A stretch of DNA of 64,000 nt from positions 9,933 to 73,932 of the forward strand of contig DASVFV010000116.1 in the NCBI GenBank assembly GCA_036379875.1, given 5' to 3'. The notes under the pieces are model-generated. The model had not been told where the DNA came from. It searched no databases and was given only the letters and a program-made list of their open reading frames with translations. The stretch is from Burkholderiales bacterium. GTDB taxonomy: Bacteria > Pseudomonadota > Gammaproteobacteria > Burkholderiales > SG8-39. Positions 1 through 64,000 of this stretch are shown here, piece after piece; the first letter of the stretch is position 1; each line of letters begins with the position of its first letter. The translations under genes were made by a program, and so were the position numbers.

Positions 1-224
1 CCGCGGCCCTCGTCCTCGACCTGCACCGAGCCGTCCTTGAACACGCTGATGGTGATGCGCTTGCCGAACCCCGCGAGCGCCTCGTCGACCGCGTTGTCGA
101 TCGCTTCCTGGACGATGTGCAGGGGATGCACCGTGTGGGTGTACATCCCCGGCATGCGACGTACGGGCTCAAGCCCCTTGAGGGCTTGGATCGCGGACGC
201 GTCGTAAACCTGCGGCTTTGCCAT
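1..224 (-). CDS. parE: DNA topoisomerase IV subunit B, N-terminal fragment (continues beyond window start)
   Basis: Minus-strand ATG at 224 with the frame open to the window edge, so it has no stop and is absent from the ORF track. Hand translation is MAKPQVYDASAIQALKGLEPVRRMPGMYTHTVHPLHIVQEAIDNAVDEALAGFGKRITISVFKDGSVQVEDEGRG. This is the GHKL ATPase N-terminus of type IIA topoisomerase B subunits. The LKGLEPVR.PGMYT..PLH pattern looks ParE-like rather than GyrB-like. Confidence 0.75.
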   Translation of the reverse strand, partial: MAKPQVYDASAIQALKGLEPVRRMPGMYTHTVHPLHIVQEAIDNAVDEALAGFGKRITISVFKDGSVQVEDEGR

Positions 225-253
225 GTATCTAGTGTTTCCTTGCTGCGGTAGCC

Positions 254-925
254 CTACCTATTGTACGCCTGCGCGAAACGCTCGATGCTGGCGGCCACCG
301 CGGTGGCGAGCGACGCCTCGTCCCAAAGCTGCAGGAGCTGCTTTTGCATGCGCAGCGCCCCGGCGTCGGCGGCGAGCAGCGCCTGGACGAGCCTCTCGCC
401 GTGACCGATTTCCTCGATCAGGCCCCATTCCAGCGCCCGCCGTGCGTCGATCGATTGTCCGGTGAGCACGAGCCATGCCGCCCGCCCGGAGCCCATGAGG
501 CGCGGCAGCAGCGCCGCTTCGACCACCGACGGGATCGCGAGCTTCACTTCCGGCATGGCGAATTTCGTGCCCTCCGCCGCGACGCGCAGGTCGCAGGCCG
601 CGGCAATCTCGAGGCCCGCGCCGATCACCGCGCCGTGCAGCCGCGCGACCACCGGCACCGGCAGCTCGCGGATGATTTTGCACGCTTCATGGATCCGGGT
701 GACGAAAGCGGGCGCGGTCTCGACGTTCAAAGAGCGCAATTCCACGACATCCGCGCCGCCGCAGAACGCCTTCCCACGGCCGGCCAGGACCACGACTTTT
801 GCGTCGTCAATTTTCCGCAAAGCGTGGTGCAGCTCCGCCAACATGGCGGAATTCAATGCGTTTGCTTTTTCCGGCCGGTTGAGGAAGATTCGGGCGACCG
901 CTCCTTCGCGTTCCACTTCCACCAT
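254..925 (-). CDS. enoyl-CoA hydratase/isomerase (crotonase) family protein
   Basis: ORF track 254..1075, trimmed to Met51 (MVEVEREGAVARIFLNRPEKANAL). Crotonase motifs are present (KAFCGGADV, HGAVIGAGLEIAAACD). The start choice is uncertain, and longer alternatives would overlap the divergent gene. Confidence 0.8.
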   Translation of the reverse strand: MVEVEREGAVARIFLNRPEKANALNSAMLAELHHALRKIDDAKVVVLAGRGKAFCGGADVVELRSLNVETAPAFVTRIHEACKIIRELPVPVVARLHGAVIGAGLEIAAACDLRVAAEGTKFAMPEVKLAIPSVVEAALLPRLMGSGRAAWLVLTGQSIDARRALEWGLIEEIGHGERLVQALLAADAGALRMQKQLLQLWDEASLATAVAASIERFAQAYNR

Positions 926-1637
926 GCTTTCATCATATAGCCGCGCGGCGCTGAAAAAAGTTTCTACCGCGACTTTGACCACCGTGCTGTTCAAGCGCGG
1001 GCTACGCAACGTCTTCATCCAGGGAATCTTCCTGCTGAACAAGGACGCGCCGCGCATGGTGGGCGAAGCGTTCACTCTGCGCTACATCCCGGCGCGCGAG
1101 GACGTCGACCAGCTCGGCGCCTTCGAGGGCCGCGGGCACCCGCAGCGCGAGGCGATCGAGGCCTGCCCGCCGGGTCACGTGCTGGTGATGGACGCGCGGC
1201 GCGACGCAGCCGCGGCGACCGGCGGCGACATCCTGATGACGCGCCTCATGGTGCGCGGCGCGGCAGGCGTGGTAACCGACGGCGGGCTGCGCGACTCGCC
1301 CACCATCGAGAAGCTGGACTGGCCGGCCTACTGCGGCGCGCGCTCGGCGCCGCTCAACCTGGTACGCCACCACGCGGTGGAGAGCCAGGTGCCGATCGGC
1401 TGCGGCGGCGTGGCCGTCTACCCGGGCGACGTGCTGGTCGGCGACGCCGAGGGCGTGGTGGTCATCCCGGCCAAGATGGCTGACGAAGTTGCAAAGGAAG
1501 CCGAGGCGCAAACCCAGTTCGAGGACTGGGTGGAGGCGCGCGTGAAGGAAGGGCGCTCCATTTTCGGGCTCTACCCGCCGAGCGCCGAGACCAAGGCCGA
1601 ATTCGAAGCCTGGAAGAACAACAACCCCAAAGCCTGA
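924..1637 (+). CDS. RraA-family protein (4-hydroxy-4-methyl-2-oxoglutarate aldolase / RraA-like fold)
   Basis: This is the C-terminal 237 aa of ORF 462..1637. From the ATG at 924 it reads MLSSYSRAALKKVSTATLTTVLFKRGLRNVF...TLRYIPAREDVD...GGDILMTRLMVRGAAGVVTDGGLRDS, typical of the RraA/aldolase family. The upstream part of the ORF is antisense to the crotonase gene. Confidence 0.8.
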   Translation: MLSSYSRAALKKVSTATLTTVLFKRGLRNVFIQGIFLLNKDAPRMVGEAFTLRYIPAREDVDQLGAFEGRGHPQREAIEACPPGHVLVMDARRDAAAATGGDILMTRLMVRGAAGVVTDGGLRDSPTIEKLDWPAYCGARSAPLNLVRHHAVESQVPIGCGGVAVYPGDVLVGDAEGVVVIPAKMADEVAKEAEAQTQFEDWVEARVKEGRSIFGLYPPSAETKAEFEAWKNNNPKA

Positions 1638-1681
1638 AATTCGTCAGTTATCATACAAGTTCACCCAGAGGAGGCAGATCC

Positions 1682-3043
1682 ATGTTGAGGAAGCTTTTCG
1701 CCGCTTGCGTGCTGGGCGCCTTCGCGTCCGTGGCGGCGGCGCAGGAAACGCTGGTCGTGTACTGGACCAAGGGGTTCTACCCGCAGGAGGACAAGGCGCT
1801 CGACGACATGGTCGCCAAGTTCGAGAAGAAGACCGGCGTGAAGGTGGAGCTGTCGCGCTATTCGCCGCAGGAATCGGTGCCGAAGGCGGTGGCCGCGCTC
1901 GACGCGGGCACGCCGCCCGACGTCGCCTACGGCGACGTGTTCGACTTCCAGGTTGCCGGCAAGTGGGCCGCCGAGGGCCGCCTCGAGGACCTCTCGGACA
2001 TCCTCACGCCGATGAAAGGCGACTTCCTGCCGGTCACGCTCGAGACCGTGTACCTGCTGAACGAGAAGACCGGCAAGCGCGCCTACTACGCGTTCCCGAT
2101 GAAGCGCCAGACCATGCACATCCAGTACTGGAAGGACATGCTGGCCGAGGCGGGCTTCAAGGACGGCGACATCCCGAAAACCTGGAAGGCCTACTGGGAC
2201 TTCTGGTGCGGCAAGGCGCAGGCCGGCTACCGCAAGAAGAGCGGCAAGCGCCTGTACTCGATCGGCTCGCCGATGGGCGTCGACTCGAGCGACTCGTTCT
2301 ATTCCTTCCTCACCTACATGGACGCCTACAACGTCAAGGTGGTGGACGACAACGGAAGACTGCTGGTCGACCGGCCGGAGGTGAAGAAGGGCCTGGCGGC
2401 GACGGTGCGCGACTACGCGCACACCATCGACGCGGGCTGCACGCCGCCCTCCGCGGTGAACTGGAAGGACCCGGACAACAACGTCGCGTTCCACAACAAG
2501 CAGATCATGATGACGCACAACGCGACCATCTCGATCGCCTCGAAGTGGCTCGACGACATGAACAACGAGAAGCTCACCGGCGAGCAGCGCGCCGAGGCGA
2601 AGAAGAACTACTACGAGAACATCGCCACCGCGGCGTTCCCGGCCAAGCCCGACGGCAAGCCGATGCAGTACCGCTCGGCGGTCAAGGTCGGCGTGGTGTT
2701 CCAGAACGCGAAGAACAAGAAGCGCGCCAAGGAGTTCGTGGCCTTCGCGATGCAGGACGAGAACCTCACGCCCTACGTCGAGGGCGCGCTCGGGCGCTGG
2801 TACCCGGTGAAGAAGGCCGCCGCATCGCGGCCGTTCTGGACCGAGGATCCGCACCGCAAGATCGTGCACGCGCAGTTCTCGGCCGGCACGGTGCCCTTCG
2901 AGTTCACCAAGAACTGGAAATTCACCATCCTCAACAACGAGAACGTTTGGGCGAAGGCGGTGAACCGCGTGGTGGTCGACAAGTGGACGCCGGAGAAGGC
3001 GGTCGACGAGATGGTGGCGAGGATCAAGCAGGTCGCCGGCTAG
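1682..3043 (+). CDS. ABC transporter substrate-binding protein (carbohydrate-type, family 1 SBP)
   Basis: 453 aa with a signal peptide (MLRKLFAACVLGAFASVAAAQ) and an AGGAGG SD upstream. It is followed by two MalF/MalG-type permeases and a MalK/UgpC-type ATPase. Confidence 0.85.
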   Translation: MLRKLFAACVLGAFASVAAAQETLVVYWTKGFYPQEDKALDDMVAKFEKKTGVKVELSRYSPQESVPKAVAALDAGTPPDVAYGDVFDFQVAGKWAAEGRLEDLSDILTPMKGDFLPVTLETVYLLNEKTGKRAYYAFPMKRQTMHIQYWKDMLAEAGFKDGDIPKTWKAYWDFWCGKAQAGYRKKSGKRLYSIGSPMGVDSSDSFYSFLTYMDAYNVKVVDDNGRLLVDRPEVKKGLAATVRDYAHTIDAGCTPPSAVNWKDPDNNVAFHNKQIMMTHNATISIASKWLDDMNNEKLTGEQRAEAKKNYYENIATAAFPAKPDGKPMQYRSAVKVGVVFQNAKNKKRAKEFVAFAMQDENLTPYVEGALGRWYPVKKAAASRPFWTEDPHRKIVHAQFSAGTVPFEFTKNWKFTILNNENVWAKAVNRVVVDKWTPEKAVDEMVARIKQVAG

Positions 3044-3074
3044 CTAGATTGAAACTTGTGGTTGGAGATTGACA

Positions 3075-3101
3075 CCGGGCCCTGACGGGCCCGGTTTATT
3101 T
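3075..3101 (+). terminator. Intrinsic terminator/attenuator hairpin between the SBP and permease genes
   Basis: CCGGGCCC-TGAC-GGGCCCGG is a perfect 8-bp GC stem (3075-3094) followed by TTTATTT. Partial terminators are commonly placed after the SBP gene in ABC operons. Confidence 0.5.
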
Positions 3102-3102
3102 G

Positions 3103-3987
3103 ATGTCCGCTATCGCGATTCCCCGCCCGGCGCCTGCGGCACCGAGGCGCGGGCTCAACACCTGGCAGGCGTGGGGCATCCTGCTGCTCGCGCCCTACGT
3201 CGTGGTGTTCTTCGTGTTCGTGCTCTACCCGGTCTCGTACGGGCTGTGGCTCGCGCGCAACCCGGAGAGCTACCGCACGCTGTTCGAGGACCCGGTGTTC
3301 TTCCCCACGGTCCTGAACACCGTGTTCTTCCTGCTGGTCGCGGTGAACCTCAAGTTCGTGCTGGCGCTTTTCCTGTCGGGCTTCTTCGTGCACGAGCGGC
3401 GCTGGATCCGCTGGCTGTCGGTGATCTTCATCATTCCCTGGGCGGTGCCGGCGATCCCGACCATCTTCTCGATCCGCTTCATGCTCAACCCGGAATGGGG
3501 CCTGGTGAACTCGCTCATCTTCCGCCTCACCGGCGCGGACGGGCCGAACTGGCTCACCAACCCGCCGCTCGCGATGACGATGGCGATGCTGGTGCACATC
3601 TGGAAAGCGCTGCCGTTCTGGACGCTGATCCTGATGGCCGGGCGCCTCGCGATCCCGAAGGAGCTCTACGAGGCCGCCAGCGTGGACGGCGCGAGCGCGT
3701 GGCAGAAATTCCGCTATGTCACGTGGCCGTCGATCCGCACGCTGTATGTGACATCCACCTTGCTCAGCCTGATCTGGACGCTCGGCGACTTCAACAGCGT
3801 GTACCTGCTCACCGGCGGGCAGCCCGCGGACCGCACCCACGTGCTCGCCACGCTCGGCATCCGTTACATCCGGCTCGACCAGCTCGACCACGCGATGGCC
3901 ACCATCGTGGTCGCGCTGCCGTTCGTGCTGCCGCTCGTCTACTTCATGATGAAGCGTCTCTCCGGGGATGAACAGAAAAGTTCTTAA
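3103..3987 (+). CDS. ABC transporter permease (MalF/UgpA-like)
   Basis: ORF track 3100..3987 begins with TTG. The ATG at 3103 is taken as the start. The protein is multi-TM with an EAA-like loop (ELYEAASVDGASAWQKFRYVTWP). Confidence 0.85.
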   Translation: MSAIAIPRPAPAAPRRGLNTWQAWGILLLAPYVVVFFVFVLYPVSYGLWLARNPESYRTLFEDPVFFPTVLNTVFFLLVAVNLKFVLALFLSGFFVHERRWIRWLSVIFIIPWAVPAIPTIFSIRFMLNPEWGLVNSLIFRLTGADGPNWLTNPPLAMTMAMLVHIWKALPFWTLILMAGRLAIPKELYEAASVDGASAWQKFRYVTWPSIRTLYVTSTLLSLIWTLGDFNSVYLLTGGQPADRTHVLATLGIRYIRLDQLDHAMATIVVALPFVLPLVYFMMKRLSGDEQKSS

Positions 3988-4806
3988 CGAGGCCAAGCTG
4001 TGGCTGATCGGGATCCCGGTGCTGCTGTGGACCCTGATCCCGATCTACCACATCTTTCTCTTCTCGATCTCCACGAAGGACTCGGCGTTCTCCGGCGCGC
4101 TGTGGCCGAAGGAGCCGACGCTGCGCAACTTCGCCACCGTGTTCAAGCAGGAGCACTTCTACCTGCACCACTTCTGGAACCAGATCTGGAACTCGCTGTG
4201 GATCGCGGTCGCCACCGGCCTCCTCACGCTGCTGGTGGCGACTTGCGCGGCCTTCTCAATAAGTAGATTACGAGTGAAAGGCGGCAGGACAGTGATGAAT
4301 GCGGCGCTCTTCACCTACTTCATCCCCGCGGCGTTCCTGGCGGTGCCGATGTACAAGGCGATGGGCAACTACGGCCTGCTCAACAGCCGCTGGTCGCTGG
4401 TGCTGGCGATGGTCACCATCGCCGCGCCGTACGCGATCTGGGTGCTGAAGCAGGCTTCCGACAAGCTGCCCTGGGAGCTCGACGAGGCGGCGCGCATCGA
4501 CGGCGCCACGCCGCTGCAGCTTTTCCGCCTGGTCTACCTGCCGCTCATGGTGCCGTCGCTGGTCGCGATCTTCACCTACGCGCTGCTCCTCGCCTGGAAC
4601 GAGTACCTGTACGCGTTCCTGCTGCTTTCGCACGAGAACACCATCCCGCTCGCGGTCGGCCTCGGGCACTTCCTCTCCTCCGACGATTCGCCCTGGGAGA
4701 TCCTCATGGCCACCGCGCTCATCTACGGCCTGCCGCCGGCGGCGATCTACTACGCGTTCCGCCGCTACATGGTGGGCGGCCTCACCGCCGGGGCGGTGAA
4801 GAGCTG

Positions 4807-4807
<1 letters not shown>
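3968..4807 (+). CDS. ABC transporter permease (MalG/UgpE-like)
   Basis: 279 aa, multi-TM, with the EAA loop [23 protein letters not shown]. It overlaps the upstream permease by 20 nt. Confidence 0.85.
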
Positions 4808-5850
<1,043 letters not shown>

Positions 5851-5861
5851 CTCCCCCACCT

Positions 5862-5929
5862 AATTCGGGGCCAGGGCCACGAATCGTTTTTCCGTACGTC
5901 GCGCCGATTCTTGGCCCTGGCCCCGAATT
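5862..5929. repeat. REPIN-like inverted REP doublet (family A)
   Basis: AATTCGGGGCCAGGGCCACGAATCG (5862-5886) pairs with its near-perfect reverse complement CGATTCTTGGCCCTGGCCCCGAATT (5905-5929). The spacer contains CGTACGT. The same unit recurs at 8479-8546 and 56909-56976. Confidence 0.85.
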
Positions 5930-5953
5930 AGGAACGTAGAATCGAGCTGATCC

Positions 5954-6928
5954 ATGGCAGAGCAAAGAGACTGGGCATTCCCGGCCGAGATGCGGCCGCG
6001 TCCCGAGGACTGGCGCTTCGACCTCGACAAGGCGCTGGACGCGGTGGTGCTGCTGCGCGCCGAGATCCCGGACGACGCGTTCACCGCGCCGATCCTCGGC
6101 ACCGAGCGCGCCGGCAACGGCGTGGTGATCAACGACAGCGGGCTGGTGCTCACCATCGGCTACCTGATCACCGAGGCGAGCGTGATCTGGCTCACCACCA
6201 ACAAGGGCACCGTGGCGGGCGGCACGGTGCTCGCCTACGACCAGGCCACCGGCTTCGGCCTGGTGCAGCCGCTCGGCAAGCTCGGCGTGAAGGCGATCGA
6301 GCGCGGCAGCGCCTCCTCGATCCGCGTGGGCGAGAACGTGGTGGTCGCCGGCCACGGCGGCCGCGCGCACGCGCTCAAAGCCACGGTGTTCGCGAAGCGC
6401 GAGTTCGCCGGCTACTGGGAGTACGTGCTCGATGAAGCGCTCTTCACCGCGCCCGCGCACCCGCAGTGGGGCGGCGCGGCGTTGATCGGCGCCGACGGCA
6501 AGCTCGCCGCGCTCGGCTCGCTGCTCGTGCAGGAAAAGATCGACGCCGGGACCATCCAGGGCAACATGATGGTGCCGATCGACCTCCTCGAGCCGATCCT
6601 CGACGACATGGCGAGGACCGGGCGCGCCAACCGCGCGCCGCGCCCGTGGCTCGGCATGTACACCACCGAGGCGGGCGAGCGCCTGGTCATCGCCGGCCTC
6701 GCGCCCGGCGGACCGGCCGAGCGCGCCGGCGCGCGCGTCGGCGATGCGGTGCTGGAAGTGGCCGGCGCGCGTCCCAAGAGCCTCGCCGACCTCTGGCGCA
6801 AGATCTGGGACCTCGGCCCCTCAGGCTCGATCGTGCCGCTCAAGCTCGGCCGCAGCGGCAAGTCCACCGAAGTGCGCATCACCTCCGCCGACCGCGGCGA
6901 CTTCCTCAAGAAGCCGCACCTGCACTAA
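5954..6928 (+). CDS. trypsin-fold (S1C/HtrA-like) + PDZ domain protein, probably non-catalytic
   Basis: 324 aa with no signal peptide. It has an HtrA-like core (GNGVVINDSGLVLTIGYLITEA ... AYDQATGFGLV ... HPQWGGAALIGADGKL) followed by a PDZ-like C-terminus (PWLGMYT...GLAPGGPAERAGARVGDAVLEV). A paralogue lies at 46786-47751. Confidence 0.75.
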   Translation: MAEQRDWAFPAEMRPRPEDWRFDLDKALDAVVLLRAEIPDDAFTAPILGTERAGNGVVINDSGLVLTIGYLITEASVIWLTTNKGTVAGGTVLAYDQATGFGLVQPLGKLGVKAIERGSASSIRVGENVVVAGHGGRAHALKATVFAKREFAGYWEYVLDEALFTAPAHPQWGGAALIGADGKLAALGSLLVQEKIDAGTIQGNMMVPIDLLEPILDDMARTGRANRAPRPWLGMYTTEAGERLVIAGLAPGGPAERAGARVGDAVLEVAGARPKSLADLWRKIWDLGPSGSIVPLKLGRSGKSTEVRITSADRGDFLKKPHLH

Positions 6929-7673
6929 TACCGACCCCCAATTCGGGGTCAGGGCCAAGACTCCGTTGTCGCAATTCCGGACCAGGGCCAGAACTCGGTC
7001 GCGGCCCGGGTTTATCCGGCGCGGTCTGCCAACCGAGCGGTTCGAGCACGCCAGTCTTGAAAGGGTCGCTCGCCAGGGGATACCCCGTATTCGTCGCCTC
7101 GCGGATGGCGTTGAGCAGCGGCTCGTCGAGCTGCTCGATGAAGAGCGCTCGATAGGCGCGCCGTCGCTCTTCCTCGTCTACTGCCAGAGCCGCGAATTCG
7201 GGATGCGCGGCAATGCACGGATCCGAGCCGCTGCCGCTGTTCACGGCGTAGCTCGACCATGGATAGCCGCCCGGCTCGCCAACCATCCCGGCGCGTACAG
7301 GATTGAGCTCGATGTATCTATAGCAAGCGAGCACATAGCGCGCCGATTCGGCGATGCACGAGCGAAACCGGCCCTCCCACAATGTGCCGGTGCGGCCATG
7401 GCGCGAGTTGAAGTAAGGAACGTAGCGTTGCCCGAGGTCGCGCATCAGGGCGGTACACGAGCGCGTGTGGCTCGGGGTCAGCAGCAGATGAACGTGATTC
7501 GTCATCAGGCAATACGCATGCAGCGCGCAGCCGTGCTTGCTCGCGAGCTGTCGCAGATTGGACAGATACACAAGGTAATCGGCTTCGACACGAAAGCACG
7601 CGCTACGGTTTACACCGCGCTGAATCACGTGAAGCGCCACACCGGGAAAGACCATGCGCGTTCGTCTCGCCAT
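6906..7673 (-). CDS. REP-associated tyrosine transposase (RAYT; IS200/IS605 TnpA-like Y1 HUH enzyme)
   Basis: ORF track 6906..7691 has a GTG start. The ATG at 7673 gives MARRTRMVFPGVALHVIQRGVNR. The HUH motif (MTNHVHLLL) and the Tyr motif (YRYIELNPVRAG) are both present. The last ~35 codons read through REP sequence (GPGPEL...), and the gene is flanked by family-A REPs in inverted orientation. Confidence 0.8.
   Translation of the reverse strand: MARRTRMVFPGVALHVIQRGVNRSACFRVEADYLVYLSNLRQLASKHGCALHAYCLMTNHVHLLLTPSHTRSCTALMRDLGQRYVPYFNSRHGRTGTLWEGRFRSCIAESARYVLACYRYIELNPVRAGMVGEPGGYPWSSYAVNSGSGSDPCIAAHPEFAALAVDEEERRRAYRALFIEQLDEPLLNAIREATNTGYPLASDPFKTGVLEPLGWQTAPDKPGPRPSSGPGPELRQRSLGPDPELGVGISAGAAS
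6940..6998. repeat. two tandem degenerate family-A REP units
   Basis: AATTCGGGGTCAGGGCCAAGACTCC (6940-6964) and AATTCCGGACCAGGGCCAGAACTCGG (6973-6998) are in the same orientation. They overlap the 3' end of the RAYT ORF. Confidence 0.65.
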
Positions 7674-7707
7674 GCAACCTAAACGAGACACGGGCGCTAC
7701 AGGTTGA

Positions 7708-7732
7708 CCGAGTCGCGGCCCTGGCCCCGAAT
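7708..7732. repeat. single family-A REP unit (reverse orientation)
   Basis: CCGAGTCGCGGCCCTGGCCCCGAATT lies upstream of the RAYT gene. It is inverted relative to the units at 6940-6998 and abuts the TAA stop of the hydrolase gene. Confidence 0.7.
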
Positions 7733-8385
7733 TAGTACTTCGAGATGAAGTCGATGACTGCCCGGTTGAACGCTTCGGGCTGCTCCCAGAACGCCGAGTG
7801 GCCGCACTCCGGAATGACCACCGACTCGCAGTTCGGGAAGCGCGCGGCGAACAAGCGCAGCACCGAAGGCGGCATGTAGAGGTCGGCGTCGCCGGTGATA
7901 AGCAGCGTGGGTGTCTTGATGGTTTCGAGCGCGGCCCAGGTGATGCGGTTCTTCGGCGGCAGGGAAGTGACGTGGCGCGCGAGCTCCATCCAGCGCTTCG
8001 TGCCCTCCGGATTGGCCGCGCGATAGGAAGGCCCGAGCTCGCGCACCTCCGGCGGCAGCGCCGGAAACGCGGGCGCGGGCCGCAGGCGGCGCGACAGCTC
8101 GACGTAGTCGTCGTCCTGCACGCCGACGATGCTGTTCGCGACCACCAGGCTGATCAATTTTTCGGGATGGCCGAGGGCGTAGTCGACCGCGACGATCCCG
8201 CCGGCCGCGGTGCCGACCAGGTGGAAGCGATCGAGCAGCAGGTGCGCGGCGAGCGCCTCGAGGTCCTCGACCGGACTGCCTTCCGCGCGCCGGTCATAGG
8301 CGATGAAGCGGTAGCCCAGGCTGGTGAAGGCGGGGATCTGGTTCTCCCACATCGCGCTCGAGCCCGAGCCGGCGTGCAGGAACAC
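7732..8385 (-). CDS. alpha/beta-hydrolase fold protein, possibly degenerate (no Ser nucleophile; canonical start missing)
   Basis: ORF track 7732..8385 has a GTG start. Conserved fold sequence continues upstream in frame (..LRIEELFGAGLRYQDSFGEASGAGAPIV-FLHAGSGSS) as far as a stop at 8488-8490, with no ATG, GTG or TTG. The nucleophile elbow reads HLVGTAAGG, with Ala where Ser, Asp or Cys is expected. The C-terminal GHSAFWEQPE His motif is present. Confidence 0.6.
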   Translation of the reverse strand: MFLHAGSGSSAMWENQIPAFTSLGYRFIAYDRRAEGSPVEDLEALAAHLLLDRFHLVGTAAGGIVAVDYALGHPEKLISLVVANSIVGVQDDDYVELSRRLRPAPAFPALPPEVRELGPSYRAANPEGTKRWMELARHVTSLPPKNRITWAALETIKTPTLLITGDADLYMPPSVLRLFAARFPNCESVVIPECGHSAFWEQPEAFNRAVIDFISKY

Positions 8386-8478
8386 GATCGGCGCGCCCGC
8401 GCCGCTCGCCTCGCCGAAGCTGTCCTGGTAGCGCAGCCCGGCGCCAAAAAGCTCTTCGATCCTCAGCGTCGTAACCCT

Positions 8479-8546
8479 AATTCGGGGTCAGGGCCGCAAA
8501 TCGGCTTCGCGTACGTGAAAACGATTCGTGGCCCTGGCCCCGAATT
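8479..8546. repeat. REPIN-like inverted REP doublet (family A)
   Basis: AATTCGGGGTCAGGGCCGCAAATCGG (8479-8504) pairs with CGATTCGTGGCCCTGGCCCCGAATT (8522-8546). The spacer contains GCGTACGTG. Confidence 0.85.
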
Positions 8547-8552
8547 GTGCTG

Positions 8553-10043
<1,491 letters not shown>

Positions 10044-10086
10044 GACCTTCCTCGCGAAGGCCATAACTTTACGCCAGCTTCAGCCG

Positions 10087-10380
10087 CTATGTACCGGTGA
10101 GGCTCGGTTTCTCCGCGTGACGCTGCATCGCGTCGAGGTGACGGTGGTACATCACGTTCGGGCAGAAGGCCTCGATCTCGGCGTCGCGGCCGGCGACGAT
10201 CAAGCGGGCGCACTCGTCGGCCTTGCGGCAGTCGCGGCAGCGCTCGGCCGCGGCGACCAGCGCCTGCGGATTGCGCGCGGCGAGCTCGCGCGTGCCGCGC
10301 CGGCGCAGGATTTCCCACAGCTCGAGCTGCTCGACGTCGCGCGAAGCGCGCCACCAGGCACGCGATAGCCAGCGGAACAT
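10087..10380 (-). CDS. small Cys-motif protein (DUF6455-like, by recollection)
   Basis: 97 aa. The pattern CRDCRKADECARLI...FCPN resembles the C-x2-C-x5-C ... CPN pattern I associate with DUF6455. No search was run. Confidence 0.5.
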   Translation of the reverse strand: MFRWLSRAWWRASRDVEQLELWEILRRRGTRELAARNPQALVAAAERCRDCRKADECARLIVAGRDAEIEAFCPNVMYHRHLDAMQRHAEKPSLTGT

Positions 10381-10389
10381 GCCGCCAGC

Positions 10390-10797
10390 TTATGTGCCGC
10401 GCGCCGCCCCGGCTTGACCTGCATCAACCTCGTGCGTGTCGAACACCCCGGGCGAGACGATTTCCAGTACCTCGAAGTCGGCCGAGAACCCGCGCACGTC
10501 GTGCCGGATCGCGGGCGGCTGGATCCAGGTGTCGCCCGCGCGGAAAGTGAATTCGCCCTCGCCGTCGATCCAGACGCGGATCCAGCCTCTCAGGACGTAG
10601 TTGAACTGGAAGTCCACCGAGTGCCAGTGCACCCCGGAGCCTTCCTTCGGGCACGGCGCGCAGGCGCGATGCACTTCCGCGGTGAAGCGGCCGCCGGTCG
10701 CCTGCTTCACGCCGAGATCGCGGTCCTGGAAGTAGCTGCGGAAGCCCGGCTTGAAGGCCGCCTCGGCGCCGCGGGTGAAAGCGAATTTCTGTTTCAT
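10390..10797 (-). CDS. cupin domain protein
   Basis: MKQKFAFTRG... has cupin motifs GVHWHSVDFQFNYVLRGW and FRAGDTWIQPPAIRH. The ATG overlaps the upstream stop (ATGA). A paralogue lies at 45702-46136. Confidence 0.8.
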   Translation of the reverse strand: MKQKFAFTRGAEAAFKPGFRSYFQDRDLGVKQATGGRFTAEVHRACAPCPKEGSGVHWHSVDFQFNYVLRGWIRVWIDGEGEFTFRAGDTWIQPPAIRHDVRGFSADFEVLEIVSPGVFDTHEVDAGQAGAARGT

Positions 10798-11384
10798 GTC
10801 GTCCTCAGGTAGCCGGCTACGCGCGCGTCGGCGGTGAGCGCATCCCAGCCCGGATGCAGCGAGATGCGCCCGCGCTCGACGAAAATGAACCTTTCGCACA
10901 CCTCGCGCAGGATGTCGAGATGGTAGCTCTCGGTCGGGTGCAGGCACACGAACACCACGCGGCCCTCGCCGCGCAGGCGGCGGAAGAAGTCGAGCATGAA
11001 GCCGATGTAGCCGTCCTGGGCGTTGAACTGCGGCTCGTCGAAGAGGTGCACCATCGGATAGGCGCTGTTCGGCTTTTCCAGAAAAATATCCGGCATCACG
11101 TTGCGGAAATGCCGCACCTGGTAGGACTGGTGATAGTGGATCGCCAGGCGGTCGCGCTCGCGCGTCTTCACGCGGTGGATGTCCTGTCCCGCGCACACCA
11201 CGCGCCCGGCGCTCGGCGTATTCGAGCCGGTGATGAGCTCGAAGAGCGTGGTCTTGCCCGAGCCGTTCGGGCCCATCACGCCGATGATCTCGGGCCTCTC
11301 GACGCTGAAGTTCGCCTCGAGCCGGAAGGTGGTGCGCCAGTTTCGCCTGTACTCCTTCACCAGGTTCTCGACCGCGAGCAGCAT
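10794..11384 (-). CDS. atypical ABC-type ATPase lacking helical subdomain and LSGGQ signature
   Basis: 196 aa starting at MLLAVENLVKEY. Walker A GPNGSGKTT, a Q-loop-like HYHQSYQ, Walker B MVHLFDEP and H-loop VCLHPTE are present. Only ~21 aa separate the Q-loop from Walker B. Both the start and the stop overlap the neighbouring genes. Confidence 0.7.
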   Translation of the reverse strand: MLLAVENLVKEYRRNWRTTFRLEANFSVERPEIIGVMGPNGSGKTTLFELITGSNTPSAGRVVCAGQDIHRVKTRERDRLAIHYHQSYQVRHFRNVMPDIFLEKPNSAYPMVHLFDEPQFNAQDGYIGFMLDFFRRLRGEGRVVFVCLHPTESYHLDILREVCERFIFVERGRISLHPGWDALTADARVAGYLRTT

Positions 11385-12079
11385 CAGACGCCGAGCAGCT
11401 TCTGCCGCAGCGCGCCGTCGCGCAGCAGCGCCGCCGCTTCGCCCTGGTGCACGATGCGGCCCTTGTCCATCACGTAGACGCGGTCCGAGACGCCGAGCGC
11501 GGCGAGCGGGTTCTGCTCCACCAGCAGCACGGCGACGCGCTCGTCCTTCAGGCGGCGGATCACGCGCAGCACGTCGTGCACTACTTTCGGCGCGAGACCC
11601 TGGCTCGGCTCGTCGAACAGCACCAGCCCCGGCGAGCCGACCAGCGCGCGCGAGATCGCGACCATCTGCATTTCGCCGCCCGACAGGTTCTCGCATTCGC
11701 GCCAGCGCAGGTACTCGAGCGCGGTGAAGATTTCGAAGCACTCGCGCTCGCTCCAGGCGCGAAAGCGCGTGCGCTTCTTCGCGATCGCCAGGTTGCGATC
11801 CACCGTGAGCGTGGGAAAGACGCGCCGGTCGTCGGGCACCCAGCCGATCCCGGCGCGCGCGATCTCGTGGGTGGGCTGCTGCGTAATGCTCCTTCCATCG
11901 AAGGCTATCCGCCCGGAGCGGACTGAAGACAGGTTCAAGATCGAGCGCAAGGTCGTGGTTTTGCCGGCCCCGTTCGGACCGAGCAGCGCCACCACCTCCC
12001 CCTCGCCCACGTCGAGCGAGACGCCGAAGAGGACCTGCGTCTCGCCGTAGAACGTGTGGATGTCGCTAATGGACAGCAT
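11384..12079 (-). CDS. branched-chain-amino-acid-type ABC transporter ATP-binding protein (LivF-like)
   Basis: 231 aa with GPNGAGKTT, LSGGEMQM and VLFDEPSQGLAP motifs. The architecture is the LivF family. Confidence 0.9.
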   Translation of the reverse strand: MLSISDIHTFYGETQVLFGVSLDVGEGEVVALLGPNGAGKTTTLRSILNLSSVRSGRIAFDGRSITQQPTHEIARAGIGWVPDDRRVFPTLTVDRNLAIAKKRTRFRAWSERECFEIFTALEYLRWRECENLSGGEMQMVAISRALVGSPGLVLFDEPSQGLAPKVVHDVLRVIRRLKDERVAVLLVEQNPLAALGVSDRVYVMDKGRIVHQGEAAALLRDGALRQKLLGV

Positions 12080-12785
12080 GGCCGAGGTTGGAGCGCTGCA
12101 CCCAGGGATTGGCGCGCAGCTCCGCGGGGCTGCCCTGCGCGATGACCTGGCCCCAGTGCATGACGTAGATATGGTCGGCGAGCCCGAACAGGAACTTCAT
12201 GTCGTGCTCGATGAGCACGATGGTGATCGAGCGCTTGAGCTCGGCGATCAGGCGCGCGACGCGCGCCGTCGCCTCGGTGCCGAGGCCCGCGGTCGGCTCG
12301 TCGAGGAACAGGAGGCGCGGCCGCGCGGCGAGCGCCACGCCGATCTCGAGCGCGCGCCGGTCGCCGTAGGACAGGTCCCTGGCGCGCACATGCTCCTTGC
12401 CGGCCAGGCCGACCCTGTGCAGGACGTCGGTGGTGCCGGCAAAGCGGCCCCAAACGCTGAACCCGCGCGCGCGGATCTCCGGCGTGGCGATGAGCACGTT
12501 ATCGAGCGCGCTGTAGTCGTCGAACAGGTTCATGACCTGGAACGAGCGCGCGATGCCGAGGCGCGCGATCGCGCGCGGCGGCAGCCCGGTGATGTCGCGC
12601 CCGTCGAAGATCACGCGGCCGCGGTCGGGACGGTAGCGGCCGGTGAGGAGGTTGAAGCAGGTGGTCTTGCCGGCGCCGTTCGGTCCCATGATGCCGGACA
12701 GCTTCCCGGCCTCGAACCCCATGTTCACGTCCTCGAGCACCACGTGGCGCCCGAAGCGCTTATGCAGGTGCGTGGCTTCGAACAT
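12066..12785 (-). CDS. branched-chain-amino-acid-type ABC transporter ATP-binding protein (LivG-like)
   Basis: 239 aa with GPNGAGKTT, LSYGDRRALEIGVAL and LLFLDEPTAGL motifs. Confidence 0.9.
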   Translation of the reverse strand: MFEATHLHKRFGRHVVLEDVNMGFEAGKLSGIMGPNGAGKTTCFNLLTGRYRPDRGRVIFDGRDITGLPPRAIARLGIARSFQVMNLFDDYSALDNVLIATPEIRARGFSVWGRFAGTTDVLHRVGLAGKEHVRARDLSYGDRRALEIGVALAARPRLLFLDEPTAGLGTEATARVARLIAELKRSITIVLIEHDMKFLFGLADHIYVMHWGQVIAQGSPAELRANPWVQRSNLGHAVH

Positions 12786-13707
12786 TCTTCCTCAGCATTC
12801 CCGCCAGCCCTTCCGGCTTGAACAGCACGACCAGCATGAAGAGCAGCCCGTACCAGAGGAGCCAGGCCTCGGTGTAGGCGCCGAGCAGGTCGCGCGCGAC
12901 GAAGAACAGCACCGCGCCGAGCACCGGTCCCCAGAACGACACCATCCCGCCGCCCACCAGCGTCATCATCACCACGAAGCCCGACTGCTGCAGGCTCATC
13001 ACGTTCGGGTAGGCCGACTGCTGCGCGAGCGCGAACAGGCCGCCGGCGAGCCCGGCCACCAGCGCCGAGATGGTGAACGCGAGCCACTTGTAGAGCCACA
13101 CGTTGTAGCCGACGAAGCGCGCGCGCGTCTCGTTCTGCTTGATCGCGCTCAGCACGCGGCCGAACGGCGAATGCACCAGGCGCCAGAGCAGCACTACGGC
13201 GAGGGCGAACACCGCGAAGCAGAACACGTACAGCGAGCTCAGGTCGTCCAGCCACGGCGGGCGCCGGATGTTGAGCAGCCCGTCCTCGCCGCGCGTCACG
13301 CTGTGCCATTTCACCGCCACGAACCAGAAGATCTGGCCGAAGGCGATGGTGAGGAGCGCGTAGTAGATGCCGCGCCGGTGCGAGATGAAGAGCGCCACCA
13401 GCGCGCCCGCCAGGCCGCCGGCGAGCGTGGCCGCGCCGAGGCAGAGCCACAGGCTGGGATGGACGTGGAACTGCGCGAGGCCGAACGCGTAAGCGCCCAC
13501 GCCGAAAAACGCGCCGTGGCCGAAGGACGGCAGCCCGCCGTAGCCGAGCAGCAGGTTGAAGCCCAGGCCGAAGATGATCCAGACCATGACCTCGACCCCG
13601 AGGTAGGGGTAAAGGCCGATCGCGCCGATCCACGCCGGCAGCGTGCCGAACACGGCGAACAGCCCGAGCATGGGCCATGGAAGCCTTGCAATGGCTGTTC
13701 TCATCAT
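12760..13707 (-). CDS. branched-chain-amino-acid-type ABC transporter permease (LivM-like)
   Basis: ORF track 12760..13734 has a TTG start. The ATG-ATG at 13707 is taken as the start, with low certainty. The protein is multi-TM with the LLGYGGLPSFGHGAFFGVGAY motif. Confidence 0.8.
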   Translation of the reverse strand: MMRTAIARLPWPMLGLFAVFGTLPAWIGAIGLYPYLGVEVMVWIIFGLGFNLLLGYGGLPSFGHGAFFGVGAYAFGLAQFHVHPSLWLCLGAATLAGGLAGALVALFISHRRGIYYALLTIAFGQIFWFVAVKWHSVTRGEDGLLNIRRPPWLDDLSSLYVFCFAVFALAVVLLWRLVHSPFGRVLSAIKQNETRARFVGYNVWLYKWLAFTISALVAGLAGGLFALAQQSAYPNVMSLQQSGFVVMMTLVGGGMVSFWGPVLGAVLFFVARDLLGAYTEAWLLWYGLLFMLVVLFKPEGLAGMLRKNVRSHAPA

Positions 13708-13748
13708 GTAGCTTTTCAAGAATAAATGTTCCAAGGGCGGCTGTCTAG

Positions 13749-14579
13749 GTGAGCGCGAAGAGCTTCGAGCAGCTGAAGGGCGAGCTGTCGCGCAGCTACC
13801 CGGCGCTTTCGCCGCAGCTGCAGCGCATCGCGAGCTACGCGCTCGAGCACCCGCAGGACATGGCGCTCGACACCGTCGCGACGCTGGCGCGCGACGCCGG
13901 CGTGCAGCCCTCCGCGCTGGTGCGCTTCGCGCAGGCGCTCGGCTACGAGGGATTCTCCGACCTGCAGCGCGTGTTCCGCGGCCGGCTGGTCGAGCGCTCG
14001 AACCACGCGCCCGGCCTGCACAACTACCGCGAGCGCGTCGCCGCCTTCCGCGCCGACCAGGCGCGCTCCGGACCGCAGGGCGTGCTCGCGCAGTTCGTCG
14101 CCGACGGCATCGCCGCCCTGGAGCGGCTGCCCGGGCAGGTGCCCGTCGCCGACCTCGCCGCCGCGGTGCGCATCCTGGCGGGTGCCCGGACCATCTACAC
14201 GCTGGGCCACCGGCGCTCGTTCACGGTGGCCTACTACCTCGCCTACGCACTGACGCAGCTCGACCTGAACGCCCAGCTCCTCGACTCGATGGCCGGCATG
14301 CTGCGCGACAAGGCCGAGCTGATCGGCCCGAAGGACGCGCTCGTCGTGATGTCCTTCAAGCACTACACGCAGGAAGTGGTCGAGGTCGCGCATGCCTGCC
14401 ACGCGCGCAAGGTGCCGGTGATCGCGATCACCGACAACGCCATCTCGCCGCTCGCGCGGCACGCGCGCGTGTGCTTCCAGATCGAGGAAAAGCCGTCCAA
14501 GTTCTTCGGCCAGCTCGCCGCGCCGGTGTGCTTCGCGCAGGCGCTGGTGGTCGCCGTCGGGGAGCAGATAGAAAAATGA
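13749..14579 (+). CDS. RpiR/MurR family transcriptional regulator (HTH + SIS domain)
   Basis: 276 aa with a GTG start. The N-terminal HTH is LSPQLQRIASYALEHPQDMALDTVATLARDAGVQPSALVRFAQALGYEGFSDLQ, followed by a C-terminal SIS-like domain. Confidence 0.85.
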   Translation: MSAKSFEQLKGELSRSYPALSPQLQRIASYALEHPQDMALDTVATLARDAGVQPSALVRFAQALGYEGFSDLQRVFRGRLVERSNHAPGLHNYRERVAAFRADQARSGPQGVLAQFVADGIAALERLPGQVPVADLAAAVRILAGARTIYTLGHRRSFTVAYYLAYALTQLDLNAQLLDSMAGMLRDKAELIGPKDALVVMSFKHYTQEVVEVAHACHARKVPVIAITDNAISPLARHARVCFQIEEKPSKFFGQLAAPVCFAQALVVAVGEQIEK

Positions 14580-14586
14580 GCGACAA

Positions 14587-15462
14587 ATGAAAAGAATCGG
14601 TTTCATCGGCCTGGGTCTGATGGGCCACGGCATGGCGAAGAACCTGCTCAAGAAAGGTCACGCGCTCTCGTTTTTCGCGCACCGCAACCGCTCGAACCTG
14701 GCCGACCTGCTCGACCTGGGCGGCAAAGAAGTTTCCTCTGCCAAGGCGCTCATCGAGCAATCGGAGGTGGTCATCCTGTGCGTGACCGGGACACCGCAGG
14801 TCGAGGCGAACGTCTACGGCGGCCTGCTCGAAGGCGCGCGCCAGGGACAGATCGTGGTCGACTGCTCGACCGCGATGCCGGAATCGACCGACCGCATCCG
14901 CGCCGACTTCGAGAAGAAAGGCGTGCGCTTCGTCGACGCGCCGCTCGCGCGCACGCCGCAGCACGCCGAGGACGGCAAGCTCAACTGCATGGTCGGCGCC
15001 GACGACGGGACCTTCGCCGAGCTGAAGCCGGTGCTCGAGAAGTTCTGCGAGAACATCTTCCACGTCGGCGGCCCGGGCAGCGGGCACAAGATCAAGCTGG
15101 TCTACAACTTCGTCGCGATGGCGCACGCCGCGATCGTCTGCGAGTCGCTCGCGGCCTGCGCAAAGGTCGGTCTTTCGCTGGAGAACTTCTTCCGGCTGGT
15201 GTCGGCGGGCGGCGCGAACTCGAACATGTTCCAGATGCTGGTGCCGAAGGCCCTGAAGGGCGAGCTGGACGGCCTCATGTTCACGCTCGGCAATGCCAAG
15301 AAAGACATCGATTACTACCAGCACATGGTGAGCGGCCCCATGGGGGCGGCGCTGCACCAGGTGCTGGTGCAGGCGAACGCGCTCGGCCTCGGCGAGAAGT
15401 TCGTCCCGTCTCTCATCGAGGCCTACGAGAGGGTCAACGCACTACAGATCGTCAAACGCTGA
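14587..15462 (+). CDS. NAD(P)-dependent oxidoreductase, 3-hydroxyisobutyrate/tartronate-semialdehyde reductase family
   Basis: A Rossmann motif sits at the N-terminus (MKRIGFIGLGLMGHGMAKNL). The DAPLARTP motif and GSGHKIKLVYN are typical of the HIBADH family. Confidence 0.85.
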   Translation: MKRIGFIGLGLMGHGMAKNLLKKGHALSFFAHRNRSNLADLLDLGGKEVSSAKALIEQSEVVILCVTGTPQVEANVYGGLLEGARQGQIVVDCSTAMPESTDRIRADFEKKGVRFVDAPLARTPQHAEDGKLNCMVGADDGTFAELKPVLEKFCENIFHVGGPGSGHKIKLVYNFVAMAHAAIVCESLAACAKVGLSLENFFRLVSAGGANSNMFQMLVPKALKGELDGLMFTLGNAKKDIDYYQHMVSGPMGAALHQVLVQANALGLGEKFVPSLIEAYERVNALQIVKR

Positions 15463-15473
15463 AGGAGGAGGTC

Positions 15474-16742
15474 ATGAAGAGAAGGAAGCTGTTGCAGATG
15501 CTGGCCGCGGGCAGCGCGTTCTACGGCCCGTGGAAGGTGCACCACGCGTGGGCGCAGGCCGGCCAGAAGAAGCCGCTCGTCATCGGCCTCACCATGGACG
15601 CAAGCGGACAGTTCGGCGCGAGCGGGACTTCGGAGCGCATGGGCGCGCTGCAGGCGATCCGGGAGTTCAACGAGAAGGGCGGCGTGCTCGGGCGCCCGAT
15701 CGAGGCGCTGCACATCGACACCGAGACCACGCCGGCCACCGGCTCGCGCGTCGCCGAGCGCATGGTCACGCGCAACGAGGTGGCGTTCCTGATCGGCGGC
15801 CTGAACTCGGGCGTGGCGAACGCGATCGGCCAGGTCGCGCAGAAGTACGGCATCGTGTATTTCAACTCGAACTCGTCGAGCCCCACCGAGTCGGGCCGCG
15901 ATTGCAAGCGCGTCAAGTTCGTGTGGGACGGCAACGGCACCAATTTCGCGCAGGCGATCGTCAAGAACGCGATCAAGGTGAACGGCGGCAACTGGGCGTT
16001 GCTCACCAACGACTACATCTGGGGCCACAACACCTCGAAGGCCACGCGCGAGCTGGTGGTGAAGAACGGCGGGCGAGTCGTCGACGAGCTGATGGTGCCG
16101 CAGGGCACGCGCGACTTCTCGACCTTCCTGCTCAAGCTGCAGCAGATGAAGCCGCAGGTGGTGGCGGCGGCGGTGGGGGGCGACGATTTCCGCGCGATGC
16201 GCCAGCAGGTGCTGCAGACCAAGCTCGACCGCCAGTTCGCCTGGGTGAACAACCAGCAGGACTGGGAAGACGTCTACGGCCTGGGAGCGGAAGCCGCGTT
16301 CGGCGTGTTCGGCACCACCTGGTACTACCGCTTCGACCTGCCGGGCGTGAAGGAATTCGTCGAGAAGTACAAGAAGACCTATCCCGGCATGCAGGTGAAG
16401 AACCCGGGCAACACCTACTACAACGGCTACATGGCGACGCGAGAGCTGCTGCGCTGCGTGGAGGAGGCCGGCAGCACCAACAACATCGCGATCATCAAGA
16501 AGCTGGAAGGCCGCAAGATGAGCGCGCGCGACCGCATGCAGCACCACGACGCGTGGATCGACCCGGCGACGCACCAGGTCCAGCAGACCATCTACATGGC
16601 GACCTACAACGACAAGCCGGCCGAGCCCGACGACATCTTCAAGATCCTGTCACAGGTCCCGCCCGCCGAGATCGTCGACCCGGACGCGCCCAAGGCCTGC
16701 AAGATGGCGAGCTACCAGGAGACGCCCAGCTACGAGCAATAG
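15474..16742 (+). CDS. ABC transporter substrate-binding protein (LivK/amide-urea type)
   Basis: The ATG at 15474 follows GAAGGAGGAG. The signal sequence is MKRRKLLQMLAAGSAFYG. This is the in-frame tail of ORF 14778..16742. The protein has a type-I periplasmic binding fold. Confidence 0.85.
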   Translation: MKRRKLLQMLAAGSAFYGPWKVHHAWAQAGQKKPLVIGLTMDASGQFGASGTSERMGALQAIREFNEKGGVLGRPIEALHIDTETTPATGSRVAERMVTRNEVAFLIGGLNSGVANAIGQVAQKYGIVYFNSNSSSPTESGRDCKRVKFVWDGNGTNFAQAIVKNAIKVNGGNWALLTNDYIWGHNTSKATRELVVKNGGRVVDELMVPQGTRDFSTFLLKLQQMKPQVVAAAVGGDDFRAMRQQVLQTKLDRQFAWVNNQQDWEDVYGLGAEAAFGVFGTTWYYRFDLPGVKEFVEKYKKTYPGMQVKNPGNTYYNGYMATRELLRCVEEAGSTNNIAIIKKLEGRKMSARDRMQHHDAWIDPATHQVQQTIYMATYNDKPAEPDDIFKILSQVPPAEIVDPDAPKACKMASYQETPSYEQ

Positions 16743-17642
16743 ATGACCGAGCTCGCCGCCAACCTCACGCCGCACCTCCTGAACGGCGTGAGCCTCGGCC
16801 TGATGTTCGCGCTGATCGCGCTCGGCTTCATGCTGATCGTCGGCGTGATGGAAGTGATCAACCTCGCCCACGGGTCGCTGTTCGCCCTGGGCGCCTATTT
16901 CGCGGTCTTCATCATGGGGCTCAACCTCGGGGTGGGGATCGAGGCGCGCTACGCGCTCGCCTTCGTGCTCGCGCCGCTCGGCGTGGCGCTGGTCGGCATG
17001 CTGCTCGAAGTCACGATGCGCCGTACCTATGGCAAGGACCCGCTCTACGGCCTGCTCCTCACCTTCGGCGCGGCGCTCGTGCTCGAGGAAATGATCCGCC
17101 TGGCGTGGGGCTCCGGGGAGAAGCAGCTCGCCGTGCCGCCTGAGCTTTCCGGCGCGATGCTGCTCGGCGGCTTCATCTACTCGAAGTACCGGCTCTATGC
17201 GAGCGGCGCAGCGGTTTCTCTCATCCTTCTTCTCTGGCTGTTCCTGGAAAAAACCCCCTACGGGGCGATGATCAAGGCCGGCGCGCACGACTCGGAGATG
17301 GTGCGCGCGCTCGGCATCAACCTCACGCGGCTGCGCCTGTTCGTCTTCGCGCTCGGCGCCGCGCTCGCCGCGCTCGCCGGTATCGTGCTCGCGCCGATCT
17401 GGGGCGTGCGCCCGCACGTCGGCGTGGACGCGGTGGTGCCGGCGTTCCTGATCATCGTGCTCGGCGGGATCGGCAGTTTCTGGGGCGCCGTGCTGGCCGG
17501 CATCCTGGTCGGCATCGTGGTCGCGGTAACCGGGGCCTACGCGTCGGAATGGTCGCTCCTTTCCATGTACCTCCTGCTCATCGCGCTCGTCACCTGGCGC
17601 GCGCGCGGCCTGTTCGGCAAGAAGACCGTGCTTGAAAACTGA
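16743..17642 (+). CDS. branched-chain-amino-acid-type ABC transporter permease (LivH-like)
   Basis: 299 aa, multi-TM, with LNGVSLGLMFALIALGFMLIVGVMEVINLAHGS, typical of the LivH family. Confidence 0.85.
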   Translation: MTELAANLTPHLLNGVSLGLMFALIALGFMLIVGVMEVINLAHGSLFALGAYFAVFIMGLNLGVGIEARYALAFVLAPLGVALVGMLLEVTMRRTYGKDPLYGLLLTFGAALVLEEMIRLAWGSGEKQLAVPPELSGAMLLGGFIYSKYRLYASGAAVSLILLLWLFLEKTPYGAMIKAGAHDSEMVRALGINLTRLRLFVFALGAALAALAGIVLAPIWGVRPHVGVDAVVPAFLIIVLGGIGSFWGAVLAGILVGIVVAVTGAYASEWSLLSMYLLLIALVTWRARGLFGKKTVLEN

Positions 17643-18324
17643 GCTGCGCGGCAAGACCGCCGTGGTCACGGGCGCGGCCGGCGCGATGGGACGCGCGGTG
17701 GTCGCCTTCCTCCAGGAAGACGGCCTGAACGTGGTCGGCCTCGACATCCGGGGCGACTGCCTGCATTGCGACGTGCGCGATCCGCGCGCGGTCCATGCGG
17801 CCCTGGAGAAGATCGGGCCGGTCGACGTGCTGGTCAACAACGCGGGCATTCTTTCGAACCGCAAGGCGCAGGCCACCACGCCCGACGAATGGCACGACGT
17901 GCTCGCGAGCAACGTCGACTCGGCGTTCTATTTTTCGCAAGAGGTCATGCCGGGCATGAAAGCGCGCCGGTGGGGCCGCATCGTGAACACCTGCTCGCTC
18001 GCGGCGAAGACCGGCGGCCTGAGCGCCGGCACCGCGTACGCGGCTTCCAAGGGCGCGCTCACCTCCCTCACCTTCTCGCTCGCGCGCGAGCTGGCGCCGT
18101 TCGGTGTTACCGTGAACGGCATCTCGCCCGCCTACGTGAACACGCCCATGGTCACCGAGCAGCTCACCGAGGCGCAGCGCCGCGAGCTGATCGCCCAGAT
18201 CCCGGTCGGCCGCTTCTGCGAGCCGGAGGAGTTCGCGCACGTGGTGCGCTTCCTGGTCTCGCCGCTCGCCGGCTTCATCACCGGCGAGATCGTGGACCTG
18301 AACGGCGGCCTGGTGATGGATTGA
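17632..18324 (+). CDS. SDR family oxidoreductase (FabG-like)
   Basis: TTG start. Motifs present are TGAAGAMG, NNAG and YAASK. Confidence 0.8.
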   Translation: MKTELRGKTAVVTGAAGAMGRAVVAFLQEDGLNVVGLDIRGDCLHCDVRDPRAVHAALEKIGPVDVLVNNAGILSNRKAQATTPDEWHDVLASNVDSAFYFSQEVMPGMKARRWGRIVNTCSLAAKTGGLSAGTAYAASKGALTSLTFSLARELAPFGVTVNGISPAYVNTPMVTEQLTEAQRRELIAQIPVGRFCEPEEFAHVVRFLVSPLAGFITGEIVDLNGGLVMD

Positions 18325-19049
18325 AGACGCTGCGCAACCAGATCGCTTTCGTCCCGGGCGGCTACGGCGGCATCGGCGAAGCGGTGTGCAGCGCGCTCGC
18401 CAAAGCCGGCGCCAAGGTGATCGTCGCGGGTCGCGATCTCAAGAAGGCCAGTTCCCTGGCCCGCAAAATCGGCGGCAAGCCCCTGCAACTCGACGTGCGC
18501 GACACGCCGTCGATCGACACAGCGCTCAGGCCCTTCCCGCGCATCGATCTGTTCGTCAACTGCGCCGGCGTGAGCCGCGAAGAAGCGCTCGACAAAGTCA
18601 CCGAAGAAGCATGGGACGAGGTGCTCGGCACCAACCTGAAGGCAGCGATGTTCCTCGCGCAGGCGGTGGCGCGGCGGCAGAAGCGCGGCGGCAAGCAGGT
18701 GCACCTGCTTTCGGTGCGCGCGCAGCTCGGCCTGCGCGGGCGCGGCTATTCCACGTACTGCACGTCCAAAGGCGGGCTCGTCATGCTGGTGCGCCAGCAC
18801 GCCGCGGAGCTCGGCCCGCGGGGCATCTGCGTGAACGGCGTGGCGCCGACGGTGGTGCGCACCGAGATGGGCGCGCACTGGCTGAAGAACCCGAAGACGC
18901 GCGCGTGGCTGAAGCAACGGATTCCGCTCGGCCGTGTTGCCGAGCCTGGCGAAGTGGCGCAGGCGGTGCTCTTCTTCTGCTCGCCCGCCTCCGATTACAT
19001 CACGGGCCAGATCCTGTACGTCGACGGGGGGATTACCGCCTCACAGTAA
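18321..19049 (+). CDS. SDR family oxidoreductase
   Basis: A TTG at 18321 lies in the frame of ORF 17766..19049 (LKTLRNQIAFVPGGYGGIGEAV...). The catalytic region is YCTSK. The start overlaps the upstream stop. Confidence 0.75.
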   Translation: MKTLRNQIAFVPGGYGGIGEAVCSALAKAGAKVIVAGRDLKKASSLARKIGGKPLQLDVRDTPSIDTALRPFPRIDLFVNCAGVSREEALDKVTEEAWDEVLGTNLKAAMFLAQAVARRQKRGGKQVHLLSVRAQLGLRGRGYSTYCTSKGGLVMLVRQHAAELGPRGICVNGVAPTVVRTEMGAHWLKNPKTRAWLKQRIPLGRVAEPGEVAQAVLFFCSPASDYITGQILYVDGGITASQ

Positions 19050-19128
19050 ATAAATGGGGACAGACCCCATTTTTCGCGTCTGCACTGCCTTCTCAAATGA
19101 GAAAAATGGGGTCTGTCCCCATTTATTT
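19048..19128. repeat. 81-bp perfect-arm palindrome (family B), probable bidirectional terminator
   Basis: AAATAAATGGGGACAGACCCCATTTTTC (19048-19075) and its exact reverse complement (19101-19128) flank a 25-bp spacer. Each arm contains its own hairpin (AAATGGGG-ACAGA-CCCCATTT). The TAA stops of both convergent genes lie inside the arms. Confidence 0.8.
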
Positions 19129-20248
19129 AGGCAGTGGCGCGCTTGGGACCTTCCTTGGCGATCGCTGCGTTCACCCGCGGCATGACCTGCTCGGCCATGA
19201 GCTGCATGGAGCGCTTGCTGAGCCCGGGATCGACCCAGTCCATGCCGGCGTAGACCAGCTCGCCGAAATCGCCGACCTGCTCGCGCAAGGCGAGGAGCTG
19301 GTCGACCACCTTGTTCACCGTGCCGTAGATGCACAGGCGATCGAGCACGAATTCGTAGGTGATCTCGCTGTCGGGCTGGTCCATGCGCTCCTTGAACACC
19401 GCGTGGCGGCCGGCCTTGGTGAGCTTGGTCTGGAGCTGCTTGTAATAGAAGCGGTACGGGCTGTTCGCGTCATGGCGGCCGTAGGACGCCGCGACCTTGT
19501 CGTCGTCGGCGACGAAAATGGTGCGCGCCACGCGCCACTCGGCGGGGTCGGGCTTCACGCCCGCCTTGGTCTTGCCCTCGGCGTAGTTCGTCCAGTGCGT
19601 CTTCAGCCAGTGCGGCAGCAGGAAGTTCGCCGACAGCGGATGGAAGTCGCGCTCGCCCATCGCCACCACGCCCTTCGAGAACGGCGCCACCACGGTGCCG
19701 ACGATCTCGGGGCGCGGCTTCTGGTAGGGCTTGGGCATCACGCCCACGCCGTAGGCGAGGTCCATGGTCTTGCGCGTGGTGACCTTCCAGCGGTTGCCCG
19801 GCAGGTCGATGTCATAGGGCGGCGTGCCTTCCCAGATCCTCAGGATCACGTCGATCGACTCGGCGAACATCTTGTTGCGGTCCTCGTCGAGGATGCCGAG
19901 CGCCTCGGCGTCCGACACCAGCGCGCCCGGGCTCACGCCGAGGATGAAGCGGCCCTCCGCGAGGTGGTCGAACATCGCGGCGTTGGCCGCGATCACGGCC
20001 GGGTGGATCTGCGACAGGTTGCAGGTGCCGCTCGCGAGCTTGATGCGCTTCGTCGAGTGGATGAGCGTGGCGAGGAAGAGCAGCGAGTTGGTGATGTTCT
20101 CGGCCTGGTCGGTGAGGTGCTCGCCGATGAACGCGTCGTGGAAGCCGAGCTGGTCGGCGAGGATCACCGTCTCGCGGTCTTCCTTCAGCGTTTCGGTGTG
20201 GTTCCGGTGCAGCGGGTGCACCGGCATCATGAATATGCCGAGCTTCAT
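19127..20248 (-). CDS. LLM-class flavin-dependent oxidoreductase (luciferase-like monooxygenase)
   Basis: ORF track 19127..20386, trimmed to Met47 (MKLGIFMMPVHP...). The protein has the typical luciferase-like TIM-barrel N-terminus and length (373 aa). Confidence 0.8.
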   Translation of the reverse strand: MKLGIFMMPVHPLHRNHTETLKEDRETVILADQLGFHDAFIGEHLTDQAENITNSLLFLATLIHSTKRIKLASGTCNLSQIHPAVIAANAAMFDHLAEGRFILGVSPGALVSDAEALGILDEDRNKMFAESIDVILRIWEGTPPYDIDLPGNRWKVTTRKTMDLAYGVGVMPKPYQKPRPEIVGTVVAPFSKGVVAMGERDFHPLSANFLLPHWLKTHWTNYAEGKTKAGVKPDPAEWRVARTIFVADDDKVAASYGRHDANSPYRFYYKQLQTKLTKAGRHAVFKERMDQPDSEITYEFVLDRLCIYGTVNKVVDQLLALREQVGDFGELVYAGMDWVDPGLSKRSMQLMAEQVMPRVNAAIAKEGPKRATA

Positions 20249-20255
20249 GCGGGCG

Positions 20256-20265
20256 ATTCTATACT
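20256..20265. promoter_or_regulatory. overlapping divergent -10-like hexamers in a 24-bp intergenic spacer
   Basis: On the plus strand, TATACT (20260-20265) lies 7 nt before the mnmC ATG. On the minus strand, TAGAAT (20261-20256) lies 7 nt before the LLM ATG. Neither gene has an SD. Confidence 0.4.
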
Positions 20266-20272
20266 CGGCGCC

Positions 20273-22042
20273 ATGGCCGAAGCGCTCGTCCGGGCGAGAC
20301 TGGCGTTCCAGGAAGGCACCCCGTACTCCGAGGCCTACGGCGACGTCTATCACAGCGCGGCGGGCGGGGTGGCGCAGGCCGAGCATGTCTTTTTAAAAGG
20401 CAATGGCCTTCCGGGCCGATGGGCCGGGCGCGAGCGCTTCGTGATCCTCGAGACCGGCTTCGGCTTCGGGCTCAACTTCCTCGCCACCTGGCGCGCCTGG
20501 AAACGCGACCCGGCGCGCTGCGCGCGGCTCCATTACGTGGCGATCGACAAGCACCCGTTCGCGCTCGAAGACCTGCAGGTCCTGCACGAAAGATTCGGCT
20601 TCGCGGAAGCGGCCGAGCTCCATTCGCGCTGGCCAATCCTCGTACCCGGCGCGCACCGCCTGGAGCTCGATGGCGGCAACGTGGTGCTCACCCTCTTTTT
20701 CTCCGACGTGGCTGTCGCGCGTGACCTGCGACTGCGAGCGGACGCCTTCTACCTCGACGGCTTCGCGCCGGCGAAGAACCCCGAGATGTGGACGCCGCAG
20801 CTCCTGCGCTCGCTCTCGCGCCTCGCCGCGCCCGGCGCCACCGCCGCGACATGGAGCGTGGCGAGCTCCGTTCGCTCCGCGCTCGAGGCAACCGGATTTG
20901 CCGTCGAGAAGCGCCCCGGCTTCGGCCATAAGAAGGAGATGCTTTTCGCTCGCTTGGTACGCGAGGGTGCCCCATCCGTTTTCCTCGAAAGAAGAGCAGT
21001 CGTGGTCGGCGCAGGACTCGCGGGCGCAGCGGTTTGCGAGCGTTTGTGCGCGCGCGGCTGGGAGGTCGAGCTATGCGAGCGCCACGCCGAGCCGGCACAG
21101 GAAGCGTCCGGGAACCACGCGGGCACCTTTCATCCCATCGTCACGCCCGACGACAGCGTTTTCGCCCGGCTGACAAGGGTTGCTTTTCTCCACTCACTGA
21201 GGAGATGGTCTGGTCTTGAAAACCTACGTTGGGATCCATGCGGCGTGCTGCAGCTTGCGCGCGATGCGAAGGAAGAAGCCTCGCAGCGCGCCGCCCTGTC
21301 GGCGCTCGGCCTGCCGCCCGAGTACGCGCAGTACGTGAGCCGCGAGGAGGCGAGCGCGCATGCCGGGGTGCCGGTGTCGGCGCCCGGGCTCTGGTTCCCG
21401 CAGGCGGGCTGGATCCAGCCGCGCTCGCTGGTGCACGCACTTCTCGACGCTTGCGGGAACAGATTGAAAGCTCACTATGGGAAAGAGCTTTCTGCGTTGC
21501 CCGATGCGACGGTCATCCTCGCCAACTCGGCCGAGGCGCCGAAGCTGCAAGCGGTGCCGCACCTGCGCCTGCGCAGGGTGCGCGGCCAGGCGACGTACGT
21601 GCGCGCGGAGGAAATCGATGCGCCGCACGTCGTGGTGCTGCGCGGCGGCATGGTGCTGCCGCCGGTCGACGGCGTATGCGTAGTGGGCGCGAGCTACGAC
21701 ATCGACGACGAGGACGCCGCCCCGCGCGCCGAGAGCGACGCGGGGAACATGGAGCGCCTGCAGAATATTCTTCCAGGAAGTTCGATTCCTCGAAAATTCG
21801 AAAACCGCGTCGCCTTCCGCTCGGTCACGCCGGACCGGCTGCCGGTCGCGGGCGAAATCGCGCCCGGCGTCTACGGCGCGTTCGCGTACGGCTCGCGCGG
21901 CCTGATCTGGGCGGCGCTCGCGGCGGAATTGCTCGCCGCGCGGCTGGAAGGCGAGCCGCTGCCGCTCGAAGGCAAGCTCGCCGACGCGATGGATCCGCTG
22001 CGCTTTGCTAGGCGCGCACGATCGCGGCGCTCGCTTCCTTGA
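20273..22042 (+). CDS. mnmC: bifunctional tRNA (mnm5s2U34) methyltransferase / FAD-dependent cmnm5s2U34 oxidoreductase
   Basis: This is the in-frame tail of ORF 18386..22042, from the ATG at 20273. The N-terminal methyltransferase domain reads EAYGDVYHS...FVILETGFGFGLNFL...DAFYLDGFAPAKNPEMW. The C-terminal DAO-type FAD domain carries VVVGAGLAGAAV. Confidence 0.9.
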   Translation: MAEALVRARLAFQEGTPYSEAYGDVYHSAAGGVAQAEHVFLKGNGLPGRWAGRERFVILETGFGFGLNFLATWRAWKRDPARCARLHYVAIDKHPFALEDLQVLHERFGFAEAAELHSRWPILVPGAHRLELDGGNVVLTLFFSDVAVARDLRLRADAFYLDGFAPAKNPEMWTPQLLRSLSRLAAPGATAATWSVASSVRSALEATGFAVEKRPGFGHKKEMLFARLVREGAPSVFLERRAVVVGAGLAGAAVCERLCARGWEVELCERHAEPAQEASGNHAGTFHPIVTPDDSVFARLTRVAFLHSLRRWSGLENLRWDPCGVLQLARDAKEEASQRAALSALGLPPEYAQYVSREEASAHAGVPVSAPGLWFPQAGWIQPRSLVHALLDACGNRLKAHYGKELSALPDATVILANSAEAPKLQAVPHLRLRRVRGQATYVRAEEIDAPHVVVLRGGMVLPPVDGVCVVGASYDIDDEDAAPRAESDAGNMERLQNILPGSSIPRKFENRVAFRSVTPDRLPVAGEIAPGVYGAFAYGSRGLIWAALAAELLAARLEGEPLPLEGKLADAMDPLRFARRARSRRSLP

Positions 22043-23144
22043 CGTCGCGGATGCCGCAAAGCGCCATGCTCACGTCGAGCTCGGCGCGGATCAGCTCGAG
22101 CGCACGCGTCACGCCCGCCTCGCCCATCGCGCCCAGGCCGTAGGCGTAGGCGCGGCCGATCATGGTGGCGTCGGCGCCGAGCGCGAGGGCCTTGAGCACG
22201 TCCTGGCCGCCGCGGATGCCGCCGTCGAACCACACTTCGATCTTCTTCTGCACCGCCTCGACGATTTCCGGCAGCGCGCGGATCGAGGAGATCGCGCCGT
22301 CGAGCTGCCGGCCGCCGTGATTGGACACCACGATCGCGTCGACGCCCGACTGCGCGGCGATCCTGGCGTCTTCGGGGTCGAGGATGCCCTTGAGGACCAG
22401 CTTGCCGCCCCAGAGCTTCTTCACCCACTCCACGTCCTGCCACGACAGCGTCGGATCGAACTGCCCGGCGATCCACTGGCCGAGCGTGGTGAGGCTCTTC
22501 GCGTCCGGAATGCGGCCCTCCAGGTTGCCGAACGACTTGCGCTTGCCGGTGAGCACGTTGAACACCCAGCCGGGCTTGCGCGCCACGTCCCACAGCGTCG
22601 CGGCCGTGAGCCGCGGCGGCACGGTCAGGCCGTTGATCAGGTCGCGGTGGCGCTGGCCCTGGATCTGCAGGTCGAGCGTCATCACCAGCGCCGAGCAGTT
22701 CGCCGCCCTGGCGCGCTCGATGAGCGAGGCGGCGAAGCCGCGGTCGCGCATCACGTAGAGCTGGAACCAGAACGGCTTGCGCACCGCGTCGGCCACGTCC
22801 TCGATCGAGCAGATCGACATGGTGGAGAGCGTGAACGGCACGCCGAACTTGTGCGCGGCTCGGGCAGCGAGGATCTCGCCGTCCGCCCAGTTGAGCCCGG
22901 TCAGGCCGACCGGCGCGAGCGCCACCGGCATCGCCACCGGCTCGCCGATCATGGTCGAGCGCGTCGAGCGCCGGTCGACGTCGATGCCGACGCGCTGGCG
23001 CAGCGCGAGCGACTCCAGGTCGGCGCGGTTGGCGCGCAGCGTGGCTTCGCTGTACGAGCCGCGGTCGACATAGTCGAAAATCGCGCGCGCGCAGCGCTTT
23101 TTCGAGATCTCGCGCAGGTCGTCGACGCACGTCACCACAGGCAT
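22008..23144 (-). CDS. lldD: FMN-dependent alpha-hydroxy-acid dehydrogenase (L-lactate dehydrogenase-like)
   Basis: ORF track 22008..23990, trimmed to the ATG at 23144 (MPVVTCVDDLREI...). LldD-like blocks are PVALAPVGL, FWFQLYV and KGILDPEDARIAAQSGVDAIVVSNHGGRQLDG. Confidence 0.8.
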   Translation of the reverse strand: MPVVTCVDDLREISKKRCARAIFDYVDRGSYSEATLRANRADLESLALRQRVGIDVDRRSTRSTMIGEPVAMPVALAPVGLTGLNWADGEILAARAAHKFGVPFTLSTMSICSIEDVADAVRKPFWFQLYVMRDRGFAASLIERARAANCSALVMTLDLQIQGQRHRDLINGLTVPPRLTAATLWDVARKPGWVFNVLTGKRKSFGNLEGRIPDAKSLTTLGQWIAGQFDPTLSWQDVEWVKKLWGGKLVLKGILDPEDARIAAQSGVDAIVVSNHGGRQLDGAISSIRALPEIVEAVQKKIEVWFDGGIRGGQDVLKALALGADATMIGRAYAYGLGAMGEAGVTRALELIRAELDVSMALCGIRDVKEASAAIVRA

Positions 23145-23151
23145 GCGGACG

Positions 23152-23171
23152 ATTCTACACGGCGCTAAAAT
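23152..23171. promoter_or_regulatory. divergent -10-like hexamers in a 36-bp spacer
   Basis: On the minus strand, TAGAAT (23157-23152) lies 7 nt before the lldD-like ATG. On the plus strand, TAAAAT (23166-23171) lies 9 nt before the iclR ATG. Neither gene has an SD. Confidence 0.35.
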
Positions 23172-23180
23172 GGCGCGACG

Positions 23181-23972
23181 ATGCCGGCCAACGACGAGCA
23201 GAAGAGCCCGATCCAGGTCATCGACCGCATGATGCGGCTGCTCGACGTGCTCGCGCAGCACCCCGAGCCGCTCGGCCTGAAGCAGATCTCGCAGTACACC
23301 GGGCTGCATCCCTCGACCGCGCACCGCATCCTCTCCTCGATGTCGGCCGACCGCATCGTCGACCGCGTGGAGCCCGGCAGCTACCGCCTCGGCATGCGCC
23401 TGCTCGAGCTCGGCAACCTGGTGAAGTCGCGCATCAGCGTGCGCGAGCTCGCGCTGCCGATGATGCGCGAGCTGCACGCGCAGACCGGCGAGACCGCCAA
23501 CCTCTCGGTGCGCCACGGCGACGAGATCGTGTACGTGGAGCGCACCTCGTCGGGCCGCTCGGCGATGCGCGTGGTGCACGTGATCGGCGCGCGCGCGCCG
23601 CTGCACGTCACCGCGGCGGGCAAGCTGTTCCTGCTCGAGGAAGGCTTCGCGCGGCTGCGCGACTACGCCAAGCGCACCGGGCTCGCCGCGCACACCCGGA
23701 ACACGCTCTCGAGCGTGCCGCTGCTCGAGAAGGAGCTCGAGCGCATCCAGCGCCAGGGCTGGGCCACCGACAACGAGGAAGCCGAGCTCGGCGTGCGCTG
23801 CGTCGCCGCCGGGATCCGCGACGACAACGGCACGCTGGTCGCGGCGCTGTCGCTCTCCACGCCGTCCGACCGCATGAAGGTGCAGTGGGGACCGCTGGTG
23901 AAGGAAACCGCCGAGCGCATCTCGCGCACCATCGGCCACCGCCCGCCGGCCGCGCGCATAGGGGCGCATTGA
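23181..23972 (+). CDS. IclR family transcriptional regulator
   Basis: 263 aa. An N-terminal wHTH (VIDRMMRLLDVLAQHPEPLGLKQISQYTGLHPSTAHRILSSM) is followed by an IclR effector domain. Confidence 0.9.
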   Translation: MPANDEQKSPIQVIDRMMRLLDVLAQHPEPLGLKQISQYTGLHPSTAHRILSSMSADRIVDRVEPGSYRLGMRLLELGNLVKSRISVRELALPMMRELHAQTGETANLSVRHGDEIVYVERTSSGRSAMRVVHVIGARAPLHVTAAGKLFLLEEGFARLRDYAKRTGLAAHTRNTLSSVPLLEKELERIQRQGWATDNEEAELGVRCVAAGIRDDNGTLVAALSLSTPSDRMKVQWGPLVKETAERISRTIGHRPPAARIGAH

Positions 23973-24376
23973 TGCGAGCAAGGCTCGCATTCATTGCAGC
24001 AATCCTCCTTGCAACACCGGCGCTGGCGCAATTCGCCAAAGTCACCGAGGGCGAGTCGCACATCGCCAGCGCGTTCACTTCCGGCGCCGATCCGAAGGTG
24101 CTGGCCGACGACGTGCGGCTCGGGCCGGTGCTGCGCCGCGAGCTGGGCGGCGCCGACGGCCGCAAGGTCTACGAGGCGCTGTTCGCGCGCGTGTCGGGCC
24201 GCACGCTCAAGGTCGACGTGCTGGCGCCCGCCGACGCGGCGCGCTACGCCAGGCTGGTCGGCAGCGCTGCGGAGCCGTTGATCCTGCTCGAGGCCGGCGA
24301 AGTGGCGCTTCTCCTGCAATACGCGCAAAGCGCGCAGCACGTCACGTTCGTCGAGCAGCTGCCGGTCAGGCGCTGA
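23972..24376 (+). CDS. hypothetical secreted protein
   Basis: The ATG overlaps the iclR stop (TGATG). The signal peptide is MRARLAFIAAILLATPALAQ. No family was recognised. Confidence 0.55.
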   Translation: MRARLAFIAAILLATPALAQFAKVTEGESHIASAFTSGADPKVLADDVRLGPVLRRELGGADGRKVYEALFARVSGRTLKVDVLAPADAARYARLVGSAAEPLILLEAGEVALLLQYAQSAQHVTFVEQLPVRR

Positions 24377-25349
24377 GCCCGTAGAGGGCGAAAAGTCCCC
24401 GCCGGTCGGTCCAGACGCGCGGTGCGGCGAAGCCGGCGCGCGCGGCCAGCTCCGCGAATCCGTCCAGCGAATACTTGTAGGAATTCTCGGTATGGATCGT
24501 CTCGCCGGCACGGAACTGCCAGCGATGGTTGCCCACGCGCACGCGCTGGGCCTGCAGCGCGACGAGGTGCATCTCGATGCGGCCCGCGGCCGGGTTGTAG
24601 AACGCGTAGTGGCGCCATTGGCGCAGGTCGAAGTCGGCGCCGAGCTCGCGATTGATGCGCGCCAGCACGTTCAGGTTGAACGCCGCGGTCACGCCGCGCG
24701 CGTCGTTGTACGCGGCGTGCAGCACGGCCGGGTCCTTCTTCAGGTCGACGCCCACCAGCATGCGCGCCGCGATGCCGCGCGACATGGCGAGGAAGCCGTG
24801 CGCCTCCTCCACCGTGAGGTTGCCGATCGTCGAGCCGGGGAAATAGACCACGCTGCCGCTGGCGCGCCGCACCGGCAGGTGCAGCGGCCGCGAGAAGTCG
24901 CCGAGCACCGGGCGGATCTTCAGGCGCGGGAACTCGCGCGCCAGGCGCTGCGCCGAGGCGTCGAGCGCGTCCTGCGAGATGTCGATCGGCACGTACGCGG
25001 CGGGCCGCACCGCGCGGATCAGCAGGCGGCTCTTGATGCCCTCGCCGCTGCCGTACTCGATCAACTGGCAGCCGCGCCCCGCGAAGCGCGCGATCGCGGC
25101 GAGGTGGCGGCGCGTGAGCGCGAGCTCGGCGCGCGTCAGGTAGTACTCGGGAAGGCGGCAGATGCGCGCGAACAGGCGGCTGCCCGCGGCATCGTAGAAG
25201 TACTTGGGCGGGAGGGCCTTCTGCGGCGCCGAAAGTCCCGCGACGACGTCGTCGCGAAACCTCGCTAGCTCGAGCGGCCTGGCGCCGCGCCGCTCTCGAG
25301 CCACTTTTTGATGCGGTTCGCGTCGCCGATCCGCGAGTGCTTGCCCCAC
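24366..25349 (-). CDS. EgtD-family SAM-dependent methyltransferase (L-histidine N-alpha-methyltransferase-like)
   Basis: The hallmark PPKYFYDAAGSRLFARICRLPEYYLTRAE is present, together with the methyltransferase core and ENSYKY. The start is uncertain. An alternative GTG at 25304 would shorten the overlap with the upstream gene. Confidence 0.75.
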   Translation of the reverse strand: MGQALADRRREPHQKVARERRGARPLELARFRDDVVAGLSAPQKALPPKYFYDAAGSRLFARICRLPEYYLTRAELALTRRHLAAIARFAGRGCQLIEYGSGEGIKSRLLIRAVRPAAYVPIDISQDALDASAQRLAREFPRLKIRPVLGDFSRPLHLPVRRASGSVVYFPGSTIGNLTVEEAHGFLAMSRGIAARMLVGVDLKKDPAVLHAAYNDARGVTAAFNLNVLARINRELGADFDLRQWRHYAFYNPAAGRIEMHLVALQAQRVRVGNHRWQFRAGETIHTENSYKYSLDGFAELAARAGFAAPRVWTDRRGLFALYGLSA

Positions 25350-26140
25350 GAGTCGAGCAGCACCACGATCAGGTCCTTCTCGGCGAGGCGCACGTGCATC
25401 ACCAGGCAGCGCCCGGCCTCGCTGATGTAGCCGGTCTTGGACAGCTCGATGTCCCAGTACTTGGAGCGCACCAGGCCGTTGGTGTTGCCGTAGGCGAGCG
25501 ACTGGAAGCGCTTGCCCCAGCCGGCCTTGATGGTGGCGCGGTCGCGCGTCGAGAACTCGCGGATCACCGGGTACTCATGCGCGGCGCGCACCAGCCTGGC
25601 GAGGTCGCTCGCGGTCGAGACGTTGGCCGGCGAAAGCCCGGTCGGCTCGACGAAGCGCGTCTCGGTCATCTCGATCGCCGCGGCCTTGGTGTTCATCGCG
25701 TCGACGAACGCCTCGAGGCCGCCCGGGTAGGTGCGGCCGAGCGCGGCGGCGGCGCGGTTCTCGGAGGCCATCAGCGCGAGCAGCAGCAGGTCGCCGCGCG
25801 CGATGGAAAGCCCGCTGCGCAGGCGCGAGCGCGCGCCCTTCATCGCGATCGCGTCCTCGCGGTTGAGGACGATCTGCTCCTCGAGGTCGAGCCCGCTGTC
25901 GAGGATCACCATCGCGGTCATCAGCTTGGTGATCGAGGCGATCGGGGTCACGGTATCGGCGTTCTTGCCGAACACGATCTCGCCGGTCTCGGCGTCCTGC
26001 ACCAGCGCGGAGGCCGAGCGCAGCGCGATCTTGCGCACCTCGGGGTTTTGCGCCTGCGCGAAGCCGACGCTCAGGAAAAGCACGAGGACGAGCGCGCACA
26101 TGGCGACAATCCCCTCGAGCGGATGCAGTCTTCTTTGCAT
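25265..26140 (-). CDS. D-alanyl-D-alanine endopeptidase/carboxypeptidase (PBP7/PbpG-like, S11)
   Basis: ORF track 25265..26398, trimmed to Met87 (MQRRLHPLEGIVAMCALVLVLFL). SITK, SEN and KTG motifs are present. Confidence 0.85.
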   Translation of the reverse strand: MQRRLHPLEGIVAMCALVLVLFLSVGFAQAQNPEVRKIALRSASALVQDAETGEIVFGKNADTVTPIASITKLMTAMVILDSGLDLEEQIVLNREDAIAMKGARSRLRSGLSIARGDLLLLALMASENRAAAALGRTYPGGLEAFVDAMNTKAAAIEMTETRFVEPTGLSPANVSTASDLARLVRAAHEYPVIREFSTRDRATIKAGWGKRFQSLAYGNTNGLVRSKYWDIELSKTGYISEAGRCLVMHVRLAEKDLIVVLLDSWGKHSRIGDANRIKKWLESGAAPGRSS

Positions 26141-26334
26141 GGCGGTGAATCTTCTCCCTCGACCAGCGAATACTTTTCTTGGTTGTCCATGAACTGATCG
26201 GCCCATGAACGCGTCGCAGTTTAGCCTACGCCAGAAAAAAAGCGCAAGTAAAACATTGGCTAAGGCGGTATTCCAAGAAACTGCGTGAATTGGTTCACTG
26301 TCGGGCGCAGGCGTCGGCGGAGCGCCGAGCGAGC

Positions 26335-28146
26335 CTACTTCGCGGTCGCGCTCTCGAGGACCTGCTGCGCCTCGGCCTGCTGTTGCTGCAGCGCCCACAT
26401 GCGCGCGTATTCGCCTTTCAGCTCAAGCAATTGCACGTGGCTACCGCGTTCCACGACGCGCCCGCGCGCGAGCACCAGGATCTGGTCCGCGTCCATGACG
26501 GTGGAGAGGCGGTGAGCGATCACCAACGTGGTGCGGCCCTGCGAGATGCGCTCGAGCTCGGCCTGGATCGCTTTCTCGGCGCGCGAGTCGAGCGCGGAGG
26601 TCGCCTCGTCGAAGATCAGGATGCGCGGGTTCTTGAGCAGCGCGCGCGCGATCGCGACGCGCTGCTTCTCTCCGCCGGAAAGCTTCAGCCCTCGCTCGCC
26701 GACCTGGCTTTCGTAGCCCTTCGGTAACGAGGTGATGAAATCGTGGACGTGCGCCGCGCGCGCCGCTTCGTGCACCTCTGCATCGCTCGCGTCGGGGCGG
26801 CCGTAGCGGATGTTGTAGAGGATGGTGTCGTTGAAGAGCACCGTGTCCTGCGGCACGATGCCGATCGCCGCGCGCACGCTCGCCTGCTTCGCGTCGCGAA
26901 TGTCGAGGCCGTTGATGCGGATCGCGCCGCCCGAAACGTCGTAGAAACGATAAAGCAGCCGCGCGAGCGTCGACTTCCCCGATCCCGAATGCCCGACTAC
27001 CGCGACGCGGTGGCCGGCGGGAATGCTGAACGTCACGTCGAACAGGATCTGGCGCGCCTTCTCGTAGCTGAAATCCACCTCCCGGAAAGCGACCTCGAGG
27101 GGCCCGTCGGGCAACGGCACGGCACCGGGCTTGTCCTCCACCTCGCGGTGCGCGGCGAGCAGGCCGAACATGCGGTCCATGTCGAGCAGCGACTGCTTGA
27201 TCTCGCGGTACACCATGCCGAGGAAGTTGAGCGGAATGTAGAGCTGGATGAGCAGCCCGTTCACCAGCACCAGGTCGCCGATCGTGAAGCTCTTCCTCGC
27301 CACGCCGTCGGCCACCAGCACCATGAGCGCGGTGACCGCGACCGCGATCACGCCGCTTTGCCCGATGTTCAGCACGCCGAGCGAGGCCTCGTTCTTGGTC
27401 GCCGCGTCCTCGTACTTGTGCAGCTGCTCGTCGTAGCGGCGCGCCTCGAAGTCCTCGTTGCCGAAATACTTGACCGTCTCGTAGTTGAGCAGGCTGTCGA
27501 TGGCGCGCGTGTTGGCGCGCGAGTCGAGCTCGTTGGCGCGGCGGCGGATCTCCATGCGCCACTCGGTGACGATCACGGTGAACGTGATGTAGACCGCCAC
27601 GGCGCCGAAGGTGATGGCGGCGAAGCGCCAGTCGAACTTCGCGATCAGCACCCCCGCGACCAATGCGAACTCGAGGATGACCGGCAATATGGAAAAAATT
27701 AGATACGAGAGAAGAGTGGAAATGCCCCGGGTGCCGCGCTCGATGTCGCGCGTCATGCCGCCGGTCTGGCGCTCGAGGTGGAAGCGCAGGCTCAGGCTGT
27801 GCAGGTGGCGGAACACCCCGAGCGCGACGCGCCGGATCGCGCGCTGCGTGACGCGGATGAACACCACGTCGCGCAGCTCCTGGAACAGCGTGGTGGAGAA
27901 GCGCAGCAGGCCGTAGATGGCGAGCAGCGCGAACGGCACCGCGACCACCTGCACGCTGGGGTCGAGGTTGTCGACCACCTGCTTCATGATGAGCGGCACG
28001 CCGACGTTCGCGAGCTTGGCCGTTATCAGGAAAATCAAGGCGATAACGACGCGCCACTTGTATTCCCAGAGGTAGGGAAGGAGGGTCGCCACCGCCTTCC
28101 ACTCGTTGCCCCGCAGGCGCTGCGTGGGGGCCGAGCTATGTGCCAT
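26335..28146 (-). CDS. ABC transporter permease/ATP-binding fusion (Atm1/HMT1-type exporter)
   Basis: 603 aa with an N-terminal 6-TM domain. The C-terminal NBD carries GHSGSGKST, LSGGEKQRVAIARA and ILIFDEATSALD. The N-terminal LLPYLWEYKWRV pattern is typical of the Atm1-like family. Confidence 0.85.
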   Translation of the reverse strand: MAHSSAPTQRLRGNEWKAVATLLPYLWEYKWRVVIALIFLITAKLANVGVPLIMKQVVDNLDPSVQVVAVPFALLAIYGLLRFSTTLFQELRDVVFIRVTQRAIRRVALGVFRHLHSLSLRFHLERQTGGMTRDIERGTRGISTLLSYLIFSILPVILEFALVAGVLIAKFDWRFAAITFGAVAVYITFTVIVTEWRMEIRRRANELDSRANTRAIDSLLNYETVKYFGNEDFEARRYDEQLHKYEDAATKNEASLGVLNIGQSGVIAVAVTALMVLVADGVARKSFTIGDLVLVNGLLIQLYIPLNFLGMVYREIKQSLLDMDRMFGLLAAHREVEDKPGAVPLPDGPLEVAFREVDFSYEKARQILFDVTFSIPAGHRVAVVGHSGSGKSTLARLLYRFYDVSGGAIRINGLDIRDAKQASVRAAIGIVPQDTVLFNDTILYNIRYGRPDASDAEVHEAARAAHVHDFITSLPKGYESQVGERGLKLSGGEKQRVAIARALLKNPRILIFDEATSALDSRAEKAIQAELERISQGRTTLVIAHRLSTVMDADQILVLARGRVVERGSHVQLLELKGEYARMWALQQQQAEAQQVLESATAK

Positions 28147-28222
28147 AGGCCCGGATTATCGCAATGGATGCCCATCCAGGCGGCCGGGACTTCCGTATAG
28201 TCCGGCCGAAGGGAGAAAACAA

Positions 28223-29095
28223 ATGGGCCTACGCCTCAAGTTCAACCTGGTGCTGCTCGTCGTATTCGTCACCGGCCTGGGCGTCACCGGCTACCTTTCC
28301 TACGAGCTGCTCCACCGCAATGCGCGCGAGGAGGTGCTGCGCAACGCCGGCGTGATGATGGAGGCGGCGCTATCCATGCGCACCTATACCGTCAGCCACG
28401 TGCGGCCGAAGCTCGCGGTCGACCCGGACAAGTTCCTGCCGGAGAGCGTGCCGGCGTTCGGCGCGACCGAGATCATGACGCTGCTGCGCAACAAGTACCC
28501 CGACTACGCCTACAAGGAAGCCGCGCTCAACCCCACCAATCCGCGCAACCGCGCGGTCGAATGGGAGAACGACATCCTCAACATTTTCCGCAGCGACCCC
28601 TCGCAAACCGAGATCTCCGGCGTGCGCGACACGCCGACGGGGCGCTCGCTCTATCTCGCTCGTCCGATGCAGGTCAAGGATCCCGCCTGCCTGTCCTGCC
28701 ACACCACCGCGGAGATGGCGCCGGCCTCGATGGTCAAGATCTACGGCGGGGCCAACGGCTTCGGCTGGAAGCTGAACGAGGTGGTCGCCGCGCAGATCGT
28801 GTCGGTGCCGATGAACCTGCCGATCCGCAACGCCAACCGCGCCTTCGTCACCTTCATGAGCTCGCTCGCGCTCGTGTTCGCGGTCCTGTTCGTCGCGCTC
28901 AACGTGATGCTCACGCTGCTCATCGTGCAGCCGATCACCCAGCTTTCCGAGGCCGCGGACCAGATCTCGCGCGGCAAGCTCGACATCGCCGAGCTGCCGA
29001 CCAAGGGCAAGGACGAGGTGTCGCAGCTCGGCCAGGCCTTCAACCGGATGCGCCGCAGCCTGGAGAAGGCCATCGCGCTGATCGACAAGGGGTGA
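28223..29095 (+). CDS. membrane sensor: TM - periplasmic CXXCH (DUF3365/Tll0287-like) domain - TM - HAMP, no output domain
   Basis: The ATG at 28223 follows GGGAG, in the frame of ORF 28106..29095. Two TM helices are present, plus a single haem-c motif CLSCH (28688-28702). A HAMP-like segment (PITQLSEAADQISRGKLDIAELPTKGKDEVSQLGQAFNRMRRSLEKAI) ends the protein. Confidence 0.75.
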   Translation: MGLRLKFNLVLLVVFVTGLGVTGYLSYELLHRNAREEVLRNAGVMMEAALSMRTYTVSHVRPKLAVDPDKFLPESVPAFGATEIMTLLRNKYPDYAYKEAALNPTNPRNRAVEWENDILNIFRSDPSQTEISGVRDTPTGRSLYLARPMQVKDPACLSCHTTAEMAPASMVKIYGGANGFGWKLNEVVAAQIVSVPMNLPIRNANRAFVTFMSSLALVFAVLFVALNVMLTLLIVQPITQLSEAADQISRGKLDIAELPTKGKDEVSQLGQAFNRMRRSLEKAIALIDKG

Positions 29096-29096
29096 C

Positions 29097-30482
29097 GTGG
29101 CCGCGAGCGCCCCGAATGCCCTTGCCGCGGGCCACGCGCTGCAGGAATACCGCATCGAGCGCGTGCTCGGCGTGGGCGGCTTCGGGCTGACCTACCTCGC
29201 GACCGACGCGAACCTCAACCTCAAGGTCGCGATCAAGGAATACCTGCCCGACGACATCGCCGCGCGCGGCGCCGACAATTCGATCACGCCGCGCTCGCCG
29301 GCCACCGCCGACACGTTCGACTGGGGCAAGCGGCGCTTTCTCGACGAGTCGCGCACCGTGGCGTCGTTCCGCCATCCGAACATCGTGCGCGTGATGCGCT
29401 TCTTCGAGGCGAACGGCACCGCCTACATGGTGATGGAATTCGTCGAGGGCGCGGCGCTTCCCGACTGGATGAAGGCGCACCGCCCGCTCGCGCAGGCGCA
29501 GGTCGCGGCGCTGATCGAGCCGCTGCTCGACGGGCTGGCGGTCGTGCACAAGGCCGGCTTCCTGCACCGCGACATCAAGCCGGGCAACATCTATGTGCGC
29601 GACGACGGCAGCCCGGTGCTGCTCGACTTCGGCTCGGCGCGCCAGCGCACCGGCGACCTCACCACCATCGTCTCGCCGGGCTTCGCGCCCTTCGAGCAGT
29701 ATCACGAGAAGGGCAACCAGGGGCCGTGGAGCGACATCTATGCGCTCGGCGGCGTGCTCTACTGGATGATCACCGGCCGCAAGCCGCACGATGCCGCGGC
29801 GCGCGTGCGCACCGACACCATGCCGAGCGCGCTGCAAATCGCGGACCGCGGGCTTTTCCGGCCGGAATTCCTTGCCGCCATCGACTGGGCGCTTGCCCCG
29901 CACGAGGAGCAGCGCCCGCAGTCGGTGGGCGAATGGCGCGAAGCCCTGGCGGGCACGGGCCTCGCGCACACCGTCCGGCCGCTCGACAGAGCCCCGCCGC
30001 CGAGCGCGATCGCCGCGGCGCCGGCCTTCGACCCGGCGCTCCTGAAGAACCTCGAAGCCGCGCTCGCCCAGCACCTCGGCCCGATCGCGGCGGTGGTGGT
30101 GAAGAGCGCCGCGAAGAAGGCCGCCAGCCAGGCCGAGCTCGTCCAGGCGCTCGCCGGCGAGATCCCCGAGCCCTCGGGCAAGGCCGCGTTCGAGAAGCAG
30201 TTTTTGGAGGTCTCGCGCCCGGGCAAGCAGCCCGCCAGCCAGCCGCGCAGCGATCCATCGACCTCGCTCGCGGCGGCGCGCTTCCCCCTGGAGGTGCTGG
30301 CCAAGGCGGAGGAGCGCCTGGCGCAGTACCTCGGCGCCGTGGCCCGGGTCGTGGTCAAGCGCGCCGCCCTGAAGGCGCGCGACGAGCGCGAGCTCTACCT
30401 CCTGCTCGCCGACGAGATCGAAGACAAAGACGAGAGGAAGGCTTTCGTACGCCAGGCGGTATCCATCTCCGGAAAGCCGTGA
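29097..30482 (+). CDS. Hanks-type serine/threonine protein kinase with tandem C-terminal repeat domain
   Basis: A GTG start lies 1 nt after the upstream TGA. Kinase motifs GVGGFG, VAIKEY, HRDIKPGNI and DFG are present. The C-terminus has two ~59-aa repeats (aa 311-369 and 396-454). No TM segment is present. Confidence 0.85.
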   Translation: MAASAPNALAAGHALQEYRIERVLGVGGFGLTYLATDANLNLKVAIKEYLPDDIAARGADNSITPRSPATADTFDWGKRRFLDESRTVASFRHPNIVRVMRFFEANGTAYMVMEFVEGAALPDWMKAHRPLAQAQVAALIEPLLDGLAVVHKAGFLHRDIKPGNIYVRDDGSPVLLDFGSARQRTGDLTTIVSPGFAPFEQYHEKGNQGPWSDIYALGGVLYWMITGRKPHDAAARVRTDTMPSALQIADRGLFRPEFLAAIDWALAPHEEQRPQSVGEWREALAGTGLAHTVRPLDRAPPPSAIAAAPAFDPALLKNLEAALAQHLGPIAAVVVKSAAKKAASQAELVQALAGEIPEPSGKAAFEKQFLEVSRPGKQPASQPRSDPSTSLAAARFPLEVLAKAEERLAQYLGAVARVVVKRAALKARDERELYLLLADEIEDKDERKAFVRQAVSISGKP

Positions 30483-30487
30483 TACAG

Positions 30488-30505
30488 TTCAAACGTTCGT
30501 TTGAA
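30488..30505. promoter_or_regulatory. perfect palindromic operator TTCAAACG-TT-CGTTTGAA (PsrA-type CAAAC-N4-GTTTG)
   Basis: An 8-2-8 perfect inverted repeat lies 20 nt upstream of the TetR-family gene ATG and is preceded by TACAGT. It matches the G/CAAAC(N2-4)GTTTG/C consensus I recall for PsrA-type fatty-acid-responsive TetR regulators. Confidence 0.55.
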
Positions 30506-30525
30506 TTGTTCTTCACGAGCTTTCC

Positions 30526-31182
30526 ATGTCCATCCGCCCGCTAAAACCCCAGCACGAAACCCGCACGCGCATCCTCGACGCTGCCGAGGAGCTGTTCATG
30601 CAGCACGGCTTCGAAGGCACGTCGATGCGCCACCTCACCTCGCGCGCCGGCGTCAACCTGGCCGCGGTCAATTACCACTTCGGCTCCAAGCACGCGCTCA
30701 TCGAGGCGGTGTTCCGCCGCCGCCTCGACCCGATGAATGCCGAGCGCATCGCGGCGCTCGAGCGGCTCGAAGAGGCCACGCCGGAAAACATCATCCGCGC
30801 CTTCGTCGCGCCGAGCCTGAGCCTGGTCGCGGACGCGAAGGGCGGGCGCAACTTCATCCGGCTGCTCGGCCGCACCTACAGCGAGCCGGCGAAGGAGATC
30901 CGCGCGCTGATCGGCCAGATGTACGCCCCGGCGATGGAGCGCTACAAGAGCGCGCTCAAGCGCGCGCTGCCGCAGATGCCCGAGGACGAGCTGGTCTGGC
31001 GCATGCATTTCATGTTCGGCACCCTCGCCTACACGCTCGCGGCCACCGACACCGTGCAGCTCATTGCCGGCTGCAAGCCGGAGGACCGCTACGACGCCGA
31101 GTTGCTGGAAGAGCGCCTCACCGCCTTCCTCGCCGCGGGGCTGCTCGCGCCGCTCAACTCCACGATCAAGAAAGCCGCCTAG
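30526..31182 (+). CDS. TetR/AcrR family transcriptional regulator (PsrA-like, inferred)
   Basis: 218 aa with the N-terminal HTH TRTRILDAAEELFMQHGFEGTSMRHLTSRAGVNLAAVNYHFGSK. It is the first gene of a beta-oxidation operon. Confidence 0.85.
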   Translation: MSIRPLKPQHETRTRILDAAEELFMQHGFEGTSMRHLTSRAGVNLAAVNYHFGSKHALIEAVFRRRLDPMNAERIAALERLEEATPENIIRAFVAPSLSLVADAKGGRNFIRLLGRTYSEPAKEIRALIGQMYAPAMERYKSALKRALPQMPEDELVWRMHFMFGTLAYTLAATDTVQLIAGCKPEDRYDAELLEERLTAFLAAGLLAPLNSTIKKAA

Positions 31183-31191
31183 GAGGTCCCC

Positions 31192-33669
31192 ATGGCCTGG
31201 TTCATCCCCGCCGTCCTCGCAGTGGTCCTCGTGCTCGGCTATCTCGGCGCGCGCATCTACTGGTGGACGCTCGCCGCCGCGCTGCTCGGCGCCTGCCTGA
31301 GCGTGCTCGCGGATTTCTCCGAGACGACCAACGTGGTGCTCGGCGCGATCTTCGTCGTGGTCGCCGCGGTCCTGAACATCGGATTCTTGAGAAGAACCTT
31401 CATCTCGAACTACATCCTCGCGGCGTATCGCCGCATCCTGCCCGACATGTCGCAGACCGAGAAGGAAGCGATCGACGCCGGCACGGTGTGGTGGGACGCG
31501 GATCTTTTTTCCGGCAAGCCCGACTGGGACAAGCTGCTGCGCACGCCCGAGCCGCGCCTCTCCGCGGAGGAGCAGGCGTTCCTCGACGGCCCGGTCGAGG
31601 AGCTGTGCCGGATGTGCAACGACTGGGAAATCACGCACGAGCGCCTCGACCTGCCGCCCCACGTGTGGCAGTTCATCAAGGACAAGGGCTTCCTCGGCAT
31701 GATCATCCCGAAGCAGTACGGCGGCCTGGGCTTCAGCGCGCTCGCGCACTCCGCGGTGGTGATGAAGCTCGCCACGCGCTCGAGCACCGCGGCGATCTCG
31801 GTGATGGTGCCGAACTCGCTCGGGCCGGGCGAGCTCTTGCTGCACTACGGCACCGAGCAGCAGAAGAACCATTACCTGCCGCGCCTCGCGAAAGGCCTGG
31901 AAGTGCCCTGCTTCGCGCTCACCAGCCCGGAGGCCGGCTCGGACGCCGCGTCCATCCCGGACTTCGGCGTGGTGTGCAAGGGCATTTGGCAGGGCAAGGA
32001 AGTGCTCGGCATGCGCGTCACCTGGGACAAGCGCTACATCACGCTCGGGCCGATTTCCACGCTGCTGGGTCTCGCTTTTCGTTTGTACGATCCTGAAAAA
32101 CTTCTCGGGGAAAAAACAGACCTCGGCATTACGTGCGCGCTCGTGCCCACGAGCACCCCGGGCGTGAACATCGGCCGGCGCCACCTGCCGCTCAACGCCG
32201 CGTTCCAGAACGGCCCGAACTGGGGCAAGGACGTGTTCATGCCGCTCGACTGGATCATCGGCGGCCCCGAGTACGCGGGCAAAGGCTGGATGATGCTGAT
32301 GGGCTGCCTCGCCGCCGGCCGCGCGATCTCGCTGCCCACGTCTTCCGTCGGTGGCGTCAAGGCGCTCACGCGCTACACCGGTGCCTACGCGCGCGTGCGC
32401 AGCCAGTTCAAGACCCCGATCGGCAAGCTCGAGGGCGTGGAAGAAGCGCTCGGCCGCATCGCCGCGCACTGCTACATGATGGACGCGACGCGCGTGATGA
32501 CCGCGGGCGCGGTCGACCTCGGCGAGAAGCCGGCGGTGCTCTCGGCGATCGCCAAGTACCACATGACCGAGCGGGCGCGCAGCTGCGTGAACGACGGCAT
32601 GGACATCCTCGGCGGTAAGGGCATCTGCCTCGGGCCGAACAACTGGATCGGGCGCGGCTACCAGATCGCGCCGGTCGCGATCACGGTCGAAGGCGCGAAC
32701 ATCCTGACGCGCACGCTGATCATCTTCGGCCAGGGCGCGATCCGCTGCCATCCCTACGTGCTGCGCGAGATGCGCGCGGCGAAGGAGATGCAGGGTGGCG
32801 AGGCGGCGCGCGAGTTCGACGACGCGTTCACCTCGCACATCGGCCACGTGCTGCGCAACGGCGTGCGCACGCTGGTCTACGGCCTGACGCGCGCGTCGTT
32901 CGCGCCGGTACCCGGCAACTGCGCCCCGGAAACGAAGCACTACTACCGCCACGTGTCGCGCCTCTCCGCCGCCTTCGCGTTCCTCGCCGACGTGTCGATG
33001 CTCGCCATGGGCGGAGCGCTCAAGCGCAAGGAGAAGATCTCCGGGCGCCTGGGCGACGTGCTGTCCATGCTCTATCTCGTCTCGGCCACGCTCAAGCGCT
33101 ACGAGGACCAGGGCCGCATCCGCGAGGACCTGCCGCTGGTGGGCTGGGCGGTGCGCGACGCGCTCTACCGCGCGCAGCAGGCGATCGACGGCATCCTGTC
33201 CAACTTCCCGGTGAAGGCGCTCGCCACGCTGCTGCGCTGGACCATCTTCCCGCTCGGCGCGACGTTCCGCCCGTCGCTCGACTCGCGTAACCGCGACTGC
33301 GCGAAGATCGCGCTCGAGCCGGGCGTGGCGCGCGACCGCCTCACCGCCGGCATGTACGTGCCGAAGGACGAATCGGACGTCACCGGCAAGCTGGAGGCCG
33401 CGTTCGTCGCCACCATCGCCTGCGAGCCGGTGGACGAGAAGATCCGCAAGGCGGTCAAGAAAGGAAAGATGGCGCCGCGGCCAGGTGTGGAGCTCGGGCT
33501 GATCGCCCGCGAAGCGGGCTTGATTTCACAAGATGAATATTCCCAGTGGAGCCGCAAGGAAGCGCTGCGCAAGGCGGTCATCAAGGTGGACGACTTCCCG
33601 CAGGACTTCGGTCGCGCCGAGATCGTCGAGTCGCTGTCCGAAAACACGGTGAAGATGAAGGCGGCCTGA
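31192..33669 (+). CDS. fadE: acyl-CoA dehydrogenase, large FadE type
   Basis: 825 aa with an AGGAGG SD. The N-terminal membrane segment, ACAD core and C-terminal extension match E. coli FadE-type architecture. Confidence 0.85.
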   Translation: MAWFIPAVLAVVLVLGYLGARIYWWTLAAALLGACLSVLADFSETTNVVLGAIFVVVAAVLNIGFLRRTFISNYILAAYRRILPDMSQTEKEAIDAGTVWWDADLFSGKPDWDKLLRTPEPRLSAEEQAFLDGPVEELCRMCNDWEITHERLDLPPHVWQFIKDKGFLGMIIPKQYGGLGFSALAHSAVVMKLATRSSTAAISVMVPNSLGPGELLLHYGTEQQKNHYLPRLAKGLEVPCFALTSPEAGSDAASIPDFGVVCKGIWQGKEVLGMRVTWDKRYITLGPISTLLGLAFRLYDPEKLLGEKTDLGITCALVPTSTPGVNIGRRHLPLNAAFQNGPNWGKDVFMPLDWIIGGPEYAGKGWMMLMGCLAAGRAISLPTSSVGGVKALTRYTGAYARVRSQFKTPIGKLEGVEEALGRIAAHCYMMDATRVMTAGAVDLGEKPAVLSAIAKYHMTERARSCVNDGMDILGGKGICLGPNNWIGRGYQIAPVAITVEGANILTRTLIIFGQGAIRCHPYVLREMRAAKEMQGGEAAREFDDAFTSHIGHVLRNGVRTLVYGLTRASFAPVPGNCAPETKHYYRHVSRLSAAFAFLADVSMLAMGGALKRKEKISGRLGDVLSMLYLVSATLKRYEDQGRIREDLPLVGWAVRDALYRAQQAIDGILSNFPVKALATLLRWTIFPLGATFRPSLDSRNRDCAKIALEPGVARDRLTAGMYVPKDESDVTGKLEAAFVATIACEPVDEKIRKAVKKGKMAPRPGVELGLIAREAGLISQDEYSQWSRKEALRKAVIKVDDFPQDFGRAEIVESLSENTVKMKAA

Positions 33670-33670
33670 C

Positions 33671-34969
33671 ATGCTGGCGAGACCGATCTACGTCATCGAC
33701 GGCGCGCGCACGCCGTTCCTGAAGTCGAAGAACCGTCCCGGCCCGTTCGCCGCCTCCGACCTCGCCACGCAGGCGGGGCGGGCATTGCTTGCCCGGCAAC
33801 GCTTTTCTCCAGATGAATTGGATGAAGTCATATTGGGCTGCGCCGCGCCGTCGGTGGATGAAGTGAACATCGGCCGCGTGGCGGCGCTGCGCATGGGCTG
33901 CGGCCAGAAAGTGCCGGCCTGGACCGTGATGCGCAACTGCGCCTCCGGCATGCAGGCCATCGACTCGGGCATCAACAACATCCTCGCCGGGCGCGCGAGC
34001 CTGGTGCTCGCCGGCGGCGTGGACGCGCTGTCGCGCGCGCCGCTCCTTTACGGCGACAAGATGGTGCTGTGGTTCTCCAACATGGCGGCCGCGCGCTCGG
34101 CCGGGCAGCGGCTCGCGCTTTTTTCCAGGCTGCCGGTCGCCTCGCTGCTGAACCCGGTGATCGGCATCATGAAGGGCCTGACCGACCCGATGGTGGGCCT
34201 GCTGATGGGCCAGACCGCCGAGAACGTGGCGCATCGCTTCGGCATCACGCGCGCGCAGATGGACGAGTTCTCGGTGCGCAGCCACGAGCGGGTGATCCGC
34301 GCGCAGGACCAGGGCACGCTCGCCGCGGGCGGCGGCGAGCTCGAGGCGCTCTACGACGCGAAGGGCAACGTGTACACGCTCGACGACGGGGTGCGGCGCG
34401 ACGCGTCGATGCAGAACCTCGCCAAGCTCAAGCCCTTCTTCGACCGCAAGTACGGCAACGTGACGCCCGGCAACAGCTCGCAGATCACCGACGGCGCCGC
34501 GTGGCTGATCCTCACCACCGAGGAAGTGGTGCGCAAGAACAACCTCCAGCCGCTCGGCCGCATCGTCGACTCGGAGTGGGCGGGGCTCGACCCGGCGCAC
34601 ATGGGCCTCGGACCGGTGCACGCCGCTACGCCGATCCTGAAGCGCAACCGGCTCGCGCTGAACGACGTGGACTACTGGGAGATCAACGAGGCGTTCGCCG
34701 CGCAGGTGCTCGGCTGCCTCGCGGCGTGGAAGGACGAGAAGTACTGCCGCGAGGAATTGGGCCTGGATAAGGCCTTAGGTTCTCTTGATGAAAATCGTCT
34801 TAACGTGGACGGCGGTGCGATTGCCCTTGGCCATCCGGTCGGCGCTTCCGGCGCGCGCATCGTCCTGCACCTGTTGAAAGTCCTGAAAAGAAACAAAGCC
34901 AGGCGCGGCATCGCGTCGATCTGCATCGGCGGCGGGCTGGGCGGCGCGATGCTCCTGGAGGCGGCCTGA
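33671..34969 (+). CDS. acetyl-CoA C-acyltransferase (thiolase, FadI/FadA-like)
   Basis: 432 aa with the active-site regions NCASGMQA, GHPVGASG and CIGGGLG. Confidence 0.85.
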   Translation: MLARPIYVIDGARTPFLKSKNRPGPFAASDLATQAGRALLARQRFSPDELDEVILGCAAPSVDEVNIGRVAALRMGCGQKVPAWTVMRNCASGMQAIDSGINNILAGRASLVLAGGVDALSRAPLLYGDKMVLWFSNMAAARSAGQRLALFSRLPVASLLNPVIGIMKGLTDPMVGLLMGQTAENVAHRFGITRAQMDEFSVRSHERVIRAQDQGTLAAGGGELEALYDAKGNVYTLDDGVRRDASMQNLAKLKPFFDRKYGNVTPGNSSQITDGAAWLILTTEEVVRKNNLQPLGRIVDSEWAGLDPAHMGLGPVHAATPILKRNRLALNDVDYWEINEAFAAQVLGCLAAWKDEKYCREELGLDKALGSLDENRLNVDGGAIALGHPVGASGARIVLHLLKVLKRNKARRGIASICIGGGLGGAMLLEAA

Positions 34970-36909
34970 TGGAACGCGCCGGGAGCAGGGTCCTCGCCAG
35001 GCACTGGCGCTGGGAGATGGACCGCGAAGGGCTGGCCTGGCTGACCTTCGACAAGCAGGGCGAGTCGACCAACACTTTCTCGCGCGAGGCGCTGGAAGAG
35101 CTCTGGCTAATGCTCGACCAGATCGGCGCGGAAAAGCCGAAGGGCCTCGTGATCCGCTCGGCCAAGGACAGCTTCATCGGCGGCGCCGACATCCAGGAGT
35201 TCGCCAACTTCAAGGGCCCGGAAGACGCGATCGCGTTCACCCGGCTCGGCTGGGACACCTTCCAGAAGCTGCACGACCTGCCCTTCCCCACCACCGCGAT
35301 GGTGAACGGCTTCTGCATGGGCGGCGGCATGGAGATGGCGCTCGCGTGCCGGTACATCGTCGCGCTGGACGATCCCAAGACGCGCTTCGCGCAGCCCGAG
35401 GTGATGGTCGGCGTGATCCCGGCCTGGCACGCGATGGAGTGGCTGCCCGAGCGCGTCGGCCCGGCGGCGGCGCTGGATCTCCTCCTCACCGGCAAGACCA
35501 TCGATGCCAGGCGCGCCAAGCGCATGGGCCTCGCCGACCAGGCCGTGCCGCTGCGCATCTTCGAAAACACCGCGCGCATGGTGACGCTCGAGGCGCCGAA
35601 GCGCAGGTCCTTGCCTTTCGTTCAGCGAGTTCTCCTGAAAATGAAAGGCATAGTGGCTTCCCAAGCGAGAAAACAGGTGGCGCGCAAGGCGAAGCCCGAG
35701 CACTATCCGGTGCCCTACGCGATCATCGACATCTGGAAGAACTTCGGCGGCAACGCGCTCGCGGTGCCGGCCGAGCACCCGTCCTCGATCCAGAACCTGA
35801 TCCAGCATCCGACCGGCCGCAACCTGGTGCGCATCTTCTTCCTGCAGGACCGGCTGAAGGGCCTGGGCAAAGGGTCCGACTTCAGGGCGCGCCACGTGCA
35901 CGTGGTCGGCGCGGGCGTGATGGGCGGCGACATCGCGGCGATCTGCGCGATGCGCGGCCTGCGCGTCACGCTGCAGGACACCGCGCCGGAGCGCATCGCG
36001 CCGGCGGTGAAGCGCGCCGCCGAGCTGTTCAAGCGAAGAATTCGTGACAAGGCGCGCGAGCGCGACGCGCTCGATCGCCTGATTCCCGACGTGACCGGCG
36101 ACGGCGCGCGCCAGGCCGACGTGATCATCGAGGCGATCTTCGAGAACCTGGACGCAAAGCGCTCCCTCTTTTCAAAACTGGAGGGACTTGCAAAACCGCA
36201 GGCGATCCTGGCCACCAATACGTCCAGCCTCAAGCTCGCCGACATCGCCACCGCGCTCAAGGATCCGTCGCGCCTGGTCGGCATCCATTTCTTCAACCCG
36301 GTGCCGCTGCTGCAGCTCGTCGAAGTTGTTTCTTCGGAAAAGACAAACCCTGAATTCGCGAAAAAAGCCGCGGCGTTCGTGCGCCAGATCGACAAGCTGC
36401 CGCTGCCGGTGAAGGACGCGCCGGGCTTCCTGGTGAACCGCGTGCTCGGCCCGTACATGCTGAACGCGTTTCGCATGCTGGACGAGGGCCGCAAGCCCGA
36501 GACGCTCGACCGCGCGATGGAGGATTTCGGCATGCCGATGGGGCCGGCCGAGCTCGCCGACACCGTCGGCCTCGACATCTGCCTGCACGCCGGCAAGGCG
36601 CTTGCCAGGGGCGCGACCGAGGTTCCGGAGATCCTCGCCAGCAAGGTCGCGCTCGGCCACCTCGGCAAGAAGACTGGCCAGGGCATCTACAAGTACGTGG
36701 ACGGCAAGCCGCAGAAGGGCGAGCCCGATCCCTACGACCAGGCGCTGGTCGATGCGCTGATCGAGCCGTACCTGCACGAGGCGCAAGCCGCGCTCGCCGA
36801 CGGCGTGGTCGCGGATGCCGACCTGGTCGACGCCGGCCTGATCTTCGGAACCGGCTTCGCGCCGTTCCGCGGCGGGCCGCTACACTACTTGGGTGGAAAG
36901 ACTTCCTGA
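34969..36909 (+). CDS. bifunctional enoyl-CoA hydratase / 3-hydroxyacyl-CoA dehydrogenase (FadB/FadJ-like)
   Basis: The N-terminal crotonase domain carries FCMGGGMEMALACRY. The central NAD-binding region is VVGAGVMGGDIA, and an HCDH C-terminal domain follows. The ATG overlaps the thiolase stop. Confidence 0.85.
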   Translation: MERAGSRVLARHWRWEMDREGLAWLTFDKQGESTNTFSREALEELWLMLDQIGAEKPKGLVIRSAKDSFIGGADIQEFANFKGPEDAIAFTRLGWDTFQKLHDLPFPTTAMVNGFCMGGGMEMALACRYIVALDDPKTRFAQPEVMVGVIPAWHAMEWLPERVGPAAALDLLLTGKTIDARRAKRMGLADQAVPLRIFENTARMVTLEAPKRRSLPFVQRVLLKMKGIVASQARKQVARKAKPEHYPVPYAIIDIWKNFGGNALAVPAEHPSSIQNLIQHPTGRNLVRIFFLQDRLKGLGKGSDFRARHVHVVGAGVMGGDIAAICAMRGLRVTLQDTAPERIAPAVKRAAELFKRRIRDKARERDALDRLIPDVTGDGARQADVIIEAIFENLDAKRSLFSKLEGLAKPQAILATNTSSLKLADIATALKDPSRLVGIHFFNPVPLLQLVEVVSSEKTNPEFAKKAAAFVRQIDKLPLPVKDAPGFLVNRVLGPYMLNAFRMLDEGRKPETLDRAMEDFGMPMGPAELADTVGLDICLHAGKALARGATEVPEILASKVALGHLGKKTGQGIYKYVDGKPQKGEPDPYDQALVDALIEPYLHEAQAALADGVVADADLVDAGLIFGTGFAPFRGGPLHYLGGKTS

Positions 36910-37279
36910 GGGAAAGGTCCCGGCGCTGCGCGTCATGCCGATGCCGGCGGACGCCAACCAGAACGGCGACATCTTCGGCGGCTGGATCATGGCGCAGGTC
37001 GACATCGCGGGCGGCAGCGCGGCCGGCCGCATCGCGCGCGGCCGCGTCGCCACCGTGGCGGTGAAGGAGTTCGTGTTCAAGCAGCCGGTGCAGATCGGCG
37101 ACCTGCTGTCCTTCTACGTCGACCTGGTGCGCATCGGCAAGACCTCGATCACGGTCAACGTGGAAGTGTTCGCCGAGCGCCGGCCCGACGAGCCGAAAGT
37201 GGTGAAGGTCACGGAGGCCACGCTCACCTACGTGGCGATCGACCGCGACGGGCGCCCGCGCCCGGTGCCGCGCCCCTAG
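36893..37279 (+). CDS. acyl-CoA thioesterase (YciA-like hotdog fold)
   Basis: 128 aa with a GTG start. The motif ANQNGDIFGGWIMAQVDIAG is typical of the YciA family. Confidence 0.8.
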   Translation: MERLPEGKVPALRVMPMPADANQNGDIFGGWIMAQVDIAGGSAAGRIARGRVATVAVKEFVFKQPVQIGDLLSFYVDLVRIGKTSITVNVEVFAERRPDEPKVVKVTEATLTYVAIDRDGRPRPVPRP

Positions 37280-37280
37280 G

Positions 37281-38018
37281 TTGCTCCTCGACGCGCCGAC
37301 CCTCGCCGGAGTCGCGCTGCTCGCCGTGCTGGCGGCGACGATCAGCGGCATGAGCGGCTTCGGCACCGGCGTGATCCTGACCGCGGCGCTGGTGCCGGTG
37401 ATCGGCGTGAAGAGCGTGATCCCGGTGATGGCGGTGGCCGGCATCGTGATCAACGCCGGGCGCTTCTGGTTCTACCGCACGCACCTCGACCGGCGCACCC
37501 TCACGCTGGTGCTCGCCACCTCGCTGCCGTTCCTCATGCTCGGCACCTGGATCTACAGCATCCTCGACGCGCGCGCTCTCGGCACGGTGCTCGGCTGCGT
37601 AGTGATCGCGTTCGTGCCTCTGAGAAGGGTTTTACAAAAAAAGAAAATAATCATCGGACGCGCGGGTCTTGGCGTCGGCTCCGGCATATTCGGCCTCGCC
37701 ACCGGCGTGGCCACCGGCACCGGCGTGATCCTGGTGTCGCTCCTGCTCGGCACCGGCATGGCCGGGCCGGCGGTGCTCGCCACCGATGCGATGGTGTCGA
37801 TCGTGCTGGATCTCGTGAAGGCGGCGCTGTTCCAGCGCTTCGACCTGCTCGACGCCGAGGCGTTTTTCACCGGCCTGGTGATCGGCTTCGCCAGCATCCC
37901 GGGCAGCGCGGCCGCGGCGTGGCTGGTGACGCGCATGGGCGCGCGGCTGCACGTGGTGTTCATGGAGGTGCTGATCCTGATCGGCGGCACGTCCATGCTG
38001 TGGCATTCGTGGAGATAG
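37281..38018 (+). CDS. TSUP (TauE/SafE) family membrane transporter
   Basis: 245 aa with a TTG start. The protein is an 8-TM-like duplicated membrane protein (ISGMSGFGTGVILTAALV...). Confidence 0.75.
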   Translation: MLLDAPTLAGVALLAVLAATISGMSGFGTGVILTAALVPVIGVKSVIPVMAVAGIVINAGRFWFYRTHLDRRTLTLVLATSLPFLMLGTWIYSILDARALGTVLGCVVIAFVPLRRVLQKKKIIIGRAGLGVGSGIFGLATGVATGTGVILVSLLLGTGMAGPAVLATDAMVSIVLDLVKAALFQRFDLLDAEAFFTGLVIGFASIPGSAAAAWLVTRMGARLHVVFMEVLILIGGTSMLWHSWR

Positions 38019-38033
38019 AGGGAAAATGAGCCG

Positions 38034-38873
38034 ATGAAGGCGCTCAGGGGCAAGGTGGCGGCGGTGACCGGCGCGGCGAGCGGCCTCGGCCGCTCGATGG
38101 CGCTCGCGTTCGCGGCCGAGGGCATGGACGTGGCGCTGGCCGACGTGGACGAGATGAACCTGTCCTCGGTGGAAAAAGAAGTGCAGGACCTCGGCGCGCG
38201 CGCGGTGACGTTCAAAGTCGACGTGTCGCAGGGCGAGCAAGTCGAGGCGTTCCGCGACCAGACGCTCGCGCGCCTCGGCGCGATCCACGTGGTGTGCAAC
38301 AACGCCGGCGTCTCGCCGCTCGGCGCGGTGTGGGAGAACACGCCCGCCGACTGGCAATGGATCCTGGGCGTGAACCTCTGGGGCGCGATCCACGGCGTGC
38401 GCGTCTTCACGCCCCACCTCATCGCGCAGAACGAGGGACACATCGTCAACACCGCTTCGGTGGCGGGACTGATCTCGCCGCCGGGCTCGGGCGCGTACAA
38501 CGTGACCAAGCATGCCGTGGTCGCGCTGTCCGAATCCCTGTACCACGACCTGCGCGAGCGCAACTCCTCGGTGGGCGTATCGGTGCTCTGTCCAGCCTAT
38601 GTGCCGACCCGCATCACCGAATCGGAAAGAAGTCGTCCCCAAGGTCTCCCGCGGGGGCAGAAATCGTCCGAGACGCTGGCGCGCGAGGCCATGCTCAAGA
38701 AAGCGGTGAGCTCGGGGAAGATTTCCGCCGACCAGGTGGCCCAGGCGGTCGTCGCGGCGATCAAGGACGAGCGCTTCTACATCCTCACGCACCCGCGGAT
38801 CAAGGGCGCGATCCAGGCGCGCATGGAGGACATCCTGCAGGACCGCGCGCCGCGCGATCCCTTGAAGCTCTAG
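38034..38873 (+). CDS. SDR family oxidoreductase
   Basis: 279 aa with motifs TGAASGLG, NNAG and YNVTK. Confidence 0.85.
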   Translation: MKALRGKVAAVTGAASGLGRSMALAFAAEGMDVALADVDEMNLSSVEKEVQDLGARAVTFKVDVSQGEQVEAFRDQTLARLGAIHVVCNNAGVSPLGAVWENTPADWQWILGVNLWGAIHGVRVFTPHLIAQNEGHIVNTASVAGLISPPGSGAYNVTKHAVVALSESLYHDLRERNSSVGVSVLCPAYVPTRITESERSRPQGLPRGQKSSETLAREAMLKKAVSSGKISADQVAQAVVAAIKDERFYILTHPRIKGAIQARMEDILQDRAPRDPLKL

Positions 38874-38900
38874 TGAATCTCTGAAAGCCGAAAGTCTGTC

Positions 38901-38970
38901 GTCCCCGCGAAGGCGGGGACCCCATTTGCTTTTTTGATTTTTTAAACGAGGCCCCCGCCTTCGCGGGGGC
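38901..38970. repeat. family-C composite element: two opposed GC hairpins around a T-rich core; first hairpin + T-run acts as terminator for the + strand gene
   Basis: GTCCCCGC-GAAG-GCGGGGAC (38901-38920) is followed by CCCATTTGCTTTTTTGATTTTTT, then GCCCCCGC-CTTC-GCGGGGGC (38951-38970). A near-identical composite lies at 50790-50853. Confidence 0.75.
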
Positions 38971-38987
38971 GACTGCTTTGGCGTTAT

Positions 38988-39611
38988 CTAGGCGAGGCCG
39001 GGAAACAGCACGCGCAGGCCGCCCGCCATGGTCTGGATGGCGATCGCGGCGAGCAGCAGGCCGAGCAGGCGCGTGGCGATGTTGAGGCCCGTGGTGCCGA
39101 GCCGGCCGGCGATGCGCTCCGCGAGGCCGAGCATGATCCAGAGCAGCGCGCAGACCAGCGCGATGCACAGCACGAGCAGCGCGATGTGCGCGACGCCGCC
39201 TTCCTGGGCGGCGATGATGGTGGTGCTGATGGCGCCGGGACCGGCGAGCAGCGGGACGGCGAGCGGCACCACGCCGGCGCGCGAATGGAGCTCCGCCGCC
39301 TCGGCGCTGGTCTGGCGGATCTCGCCGGCCTGCGCGTTCAGCATCGCGAGCGCCATGAGGAGCAGCACCAGGCCGCCGCCGACCTGGAACGCCGGCAGGC
39401 TCGCGCCCATGAAGACGAGCAGGCGCTCGCCGAAGAACGCCGCGCCCGCCAGGATGATGAGCACGGTGAGCGTGACCACCTGCGCAAGCTGGCGCTTGTC
39501 GCGCGGGCGCTCGCCCGCGGTCAGGCTGACGAAGATCGGCACCGCGATGAACGGATCGAGCACCGCGGTGAGCGTCACCACGAAGCGCAGGTATTCCTGC
39601 CAGGACGTCAC
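38988..39611 (-). CDS. MarC/UPF0056 family membrane protein
   Basis: 207 aa, 6-TM. The N-terminal VVTLTAVLDPFIAVPIFVSLT is typical of the MarC family. Confidence 0.8.
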   Translation of the reverse strand: MTSWQEYLRFVVTLTAVLDPFIAVPIFVSLTAGERPRDKRQLAQVVTLTVLIILAGAAFFGERLLVFMGASLPAFQVGGGLVLLLMALAMLNAQAGEIRQTSAEAAELHSRAGVVPLAVPLLAGPGAISTTIIAAQEGGVAHIALLVLCIALVCALLWIMLGLAERIAGRLGTTGLNIATRLLGLLLAAIAIQTMAGGLRVLFPGLA

Positions 39612-40258
39612 TGCTTCGCCAGGGCGGCCTGCGCGGCCTTGCGGTCCTCGTTGACCTTGGCGAACGCCGGGCGCTCGCCGAGCATCCGCAGATACGGCTT
39701 GAGCGGCGCGATGTCCTCGAGGAAGTCGCGCCCGTAGGCGAGCTTGGTGGCGAGCGAGACGAGCGGCAGGTGCACGAACGCGGCGCAGTCGGCCATCGTG
39801 AGCTCCTTGCCGGCGATGTACGGGTCGAACTTGACCAGCGCCTTCAGCGCGCGGATACCCTTGTTCAAGTCCTTTTCAACGGAGCGTTTCGCGTCCTCGG
39901 AAAGGTTGCCGGTCTTGAAGAACACCTGGCCGTACAGGCGGCGCGCCACCAGCTCGACATGCAGCTCGATCACCTTCACGAGCTCGCGCACCTTGGCGCG
40001 CTCGAACGGGTCCTTCGGCAGCAGCGGCTTCTGCGGGTACGCCTCCTCGAGGTACTCGCCGATCACCTCGGATTCGGCGAGGCGCCGCCCGCCGTCCAGC
40101 TCGACGAACGGCACCTTGCCCATCGGCGAGCGCGCGAGGAACTCGTCGGCCTGGGACGGCTTGCACGCGTCCTCCTCGAACGGCACGCCCTTCTCGAGCA
40201 GCGCGAGGCGGATCTTGTTGTAGTAGTTGCTGATGTGGAAACCGCAAAGTTTCAGCAT
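39608..40258 (-). CDS. glutathione S-transferase
   Basis: 216 aa with a GST N-terminal thioredoxin-like domain ([24 protein letters not shown]) and a helical C-terminal domain. Confidence 0.85.
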
Positions 40259-40264
40259 CGCTGC

Positions 40265-40272
40265 ATTATAGT
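40265..40272. promoter_or_regulatory. interlocked divergent -10 boxes in a 20-bp spacer
   Basis: On the minus strand, TATAAT (40270-40265) lies 6 nt before the GST ATG. On the plus strand, TATAGT (40267-40272) lies 6 nt before the kynA ATG. Neither gene has an SD. Confidence 0.45.
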
Positions 40273-40278
40273 CGGCGC

Positions 40279-41100
40279 ATGCCGAACGAAGAGTTCATCA
40301 CCGACCTCGCCGCCGACACCTCGTACGGCGGCTACCTCGGCCTCGAGCAGCTGCTCGCCGCGCAGCGCCCGCGCTCGTCGCACCACGACGAGATGCTGTT
40401 CATCATCCAGCACCAGGCGAGCGAGCTGTGGATGAAGCTCATGATCCACGAGCTCGGCGCGGCGATCGCGCACGTGCAGGCCGACCGCCTGGCGCCGTGC
40501 TTCAAGATCCTCGCGCGCGTGAAGCAGATCCAGCGCCAGCTCTTCGAGCAGTGGGCGGTGCTCGAGACCCTCACGCCCTCGGAATACGCCCAGTTTCGGG
40601 GCGTGCTCGGCCCAGCCTCGGGACTCCAGTCGCACCAGTTCCGCGCCATCGAGTTCATGCTCGGCAACAAGATCGCGAACCGGATCGAGGTGCATCGCCA
40701 CGACCCCCAGGTTGCGGGTTTTCTTGAAAAGCTGCTGAAATCGCCGAGCCTCTACGACGAGTTCCTGCGCTACCTCGCGCGCCGCGGCATGCCGATCCCG
40801 CCCGAGCGTGTGGAGCGCGACTGGTCGCAGCCCTACCCGAAGCACCCCGGCGTCACCGCGGTGTTCAAGACCATCTACGAGAATACGAAGTCGTACTGGG
40901 CGGAATACGACATGTGCGAGAAGCTGGTCGATGTGGAGGAGAATTTCCTGCTGTGGCGCTTCCGCCACGTGAAGACCGTGGAGCGCATCATCGGCTACAA
41001 GCGCGGCACCGGCGGCACGGCCGGCGTGTCGTTCCTGCGCAAGACGCTCGAGACCAGCCTGTTCCCCGAGCTGATCGACGTGAGGACCGAGCTTGGATGA
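40279..41100 (+). CDS. kynA: tryptophan 2,3-dioxygenase
   Basis: 273 aa. [17 protein letters not shown]...[19 protein letters not shown] and [14 protein letters not shown] are hallmark TDO blocks. Confidence 0.9.
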
Positions 41101-42199
41101 GGCCTGGCTAGCGCGCGAGGTGTTTCCGCGCTTCAGCCGCGTGCTGGCGCGCGAGGGCATCTACCTCGCCAACCATTCTCTCGGCCGGCCGCCCGACCGC
41201 GCCGCCGAGGACGTGCGCGCGGCGCTCGACGCGTGGTACCGCGACATGGACGGCGCCTGGGATGGATGGCTCAAGGCGCGGCAGCGCTTCCGCGCCCGCA
41301 CCGCCCAGCTGATCGGCGCGCCGCGGGGCGACTGCGTGGTGCCGAAGACGAGCGCCGGCCAGGGCTTGCGCGCGGTCCTGAACGCGCTGCCGGGCAAGCC
41401 GCGGGTGGTGACGAGCGACGGCGAATTCGACTCCATCGACTTCATCCTGCGCGTGTACCGCGAGCAGCGCCGCATCGAGCTGAAGATCGTGCCGTGGCGC
41501 GAGCTTTCGCCGAAAGGCGCGGACCTGCTCGTGCTTTCGACCGTGATGTTCCGCACCGGCGAGATCGTGAAGAACCTGGCAAGGCTGATCCACGAAGCGC
41601 ACGCCGCCGGCGCGCTGGTGCTGCTCGACGTGTATCACCACGCCGGGGTGCTGCCGCTCGACCTTGCGGCGCTCGAGGCCGACTTCGCGGTCGGCGGCTC
41701 GTACAAGTACACGCGCGGCGGGCCGGGCGCGTGCTGGCTCTACGTGCGCCCGGGCCTGGTCGAGACGCTGCGCACGCCCGATACCGGCTGGTTCGCGAAG
41801 AAGGACGTGTTCTCGTACCTGCGCCCCGAGCCGCCCGAGTTCGGCCCCGGCGGCGACGCCTGGCTGGAATCCACGCCGAGCGTTCTGGCGCCGGTGCAGG
41901 CGCTCGCCGGCCTCGACGTCACGCTCGAGCTCGGCGTGGAGCGCATCCGCGCGCACTCGCTCGAGCAGAAAAAATTCCTCGCCGATCTGCTGCCGCTTTC
42001 CGAAGGCGTCGGCGACGAGCACGGCGCATTCCTGACGCTCAAGCACCGCAACGCCGCCAGGCTGTCCGAGAAGCTGGCGAAGGCCGGCGTGAAGACCGAC
42101 GCGCGCGGCGAGTATTTGCGCATCTGCCCGGACTTCCTGAATACCTTCGACGAGCTCGATCGGGCAGCGCAGGAAATCCGCCGCGCGCTCGGCTCCTAG
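41093..42199 (+). CDS. kynU: kynureninase-family PLP-dependent enzyme
   Basis: 368 aa. The PLP-Lys region is [16 protein letters not shown], as in kynureninases. The gene overlaps kynA by 8 nt. It is shorter than the ~415 aa typical of kynureninases. Confidence 0.7.
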
Positions 42200-43428
42200 A
42201 AGCGCTCGGCGCGGTACGGCGCGGGATCGACGAACGGCGCCTCGCCGCACGCGAGCTCCGCGACCAGGCGGCCGGTCACCGGCCCGAGCGTGAAGCCGTG
42301 GTGCGCGTGACCGAAGGCGAACCACAGGTTGTCGTGGCGCGGCGCGCGGCCGATGATCGGCATCATGTCGGGCGTGCACGGGCGCGCGCCCATCCAGGGA
42401 TCGGTGTCGAGGCGCTCGGCGAGCGGGAACAGCTCGCGCGCGATCGGCTCGGCGCGGTTGAGCTGCACCGGCGTCTTCATGCCGTCGCGCAGCGCGAACT
42501 CCGCGCCGGTGGTGAGGCGGATGCCGCGCCGCATCGGCGCGAGAAAGTAGCCGCGCTCGGTGTCGAGCATCGGGTGGTTGAGCGCGGCCGCGCCGGCCGC
42601 GCGGTAATGCATGTGGTAGCCGCGCTTCACGGCGAGGGGCAGGTCGTAGCCGAGCCGGCGCGTCACCACGTCGGCCCAGGGCCCGAGCGCCACGACCGCG
42701 TCGCGCGCCTCGACCGTTCCTTCGGCGGTGCGCACGCGCCAGCCGGGCTCGAGCGTGCCGGCGTTGCCCTGCACGAAGCGCCCGCCCAGCTTCTCGAACA
42801 GGCGCAGGTACGCGAGCGATACCGCCTGCGGGTCCACGGCCGCGATCGGGTCGGTCCAGTGCAGCGCGCCGACCAGCACCGGTGCGATGTGAGGCTCTTT
42901 CTCCTGTATTTCCTTCTGGTACAAGAAAGCCGACTGGATGCCGAACTCGCTCCTCCAGCGCTCCGCTTCGGCGAAGCGCAGGTCGCGCTCGCGCTCGGTG
43001 CGGAACACCTTCATCCAGCCGCTGCGACGGAATAGCTCGCCCGCGCCGGCTTCGCCGGCGAGCGCGTCGTGCTCGGTAATGCAATGCTCGATCAGCTTCG
43101 CGTAGGTATGCGCGATGGCGCGGTGCCGCGCCGGACGCGAGTGCGTCCAGTACTGCCACAGGAACGGCGCGATGCGGGGGATCGCCGACGGGTGATAGTG
43201 CGCGTCGATGGTGCGGTTGAAGCTGTAGCGCACCAGCGCGCCGAAGTCGTGCGGAAAGCCGTACGGGTACACGCCCTCGCGCTGCACCAGGCCGGCGTTG
43301 CCGAACGAGGTTTCCTCCGCCGCGCCGCGGCGGTCGACCAGCACCGTGGCGCGGCCGCGCTTCTGCAGGTGCAGGGCGACCGAGACGCCGACGATGCCGG
43401 CGCCGAGGACGATCACATCGCTTTTCAA
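42196..43428 (-). CDS. FAD-dependent oxidoreductase (DAO/DadA-like)
   Basis: A TTG start at 43428 overlaps the upstream stop (TTGA). The N-terminal motif is [22 protein letters not shown] and the C-terminal motif is [12 protein letters not shown]. Confidence 0.8.
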
Positions 43429-44663
43429 CGCGAGAGCGTTTTTTTCAGGGCTTCGGAAACGGTGGTTTGCTCGCCGAGCTCGAGCTTGGCGATCTGGTTG
43501 CGGTGCACTTCGTCCGGGCCGTCGGCGAAGCGCAGCGTGCGCGCGTGCGCGTAGGCCTCGGCGAGGCCGAAGTCGTCCGACACGCCGCCGCCGCCGTGCA
43601 CCTGCATCGCCCAGTCGATCACCTGGCAGGCCACGTTCGGCGCGAACACCTTGATCATGGCGATCTCCTTCTTCGCCACCTTGTTGCCGACCGTGTCCAT
43701 CTTCCACGCCGCGTTCAGCACCATGAAGCGCGCCGCGTCGATCATGATGCGCGACTGCGCGATGCGCTCGCGCGTCACGCCCTGCTCCGCCACGCTCCTG
43801 CCAAAGGCGATTCTTTGCGTGGCGCGGCGGCACATTTTTTCCAGCGCGCGCTCGGCCTGGCCGATCAGGCGCATGCAGTGGTGGATGCGCCCCGGCCCGA
43901 GGCGGCCCTGCGCGATCTCGAAGCCGCGCCCCTCGCCGAGCAGCACGTTCGAAGTGGGCACGCGCACGTCCTTCAGCTCGATCTCCATGTGGCCGTGCGG
44001 CGCGTCGTCGTAGCCGAATACCGGCAGGTGGCGCTTGATGCTCACGCCCTTGGTATCGGCCGGAACCAGGACCATCGACTGCTGGCTGTGCCGCGCGGCG
44101 TTGTCCGGGTCGGTCTTGCCCATCACGATGTAGATCTTGCAGCGCGAATCGCCCGCGCCGCTCGACCACCACTTCGTGCCGTTGATCACGTACTGGTCCT
44201 TGTCCCGGATCATCCGGGTCTGGATGTTGGTCGCGTCGGACGAGGCGACCGCGGGCTCGGTCATCAGGAAGGCGGAGCGGATCTTTCCCTCGAGAAGCGG
44301 CTCGCACCAGCGCTGGATCTGCTCGGGCGTGCCGTACTTGAGCAGCGTCTCCATGTTGCCGGTATCGGGCGCCGAGCAGTTGAACACCTCCGGCGCCCAG
44401 GTCACGCGCCCCATGATCTCGCAGAGCGGCGCGTACTCGAGGTTGGTGAGCGTGCCGCCGTGGCTCTTCGGCCGCCAGAGGTTCCACAGGCCCGCCTTTC
44501 GCGCCTCTTTCTTCAGCTCCTCGATCACCGGGACGGGCTGCCAGCGGTTCTCGCCGGTCACGTGCTTCTTCCACGCCCCTTCGTTGGGATAGACGTGCTC
44601 GGCCATGAAGGCCATGAGTCTCTGGCGCAGCTCCTGGACCTTGGGCGTGTAGTCGAAATTCAC
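43425..44663 (-). CDS. acyl-CoA dehydrogenase, ACAD10/ACAD11-type
   Basis: A GTG start at 44663 overlaps the upstream stop (GTGA). Characteristic blocks are [38 protein letters not shown] and [12 protein letters not shown]. Confidence 0.85.
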
Positions 44664-45703
44664 GCGGCTCTCCTCAGTATTTTCTCGACCTGCTGCCAGC
44701 CCAGCTCGGCCATCGGCTTGGCGCGCATGCCCGCGTCGCGCGCGTGCGCGCTCGCCGCGGTGCCGTCGACCACGCGCTTCAGTATCCCCTGCAGGATCGC
44801 GGCGATGCGGAACAGGTTGTAGGCGATGTAGAAGTCCCAGTGCGACGGGTCGATCTTCCTTTGCCCGGTGCGCTGGCAATAGCGAGCCACGTATTCCGGC
44901 TCGCCCGGAATGCCCAGGGCAGCAAGATCGAGGCCGCCGATCCCTCTGAACTGCCCGGGCGGGATGTGCCAGCTCATGCAGTGATACGCGAAGTCGGCGA
45001 GCGGGTCGCCGAGCGTGGAGAGCTCCCAGTCGAGCACCGCGAGGATGCGCGGCTCGCTCGGGTGGAAGATCGTGTTGTCGAGCCGGTAATCGCCGTGCAC
45101 CACGGTGGTCGCGGCGCTCGGCGGGATGTTCTTCGGCAGCCACTCGATCAGGTTGTTCATCGCCTCGACGCGCTCGGTCTCCGAGGCCTGGTACTGCTTG
45201 GTCCAGCGCGCGATCTGGCGCTCGATGTAGTTCCCGGGTTTCCCGAAGCCCTCCAACCCCACTTCCCGGAAGTCGATGGTGTGCAGGAGCGCGATCACGC
45301 GGTTCAACTCATCGTAGATCTCGCCGCGCTGCGCCTTGGTCATGCCGGGCAGCGACTGGTCCCACAGCACGCGGCCCTCCACGAAATCCATGACGTAGAA
45401 GGCCGTGCCGATCACCGACTCGTCCTCGCAAAGCAGGTGCGGCCGCGGCACTGGAAACCCGGCGCCATGCAGCGCCTTGATGACGCGGTACTCGCGGTCC
45501 ACCGCGTGGGCCGAGGGCAGCAGCTTGCCCGGCGGCTTGCGCCGCAGCACGTACCTGCCGTTGATCTTGTAGGTGGGGTTGGACTGCCCGCCCTTGAACT
45601 GCTCCACCGAGGCGATGCGGGTACCGAGCAGCTTCTCGAGCGCGCCGGTCTCGAACCTGTGCCGTTCCTCGACGGGCTTGGTCCCGATAAACTGCTCGAA
45701 CAT
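44660..45703 (-). CDS. phosphotransferase family protein (APH-like kinase fold)
   Basis: 347 aa with the Brenner/catalytic region [13 protein letters not shown] and [15 protein letters not shown]. This is the same family as the kinase domain fused to ACAD10/11. Confidence 0.85.
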
Positions 45704-46136
45704 GCCGACAAAAGCTTACCCCAAAAGGTTCAGGGTCTCGCACCTGAAAGGCGCCCGGTTCGAGCGCCGCGGGCTGCGCAGTTACTTCGAATACCGCGAC
45801 CTCGGCATCCGGGACGCGACGCGCGGCAAGGTGGTCGCGCACGTGATCCGCGCGCGGCCGGGCAAGGCGCCGCACGGCGAGTGGCACGCGCACGATTGCC
45901 AGGTGCAGTTCGTCTACGTGCTGAAGGGCTGGGTGCTGTTCGAGTACGAGGGCGTCGGGCGAGTACGGATGAAGGCCGGCAGCTGCTTCTACCAGCCGCC
46001 CAACATCCGCCACCGCGAGATCCGCCACTCCAAAGACGTGGAGATGCTCGAGATCGTCGGCCCGGCCACGTTCAAGACTTATTCTTTGGAGAAACCTGCA
46101 GCCAGAAGGTCACCGGCCCGTCGTTCACGAGGCTGA
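45702..46136 (+). CDS. cupin domain protein
   Basis: This is the in-frame tail of ORF 45573..46136, from the ATG at 45702 ([10 protein letters not shown]...). The motifs are GEWHAHDCQVQFVYVLKGW and MKAGSCFYQPPNIRH. It is a paralogue of 10390-10797. Confidence 0.7.
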   Translation: MPTKAYPKRFRVSHLKGARFERRGLRSYFEYRDLGIRDATRGKVVAHVIRARPGKAPHGEWHAHDCQVQFVYVLKGWVLFEYEGVGRVRMKAGSCFYQPPNIRHREIRHSKDVEMLEIVGPATFKTYSLEKPAARRSPARRSRG

Positions 46137-46527
46137 CCTGCATCTCGGCGCCGAAGCGTCCGGACTGCACGCGCGGCAGCCATTCCCCCACCTTGGCGAC
46201 GAAGGTCTCGAACAGCCGCTCGGCGTTCTGCGGCGATGCCGCGCTCGAGAAGCTCGCGCGCGTGCCGCTCCTGGTATCGGCCGCGAGCGTGAACTGCGGC
46301 ACCGCGAGCAACTGGCCGTGCGCGTCTTTCAGCGAGACGTTCATCCTGCCTTCGGCGTCGGGAAAGATGCGGTAGTTCACCACTTTCTCGGCGAGCAGCA
46401 GCGCCTCGAACTCGCTGTCGCCGCGCTGCACGCCGACCAGCGCGAGCACGCCTTTGCCGATCGCGCCCACCGGGTCGCCGGCGACCTTCACGTTCGCCCC
46501 GGTGACGCGCTGAATGAGCGCGATCAC
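46072..46527 (-). CDS. dtd: D-aminoacyl-tRNA deacylase
   Basis: 151 aa. MIALIQRV...VSLVNDGPVTF is the hallmark Dtd sequence. Confidence 0.9.
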   Translation of the reverse strand: MIALIQRVTGANVKVAGDPVGAIGKGVLALVGVQRGDSEFEALLLAEKVVNYRIFPDAEGRMNVSLKDAHGQLLAVPQFTLAADTRSGTRASFSSAASPQNAERLFETFVAKVGEWLPRVQSGRFGAEMQVSLVNDGPVTFWLQVSPKNKS

Positions 46528-46760
46528 GCGATGATGTCGGGAATCAGGCGCGCGCGCAGACGCTGGATCTGGTCCTTGAGGAGAAGCTTTCTTTTCTTCA
46601 GGCGCTGCAGCTGGATCTGGTCCAGCGAGCGGTCGACCACCAGGCGGCCGATCACGTCGTCGAGATCGTGGTGCTCGATCTCCAGCGCCTGCAGGCGCTG
46701 GCGGATCTGGGCTTTTTCCTCTTCGCTGGGGGGGATATCGATCACGGCCTGGAACGTCAT
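46524..46760 (-). CDS. DUF465 (YdcH-like) family protein
   Basis: 78 aa with LEIEHHDLDDVI...LKKRKLLLKDQI, typical of DUF465. Its stop overlaps the dtd start. Confidence 0.75.
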   Translation of the reverse strand: MTFQAVIDIPPSEEEKAQIRQRLQALEIEHHDLDDVIGRLVVDRSLDQIQLQRLKKRKLLLKDQIQRLRARLIPDIIA

Positions 46761-46785
46761 CCCGGAGCGGTCATCCTATCCCTAT

Positions 46786-47751
46786 CTAGTACGTCTTTGA
46801 AGGCCTGAAGTAGTCCATGCGGTCGATGGAACGCACCGTAACGTCCCGCAGGCTCGCGCCCTGCAGCACCTTGATGCGCACCGCGGCGCCCGCCGCCCCG
46901 CTTCCCCAGATGCGGCGGTAGAAGTCCGCGAGCGTCGTCACTTCCTCGCCGCCCACCGCGACCACGATATCGCCGCTCTTCAGCCCGGCGCGCGCCGCCG
47001 GGCCGTCGGGCGACACGCGCCCTACGAACAGGCGCCCGCGCACCTCGTCGGTGTTGAGCCCGAGCCACGGCCGCGCCGGGCCGCTGCGCTTCCCGCTCGC
47101 GATCAGGTCGTCGAGGATCGGCTTGAGCAGGTCCACCGGCACGAACATGTTGCCGGGCGATTGCGTGCCCGGCGCGCCGGCGTCGGGCACGATCAGCGAG
47201 CCGATGCCGAGCAGCTCGCCCTTCGCGCCGATGAGCGGCGCGCCCGACCATTCCATCACCGGCGGGTAGGTGAAGATCGCCGAGTCGAGCAGGTATTCCC
47301 AGCTGCCGGCGAACGCGCGGCGCGACACCACGTAGACGAGAGTCGGGCTGTCGCGCGCCGGCGCGCTGACCGCCATGGCCGGCTCGCGCTCGGCGAGCGC
47401 GGCGGAGTCGCCGAGCGGCAGCGGCCTGGCGCCCAGCGCGCCCACCACCTTGAGGAGCGCAAGGCCGCTCGCATGGTCGTACGCCGCGAGCGTGGCCGGC
47501 AGGGTGCGCCCGTCGGCGCCGGTGACCTGGATGGCCTCGGCTTCGATGACCAGGTACCCGATGGTGAGCACGTAGCCGTCTCGCACCAGCGCCCCGGTGC
47601 CGCTGCGCTGCATGCCGAGGGTCTCGGCGCTGCGCGCGTTGGGCTGGATCTTCGCGCTGATCGCGACCACCGCGTTGAGCGTTTCCTCGGGCTTGTCCTG
47701 CGCGCAGAGCGCCGAGGCAAGGAAAACAAGGACCAAGAGCGACCATCTCAT
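46786..47751 (-). CDS. secreted trypsin-fold (S1C/HtrA-like) + PDZ domain protein
   Basis: ORF track 46786..47775, trimmed to the second ATG (47751), which is preceded by GGAGGAGG. The signal peptide is MRWSLLVLVFLASALCAQ. It is a paralogue of 5954-6928 and retains Ser in EWSGAPL. Confidence 0.8.
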   Translation of the reverse strand: MRWSLLVLVFLASALCAQDKPEETLNAVVAISAKIQPNARSAETLGMQRSGTGALVRDGYVLTIGYLVIEAEAIQVTGADGRTLPATLAAYDHASGLALLKVVGALGARPLPLGDSAALAEREPAMAVSAPARDSPTLVYVVSRRAFAGSWEYLLDSAIFTYPPVMEWSGAPLIGAKGELLGIGSLIVPDAGAPGTQSPGNMFVPVDLLKPILDDLIASGKRSGPARPWLGLNTDEVRGRLFVGRVSPDGPAARAGLKSGDIVVAVGGEEVTTLADFYRRIWGSGAAGAAVRIKVLQGASLRDVTVRSIDRMDYFRPSKTY

Positions 47752-47821
47752 GAGCCGCCTCCTCCGCCGGTCCATGATGCCTTTCTCGGCATGAAAAGCG
47801 AAGCTAATATTCGCTTATCCC

Positions 47822-48403
47822 ATGTTCCTGTTCATGCTCGGCGGGTCGCTCGTTCTCGGCTTCAGCCTGTTCGCGGCCGCCAGCTACAGCGAAGGAACCT
47901 TGATCGCCGCCCGCACCGCCGCCGAGGTGATCGGCTGGCTGCTCATGCTGGCGGCATTGGCGGGCGCCGTCGCGCTGCGCCAGCCCAATATCGGCAAGGT
48001 CACCGCGGCGGGCGTCAGCCTGTGCTGCGGGCTGCTCCTCGTCTACATCGCGCATTTCCAATGGACCGAGGTGGCCCACGCGGCGGCGGCCGCAACGCTG
48101 CCGCTGAGAAGCGAGCTCAAGATGATCGAGGCGCCCTCGCCGGCGCTGGCGGCCGCGATGGGCATGAAGGAAATCCCGGCGGCGCTGCCGCCGACCGTCG
48201 CCTTCGAAAAGCCGATGCCCTTCGAAAAGCCGCTCCTTGCGGCCGCGATCGCGACCATCGCGCCGAAGCCGAAAGATGCCTGCCGCGACGAGGTCGGCCT
48301 CGCCTGGTTCCTCTGCCAGGAACGCGCGCGCCTCGAGTATTGCCAGACGCGCGCGTACGACGAGACCTGCCCTTCGCCAATTCCCGCCTCGTATCCTGGA
48401 TAA
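47822..48403 (+). CDS. hypothetical membrane protein with C-terminal 4-Cys segment
   Basis: 193 aa with 3 predicted TM helices at the N-terminus. The C-terminus reads ACRDEVGLAWFLCQERARLEYCQTRAYDETC. No family was recognised. Confidence 0.55.
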   Translation: MFLFMLGGSLVLGFSLFAAASYSEGTLIAARTAAEVIGWLLMLAALAGAVALRQPNIGKVTAAGVSLCCGLLLVYIAHFQWTEVAHAAAAATLPLRSELKMIEAPSPALAAAMGMKEIPAALPPTVAFEKPMPFEKPLLAAAIATIAPKPKDACRDEVGLAWFLCQERARLEYCQTRAYDETCPSPIPASYPG

Positions 48404-48418
48404 ATTCGCGCGGGGCAA

Positions 48419-49213
48419 ATGCGGCTCCTGAGCTGGAACGTGCAGTGGTGCCGCGGGATGGACGGCCGCGTGGACCCAAGGCGCATCGCAGCCGAGGCGA
48501 AGCGGCTCGCCGACCCGGATGTGATCTGCCTGCAGGAGATCGCGCGCAACTTCCCCGAGATGGCGGGAAGCTCCGGCGAAGACCAGGTCCACGAGCTGGA
48601 AAAATCCTTGCCCGGCTATCAGGCCTTCTTCGCTCCCGGCGTCGACATTCCGGGCAAGCGCGGCCGCCGCCAGTTCGGCAACATGATCCTCACGCGCCTG
48701 CCTGCCGGCCGGGTCATGCGCCATCAGCTGCCGTGGCCGTCGGCGGCGGACGTGCAAAGCATGCCGCGCGCGGCGATGGAGGTCGTAGTCGGCGAGATCC
48801 GCGTCACCACCACGCACCTCGAGTACTACTCCGCCGAGCACCGCGGCGCGCAGATCGATCACCTCCTCAAGCTGCACCGCGAGGCGGGCGCACCACACCG
48901 CAAAGTGGATGAGCCCGGCAGCTACGAGTCGTACGAGCGCGGCAGGAGCGCCATCGTGTGCGGAGACTTCAACCTCAAGCCGGACGACCCGCACCACCGC
49001 AGGATGCTCGACGGCGGCTTCGTCGATGCCTGGCAGGCGCTGAATGCCGGCAAGCCGCGCCAGCCGACCTTTCACCTCTACGACGGCGAAGCGCAGTACT
49101 GCTGCGACTACGTTTTCGTCACGCCGGACCTCGTGCCGCGCATCAAGTTCCTGCGCATCGACAGCGAGACGCAGGCCTCCGATCATCAACCGGTCATGGT
49201 GGAACTTGCTTAA
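48419..49213 (+). CDS. endonuclease/exonuclease/phosphatase (EEP) family protein
   Basis: 264 aa with EEP blocks SWNVQW, VICLQE, VCGDFN and SDHQPV. Confidence 0.85.
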   Translation: MRLLSWNVQWCRGMDGRVDPRRIAAEAKRLADPDVICLQEIARNFPEMAGSSGEDQVHELEKSLPGYQAFFAPGVDIPGKRGRRQFGNMILTRLPAGRVMRHQLPWPSAADVQSMPRAAMEVVVGEIRVTTTHLEYYSAEHRGAQIDHLLKLHREAGAPHRKVDEPGSYESYERGRSAIVCGDFNLKPDDPHHRRMLDGGFVDAWQALNAGKPRQPTFHLYDGEAQYCCDYVFVTPDLVPRIKFLRIDSETQASDHQPVMVELA

Positions 49214-50042
49214 GGTCACGAAGCTCGCCGACGCGCTCGGCGCCGAGATCAGCGGTGTTGATGTTTCGCAACCGCTCGCGAATTTTTCTGAGATCAGAAA
49301 GGCCTGGCTCGAGCACCTGGTGATTCGCATCCGCGGCCAGAAGCTCACGGATCCGCAGGTGCTCGCGTTCAGCCGCAATTTCGGCGAGCTCGACCCGCCC
49401 GGGCCGAACCCGCTCGGCCGCCCGTTCCTCGCCGACCATCCGGAGATGAACGTGATCTCCAACATCAAGGAGGGCGGCGTGCCGATCGGCGGGCTGGGCG
49501 ACGGCGAGGCGATCTGGCACGCCGACATGACCTACATCGAGCGCCCGCCCATGGCGGCGGTGCTGTACGCGATCGAGATTCCGCCCGCGGGCGGCGATAC
49601 GTACTGGGCCAACATGTATCTCGCCTACGAGACGCTGCCCGCCGGCCTCAAGCGCCGCGTCGAGGGCCGCGAGGCGGTGCACGACGCGACCTACAACAGC
49701 GCCGGCACGATGCGCAAAGGCTACAAGGAAGTCACCGATCCGCGCAGCGCGCCGGGCGCGCGCCACCCGCTGGTGCGCACGCATCCGGAGACCGGGCGCA
49801 AGTGCCTGTTCCTCGGCCGGCGGCGCAACAGCTACGTAGTCGGCCTGGAGCTCGACGAGAGCGAGAAGCTGCTCGACGAGCTGTGGGCGCACGCCACGCA
49901 GCCGCAGCTCACGTTCCGGCAGCAATGGCGCGTCGGCGACGTGATGGTGTGGGACAACCGCTGCACGCTGCACCGGCGCGACGCCTTCGACCCCGCGGCG
50001 CGGCGGCTCCTGCACCGCACGCAGATCAGGGCCGCGGCGTAA
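49206..50042 (+). CDS. TauD/TfdA family Fe(II)/2-oxoglutarate dioxygenase
   Basis: A TTG at 49206 lies in the frame of ORF 49044..50042. The HxD motif is WHADMTY, and the distal His/Arg block is WDNRCTLHRR. Confidence 0.8.
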   Translation: MLKVTKLADALGAEISGVDVSQPLANFSEIRKAWLEHLVIRIRGQKLTDPQVLAFSRNFGELDPPGPNPLGRPFLADHPEMNVISNIKEGGVPIGGLGDGEAIWHADMTYIERPPMAAVLYAIEIPPAGGDTYWANMYLAYETLPAGLKRRVEGREAVHDATYNSAGTMRKGYKEVTDPRSAPGARHPLVRTHPETGRKCLFLGRRRNSYVVGLELDESEKLLDELWAHATQPQLTFRQQWRVGDVMVWDNRCTLHRRDAFDPAARRLLHRTQIRAAA

Positions 50043-50421
50043 GCATTCGCCGGATCTGCTCGACGCGCGCGCGGTTCACGCCGAAGTCGCGCCGCCCCAG
50101 CCGCGAGGCCGAGCGCACCTGGACCCGCGCACCGTCGAAGTAGAACTCCACGTCGTCGACATAGCCGAGCAGCTTGGAGCGGAACTCGGCGTAGAGATAG
50201 CTTGCGTGGCTTTGCACCACCCGGGTTCTGGGCAGCGACTGCACGGCCTTCAACACCTCCGCCATGCTGCCCGAGAGCGGCGCGACGTAATGCTCGCGGT
50301 CGGCAGGATCGGCCTGCGACGAAACGCAGTTCGGCGTTCGCCGGCACGGCGCGAGAAGGCCGTCCTTCACCCCAAGGTTGGTCGGGCGGCGCCAATTGAA
50401 CATCGCCGGGGATGCTAACAT
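50026..50421 (-). CDS. DUF1499 family protein
   Basis: ORF track 50026..50643, trimmed to Met75, which has GGAAGAG upstream. PCRRTPNCVSSQA and SRLGRRDFGVNRARVE are typical of DUF1499. Confidence 0.7.
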   Translation of the reverse strand: MLASPAMFNWRRPTNLGVKDGLLAPCRRTPNCVSSQADPADREHYVAPLSGSMAEVLKAVQSLPRTRVVQSHASYLYAEFRSKLLGYVDDVEFYFDGARVQVRSASRLGRRDFGVNRARVEQIRRMLTPRP

Positions 50422-50449
50422 CGTCCGACTCTTCCACGGGGAGACGACG

Positions 50450-50779
50450 ATGACGCCGCAGCAACTCGCCGAGCTGCTTCTCGGGATCGCCCGCGCCCAG
50501 GCCGCGATGATCCAGGGACTGGAGAACGAACTGGCCGGCGTGCGCAGCGGCCGCATCATCCCCGCCCTGCAGAACGTCGCGCACTTGCGCGACCACCCGC
50601 AGCCCACGCTCACCGACCTGCCGGTGCGCGTGCTGCTCGGCACCCTCGGCCGCCAGGTGCCCGACGCGGCCGGAGTCGTGAAAGACCTCGAGCGTCTCCT
50701 CGGCGGCGCAGGCGCAGCTTCCGCAGCACCAGCAGCAGCCGAGAACCTCGACTTCAGCGCCGAGCCGCCGAAGACCTAA
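50450..50779 (+). CDS. hypothetical protein
   Basis: The ATG at 50450 follows GGGGAG, in the frame of ORF 50378..50779. 109 aa with an Ala-rich tail. No family was recognised. Confidence 0.5.
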   Translation: MTPQQLAELLLGIARAQAAMIQGLENELAGVRSGRIIPALQNVAHLRDHPQPTLTDLPVRVLLGTLGRQVPDAAGVVKDLERLLGGAGAASAAPAAAENLDFSAEPPKT

Positions 50780-50789
50780 GCAATCCGTC

Positions 50790-50853
50790 GTTCCCGCGCA
50801 GGCGGGAACCCCATTTTTTGAAAAGCAAACGGGGCCCCCGCCTTCGCGGGGGC
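50790..50853. repeat. family-C composite element (second copy); first hairpin + T-run is a plausible terminator
   Basis: GTTCCCGC-GCAG-GCGGGAAC (50790-50809) is followed by CCCATTTTTTG, then GCCCCCGC-CTTC-GCGGGGGC (50834-50853). It is collinear with 38901-38970. Confidence 0.75.
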
Positions 50854-50869
50854 GACGTAGAGGTATTCC

Positions 50870-51676
50870 TTAGAAGTCCTTCGGTTCCGAAGGAAACTTC
50901 GGCTCGCGCTTCTCGCGCAGCGCGGCGAGGCCTTCCTTCACCTCGGGGCCGGTGAAGCCCATCATCTCGAGCGCGAGCGAAGCGTCGAACGCCGGGCCGG
51001 CCATGCGCAGCCAGTTGTTCAGCGAGTACTTGGTCCAGCGCAGCGCGGTTTGCGGACCGGCGGCGAGCTTGCGCGCCACTTCGAGCGCTTTGTCCTGCAG
51101 TTGATTCTCCTCGCACGTCAGAGAAACCAAGCCGATGCGCTCCGCCTCCTCCCCGCTGATGGTGTCGCACGTGAGCAAGTAATACTTCGCCTTCGCCATG
51201 CCGCAGAGGAGCGGCCAGATGATCGCGGCGTGGTCGCCCGCCGCGACGCCGAGGCGCGTGTGGCCGTCGATAAGCCTTGCTGTTTTGCTTGCGATGCTGA
51301 TATCTGCCATCAGGGCGGCGGCGAGGCCGGCGCCGACCGCGGGTCCGTGCACGGCGGAGATGATGATCTTCGAGCAGTTCAGCATGTTGTAGACCAGGTC
51401 GCGCGCCTCGCGCCACACGCGCGCGCGCACCGCGAAGTCGCGCGTCATTTCCTCGACCATCGCCATGTCGCCGCCGGCCGAGAAGCCCTTGCCGGCGCCG
51501 CGCAGGATGGCCACGCGGGTGTCCGGGTCGCGGTCCACGTCGAGCCAGACGCGCGCCATCTCGGCGTGCGCGCGGGCGGTGGCGACCGCGAGCTTGCCCG
51601 GCTCGCCCATGACGATCTCGAGGACGCCGGGCTCGAGCGTGCGAATCTGCAGGTCTTTGTACGCGGTGTAGTCCAT
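50870..51676 (-). CDS. enoyl-CoA hydratase/isomerase family protein
   Basis: 268 aa with crotonase blocks KGFSAGGDM and [17 protein letters not shown]. Confidence 0.85.
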
Positions 51677-51681
51677 CGCTC

Positions 51682-51691
51682 ATTCTACAAT
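51682..51691. promoter_or_regulatory. overlapping divergent -10-like hexamers in a 23-bp spacer
   Basis: On the minus strand, TAGAAT (51687-51682) lies 5 nt before the crotonase ATG. On the plus strand, TACAAT (51686-51691) lies 8 nt before the dehydratase ATG. Neither gene has an SD. Confidence 0.4.
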
Positions 51692-51699
51692 TCGGCCTG

Positions 51700-52653
51700 A
51701 TGATCACCTTCGACGACATCGCGCGCGCGCACGAGCGCATCAAGGCGCAAGCCCGGCGTACGCCGGTCCTCACCTCGCGCACCGTGGACGAGCTGACCGG
51801 CGCCAGCGTGTTCTTCAAATGCGAGAACTTCCAGCGCATGGGCGCGTTCAAGTTCCGCGGCGCGTTCAACGCGTTGTCGCAGCTCGGCGAGGAGCAGAAG
51901 AAGAAGGGCGTGGTCGCCTTCTCCTCGGGCAACCATGCGCAGGCCGTGGCGCTGTCGGGCCGCCTGCTCGGCATCAAGACGGTGATCGTGATGCCCGACG
52001 ACGCGCCGCAGGTGAAGCTCGAGGCGACGCGCGGCTACGGCGCCGAGGTGGTGCAGTACGGCAAGCACGAGGAGCGCGAGACGCTCGCCGGCAAGCTCGC
52101 CGCGGAGCGCGGCCTCACGCTCATCCCGCCCTTCGACCACGCGCACATCATCGCCGGGCAGGGCACCGCGGCGAAAGAGCTGATCGAGGACGTCGGCCCG
52201 CTCGACGTGGTGATGACGCCGTGCGGGGGCGGGGGGCTGCTTTCAGGGAGCGCCATCGCGGCCAAGCACCTCGCGCCGAAGTGCAAGGTCTATGGCGTCG
52301 AGCCGCAGGCCGGCAACGACGCTTCGCAGTCGTTCGTGAAGAAGCGCCTCATCACCATCGCGGTGCCGGACACCATCGCCGACGGCGCGCGCACGCCTTC
52401 GCTCGGCAAGCTCACCTTTCCGATCGTGCTGCGCTACGTCGACGACATGCTCACCGTCGACGACCAGGAGCTCACGCGCGCCATGTTCTTCCTCTGGGAG
52501 CGCATGAAAATCGTCGTCGAGCCGACCGGGGCGTTGGCCTTTGCCGCTCTTTTTACCGGCAAGGTTCCAGTGAAAAACCTGCGAGTCGGTGTCGTGATTT
52601 CAGGCGGAAACGTCGACCTGCGCTGGGCGGCCGCGCAGATAAACAAAGCCTAG
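51700..52653 (+). CDS. PLP-dependent threonine/serine dehydratase family protein (serine racemase / hydroxyaspartate ammonia-lyase-like)
   Basis: 317 aa. The PLP-Lys block is FFKCENFQRMGAFKFRGA, followed by SSGNHAQAVA and GGGGLLSG. Confidence 0.85.
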   Translation: MITFDDIARAHERIKAQARRTPVLTSRTVDELTGASVFFKCENFQRMGAFKFRGAFNALSQLGEEQKKKGVVAFSSGNHAQAVALSGRLLGIKTVIVMPDDAPQVKLEATRGYGAEVVQYGKHEERETLAGKLAAERGLTLIPPFDHAHIIAGQGTAAKELIEDVGPLDVVMTPCGGGGLLSGSAIAAKHLAPKCKVYGVEPQAGNDASQSFVKKRLITIAVPDTIADGARTPSLGKLTFPIVLRYVDDMLTVDDQELTRAMFFLWERMKIVVEPTGALAFAALFTGKVPVKNLRVGVVISGGNVDLRWAAAQINKA

Positions 52654-54591
52654 AACCGCAGCGCCGACCAGAGTGGCGGCGAGCGTGACGTCGAAGCGCG
52701 GCGACACCGTGGCCACTCCGCACACGAACAGCAGCAGCCGCAGCGGCCAGGCGATCGGCCGCGCCCCCAGGTAGCCCTGCAGCGCGAACGACGCGAAGGT
52801 GCACATCGCGATCGCGAACACCACGCACTCGAGGATGTAGAGCACGCCGCCCTGCATGTTGAGGCCGGGATTGAACAGGAAGTAGAACGGCAGGATGAAG
52901 CCGCCGATCGCGAGCTTCACCGCGTAGGGCCCGAGCGCCATCGGATTCACGTCGGCGATCGCGCCGGCGGCGAAGTTGGCCACCGCGACCGGCGGCGTGA
53001 TGGCCGACAGGCAGGCAAAGTAGAGCATGAAGAGGTGCACCTGCATCTCCGGCAGATTGAACACGCCGCGCAGCACCGGCGCGAGCAGCGCCGCACCCAT
53101 GATGTACACCGCCGGGGTCGGCATGCCCATGCCGAGCAGGATGAGGAACAGCGCCGAGAGCAGCAGCGTCGGCACCAGCAGGCCGCCCGAGATCGCGCTG
53201 ATCATGAGCGTGAACTTGCCGGCCAGCGCGCTGATCTCGATCGCGCCCACCACCACGCCCGCTGCCGCCACCGCGCCGACCAGCGGCACGAGCTGCGTGA
53301 TGGTGTCGGTGCAGCACTCGACGAAGCGGCGCGGCCCGATCGCGCTCGGCCGATGGAACCAGGAGAGCACGATCACCGCGGCGGTCGCGCCGGCGGCCAC
53401 GTACACGGGCGTGTAGCCCGCGACGAGGAGCCAGATGAGCGCCGCGAGCGGCAGCAGGTGCCGCCAGCCCGCGGCCAGGGCGCGCCAGAGCGGCACGATC
53501 TGGTCCTCCGGCAGGCGCGGCTCGTTGTTGCGCACCGCCTCGTTATGGACCAGCAGGAAGATGGAGTAGTAGTAGATCAGCGCCGGCAGAAGCGACGCCC
53601 AGGCGATGCTCTGGTAGGCGATGCCGGTGATGTCCGACATGATGAACGCCACCGCGCCCATCACCGGCGGCAGCATCGCGCCGCCGCTCGAAGCGGTGGC
53701 CTCGATGGCGCCGGCGCGCGCCGCCGGGATGCCCATCTTCTTCATGATCGGAATGGTGAGCGGGCCGGTGGTCGCGACGTCCGCGGTCGGGCTGCCCGAC
53801 ACCGAGCCGTACAGGCCGCTCGCGGTGACGCAGGCCTTCGCCGCGCCGCCCCGCATGCGGCCGGTGAACGCGTTGGCGAGGTCGAAGAACAGCTGCCCGC
53901 CGCCCGACCTCTCGTAGAAGCTGCCGAACAGCACGAACAGGAACGCGTAGGTCGCGGCGACCTGCAGCGGCGCGCCGAAGATGCCGTTCTCGGTGATCGT
54001 CATCATCTCGGTGAAATAGACGATGCCGAAGTTGTCGTGGTGCAGCGCGCCCGGCATCCATTTGCCGAACACCGTGAAGACGAGCAGCACCACGACGAGC
54101 GTGGTCAGGCCCCAGCCCGTGCTGCGCCGGCACAGCTCGACCACCAGGCCGAGCAGCAGCAGCCCGACCGCGATGTCGCCGAGCGTCGGCTGCGAGAAGC
54201 CGCGGCTCCAGTTGAGGAACTTGTCGTCGAGCACGATGTAGTAGAGCGCGGCGCCGAACGACAGCGCGGCGAGCGCCACGTCGGTCCAGGCGAGCCGCTC
54301 GCGGCTGCGGCGCGCGGTGGTGGTGAGGAAGGCGATGGGAAACGTGACCGCCATGAACACCGCGATGTCGAGGTGCCAGTTCGCGGTGTAGGAGCGCGCC
54401 CACGCGGCGAACGGGCGCAGGAAGCCCATGCCGAGGTGCAGGGAAAGCCACAACGCGGCGTTGCCGACCATCTGCGCGAGCGCCCCGATCCACAGGACGT
54501 AGAGGGTGGCGACCACCGAGCCGGCGCGGATCAGCACCGCCCAGGCGCCGCGCGGGCGGTGGCGCTTACCCTCCCAGTTGAGCCAACCCAA
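52600..54591 (-). CDS. TRAP transporter fused permease (TAXI-type 4TM/12TM fusion)
   Basis: 663 aa with a TTG start. The protein is polytopic and sits directly downstream of a TAXI-family SBP. Confidence 0.8.
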   Translation of the reverse strand: MGWLNWEGKRHRPRGAWAVLIRAGSVVATLYVLWIGALAQMVGNAALWLSLHLGMGFLRPFAAWARSYTANWHLDIAVFMAVTFPIAFLTTTARRSRERLAWTDVALAALSFGAALYYIVLDDKFLNWSRGFSQPTLGDIAVGLLLLGLVVELCRRSTGWGLTTLVVVLLVFTVFGKWMPGALHHDNFGIVYFTEMMTITENGIFGAPLQVAATYAFLFVLFGSFYERSGGGQLFFDLANAFTGRMRGGAAKACVTASGLYGSVSGSPTADVATTGPLTIPIMKKMGIPAARAGAIEATASSGGAMLPPVMGAVAFIMSDITGIAYQSIAWASLLPALIYYYSIFLLVHNEAVRNNEPRLPEDQIVPLWRALAAGWRHLLPLAALIWLLVAGYTPVYVAAGATAAVIVLSWFHRPSAIGPRRFVECCTDTITQLVPLVGAVAAAGVVVGAIEISALAGKFTLMISAISGGLLVPTLLLSALFLILLGMGMPTPAVYIMGAALLAPVLRGVFNLPEMQVHLFMLYFACLSAITPPVAVANFAAGAIADVNPMALGPYAVKLAIGGFILPFYFLFNPGLNMQGGVLYILECVVFAIAMCTFASFALQGYLGARPIAWPLRLLLFVCGVATVSPRFDVTLAATLVGAAVLGFVYLRGRPAQVDVSA

Positions 54592-54605
54592 GGGCGCTGC
54601 TTACT

Positions 54606-55610
54606 TCACTTCGCCAGCCCCTTTTCCCTGTAGTAGCGCAGCGCGCCGGGGTGGAAGGCCAGATTGGCCGGATTGCTGGCCATCTTCGCGGTGGTGAACG
54701 CGGTCTTGAGCGAGCCGCCGATCGCCTGCACGCGCGCCTCGTTCTCGGCCACGGCCTTCACGTACTTGTAGACCACCTCGTCGGGCACGTGGCTGCCGGC
54801 CAGCAGCGCGACCCACATCTGCACCGTGGGGTATTCCTTCTCGGTGAACGGATAGGTACCCGCCGGCACCATGCCGACCTTGTTGTTGAAGGTGTCGGCC
54901 GCCTTCTGGATCACTTTCGGATCGCCGTCGATCCACATCAGCGCGCGCTTGCCGTGAATGTCCTTCACCAGCGAGTCGCCAAGGTTGCGCGCGTTCATGA
55001 ACACGTCGGCCTTGCCGTCGGTGATCGCATCGAGCCCGATCGCGCTGTTGCCGAGCACGTACGAGCCGCCCCACTTCTCGATGTCCTGGATGGTGAAGCC
55101 GTGCGCCTTCATCACCTCGTAGGGGCCGCCGATGGTGGTCTGCGGGTTGTCCGGGCGGTTGATGGCGAGGCGCATGCGCGGCTTCTTCGCCGCGATGTCG
55201 GCCCACGACTTGATGCCGTTCGCCTCCGCCCACTCCTTGGTCATCAGGAAGTGGATGAACTGGTTGTCGTAGAGCTGCATCACGTAGCTGAACTTGCCCT
55301 TGAGCGGCTTCTGGAACGGCGCCTGGCCTTCGTTGGCGAGCTTCACTTCCGTGCCGGTCGCGGTGGCGGTGAAGTCGGCTTGTCCGTCGGCGATCGCCAG
55401 CACGCCGCCGCCGGGCGAGTTCGGCTTGAACGACACCGCCGAGCCGGGATACGCGTCGCGCACCACTGCGTTCAAGCCCTCGACCATGGTGCGCGGATAG
55501 CCGCTCGGCGTCGCGCCGGTGACGGTCGCGGTGATCGGCTTCTTGTCGTTGAAGTCGGCGAACGCCGGTGTCGCCAGCGCCGCCGCCAATGCGATCGCTA
55601 CAAGTCTCAT
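54606..55610 (-). CDS. TAXI family TRAP transporter solute-binding protein
   Basis: ORF track 54606..55904, trimmed to Met99 (MRLVAIALAAALATPAFA). The C-terminal HPGALRYYREKG is typical of TAXI SBPs. Confidence 0.85.
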   Translation of the reverse strand: MRLVAIALAAALATPAFADFNDKKPITATVTGATPSGYPRTMVEGLNAVVRDAYPGSAVSFKPNSPGGGVLAIADGQADFTATATGTEVKLANEGQAPFQKPLKGKFSYVMQLYDNQFIHFLMTKEWAEANGIKSWADIAAKKPRMRLAINRPDNPQTTIGGPYEVMKAHGFTIQDIEKWGGSYVLGNSAIGLDAITDGKADVFMNARNLGDSLVKDIHGKRALMWIDGDPKVIQKAADTFNNKVGMVPAGTYPFTEKEYPTVQMWVALLAGSHVPDEVVYKYVKAVAENEARVQAIGGSLKTAFTTAKMASNPANLAFHPGALRYYREKGLAK

Positions 55611-55900
55611 TTGCCTTTCCTCCTTTTGGCCTTCTTCGCGGCCTTGCGCTTTTTGGGTTTCATGCGGTCGGTGCGCCGGCGCTTCTGCTTGGGCTGCGTG
55701 CGCGGCTTCTCGCCGTCCTTGGGGAATTGCAGGATTGCATCCTTGAAGAGCTGCACCAGCCCGAGCACGGCGGCTGCTTGCGTCGGGTAAAGCGCCTCGG
55801 TGCGCACCAGCAGCTCCTGCTGATTCTCGGGGTTGTACAGCTCGGCGAGATACTTGCCGCTCGCCTGGTCGATCACGAACTCCACGCGAAATTGGGCCAC
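55607..55900 (-). CDS. small protein with ~60-aa N-terminal domain (weakly YegP/DUF1508-like) and Lys/Arg-rich tail
   Basis: 97 aa. The GTG start is preceded by GGAGGAGG at 6 nt, and the stop overlaps the SBP ATG (ATGA). The tail reads KPRTQPKQKRRRTDRMKPKKRKAAKKAKRRKGK. Confidence 0.65.
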   Translation of the reverse strand: MAQFRVEFVIDQASGKYLAELYNPENQQELLVRTEALYPTQAAAVLGLVQLFKDAILQFPKDGEKPRTQPKQKRRRTDRMKPKKRKAAKKAKRRKGK

Positions 55901-55935
55901 GCAAACCTCCTCCGGTTGATTAGTATCACACGCCC

Positions 55936-56904
55936 ATGCGAGCGGTCGATATCACGCAGCCCGGCGGACCCGAAGTCCTGAAGCCCGCCGACCGGCCGCA
56001 GCCGGCCCCGAAGGACGGCGAGATCCTGATCAAGGTCGCCGCGGCCGGCGTCAACCGGCCCGACATGCTGCAACGCCAAGGCCATTACCCCGTGCCGCCC
56101 GGTGCTTCGGATATTCCCGGGCTGGAGGTCGCGGGTGAAGTCGTGCAGTCCGGAAAGCTCTGGAAAAAGGGCGACATGATCTGCGCGCTGGTCGCGGGCG
56201 GCGGTTACGCCGAATACTGCGCGGTCCCCGAAGTGCAGGCGCTGCCGATCCCGAAAGGCCTGACGCCCGTGCAAGCCGCATCGCTGCCGGAAACCTTCTT
56301 TACCGTCTGGTCGAACGTCTACGACCGCGGCAAGCTCGCGCCGGGTGAGACGCTGCTCGTGCAGGGCGGCAGCTCGGGCATCGGCGTCACCGCGATCCAG
56401 ATGGCGAAGGCCATGGGCAACCGCGTTTTCGCCACCGCCGGCTCGGACGAAAAGTGCGCCGCCTGCATGCGCCTCGGCGCTGAAAAGGCTTTTAACTATA
56501 AGACCCAAGACTGGTCGGCTGAAGTCATGACAGCGACCGGCGGCAAGGGCGTGAACGTGATCCTCGACATGGTGGGCGGCGACTACGTGCCGCGCGAGCT
56601 CAAGTGCCTCGCCGACGACGGGCGCCTGGTGTTCATCGCCTACCTGCGCGGCCCGAAGGCGGAGCTCAATATCGACGCGGTGATGCGCCGGCGCCTCACC
56701 ATCACCGGCTCGACGCTGCGTCCCCGCCCGGTGGAGTTCAAGGGCGCGATCGCGAGAAACCTGCGCGAGAAAATCTGGCCGCTGATCGAGGCGGGCAAGA
56801 TCAGGCCCGAGATCTACAAGACCTTCCCGCTCGCGCAGGCCGCCGAGGCGCACCGCCTGATGGAGTCCTCGCAGCACATCGGCAAGATCGTCCTTACCGT
56901 GTAA
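55936..56904 (+). CDS. NAD(P)H:quinone oxidoreductase (MDR superfamily, PIG3/Qor-like)
   Basis: 322 aa. It carries EILIKVAAAGVNRPDMLQRQGHYP, the GGSSGIGVTAIQ nucleotide motif and a C-terminal SQHIGKIVL. Confidence 0.85.
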   Translation: MRAVDITQPGGPEVLKPADRPQPAPKDGEILIKVAAAGVNRPDMLQRQGHYPVPPGASDIPGLEVAGEVVQSGKLWKKGDMICALVAGGGYAEYCAVPEVQALPIPKGLTPVQAASLPETFFTVWSNVYDRGKLAPGETLLVQGGSSGIGVTAIQMAKAMGNRVFATAGSDEKCAACMRLGAEKAFNYKTQDWSAEVMTATGGKGVNVILDMVGGDYVPRELKCLADDGRLVFIAYLRGPKAELNIDAVMRRRLTITGSTLRPRPVEFKGAIARNLREKIWPLIEAGKIRPEIYKTFPLAQAAEAHRLMESSQHIGKIVLTV

Positions 56905-56908
56905 ACCG

Positions 56909-56976
56909 AATTCGGGGCCAGGGCCACGAATCGCTTTTACGTACGTGAAGACGATTCGTGGCCCTGGCCCCGAATT
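56909..56976. repeat. REPIN-like inverted REP doublet (family A), distal copy
   Basis: AATTCGGGGCCAGGGCCACGAATCG (56909-56933) pairs with CGATTCGTGGCCCTGGCCCCGAATT (56952-56976). The spacer contains TACGTACGT. It lies between convergent genes. Confidence 0.85.
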
Positions 56977-56980
56977 CCGT

Positions 56981-57889
56981 TTACCGCTTAGACGCTTCGG
57001 TTTTCAGCCACTCCACGAATGCCTTGACCTCGGGGCGCGCCTCCGCGTTCCTCGCCACGATGGCGAAATAGCCGCGCGCAGGGTCGGCCTGGCTCTTGAA
57101 CGGCGCGACCAGCTGGCCGTCGGCAATGAGGTCTTTCACCAGAGGGGTGCGGCCGAGCGCGACGCCGTGGCCGGCCACCGCGGCCGGGATGATCTGCTCG
57201 TAGCCCGAGAAGGATAGCGTGCCGGCGGGCTTCAGGTCGGCGATGCGCTCGACCTCGAGCCAGGTCTTCCAGTGCAGCCAGGGATGGCGCACGTCCGGGT
57301 CGTCGTACTGCAGCAGCACGTGGTTGCGCAGGTCGGCCGGCTTTTGCAGCGGGGTTTTCTTCAACAGCTTGGGGCTGCAGACCGGGAACACCTTCTCGCC
57401 GAATAGCCGGATCGCGCCCGGGCCGGCGAGCGACGCCGGCCCGTGGCGCAGCGCGAGGTCGAGGCCGTCGCGCTCGAGGTCCTGCACCTTGGTGTCGGCG
57501 GTGATGCGCACGTCCACGCCCGGGTGGTCACGCGTGAAGCCGGCGAGGCGCGGGATCAGCCACAGCGAGGCGAACGAGTGCGTGGTGGTCACCGAGAGCG
57601 CCTTCTTGCCGGCGCCGGCGCGCAGCCGGTCGGTGGCGGTGCGCATGGTCGAGAGCGCCTGCGCGGCCGCGGCATAGAACTGGTGCCCGGCCTCGGTGAG
57701 GGCGAGCGCGCGGTGGCGGCGCTGGAAGAGCTGCACGCCGAGCTGGTCCTCGAGCTCCTTGATCTGCCGGCTCACCGCCGACTGGGTGAGATAGAGCTCC
57801 TCGCCCGCCTTGGTGAAGGACAGGTGGCGCGCCGCGGCCTCGAAGCCGACCAGCAGGTCCAGCGCCGGCAATGCATTCCTGCTAGGCAT
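56981..57889 (-). CDS. LysR family transcriptional regulator (GcvA-like)
   Basis: 302 aa. The N-terminal HTH is LVGFEAAARHLSFTKAGEELYLTQSAVSRQIKELE, followed by a LysR substrate-binding domain. Confidence 0.9.
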   Translation of the reverse strand: MPSRNALPALDLLVGFEAAARHLSFTKAGEELYLTQSAVSRQIKELEDQLGVQLFQRRHRALALTEAGHQFYAAAAQALSTMRTATDRLRAGAGKKALSVTTTHSFASLWLIPRLAGFTRDHPGVDVRITADTKVQDLERDGLDLALRHGPASLAGPGAIRLFGEKVFPVCSPKLLKKTPLQKPADLRNHVLLQYDDPDVRHPWLHWKTWLEVERIADLKPAGTLSFSGYEQIIPAAVAGHGVALGRTPLVKDLIADGQLVAPFKSQADPARGYFAIVARNAEARPEVKAFVEWLKTEASKR

Positions 57890-57968
57890 GCATGACCCCA
57901 GTTTTTACCGTTTGAGAGCCCGGACGGAAGCATGCATCCTGCGCATACCAAACGCAAGGAGAACGACG

Positions 57969-58199
57969 ATGCGGATCGAACTGAGAAGCGGCAACGTGCA
58001 ACTGGGACCCAACCAGACCCTGCGGGTCGTCGACGGCGCGGGCAGCACGGTGTGCGCGGTCGAAGGCTCGCTGTGGATCACCGAAGAGAACCAGCCGCGC
58101 GACATCGTGCTCAAGCCGGGCACCTGCTACCGCCTGCGCGAGCGCGGCATCGCCCTAGTCAACTCGCTCGGCGGCAACGCCGCCGTGTCGTTCGCCTGA
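57969..58199 (+). CDS. DUF2917 domain protein
   Basis: The ATG at 57969 follows AAGGAG, in the frame of ORF 57810..58199. The 76-aa sequence MRIELRSGNVQLGPNQTLRVVDGAGSTVCAVEGSLWITEE matches the DUF2917 pattern often found next to LysR genes. Confidence 0.65.
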   Translation: MRIELRSGNVQLGPNQTLRVVDGAGSTVCAVEGSLWITEENQPRDIVLKPGTCYRLRERGIALVNSLGGNAAVSFA

Positions 58200-58210
58200 A
58201 AGGAAGGACC

Positions 58211-58366
58211 ATGAGATACGACTTTGCCTACATCGAAGCGCTCCGCGCCAAGGCGCACCGCGAGCGCGCCGAGGCGGTGCATCGGCTGCTGATTGCCCCG
58301 CTGCTGAATCTCTTCACGCCCAAGGCCGGCCATGCCCCTCGTCCGCATCTCGCTCGTCAAGGGTAA
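58211..58366 (+). CDS. hypothetical small protein (51 aa)
   Basis: The ATG at 58211 follows AGGAAGG, in the frame of ORF 57932..58366 (MRYDFAYIEALRAKAHRERAEAVHRLL...). It overlaps the tautomerase start by 35 nt. Support is weak. Confidence 0.35.
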   Translation: MRYDFAYIEALRAKAHRERAEAVHRLLIAPLLNLFTPKAGHAPRPHLARQG

Positions 58367-58733
58367 GCCCGAGGCGTACCGGCGCAAGGTGGGCGACGCC
58401 GTCCACCGCGCGCTGGTGGAGACGATCGGCGTGCCGCCGCTCGACCGCTTCCAGCTCATCACCGAGCACGAGCCGGGCGACATCGTCTACGACTCGAACT
58501 ACCTCGGCATCGCGCGCTCGAGCGACATCGTGATCATCCAGGTCACGCTCTCGGCCGGCCGCACGCTGGAGCAGAAACGCGCGCTCTACCGGCGCATCGC
58601 CGACAACCTGCACGCCGCGGTGGGCCTGCGGCGCGAGGATGCCTGGGTCAACCTGGTCGAGACCGCCAAGGAAAACTGGTCGTTCGGCAACGGCCTCGCC
58701 TCCTACGCTCCCGCGGAGGCCGAGACCGCCTAA
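58332..58733 (+). CDS. tautomerase superfamily protein (4-OT-like, Pro1)
   Basis: 133 aa. The N-terminal MPLVRISLVKGK (catalytic Pro1 after Met removal) and duplicated beta-alpha-beta units are present. Confidence 0.8.
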   Translation: MPLVRISLVKGKPEAYRRKVGDAVHRALVETIGVPPLDRFQLITEHEPGDIVYDSNYLGIARSSDIVIIQVTLSAGRTLEQKRALYRRIADNLHAAVGLRREDAWVNLVETAKENWSFGNGLASYAPAEAETA

Positions 58734-58743
58734 AATCGGGGGG

Positions 58744-59616
58744 GTGTTCAAGCCGGACCTCCTGAAGGGCAAGCGCATCCTCGTCACCGGCGGCGGCACC
58801 GGCATCGGCAAGGAGATCGTCGCCCGCTACCTCGAGCTCGGCGCCGAGGTCTGGATCTGCGGACGGCGCGGCGGCGTGCTCGAGGAAACCGCGAAGTCGC
58901 TCGGCGGCAAAGTCAAAACGCACGTCGTCGACATCCGCGACGCGCAGGCGGTCGACGCGATGGTGCAGCGCATCTGGGACGAGAGCGGGCCGCTCACCGG
59001 CCTGGTCAACAACGCGGCCGGCAACTTCATCAGCCCGACCAAGGACCTCTCGCCGAACGGCTTCAACGCGATCGCCAACATCGTGTTCCACGGCACGTTC
59101 TACGTGACGCACGCCGTGGGCAAGCGCTGGATCGCCGGCGGCCACAAGGGCTCGGTGATCTCGATCCTCGTCACCTGGGTGCACACCGGCTCGCCCTACG
59201 TGGTGCCCTCCGCGATGTCGAAGGCCGGTCTGCACGTGATGACCAAGTCGCTCGCGGTCGAATGGGGCAAGTACGGCATCCGCTTGAACGCGATCGCGCC
59301 CGGCCCGTTCCCGACCGAGGGGGCGCAGAAACGGCTGCGGCCCGGCGGTGGCGGTTTTGATGAATCAAAAGATTGGAACCCCATGCGGCGCGTGGGCCGC
59401 ATGGAAGAGCTGCAGAACCTCGCGACCTTCCTGATGGCCGACGGCTGCGAATGGCTGACCGGCGAGACCATCGCCATCGACGGCGCGGGCTACCTCGGCA
59501 CCGGTGCCGGCGGCTACTATCTCGCGCTCGACAAGATGAGCGACGCCGACTGGGAGCGCATGCGCGCGATGATCAAGGCGACGAACGAAAAGGATCGGGC
59601 GGCACGTACCACCTGA
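58744..59616 (+). CDS. SDR family oxidoreductase, 2,4-dienoyl-CoA reductase-like
   Basis: A GTG at 58744 lies in the frame of ORF 58639..59616. Motifs are TGGGTGIGK, NNAAGNF and SAMSKAG, resembling the DECR/peroxisomal-type SDR. Confidence 0.7.
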   Translation: MFKPDLLKGKRILVTGGGTGIGKEIVARYLELGAEVWICGRRGGVLEETAKSLGGKVKTHVVDIRDAQAVDAMVQRIWDESGPLTGLVNNAAGNFISPTKDLSPNGFNAIANIVFHGTFYVTHAVGKRWIAGGHKGSVISILVTWVHTGSPYVVPSAMSKAGLHVMTKSLAVEWGKYGIRLNAIAPGPFPTEGAQKRLRPGGGGFDESKDWNPMRRVGRMEELQNLATFLMADGCEWLTGETIAIDGAGYLGTGAGGYYLALDKMSDADWERMRAMIKATNEKDRAARTT

Positions 59617-61199
59617 TGGCGATGCAACCGCGGCCCGCAGCGACGCTGATTCTCCTGCGGGAAAAGAACGAAGTACTCATGCTCCAGCGCACGCAAAGCG
59701 CCGCGTTCCTCGGCGGCGCCTACGTGTTCCCGGGCGGCTCGCTCGATCCGCACGACGACGACCGCAAGCTGTTGCGCCGGGTCGTCGGCCTGACCGAAGC
59801 GCAGGCAAACGAGCGCCTGAAGCTCGCGTCGGGCGGGCTCGCCTACTACGTCGCCGCGATCCGCGAGTGCTTCGAGGAAGCCGGGATCCTGCTCGCGCCC
59901 GGCGTCTCGGCCGAGCGCGCCGCGTCGCTCATGCACTGGCGGAACAAGCCGTTCATCGAAATGCTGGAAGCCGAAGACTTGTACATCCCCGCCGGCGAGC
60001 TCGCCTATTTCGGCCACTGGATTACCGCGCCGGGGCGCGCGCGGCGCTTCGACGCGCGCTTCTTCGTCGCGCTGGCGCCCGAGGGCCAGCGCGGCTCGCA
60101 CGACGCGAACGAGACGGTGCACGACGTCTGGATCACGCCGCGCGAGGCGCTCGAGCGCGGCGCGCGCGGCGAGATCGAGCTCGTCAACGCCACGCAGCAG
60201 TCGCTCAAGGAGCTGGCGCGCTTCGCCGATCCGCGCGCGGCCTACCAGCACGCGTGCGCGCTTACCGACATCGAGGAGAACCGCGCGTGCTGGGCACAGG
60301 GCAGGGAAGGCGCGAAGATCTTCCGCCGCCCGGATGCGCCCTACTTCGAGATCCATTGGTGCGACCCGGAAGAAACCGGCGCGAGCACCTACGACATCAC
60401 CGCCGGCGAGCCCAAGCGCCTCGATCGCTGGGTGACGCGCATCACCGCGCCCAACCCGGGCTTGATGACCGGTCCGGGCACCAACAGCTACGTGGTGAAC
60501 GGCGTGGCGGTGATCGATCCCGGCCCCGCGCTCGATTCTCATATCGAGGAATTGTCGAAATACAAGCTGCGCTGGATCCTGTGCACGCACACGCACCTCG
60601 ACCACTCGCCGGCCGCGGCGCTGCTGCAGAAGGAAACCGGCGCGCAGGTGCTCGGCCGGCCGGCGCCGCAAGGCCAGGACGCCACTTTCAAGCCCGACAT
60701 CGTGCTCGAGAACGGCCAGCGCATCGACCTGGGCGATGTTTCATTGCGCGCCATCCACACGCCGGGCCACGCCTCGAACCACGTGTGCTACCTGCTCGAG
60801 CAGACGAAGATGCTGTTTACCGGCGACCACGTGATGCAGGGCTCGACCGTGGTGATCAATCCGCCCGACGGCGACATGCGCGCATACCTGCGCTCGCTCG
60901 AGCGCCTGCTCGGCGAGGACATCGCGATCATCGCGCCCGGCCACGGCTACCTGATCGGCGCGCCGCACAAGGAGATCCGCCGCCTCATCGCGCACCGGCT
61001 GAACCGCGAGCGCAAGGTGGTCGCGGCGCTCGAGCGCCTCGAGCACCCGTCGCTCGAGGAGATGCTGCCGCTCGTCTATGACGACGTGCCCGAGCGCGTG
61101 CACCGCGTGGCGGCGCGCTCGCTCACCGCGCACCTCGACAAGCTGCTCGCCGAAGGCGCGGTGCGCCTCGAGGAGAGCCGCTATACGCTGGTAAGATAA
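59616..61199 (+). CDS. Nudix hydrolase - MBL-fold metallohydrolase fusion protein
   Basis: The ATG overlaps the upstream stop (TGATG). A Nudix-like box sits in the N-terminus (GGAYVFPGGSLD...AAIRECFEEAGILL). The MBL motif THTHLDHS and downstream His residues lie in the C-terminal half. 527 aa. Confidence 0.75.
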   Translation: MAMQPRPAATLILLREKNEVLMLQRTQSAAFLGGAYVFPGGSLDPHDDDRKLLRRVVGLTEAQANERLKLASGGLAYYVAAIRECFEEAGILLAPGVSAERAASLMHWRNKPFIEMLEAEDLYIPAGELAYFGHWITAPGRARRFDARFFVALAPEGQRGSHDANETVHDVWITPREALERGARGEIELVNATQQSLKELARFADPRAAYQHACALTDIEENRACWAQGREGAKIFRRPDAPYFEIHWCDPEETGASTYDITAGEPKRLDRWVTRITAPNPGLMTGPGTNSYVVNGVAVIDPGPALDSHIEELSKYKLRWILCTHTHLDHSPAAALLQKETGAQVLGRPAPQGQDATFKPDIVLENGQRIDLGDVSLRAIHTPGHASNHVCYLLEQTKMLFTGDHVMQGSTVVINPPDGDMRAYLRSLERLLGEDIAIIAPGHGYLIGAPHKEIRRLIAHRLNRERKVVAALERLEHPSLEEMLPLVYDDVPERVHRVAARSLTAHLDKLLAEGAVRLEESRYTLVR

Positions 61200-61202
61200 A
61201 GC

Positions 61203-61469
61203 ATGGGCGACGAAGAGAAGACCATGAAGCTGGTGACCAACCTCGATCGCAAGGCGATCGAGGCGAAGCTCGCCCAGGTGCGCACCGACGCGCTGTCGGC
61301 CAACCTCAAGGAGCTCGCCGACATGTTCAACGGCGTCGAGGGCATGCCGCGCGCGCAGATCGAGCAGAAGGTCAAGAACGCCATCAAGTGGCTGGCGGAC
61401 AAGCCGCAGCTCAACCGCATCGCCTCGCAGCTCGAGCTGGTGGGCCTCAATCTTCCCAACCTGAAGTAG
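61203..61469 (+). CDS. hypothetical small protein
   Basis: 88 aa (an alternative start at Met8 is possible). The protein is helical and charged. No family was recognised. Confidence 0.45.
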   Translation: MGDEEKTMKLVTNLDRKAIEAKLAQVRTDALSANLKELADMFNGVEGMPRAQIEQKVKNAIKWLADKPQLNRIASQLELVGLNLPNLK

Positions 61470-61521
61470 CGCCCTGGGTTTCGACTACGATCTGTTCACG
61501 ATAGGAGGCGGCTCCGGCGGC

Positions 61522-62823
61522 GTGCGCGCGAGCCGCGTGTCCGCGTCCTACGGCGCCAAGGTCGGCGTGGCCGAGTCGGGCCGCTTCGGCGGCACGTGCG
61601 TGAACGTGGGCTGCATCCCGAAGAAGCTCTTTTCCTACGCCGCGCACTGGCGCGAGGACTTCCATCTCGCCGCCGCGTACGGCTGGACGGTCGGCGAGCC
61701 GAAGTTCGACTGGCAGACCCTGCTCAGGAACAAGGACAAGGAGATCGCGCGCATCAGCGGCGTATACGAGCGCGTGCTGGTGAACGCCGGGGTGCAGATC
61801 CATCGCGGGCGTGCAACGGTGCTCGGGCCCCACGAAGTCGAGGTCGAGGGCAAAAGGCTCGCTGCCAAACACATCCTGGTCGCGACCGGCTCCTGGCCGA
61901 CGCTGCCGGCCATCCCGGGCATCGAGCTCGCCATTACCTCGAACGAGGCATTCCATCTCGAGCAGCTGCCGCGCCGCGCGGTGGTGGTGGGCGGCGGCTA
62001 CATCGCGCTCGAGTTCGCCTCGATCTTCCAGGGCCTGGGGGTCGCGACCACGCTCACCTACCGCGGCAAGCGCCTGCTGCGCGGCTTCGACGCGGAGGTC
62101 GGCACGCGCGTGGCGGAGGAAATGTCCGGGCGCGGCGTGACGATCTGCTTCGGCTGCGAGCCGGCCGCGCTGCGCAGGAAGGGCGGCGCGATCGAGATCG
62201 AGTTCACCGACGGGCGCCTGATGCAGAGCGAGCTCGTGCTGTTCGCCACCGGGCGGCGGCCGAACACCGCAAAGCTCGGGCTGGAATCCGCCGGCGTGAA
62301 GCTCGCCGCGGATGGCGCCGTGATCGTGGACAAGTTTTCAAGAAGCACGGTCGACTCCATCTACGCCATCGGCGATGTCACCAACCGCATCAACTTGACG
62401 CCGGTCGCGACCGCGGAAGCGATGTGGCTCGCGAAGACGCTGTTCCGCGGCGAGCCGACGCCCATCGACCACGAGAACGTGCCGACCGCCGTGTTCTCCA
62501 ACCCGAACGTGGCCACCGTCGGGCTCTCCGAGGAGAAGGCGCGCGAGCGCTACGGGGAGGTGGACATCTACAAGGCGGTGTTCCGCGCGCTCAAGGTCGT
62601 GATGAGCGAGAACGCGGAGAAGACGTACATGAAGCTGGTGGTCGACCGCGCGAGCCAGCGCGTGCTCGGCGCGCACATGGTCGGCGCCGACGCGGGCGAG
62701 ATCATCCAGGGCGTGGCGATCGCGGTGAAGCTCGGCGCCACCAAGGCGCAGTTCGACGCGACGATCGGCATCCATCCGACTGCCGCGGAAGAATTCGTCA
62801 CCATGCGCGAGAAAAGCGCCTAG
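61522..62823 (+). CDS. gor: glutathione-disulfide reductase (true N-terminus lies upstream of the listed GTG, probably from CTG 61474)
   Basis: Diagnostic blocks are the redox-active GGTCVNVGCIPKK, the NADPH motif VVGGGYIALEFA and the C-terminal HPTAAEEFVTM. The FAD motif FDYDLFTIGGGSGGV is encoded in frame at 61480-61524, upstream of the track start. Confidence 0.85.
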   Translation: MRASRVSASYGAKVGVAESGRFGGTCVNVGCIPKKLFSYAAHWREDFHLAAAYGWTVGEPKFDWQTLLRNKDKEIARISGVYERVLVNAGVQIHRGRATVLGPHEVEVEGKRLAAKHILVATGSWPTLPAIPGIELAITSNEAFHLEQLPRRAVVVGGGYIALEFASIFQGLGVATTLTYRGKRLLRGFDAEVGTRVAEEMSGRGVTICFGCEPAALRRKGGAIEIEFTDGRLMQSELVLFATGRRPNTAKLGLESAGVKLAADGAVIVDKFSRSTVDSIYAIGDVTNRINLTPVATAEAMWLAKTLFRGEPTPIDHENVPTAVFSNPNVATVGLSEEKARERYGEVDIYKAVFRALKVVMSENAEKTYMKLVVDRASQRVLGAHMVGADAGEIIQGVAIAVKLGATKAQFDATIGIHPTAAEEFVTMREKSA

Positions 62824-62851
62824 GACTGTTTCTTGCTGCGCTGGTGTCGCC

Positions 62852-64000
62852 ATGCGACGCCACCAATCGATCTGGGCAGCCACTGCCGCGCTGCCGCAAT
62901 TCGTTTCCCTCGGCCAGAACGTGCACGTCGATGTGTGCGTCGTCGGCGCCGGCATCGCCGGCCTGACCACCGCCTACCTGCTCGCGCGCGCCGGCAAGCG
63001 CGTGGCGGTGCTCGACGACGGCCCCGTGGCGGGCGGCATGACGCAGATGACGAGCGCGCACCTCACCAACGCGTTCGACGACCGCTACGCCGAGGTGGAG
63101 AAGCTGCACGGCCGCGAAGGCGCGCGCCTCGCCGCCGACAGCCACACCGCGGCGATCGACCGCATCGAGACCATCGTGCGCCAGGAAGGCATCGACTGCG
63201 AGTTCTCGCGCGTGGACGGGTACCTCTTCCTCGCCGAGGGCGACAAGCGCGAGACCCTCGAGCAGGAGCTCGAGGCCGCGCACCGCGCCGGGCTGCGCGC
63301 GGTCGAGCTCGTCGAGCGCGCGCCCTTCGCCTCGTTCGACAGCGGGCCGTGCCTGCGCTTCCCGAACCAGGCGCAGTTCCATCCGCTCAAGTACCTCGCG
63401 GGCCTCGCGCAGGCGATCCACCACGAAGGCAGCCGCATCTTCACCGGCTCGCACGCCGACCATATCGAAGGCGGCGTGCCGGCGCTGGTGCATGCCGGCC
63501 GCCACGTGGTAACCGCCGACGCGGTGGTCGTCGCGACCAATGTGCCGGTCAACGACCGCGTGGCGATCCACACCAAGCAGGCGCCCTACATGACCTACGT
63601 GATCGGCGCGCGCATCCCGGCGAACGCGGTGCCGCCGCTGCTGAGCTGGGACACCGGCGACCCGTACCACTACATCCGCACGTACCACGATCTGCTGATC
63701 GTCGGCGGCGAGGACCACAAGACCGGCCAGGCGAGCGACAGCCCGCAGCGCTATGCGCGGCTGGAAAGCTGGGCGCGCGAGCGCTTCCCGATGATGGGCG
63801 AGGTCGAGCTGGCGTGGGGCGGCCAGGTGATGGAGACGCAGGACTACCTCTCGTTCACCGGGCGCAACCCGCTCGACCACGACAATGTCTTCGTGCACAC
63901 CGGCGACTCGGGCATGGGCCTCACGCACGGCACCATCGCCGGCATGCTGATCTCCGACCTGATCCTCGGCCGCGCCAACCCGTGGGCCAAGCTCTACGAC
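62852..64000 (+). CDS. FAD-dependent oxidoreductase (DAO family), 5' part, runs off window end
   Basis: The ATG at 62852 opens a frame that stays open to nt 64000 (383 codons), so it is absent from the ORF track. Hand translation reads MRRHQSIWAATAALPQF...VDVCVVGAGIAGLTTAYLLARAGKRVAVLDD...DLLIVGGEDHKTG...HTGDSGMGLTHGT. The listed minus ORF 62798..63928 is its antisense shadow. Confidence 0.75.
   Translation, partial: MRRHQSIWAATAALPQFVSLGQNVHVDVCVVGAGIAGLTTAYLLARAGKRVAVLDDGPVAGGMTQMTSAHLTNAFDDRYAEVEKLHGREGARLAADSHTAAIDRIETIVRQEGIDCEFSRVDGYLFLAEGDKRETLEQELEAAHRAGLRAVELVERAPFASFDSGPCLRFPNQAQFHPLKYLAGLAQAIHHEGSRIFTGSHADHIEGGVPALVHAGRHVVTADAVVVATNVPVNDRVAIHTKQAPYMTYVIGARIPANAVPPLLSWDTGDPYHYIRTYHDLLIVGGEDHKTGQASDSPQRYARLESWARERFPMMGEVELAWGGQVMETQDYLSFTGRNPLDHDNVFVHTGDSGMGLTHGTIAGMLISDLILGRANPWAKLYD

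Follow-up and report, generated by a model that had tools for sequence, protein, structure and literature searches.

A pair of adjacent genes in an uncultured Burkholderiales belongs to a type of split nitric-oxide (NO) receptor kinase already described in two preprints from 2026, that is, it is a new member and not a new system. The two genes lie in a stretch of 64,000 nucleotides (hereafter the window) and very probably constitute an operon that encodes a transmembrane receptor kinase split over two proteins. This type is called CHH-STPK, where CHH stands for Cache_haem-HAMP. The locus extends a newly described form of periplasmic NO sensing, in which a c-haem Cache receptor ending in a bare HAMP domain is served by a docked Ser/Thr kinase.

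A receptor that ends at its HAMP domain

The first gene (28223..29095, forward strand) starts at ATG 28223, approximately 8 nt after a Shine-Dalgarno sequence (AGGGAG), stops at TGA 29093-29095 and encodes a CHH receptor of 290 aa, in which a first transmembrane (TM) segment, a periplasmic sCache_haem domain (Tll0287-like/DUF3365), a second TM segment and a HAMP domain follow one another. Hydropathy places the hydrophobic segments at aa ~7-27 and ~205-235, and Pfam assigns aa 32-196 to the Tll0287-like family (PF11845, E 1.2e-37) and aa 230-281 to HAMP (PF00672, E 5.3e-14). The HAMP domain (28910..29065, forward strand), which is also seen in matches to HAMP structures in the PDB and in the helices of the AF2 model, can be parsed into AS1 (to aa ~249), a connector (aa 250-264) and AS2 (aa 265-289), and only nine residues separate the Pfam domain from the C-terminus. 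The AF2 model (mean pLDDT 95.3) displays long helices at 3-63 and 198-249, and Foldseek matches it to Tll0287 (5b82, E 6e-8, TMt 0.74), as well as to the Af1503 HAMP and a WalK-type sCache-TM-HAMP model (TMq 0.68). A preliminary description of the locus, made from its letters, had proposed this very layout, a DUF3365/Tll0287-type c-haem sensor and the lack of any output domain, and all three points are borne out by concordant Pfam, hydropathy, AF2 and Foldseek results, with strong HMM and fold matches for haem sensor and HAMP alike. The same protein sequence (100% identity) is recorded for a Burkholderiales MAG as HEX7219577.1.

The haem-c attachment motif is CLSCH (28688..28702, forward strand), the single CXXCH of the receptor, which contributes C156, C159 and H160. 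These three residues are invariant across 57 diverse CHH representatives, in which S249, G251, E265, L269, R275 and S279 of the HAMP domain are nearly invariant as well. The protein has no Cys besides C156 and C159 and therefore lacks a distal/axial Cys ligand, as is characteristic of the signalling 'Cluster 2 / Target 2' type. In its Cache-fold haem domain, its CXXCH, the two TM segments flanking the sensor, the terminal cytoplasmic HAMP and the lack of an axial Cys, the protein agrees with CHH receptors.

A soluble kinase with two C-terminal repeats

The second gene (29097..30482, forward strand) encodes a soluble Hanks Ser/Thr kinase (461 aa) whose C-terminal part is a module of two DUF8082 repeats. 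It is coupled to the first at a compact junction (29084..29099, forward strand) consisting of a Shine-Dalgarno sequence within the end of the receptor ORF (AAGGGG, 7-12 nt 5' of the kinase start), the TGA, a sole intervening base (C 29096) and the kinase GTG (29097). On three other, sequence-identical contigs, gene callers chose the same 461-aa kinase and the same 1-nt gap, and the next in-frame start would remove kinase subdomain I. A scan for promoters and terminators returned no terminator and, as the only promoter-like site, a weak one that lies on the minus strand. An exact database look-up of the kinase product gave no record, and the kinase was reached through the identical contigs of the receptor.

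The catalytic domain (29097..29966, forward strand; aa 1 to ~290) is of the PpkA-like clade and all its catalytic motifs are intact, namely GVGGFG, VAIKEY (K47), HRDIKPGN (HRD159, N164) and DFG177-179. Pfam recognises it as Pkinase (PF00069, E 2.8e-34) and AF2 models it as a kinase fold, while the protein has neither a hydrophobic segment over the TM threshold nor PASTA domains. In comparisons with the PDB, made without the cryo-EM entries 35YX and 35YV, PpkA comes out as the nearest solved structure (5hnv, E 9.6e-64, 40% identity), with PknB at just ~1e-20.

The remainder of the chain (aa ~305-461) contains a sequence that occurs twice, the two copies sharing 45% identity over 62 aa (E 1e-12). 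Repeat 1 (30033..30215, forward strand; aa ~313-373), with the predicted HAMP-contact helix LGPIAAVVVKSAAK, is modelled by AF2 as a helical module (pLDDT ~88-91), and low-confidence linkers are found at aa 298-307 and 377-391; repeat 2 (30264..30470, forward strand; aa ~390-458), with the predicted HAMP-contact helix LGAVARVVVKRAAL, is modelled with a pLDDT of 86-95. The assignment of both to DUF8082 rests on precomputed Pfam hits (PF26309) to the kinase tail on the sequence-identical contigs and on a repeat HMM that we built, a sequence search of the PDB with the tail alone having returned only noise. The preliminary description was right about the 1-nt abutment, the GTG-started 461-aa kinase, the Hanks motifs and the absence of a TM segment, but it had called the kinase input-less, a statement that is corrected by the two DUF8082 repeats, which in a homologue dock on HAMP. 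[quoted passage not shown]

Likeness to a characterised Pseudomonas pair

The homologue in question comes from Pseudomonas azotoformans, where a CHH receptor binds the kinase of its operon via two C-terminal helical repeats and where NO binding enhances phosphorylation, as established by pull-down, BLI, SEC-MALS, cryo-EM, 32P assays and MS (bioRxiv 10.64898/2026.05.25.727664, May 2026). Docking is nanomolar, with two receptors to one kinase, and the two kinase helices that contact HAMP are seen in a 3.47 A cryo-EM map; the catalytic domain, which is flexibly tethered, is invisible in this map, and docking is affected by neither ATP nor ligand state. NO at the periplasmic side changed cytoplasmic phosphorylation, which responded much more weakly to oxidation or reduction, and the sole effect of O2 was autoxidation of the haem. 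For the P. azotoformans receptor, covalently attached haem and a slow release of bound NO have been measured. The authors concede that a different ligand of the haem may be at work, and they report a PP2C phosphatase in the cluster in only some species. A companion preprint accompanies this study (10.64898/2026.02.01.703092). Both preprints are unreviewed and stem from one collaboration.

We took the sequence of the P. azotoformans kinase from an OCR'd supplementary alignment and confirmed it as AMN80074 by a cluster look-up. The receptor encoded beside AMN80074 and that of the window are of similar length (292 and 290 aa, respectively) and 45% identical over their full length, and the CXXCH and the absence of an axial Cys are common to the window receptor and the NO-binding receptor of P. 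azotoformans. Both kinases are soluble Hanks kinases encoded directly downstream of the receptor, and both have a flexible linker as well as two DUF8082 repeats that carry an [IL]G[PA]hA..hV helix. The window kinase is colinear, both repeats included, with the kinase of Pseudomonas strain HN11 (P0271, a cluster-mate of the characterised kinase), at 29% identity overall. In repeat 1, the counterpart of LGPIAAVVVKSAAK in the Pseudomonas kinase is IGPLARFLVRKSLN and, in repeat 2, LGAVARVVVKRAAL aligns with IGPIARI(V/I)VSRALR, although only 4/14 and 7/14 residues are shared in these contact helices. A protein search with a synthetic peptide of the two published contact helices gave no match. The idea of a split receptor kinase, which the preliminary description had put forward, is thus supported by a homologous pair shown experimentally (10.64898/2026.05.25.727664).

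The two pairs also differ in several respects. The window catalytic domain is PpkA-like (5hnv, E 9.6e-64), whereas that of AMN80074 is PknB-like (PknB, E 4e-59), so that the CHH-STPK system is now found in uncultured Burkholderiales with a different kinase clade; both kinds of kinase occur beside CHH receptors, PknB-likeness being descriptive and not defining. The mapped phospho-site of the Pseudomonas receptor, Thr256, corresponds to Leu253 in the window receptor, and the equivalent position is mostly L/F/M in 80 beta-proteobacterial receptors. In Pseudomonas, a PP2C gene follows the kinase, whereas there is none in the window operon, and a blastp search with a PP2C query (from locus L081) found none in the window and none beside the receptor in 80 betaproteobacterial loci (L001-L080). 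Finally, the host of the window pair is an uncultured Burkholderiales MAG.

Relation to other haem sensors and kinases

Tll0287 (5B82) and stand-alone sCache_haem proteins share the Pfam family and fold of the window receptor, with the CXXCH in a helical insertion. However, Tll0287 consists of one soluble domain, its haem is ligated by His/Cys and the role proposed for it is in redox, whereas the window receptor has two TM segments, a HAMP domain and no Cys ligand. Fused sCache_haem receptors (HAMP-GAF-HisKA-HATPase, hybrid HK, GGDEF, SpoIIE) have closely related sensors (40-60% identical) and share the membrane topology. In these, the output is part of the same polypeptide, whereas in the window it is a separate protein, whose recruitment would be non-covalent by homology with the Pseudomonas pair.

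On the kinase side, the best solved match to the catalytic domain is PpkA (5HNV), the kinase of the T6SS threonine-phosphorylation pathway, a membrane-spanning protein with a periplasmic vWA domain that cooperates with Fha1 and PppA within T6SS clusters. We rejected this pathway for the window kinase, which has no TM segment, resembles PpkA in its catalytic domain only and sits in a different context; no T6SS, FHA or PP2C genes are present among the ORFs scanned, which extend from ~17 kb before to ~19 kb after the kinase. The proposed logic of the pair is that of H-NOX/HnoK and NosP/NahK operons, where cytoplasmic b-haem sensors regulate histidine kinases. This logic consists of a haem NO sensor and an adjacent, separate kinase controlled in trans, but in the window the haem would be a periplasmic c-haem and the signal would pass through HAMP across the membrane to a Hanks Ser/Thr kinase.

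How the window pair might work

By homology with the P. azotoformans pair (10.64898/2026.05.25.727664), haem loading, NO binding, nanomolar 2:1 docking and NO-enhanced phosphorylation may be expected of the window proteins. The receptor would sit in the membrane with a cytoplasmic N-terminus and form a dimer, and its periplasmic Cache-fold domain would carry c-haem attached covalently to C156/C159, with H160 as the proximal ligand. Since there is no distal Cys, the sixth coordination site would be open to a small ligand, of which NO is the likeliest. The cytoplasmic end of the receptor would be a bare HAMP four-helix bundle on which one kinase is permanently docked, with one DUF8082 repeat per HAMP subunit and the catalytic domain tethered by a flexible linker. 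Ligand binding in the periplasm would then change the conformation of HAMP and, as a consequence, alter the substrates of the tethered kinase. Because Thr256 is Leu253 here, candidate phospho-acceptors for the window pair are (i) T260, (ii) the nearly invariant S249 or (iii) a separate substrate.

The most credible alternative, which we nevertheless regard as unlikely, keeps the same architecture and a kinase that relays but replaces NO with another signal (periplasmic redox or O2, CO, sulfide, nitrite). It finds some backing in the room that the preprint authors themselves leave for another haem ligand, in the redox behaviour of stand-alone members of the family (Tll0287, a P. putida protein) and in the genomic context, as annotation of the neighbouring genes revealed no denitrification or NO-detoxification genes within ~15 kb in the window. 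However, the window receptor lacks the axial Cys found in redox-type members and is similar to Target 2, which binds NO, and NO moved phosphorylation in the homologue far more than oxidation or reduction, O2 doing nothing but autoxidise the haem. The homologue refines the redox/gas signal initially proposed for the locus, its preferred ligand being NO and not the redox state as such.

It is far less probable that the receptor is a mere membrane anchor or substrate, with HAMP as a passive dock and a kinase that is controlled otherwise. Such a role would fit with a homologue in which binding is independent of ATP and ligand state and the catalytic domain is flexibly tethered and invisible in the map, and with a mapped phospho-site that is not kept in the window receptor. 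Yet there is strong conservation of the haem motif and of the signature residues of HAMP, closely related sensor domains are fused via HAMP to HK, GGDEF and SpoIIE outputs, and in the homologue NO acting from the periplasmic side altered phosphorylation in the cytoplasm. A HAMP-transmitted signal, most likely NO, remains our preferred reading of the window pair.

Conservation of the pairing

Related loci were gathered with a 14-sequence receptor alignment, and DUF8082 partners were found with our own repeat HMM. Among the 71 related genome loci whose downstream flank measures 1.5 kb or more, a DUF8082 protein adjoins the receptor in 66, directly downstream in 63 and upstream or convergent in three more. 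The gap between receptor and partner, measured to the first possible partner start codon, has a median of 18 nt and varies between an overlap of 110 nt and a separation of 375 nt. The arrangement recurs on independent contigs and in several genera, and many of the surveyed relatives come from genera such as Accumulibacter, Zoogloea, Thiobacillus, Polaromonas and Ramlibacter, many members of which denitrify and make periplasmic NO. For four receptors (L018, L019, L022 and L035), no partner could be recognised, and scanning the adjacent genes with Pfam was uninformative. Complete receptors in the related genomes measure 288-296 aa and not one of 79 is fused to an output, which speaks against a frameshift; the top 120 database homologues of the receptor, at 289-290 aa, are just as uniform. 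Conservation of the adjacency and absence of fused orthologues, on which, along with HMM matches for the sensor and HAMP, the preliminary description had made its proposal hinge, are therefore both observed, and the receptor-kinase arrangement is not due to chance.

We accordingly give virtually no credence to the notion that an assembly frameshift divided one fused gene in two, or that the two genes are chance neighbours: an indel could produce a 1-nt gap with differing frames, and one database protein (P0189) does fuse Cache_haem directly to a PpkA-like kinase domain, but this protein is a singleton, comes from a contig of 1,992 nt and has neither HAMP nor repeats, and both notions are rejected by the receptor lengths, the varied spacing, the identical gene calls on the three other contigs and the conserved partner.

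DUF8082 as a possible adaptor

Beside receptors that are 52-83% identical to that of the window, the DUF8082 module is carried by four kinds of proteins: (i) PpkA-like kinases, (ii) PknB-like kinases, (iii) class III nucleotide cyclase domains without a kinase and (iv) kinase-cyclase fusions. One cyclase-DUF8082 protein is encoded at 6896-7972 of locus L064. The main text of both preprints mentions neither cyclase partners nor DUF8082 (10.64898/2026.05.25.727664; 10.64898/2026.02.01.703092). Since the only phospho-site mapped so far is not kept, what these systems have in common as an output would be the recruitment and HAMP-gated activity of the docked enzyme, and not phosphorylation of Thr256; to judge from the receptor sequences, the real output is probably something other than phosphorylation of the receptor at this site. 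Whether the two-repeat module is a portable HAMP-docking adaptor that provides output-less CHH receptors with interchangeable outputs is a question on which we are evenly divided, the presence of the repeats on class III cyclases suggesting a general adaptor for HAMP outputs that act in trans.

A receptor without output beside a soluble kinase

The receptor gene, which runs from an ATG at 28223 to a TGA at 29095 on the forward strand (in a window of 67.5% G+C) and has an AGGGAG ribosome-binding site 5' of it, encodes a 290-aa protein identical in sequence to HEX7219577.1 from a Burkholderiales MAG. Two segments of the protein, ~aa 7-27 and ~aa 205-235, are hydrophobic, and all of its cysteines lie in a single CXXCH (CLSCH, aa 156-160, nt 28688-28702). 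Pfam assigns aa 32-196 to the Tll0287-like family (PF11845, E 1.2e-37) and aa 230-281 to HAMP (PF00672, E 5.3e-14), the protein ending 9 residues beyond. In a very confident AlphaFold2 model (mean pLDDT 95.3; input alignment of 57 diverse homologues), TM1 continues into a long N-terminal helix, a short helix of the alpha/beta core bears the CXXCH, and TM2 is continuous with HAMP AS1, followed by a connector (aa 250-264) and AS2. Foldseek against the PDB matched this model to a WalK sCache-TM-HAMP model (TMq 0.68), Tll0287 (5B82; E 6e-8, TMt 0.74) and Af1503 HAMP domains, which bears out the haem-sensor/HAMP assignment first made from the sequence alone.

The kinase ORF (29097-30482, forward strand) opens with a GTG one base past the receptor stop, its AAGGGG Shine-Dalgarno lying within the 3' end of the receptor gene, and gene callers chose the same start and 1-nt gap on three other contigs with an identical sensor. 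Its 461-aa product has every Hanks motif and no hydrophobic segment, and its catalytic domain is PpkA-like (5HNV, E 9.6e-64, 40% identity; PknB only ~1e-20). The preliminary description of both ORFs, CLSCH, the HAMP-like segment and the gap was thus accurate, except that the kinase was said to have no further input part: two DUF8082 repeats follow the catalytic core. Residues ~305-370 and 390-461 are 45% identical (E 1e-12), and AF2 predicts two confident helical modules (aa 313-373 and 390-458, pLDDT ~86-95), with one low-confidence linker towards the kinase domain (aa 298-307) and another between the modules (aa 377-391). A direct Pfam scan of these repeats with a local copy gave no match; the precomputed annotation of an identical kinase lists PF26309 (DUF8082).

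Comparison with published CHH systems

A 2026 preprint, which renames DUF3365 sCache_haem and redefines it as a Cache domain with haem c, reports that at least 99% of the family keep CXXCH and that members fused to signalling modules act as NO sensors; a TM-HAMP protein of P. azotoformans without axial Cys releases NO slowly (10.64898/2026.02.01.703092). A second preprint, dated 28 May 2026, is devoted to exactly the arrangement seen here: receptors of the Cache_haem-HAMP (CHH) type, whose HAMP is uncoupled, almost always adjoined by a Ser/Thr kinase gene and sometimes by a PP2C phosphatase gene as well (10.64898/2026.05.25.727664). In that system, the kinase attaches to its receptor at nanomolar affinity whether or not ATP is present. 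Cryo-EM at 3.47 A reveals a heterotrimer of a receptor dimer and one kinase, with two pseudo-symmetric C-terminal helical bundles, each of which contacts one HAMP subunit through a conserved helix, IGPLARFLVRKSLN or IGPIARIVVSRALR. Phosphorylation of Thr256 in HAMP increases when NO binds. The pairing in the window is real, its reading as a split receptor kinase is supported, and this kind of system has already been described.

The P. azotoformans catalytic domain, rebuilt from the supplementary alignment of the second preprint, led to a 90% cluster containing the operon kinase itself, AMN80074, and to two loci (L081 and L085) in which a 292-aa receptor, a kinase (Pkinase + DUF8082) and a PP2C follow in order. 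The receptor beside AMN80074 is 45% identical to ours over its full length, while P0271, the strain HN11 kinase of the same cluster, is 29% identical to the window kinase and colinear, with both repeats aligning (LGPIAAVVVKSAAK with IGPLARFLVRKSLN; LGAVARVVVKRAAL with IGPIARIIVSRALR). There are three differences: (i) the window kinase is PpkA-like, whereas AMN80074 is PknB-like (E 4e-59; PpkA outside its top 60), (ii) a PP2C gene is missing from the window operon and its vicinity, and none turned up in the rest of the window, and (iii) Thr256 (SLGETDVPP) corresponds to Leu253 (SRGKLDIAE), at a position where related receptors mostly have L, F or M regardless of partner type. The connector of the window HAMP holds T260, and its nearly invariant Ser is S249. 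What the window contributes is a beta-proteobacterial CHH-kinase pair whose kinase belongs to another clade, which lacks a phosphatase and in which the mapped phospho-site is not conserved.

Most likely, the pair works as a split transmembrane receptor kinase of the CHH-STPK type. Its architecture, conservation and homology are established in the present analysis; by extrapolation from a homologue (45% identity for the receptor, 29% for the kinase) described in unreviewed preprints, the pair would load haem, bind NO, dock and phosphorylate in an NO-gated manner. The main uncertainty is the identity of the ligand: a redox signal or another haem ligand, rather than NO, seems unlikely next to the NO sensing reported for the homologue.

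Conservation across relatives

A library-wide HMMER search retrieved 488 cluster representatives (E <=1e-30), many of ~290 aa and 36-66% identity; longer ones have fused outputs (HAMP-GAF-HK, hybrid HK, GGDEF, SpoIIE + HATPase_c_2, TIR and one direct Pkinase fusion). Two atypical proteins combine this sensor domain with other modules: P0251 (462 aa) with an N-terminal TIR, and P0205 (647 aa) with TPR and pentapeptide repeats. A scan limited to a single genome for each species yielded 80 loci whose receptors are 52-83% identical to ours, mostly in Betaproteobacteria (including Accumulibacter, Zoogloea, Thiobacillus, Methyloversatilis, Polaromonas, Ramlibacter, Rhodoferax and Usitatibacter), with a few in Thiothrix, Myxococcota and other groups. 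A DUF8082 protein lies directly downstream of the receptor in 63 of the 71 loci with >=1.5 kb of downstream sequence (61 by script, plus L021 and L080 beyond its distance filter) and upstream or convergent in three more, with a median of 18 nt from receptor stop to first possible partner start. That the receptor stop is an assembly frameshift in a fused protein is excluded, since this pairing is conserved and all 79 complete receptors measure 288-296 aa.

Four of the 71 loci have no DUF8082 partner. A receptor subclade of 294-295 aa (L018, L019, L022 and L035) is marked by a HAMP-connector insertion (GRTSSA...), and no DUF8082, kinase or cyclase gene was recognised beside it, the adjoining ORFs mostly lacking a Pfam match.

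Partner classes and a possible docking adaptor

Counted manually over the surveyed loci, partners fall into four classes: (i) PpkA-like kinase with two repeats, as in the window (15 loci), (ii) PknB-like kinase with repeats (~23 loci), (iii) PpkA-like kinase, class III cyclase-homology domain and repeats in one protein of ~700-770 aa (15 loci: L034, L036, L037, L039, L040, L043-L045, L048, L049, L051, L053, L059, L069 and L075; in L037, at 6863-9004, the cyclase domain is aa 426-483) and (iv) class III cyclase with repeats and no kinase (~360-400 aa, ~11 loci). In seven loci, this last class is an N-terminal adenylate/guanylate cyclase with two DUF8082 repeats (~360-390 aa) directly downstream of the receptor (L017:6881-7975, L024:1660-2790, L025:6505-7629, L030:1708-2808, L041:4908-6068, L046:6889-7974 and L064:6896-7972). 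The cyclase domains retain the signature blocks FxDIxxYS, DTGDG, RIGINxGPV and GDGINxAQRVMS. Neither cyclase partners nor DUF8082 are mentioned in the main text of the second preprint (10.64898/2026.05.25.727664).

The survey suggests, without amounting to proof, that DUF8082 repeats are a general HAMP-docking adaptor. A docking role for HAMP and repeats fits P0189 (588 aa), which joins Cache_haem, TM2, a Pro/Ala-rich linker and a PpkA-like kinase domain (51% identical to that of the window kinase) in one polypeptide lacking both HAMP and DUF8082, although this singleton, known from one 1,992-nt Logan contig, could be an assembly artefact.

Two Myxococcota-type loci (L052:6905-8653 and L063:6904-8598), counted in the kinase-free cyclase class, have longer partners (565-583 aa) with three DUF8082 repeats, no Pfam match and a weak match (33%) to the cyclase query, and a separate kinase on the opposite strand just downstream. 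Four other loci (L004, L009, L011 and L020) have additional PpkA-like paralogues of the kinase, one or two per locus, just upstream of the receptor (49-53% identical to the window kinase, without DUF8082) as well as a kinase directly downstream, which bears DUF8082 in L009, L011 and L020 and is truncated at the end of the contig in L004.

Genomic surroundings

Upstream and divergent from the receptor gene lies an ABC exporter (26335-28146, reverse strand), past which come a D-Ala-D-Ala carboxypeptidase, a histidine-specific SAM methyltransferase (24366-25349, reverse strand; Methyltransf_33, E 9e-109) and an IclR regulator. The methyltransferase is EgtD-like, with no sulfoxide-synthase partner among its annotated neighbours. 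Since the ORFs scanned over ~17 kb on the upstream side and 19 kb on the downstream side include no NO, denitrification, FHA, PP2C or T6SS genes, receptor and kinase look like a self-contained two-gene unit. Downstream, a compact beta-oxidation operon (30526-37279), unrelated to the pair, encodes a TetR regulator (TetR_C_30, 30526-31182), an 825-aa FadE-type acyl-CoA dehydrogenase, a thiolase, a 3-hydroxyacyl-CoA dehydrogenase/enoyl-CoA hydratase fusion and a 4HBT thioesterase. A 12-nt inverted repeat at 30484-30509, ACAGTTCAAACG-tt-CGTTTGAATTGT, lies in the gap that separates the kinase stop at 30482 from the TetR start at 30526 and is probably the operator of that regulator; the CAAAC..GTTTG core of the repeat resembles PsrA-type sites.
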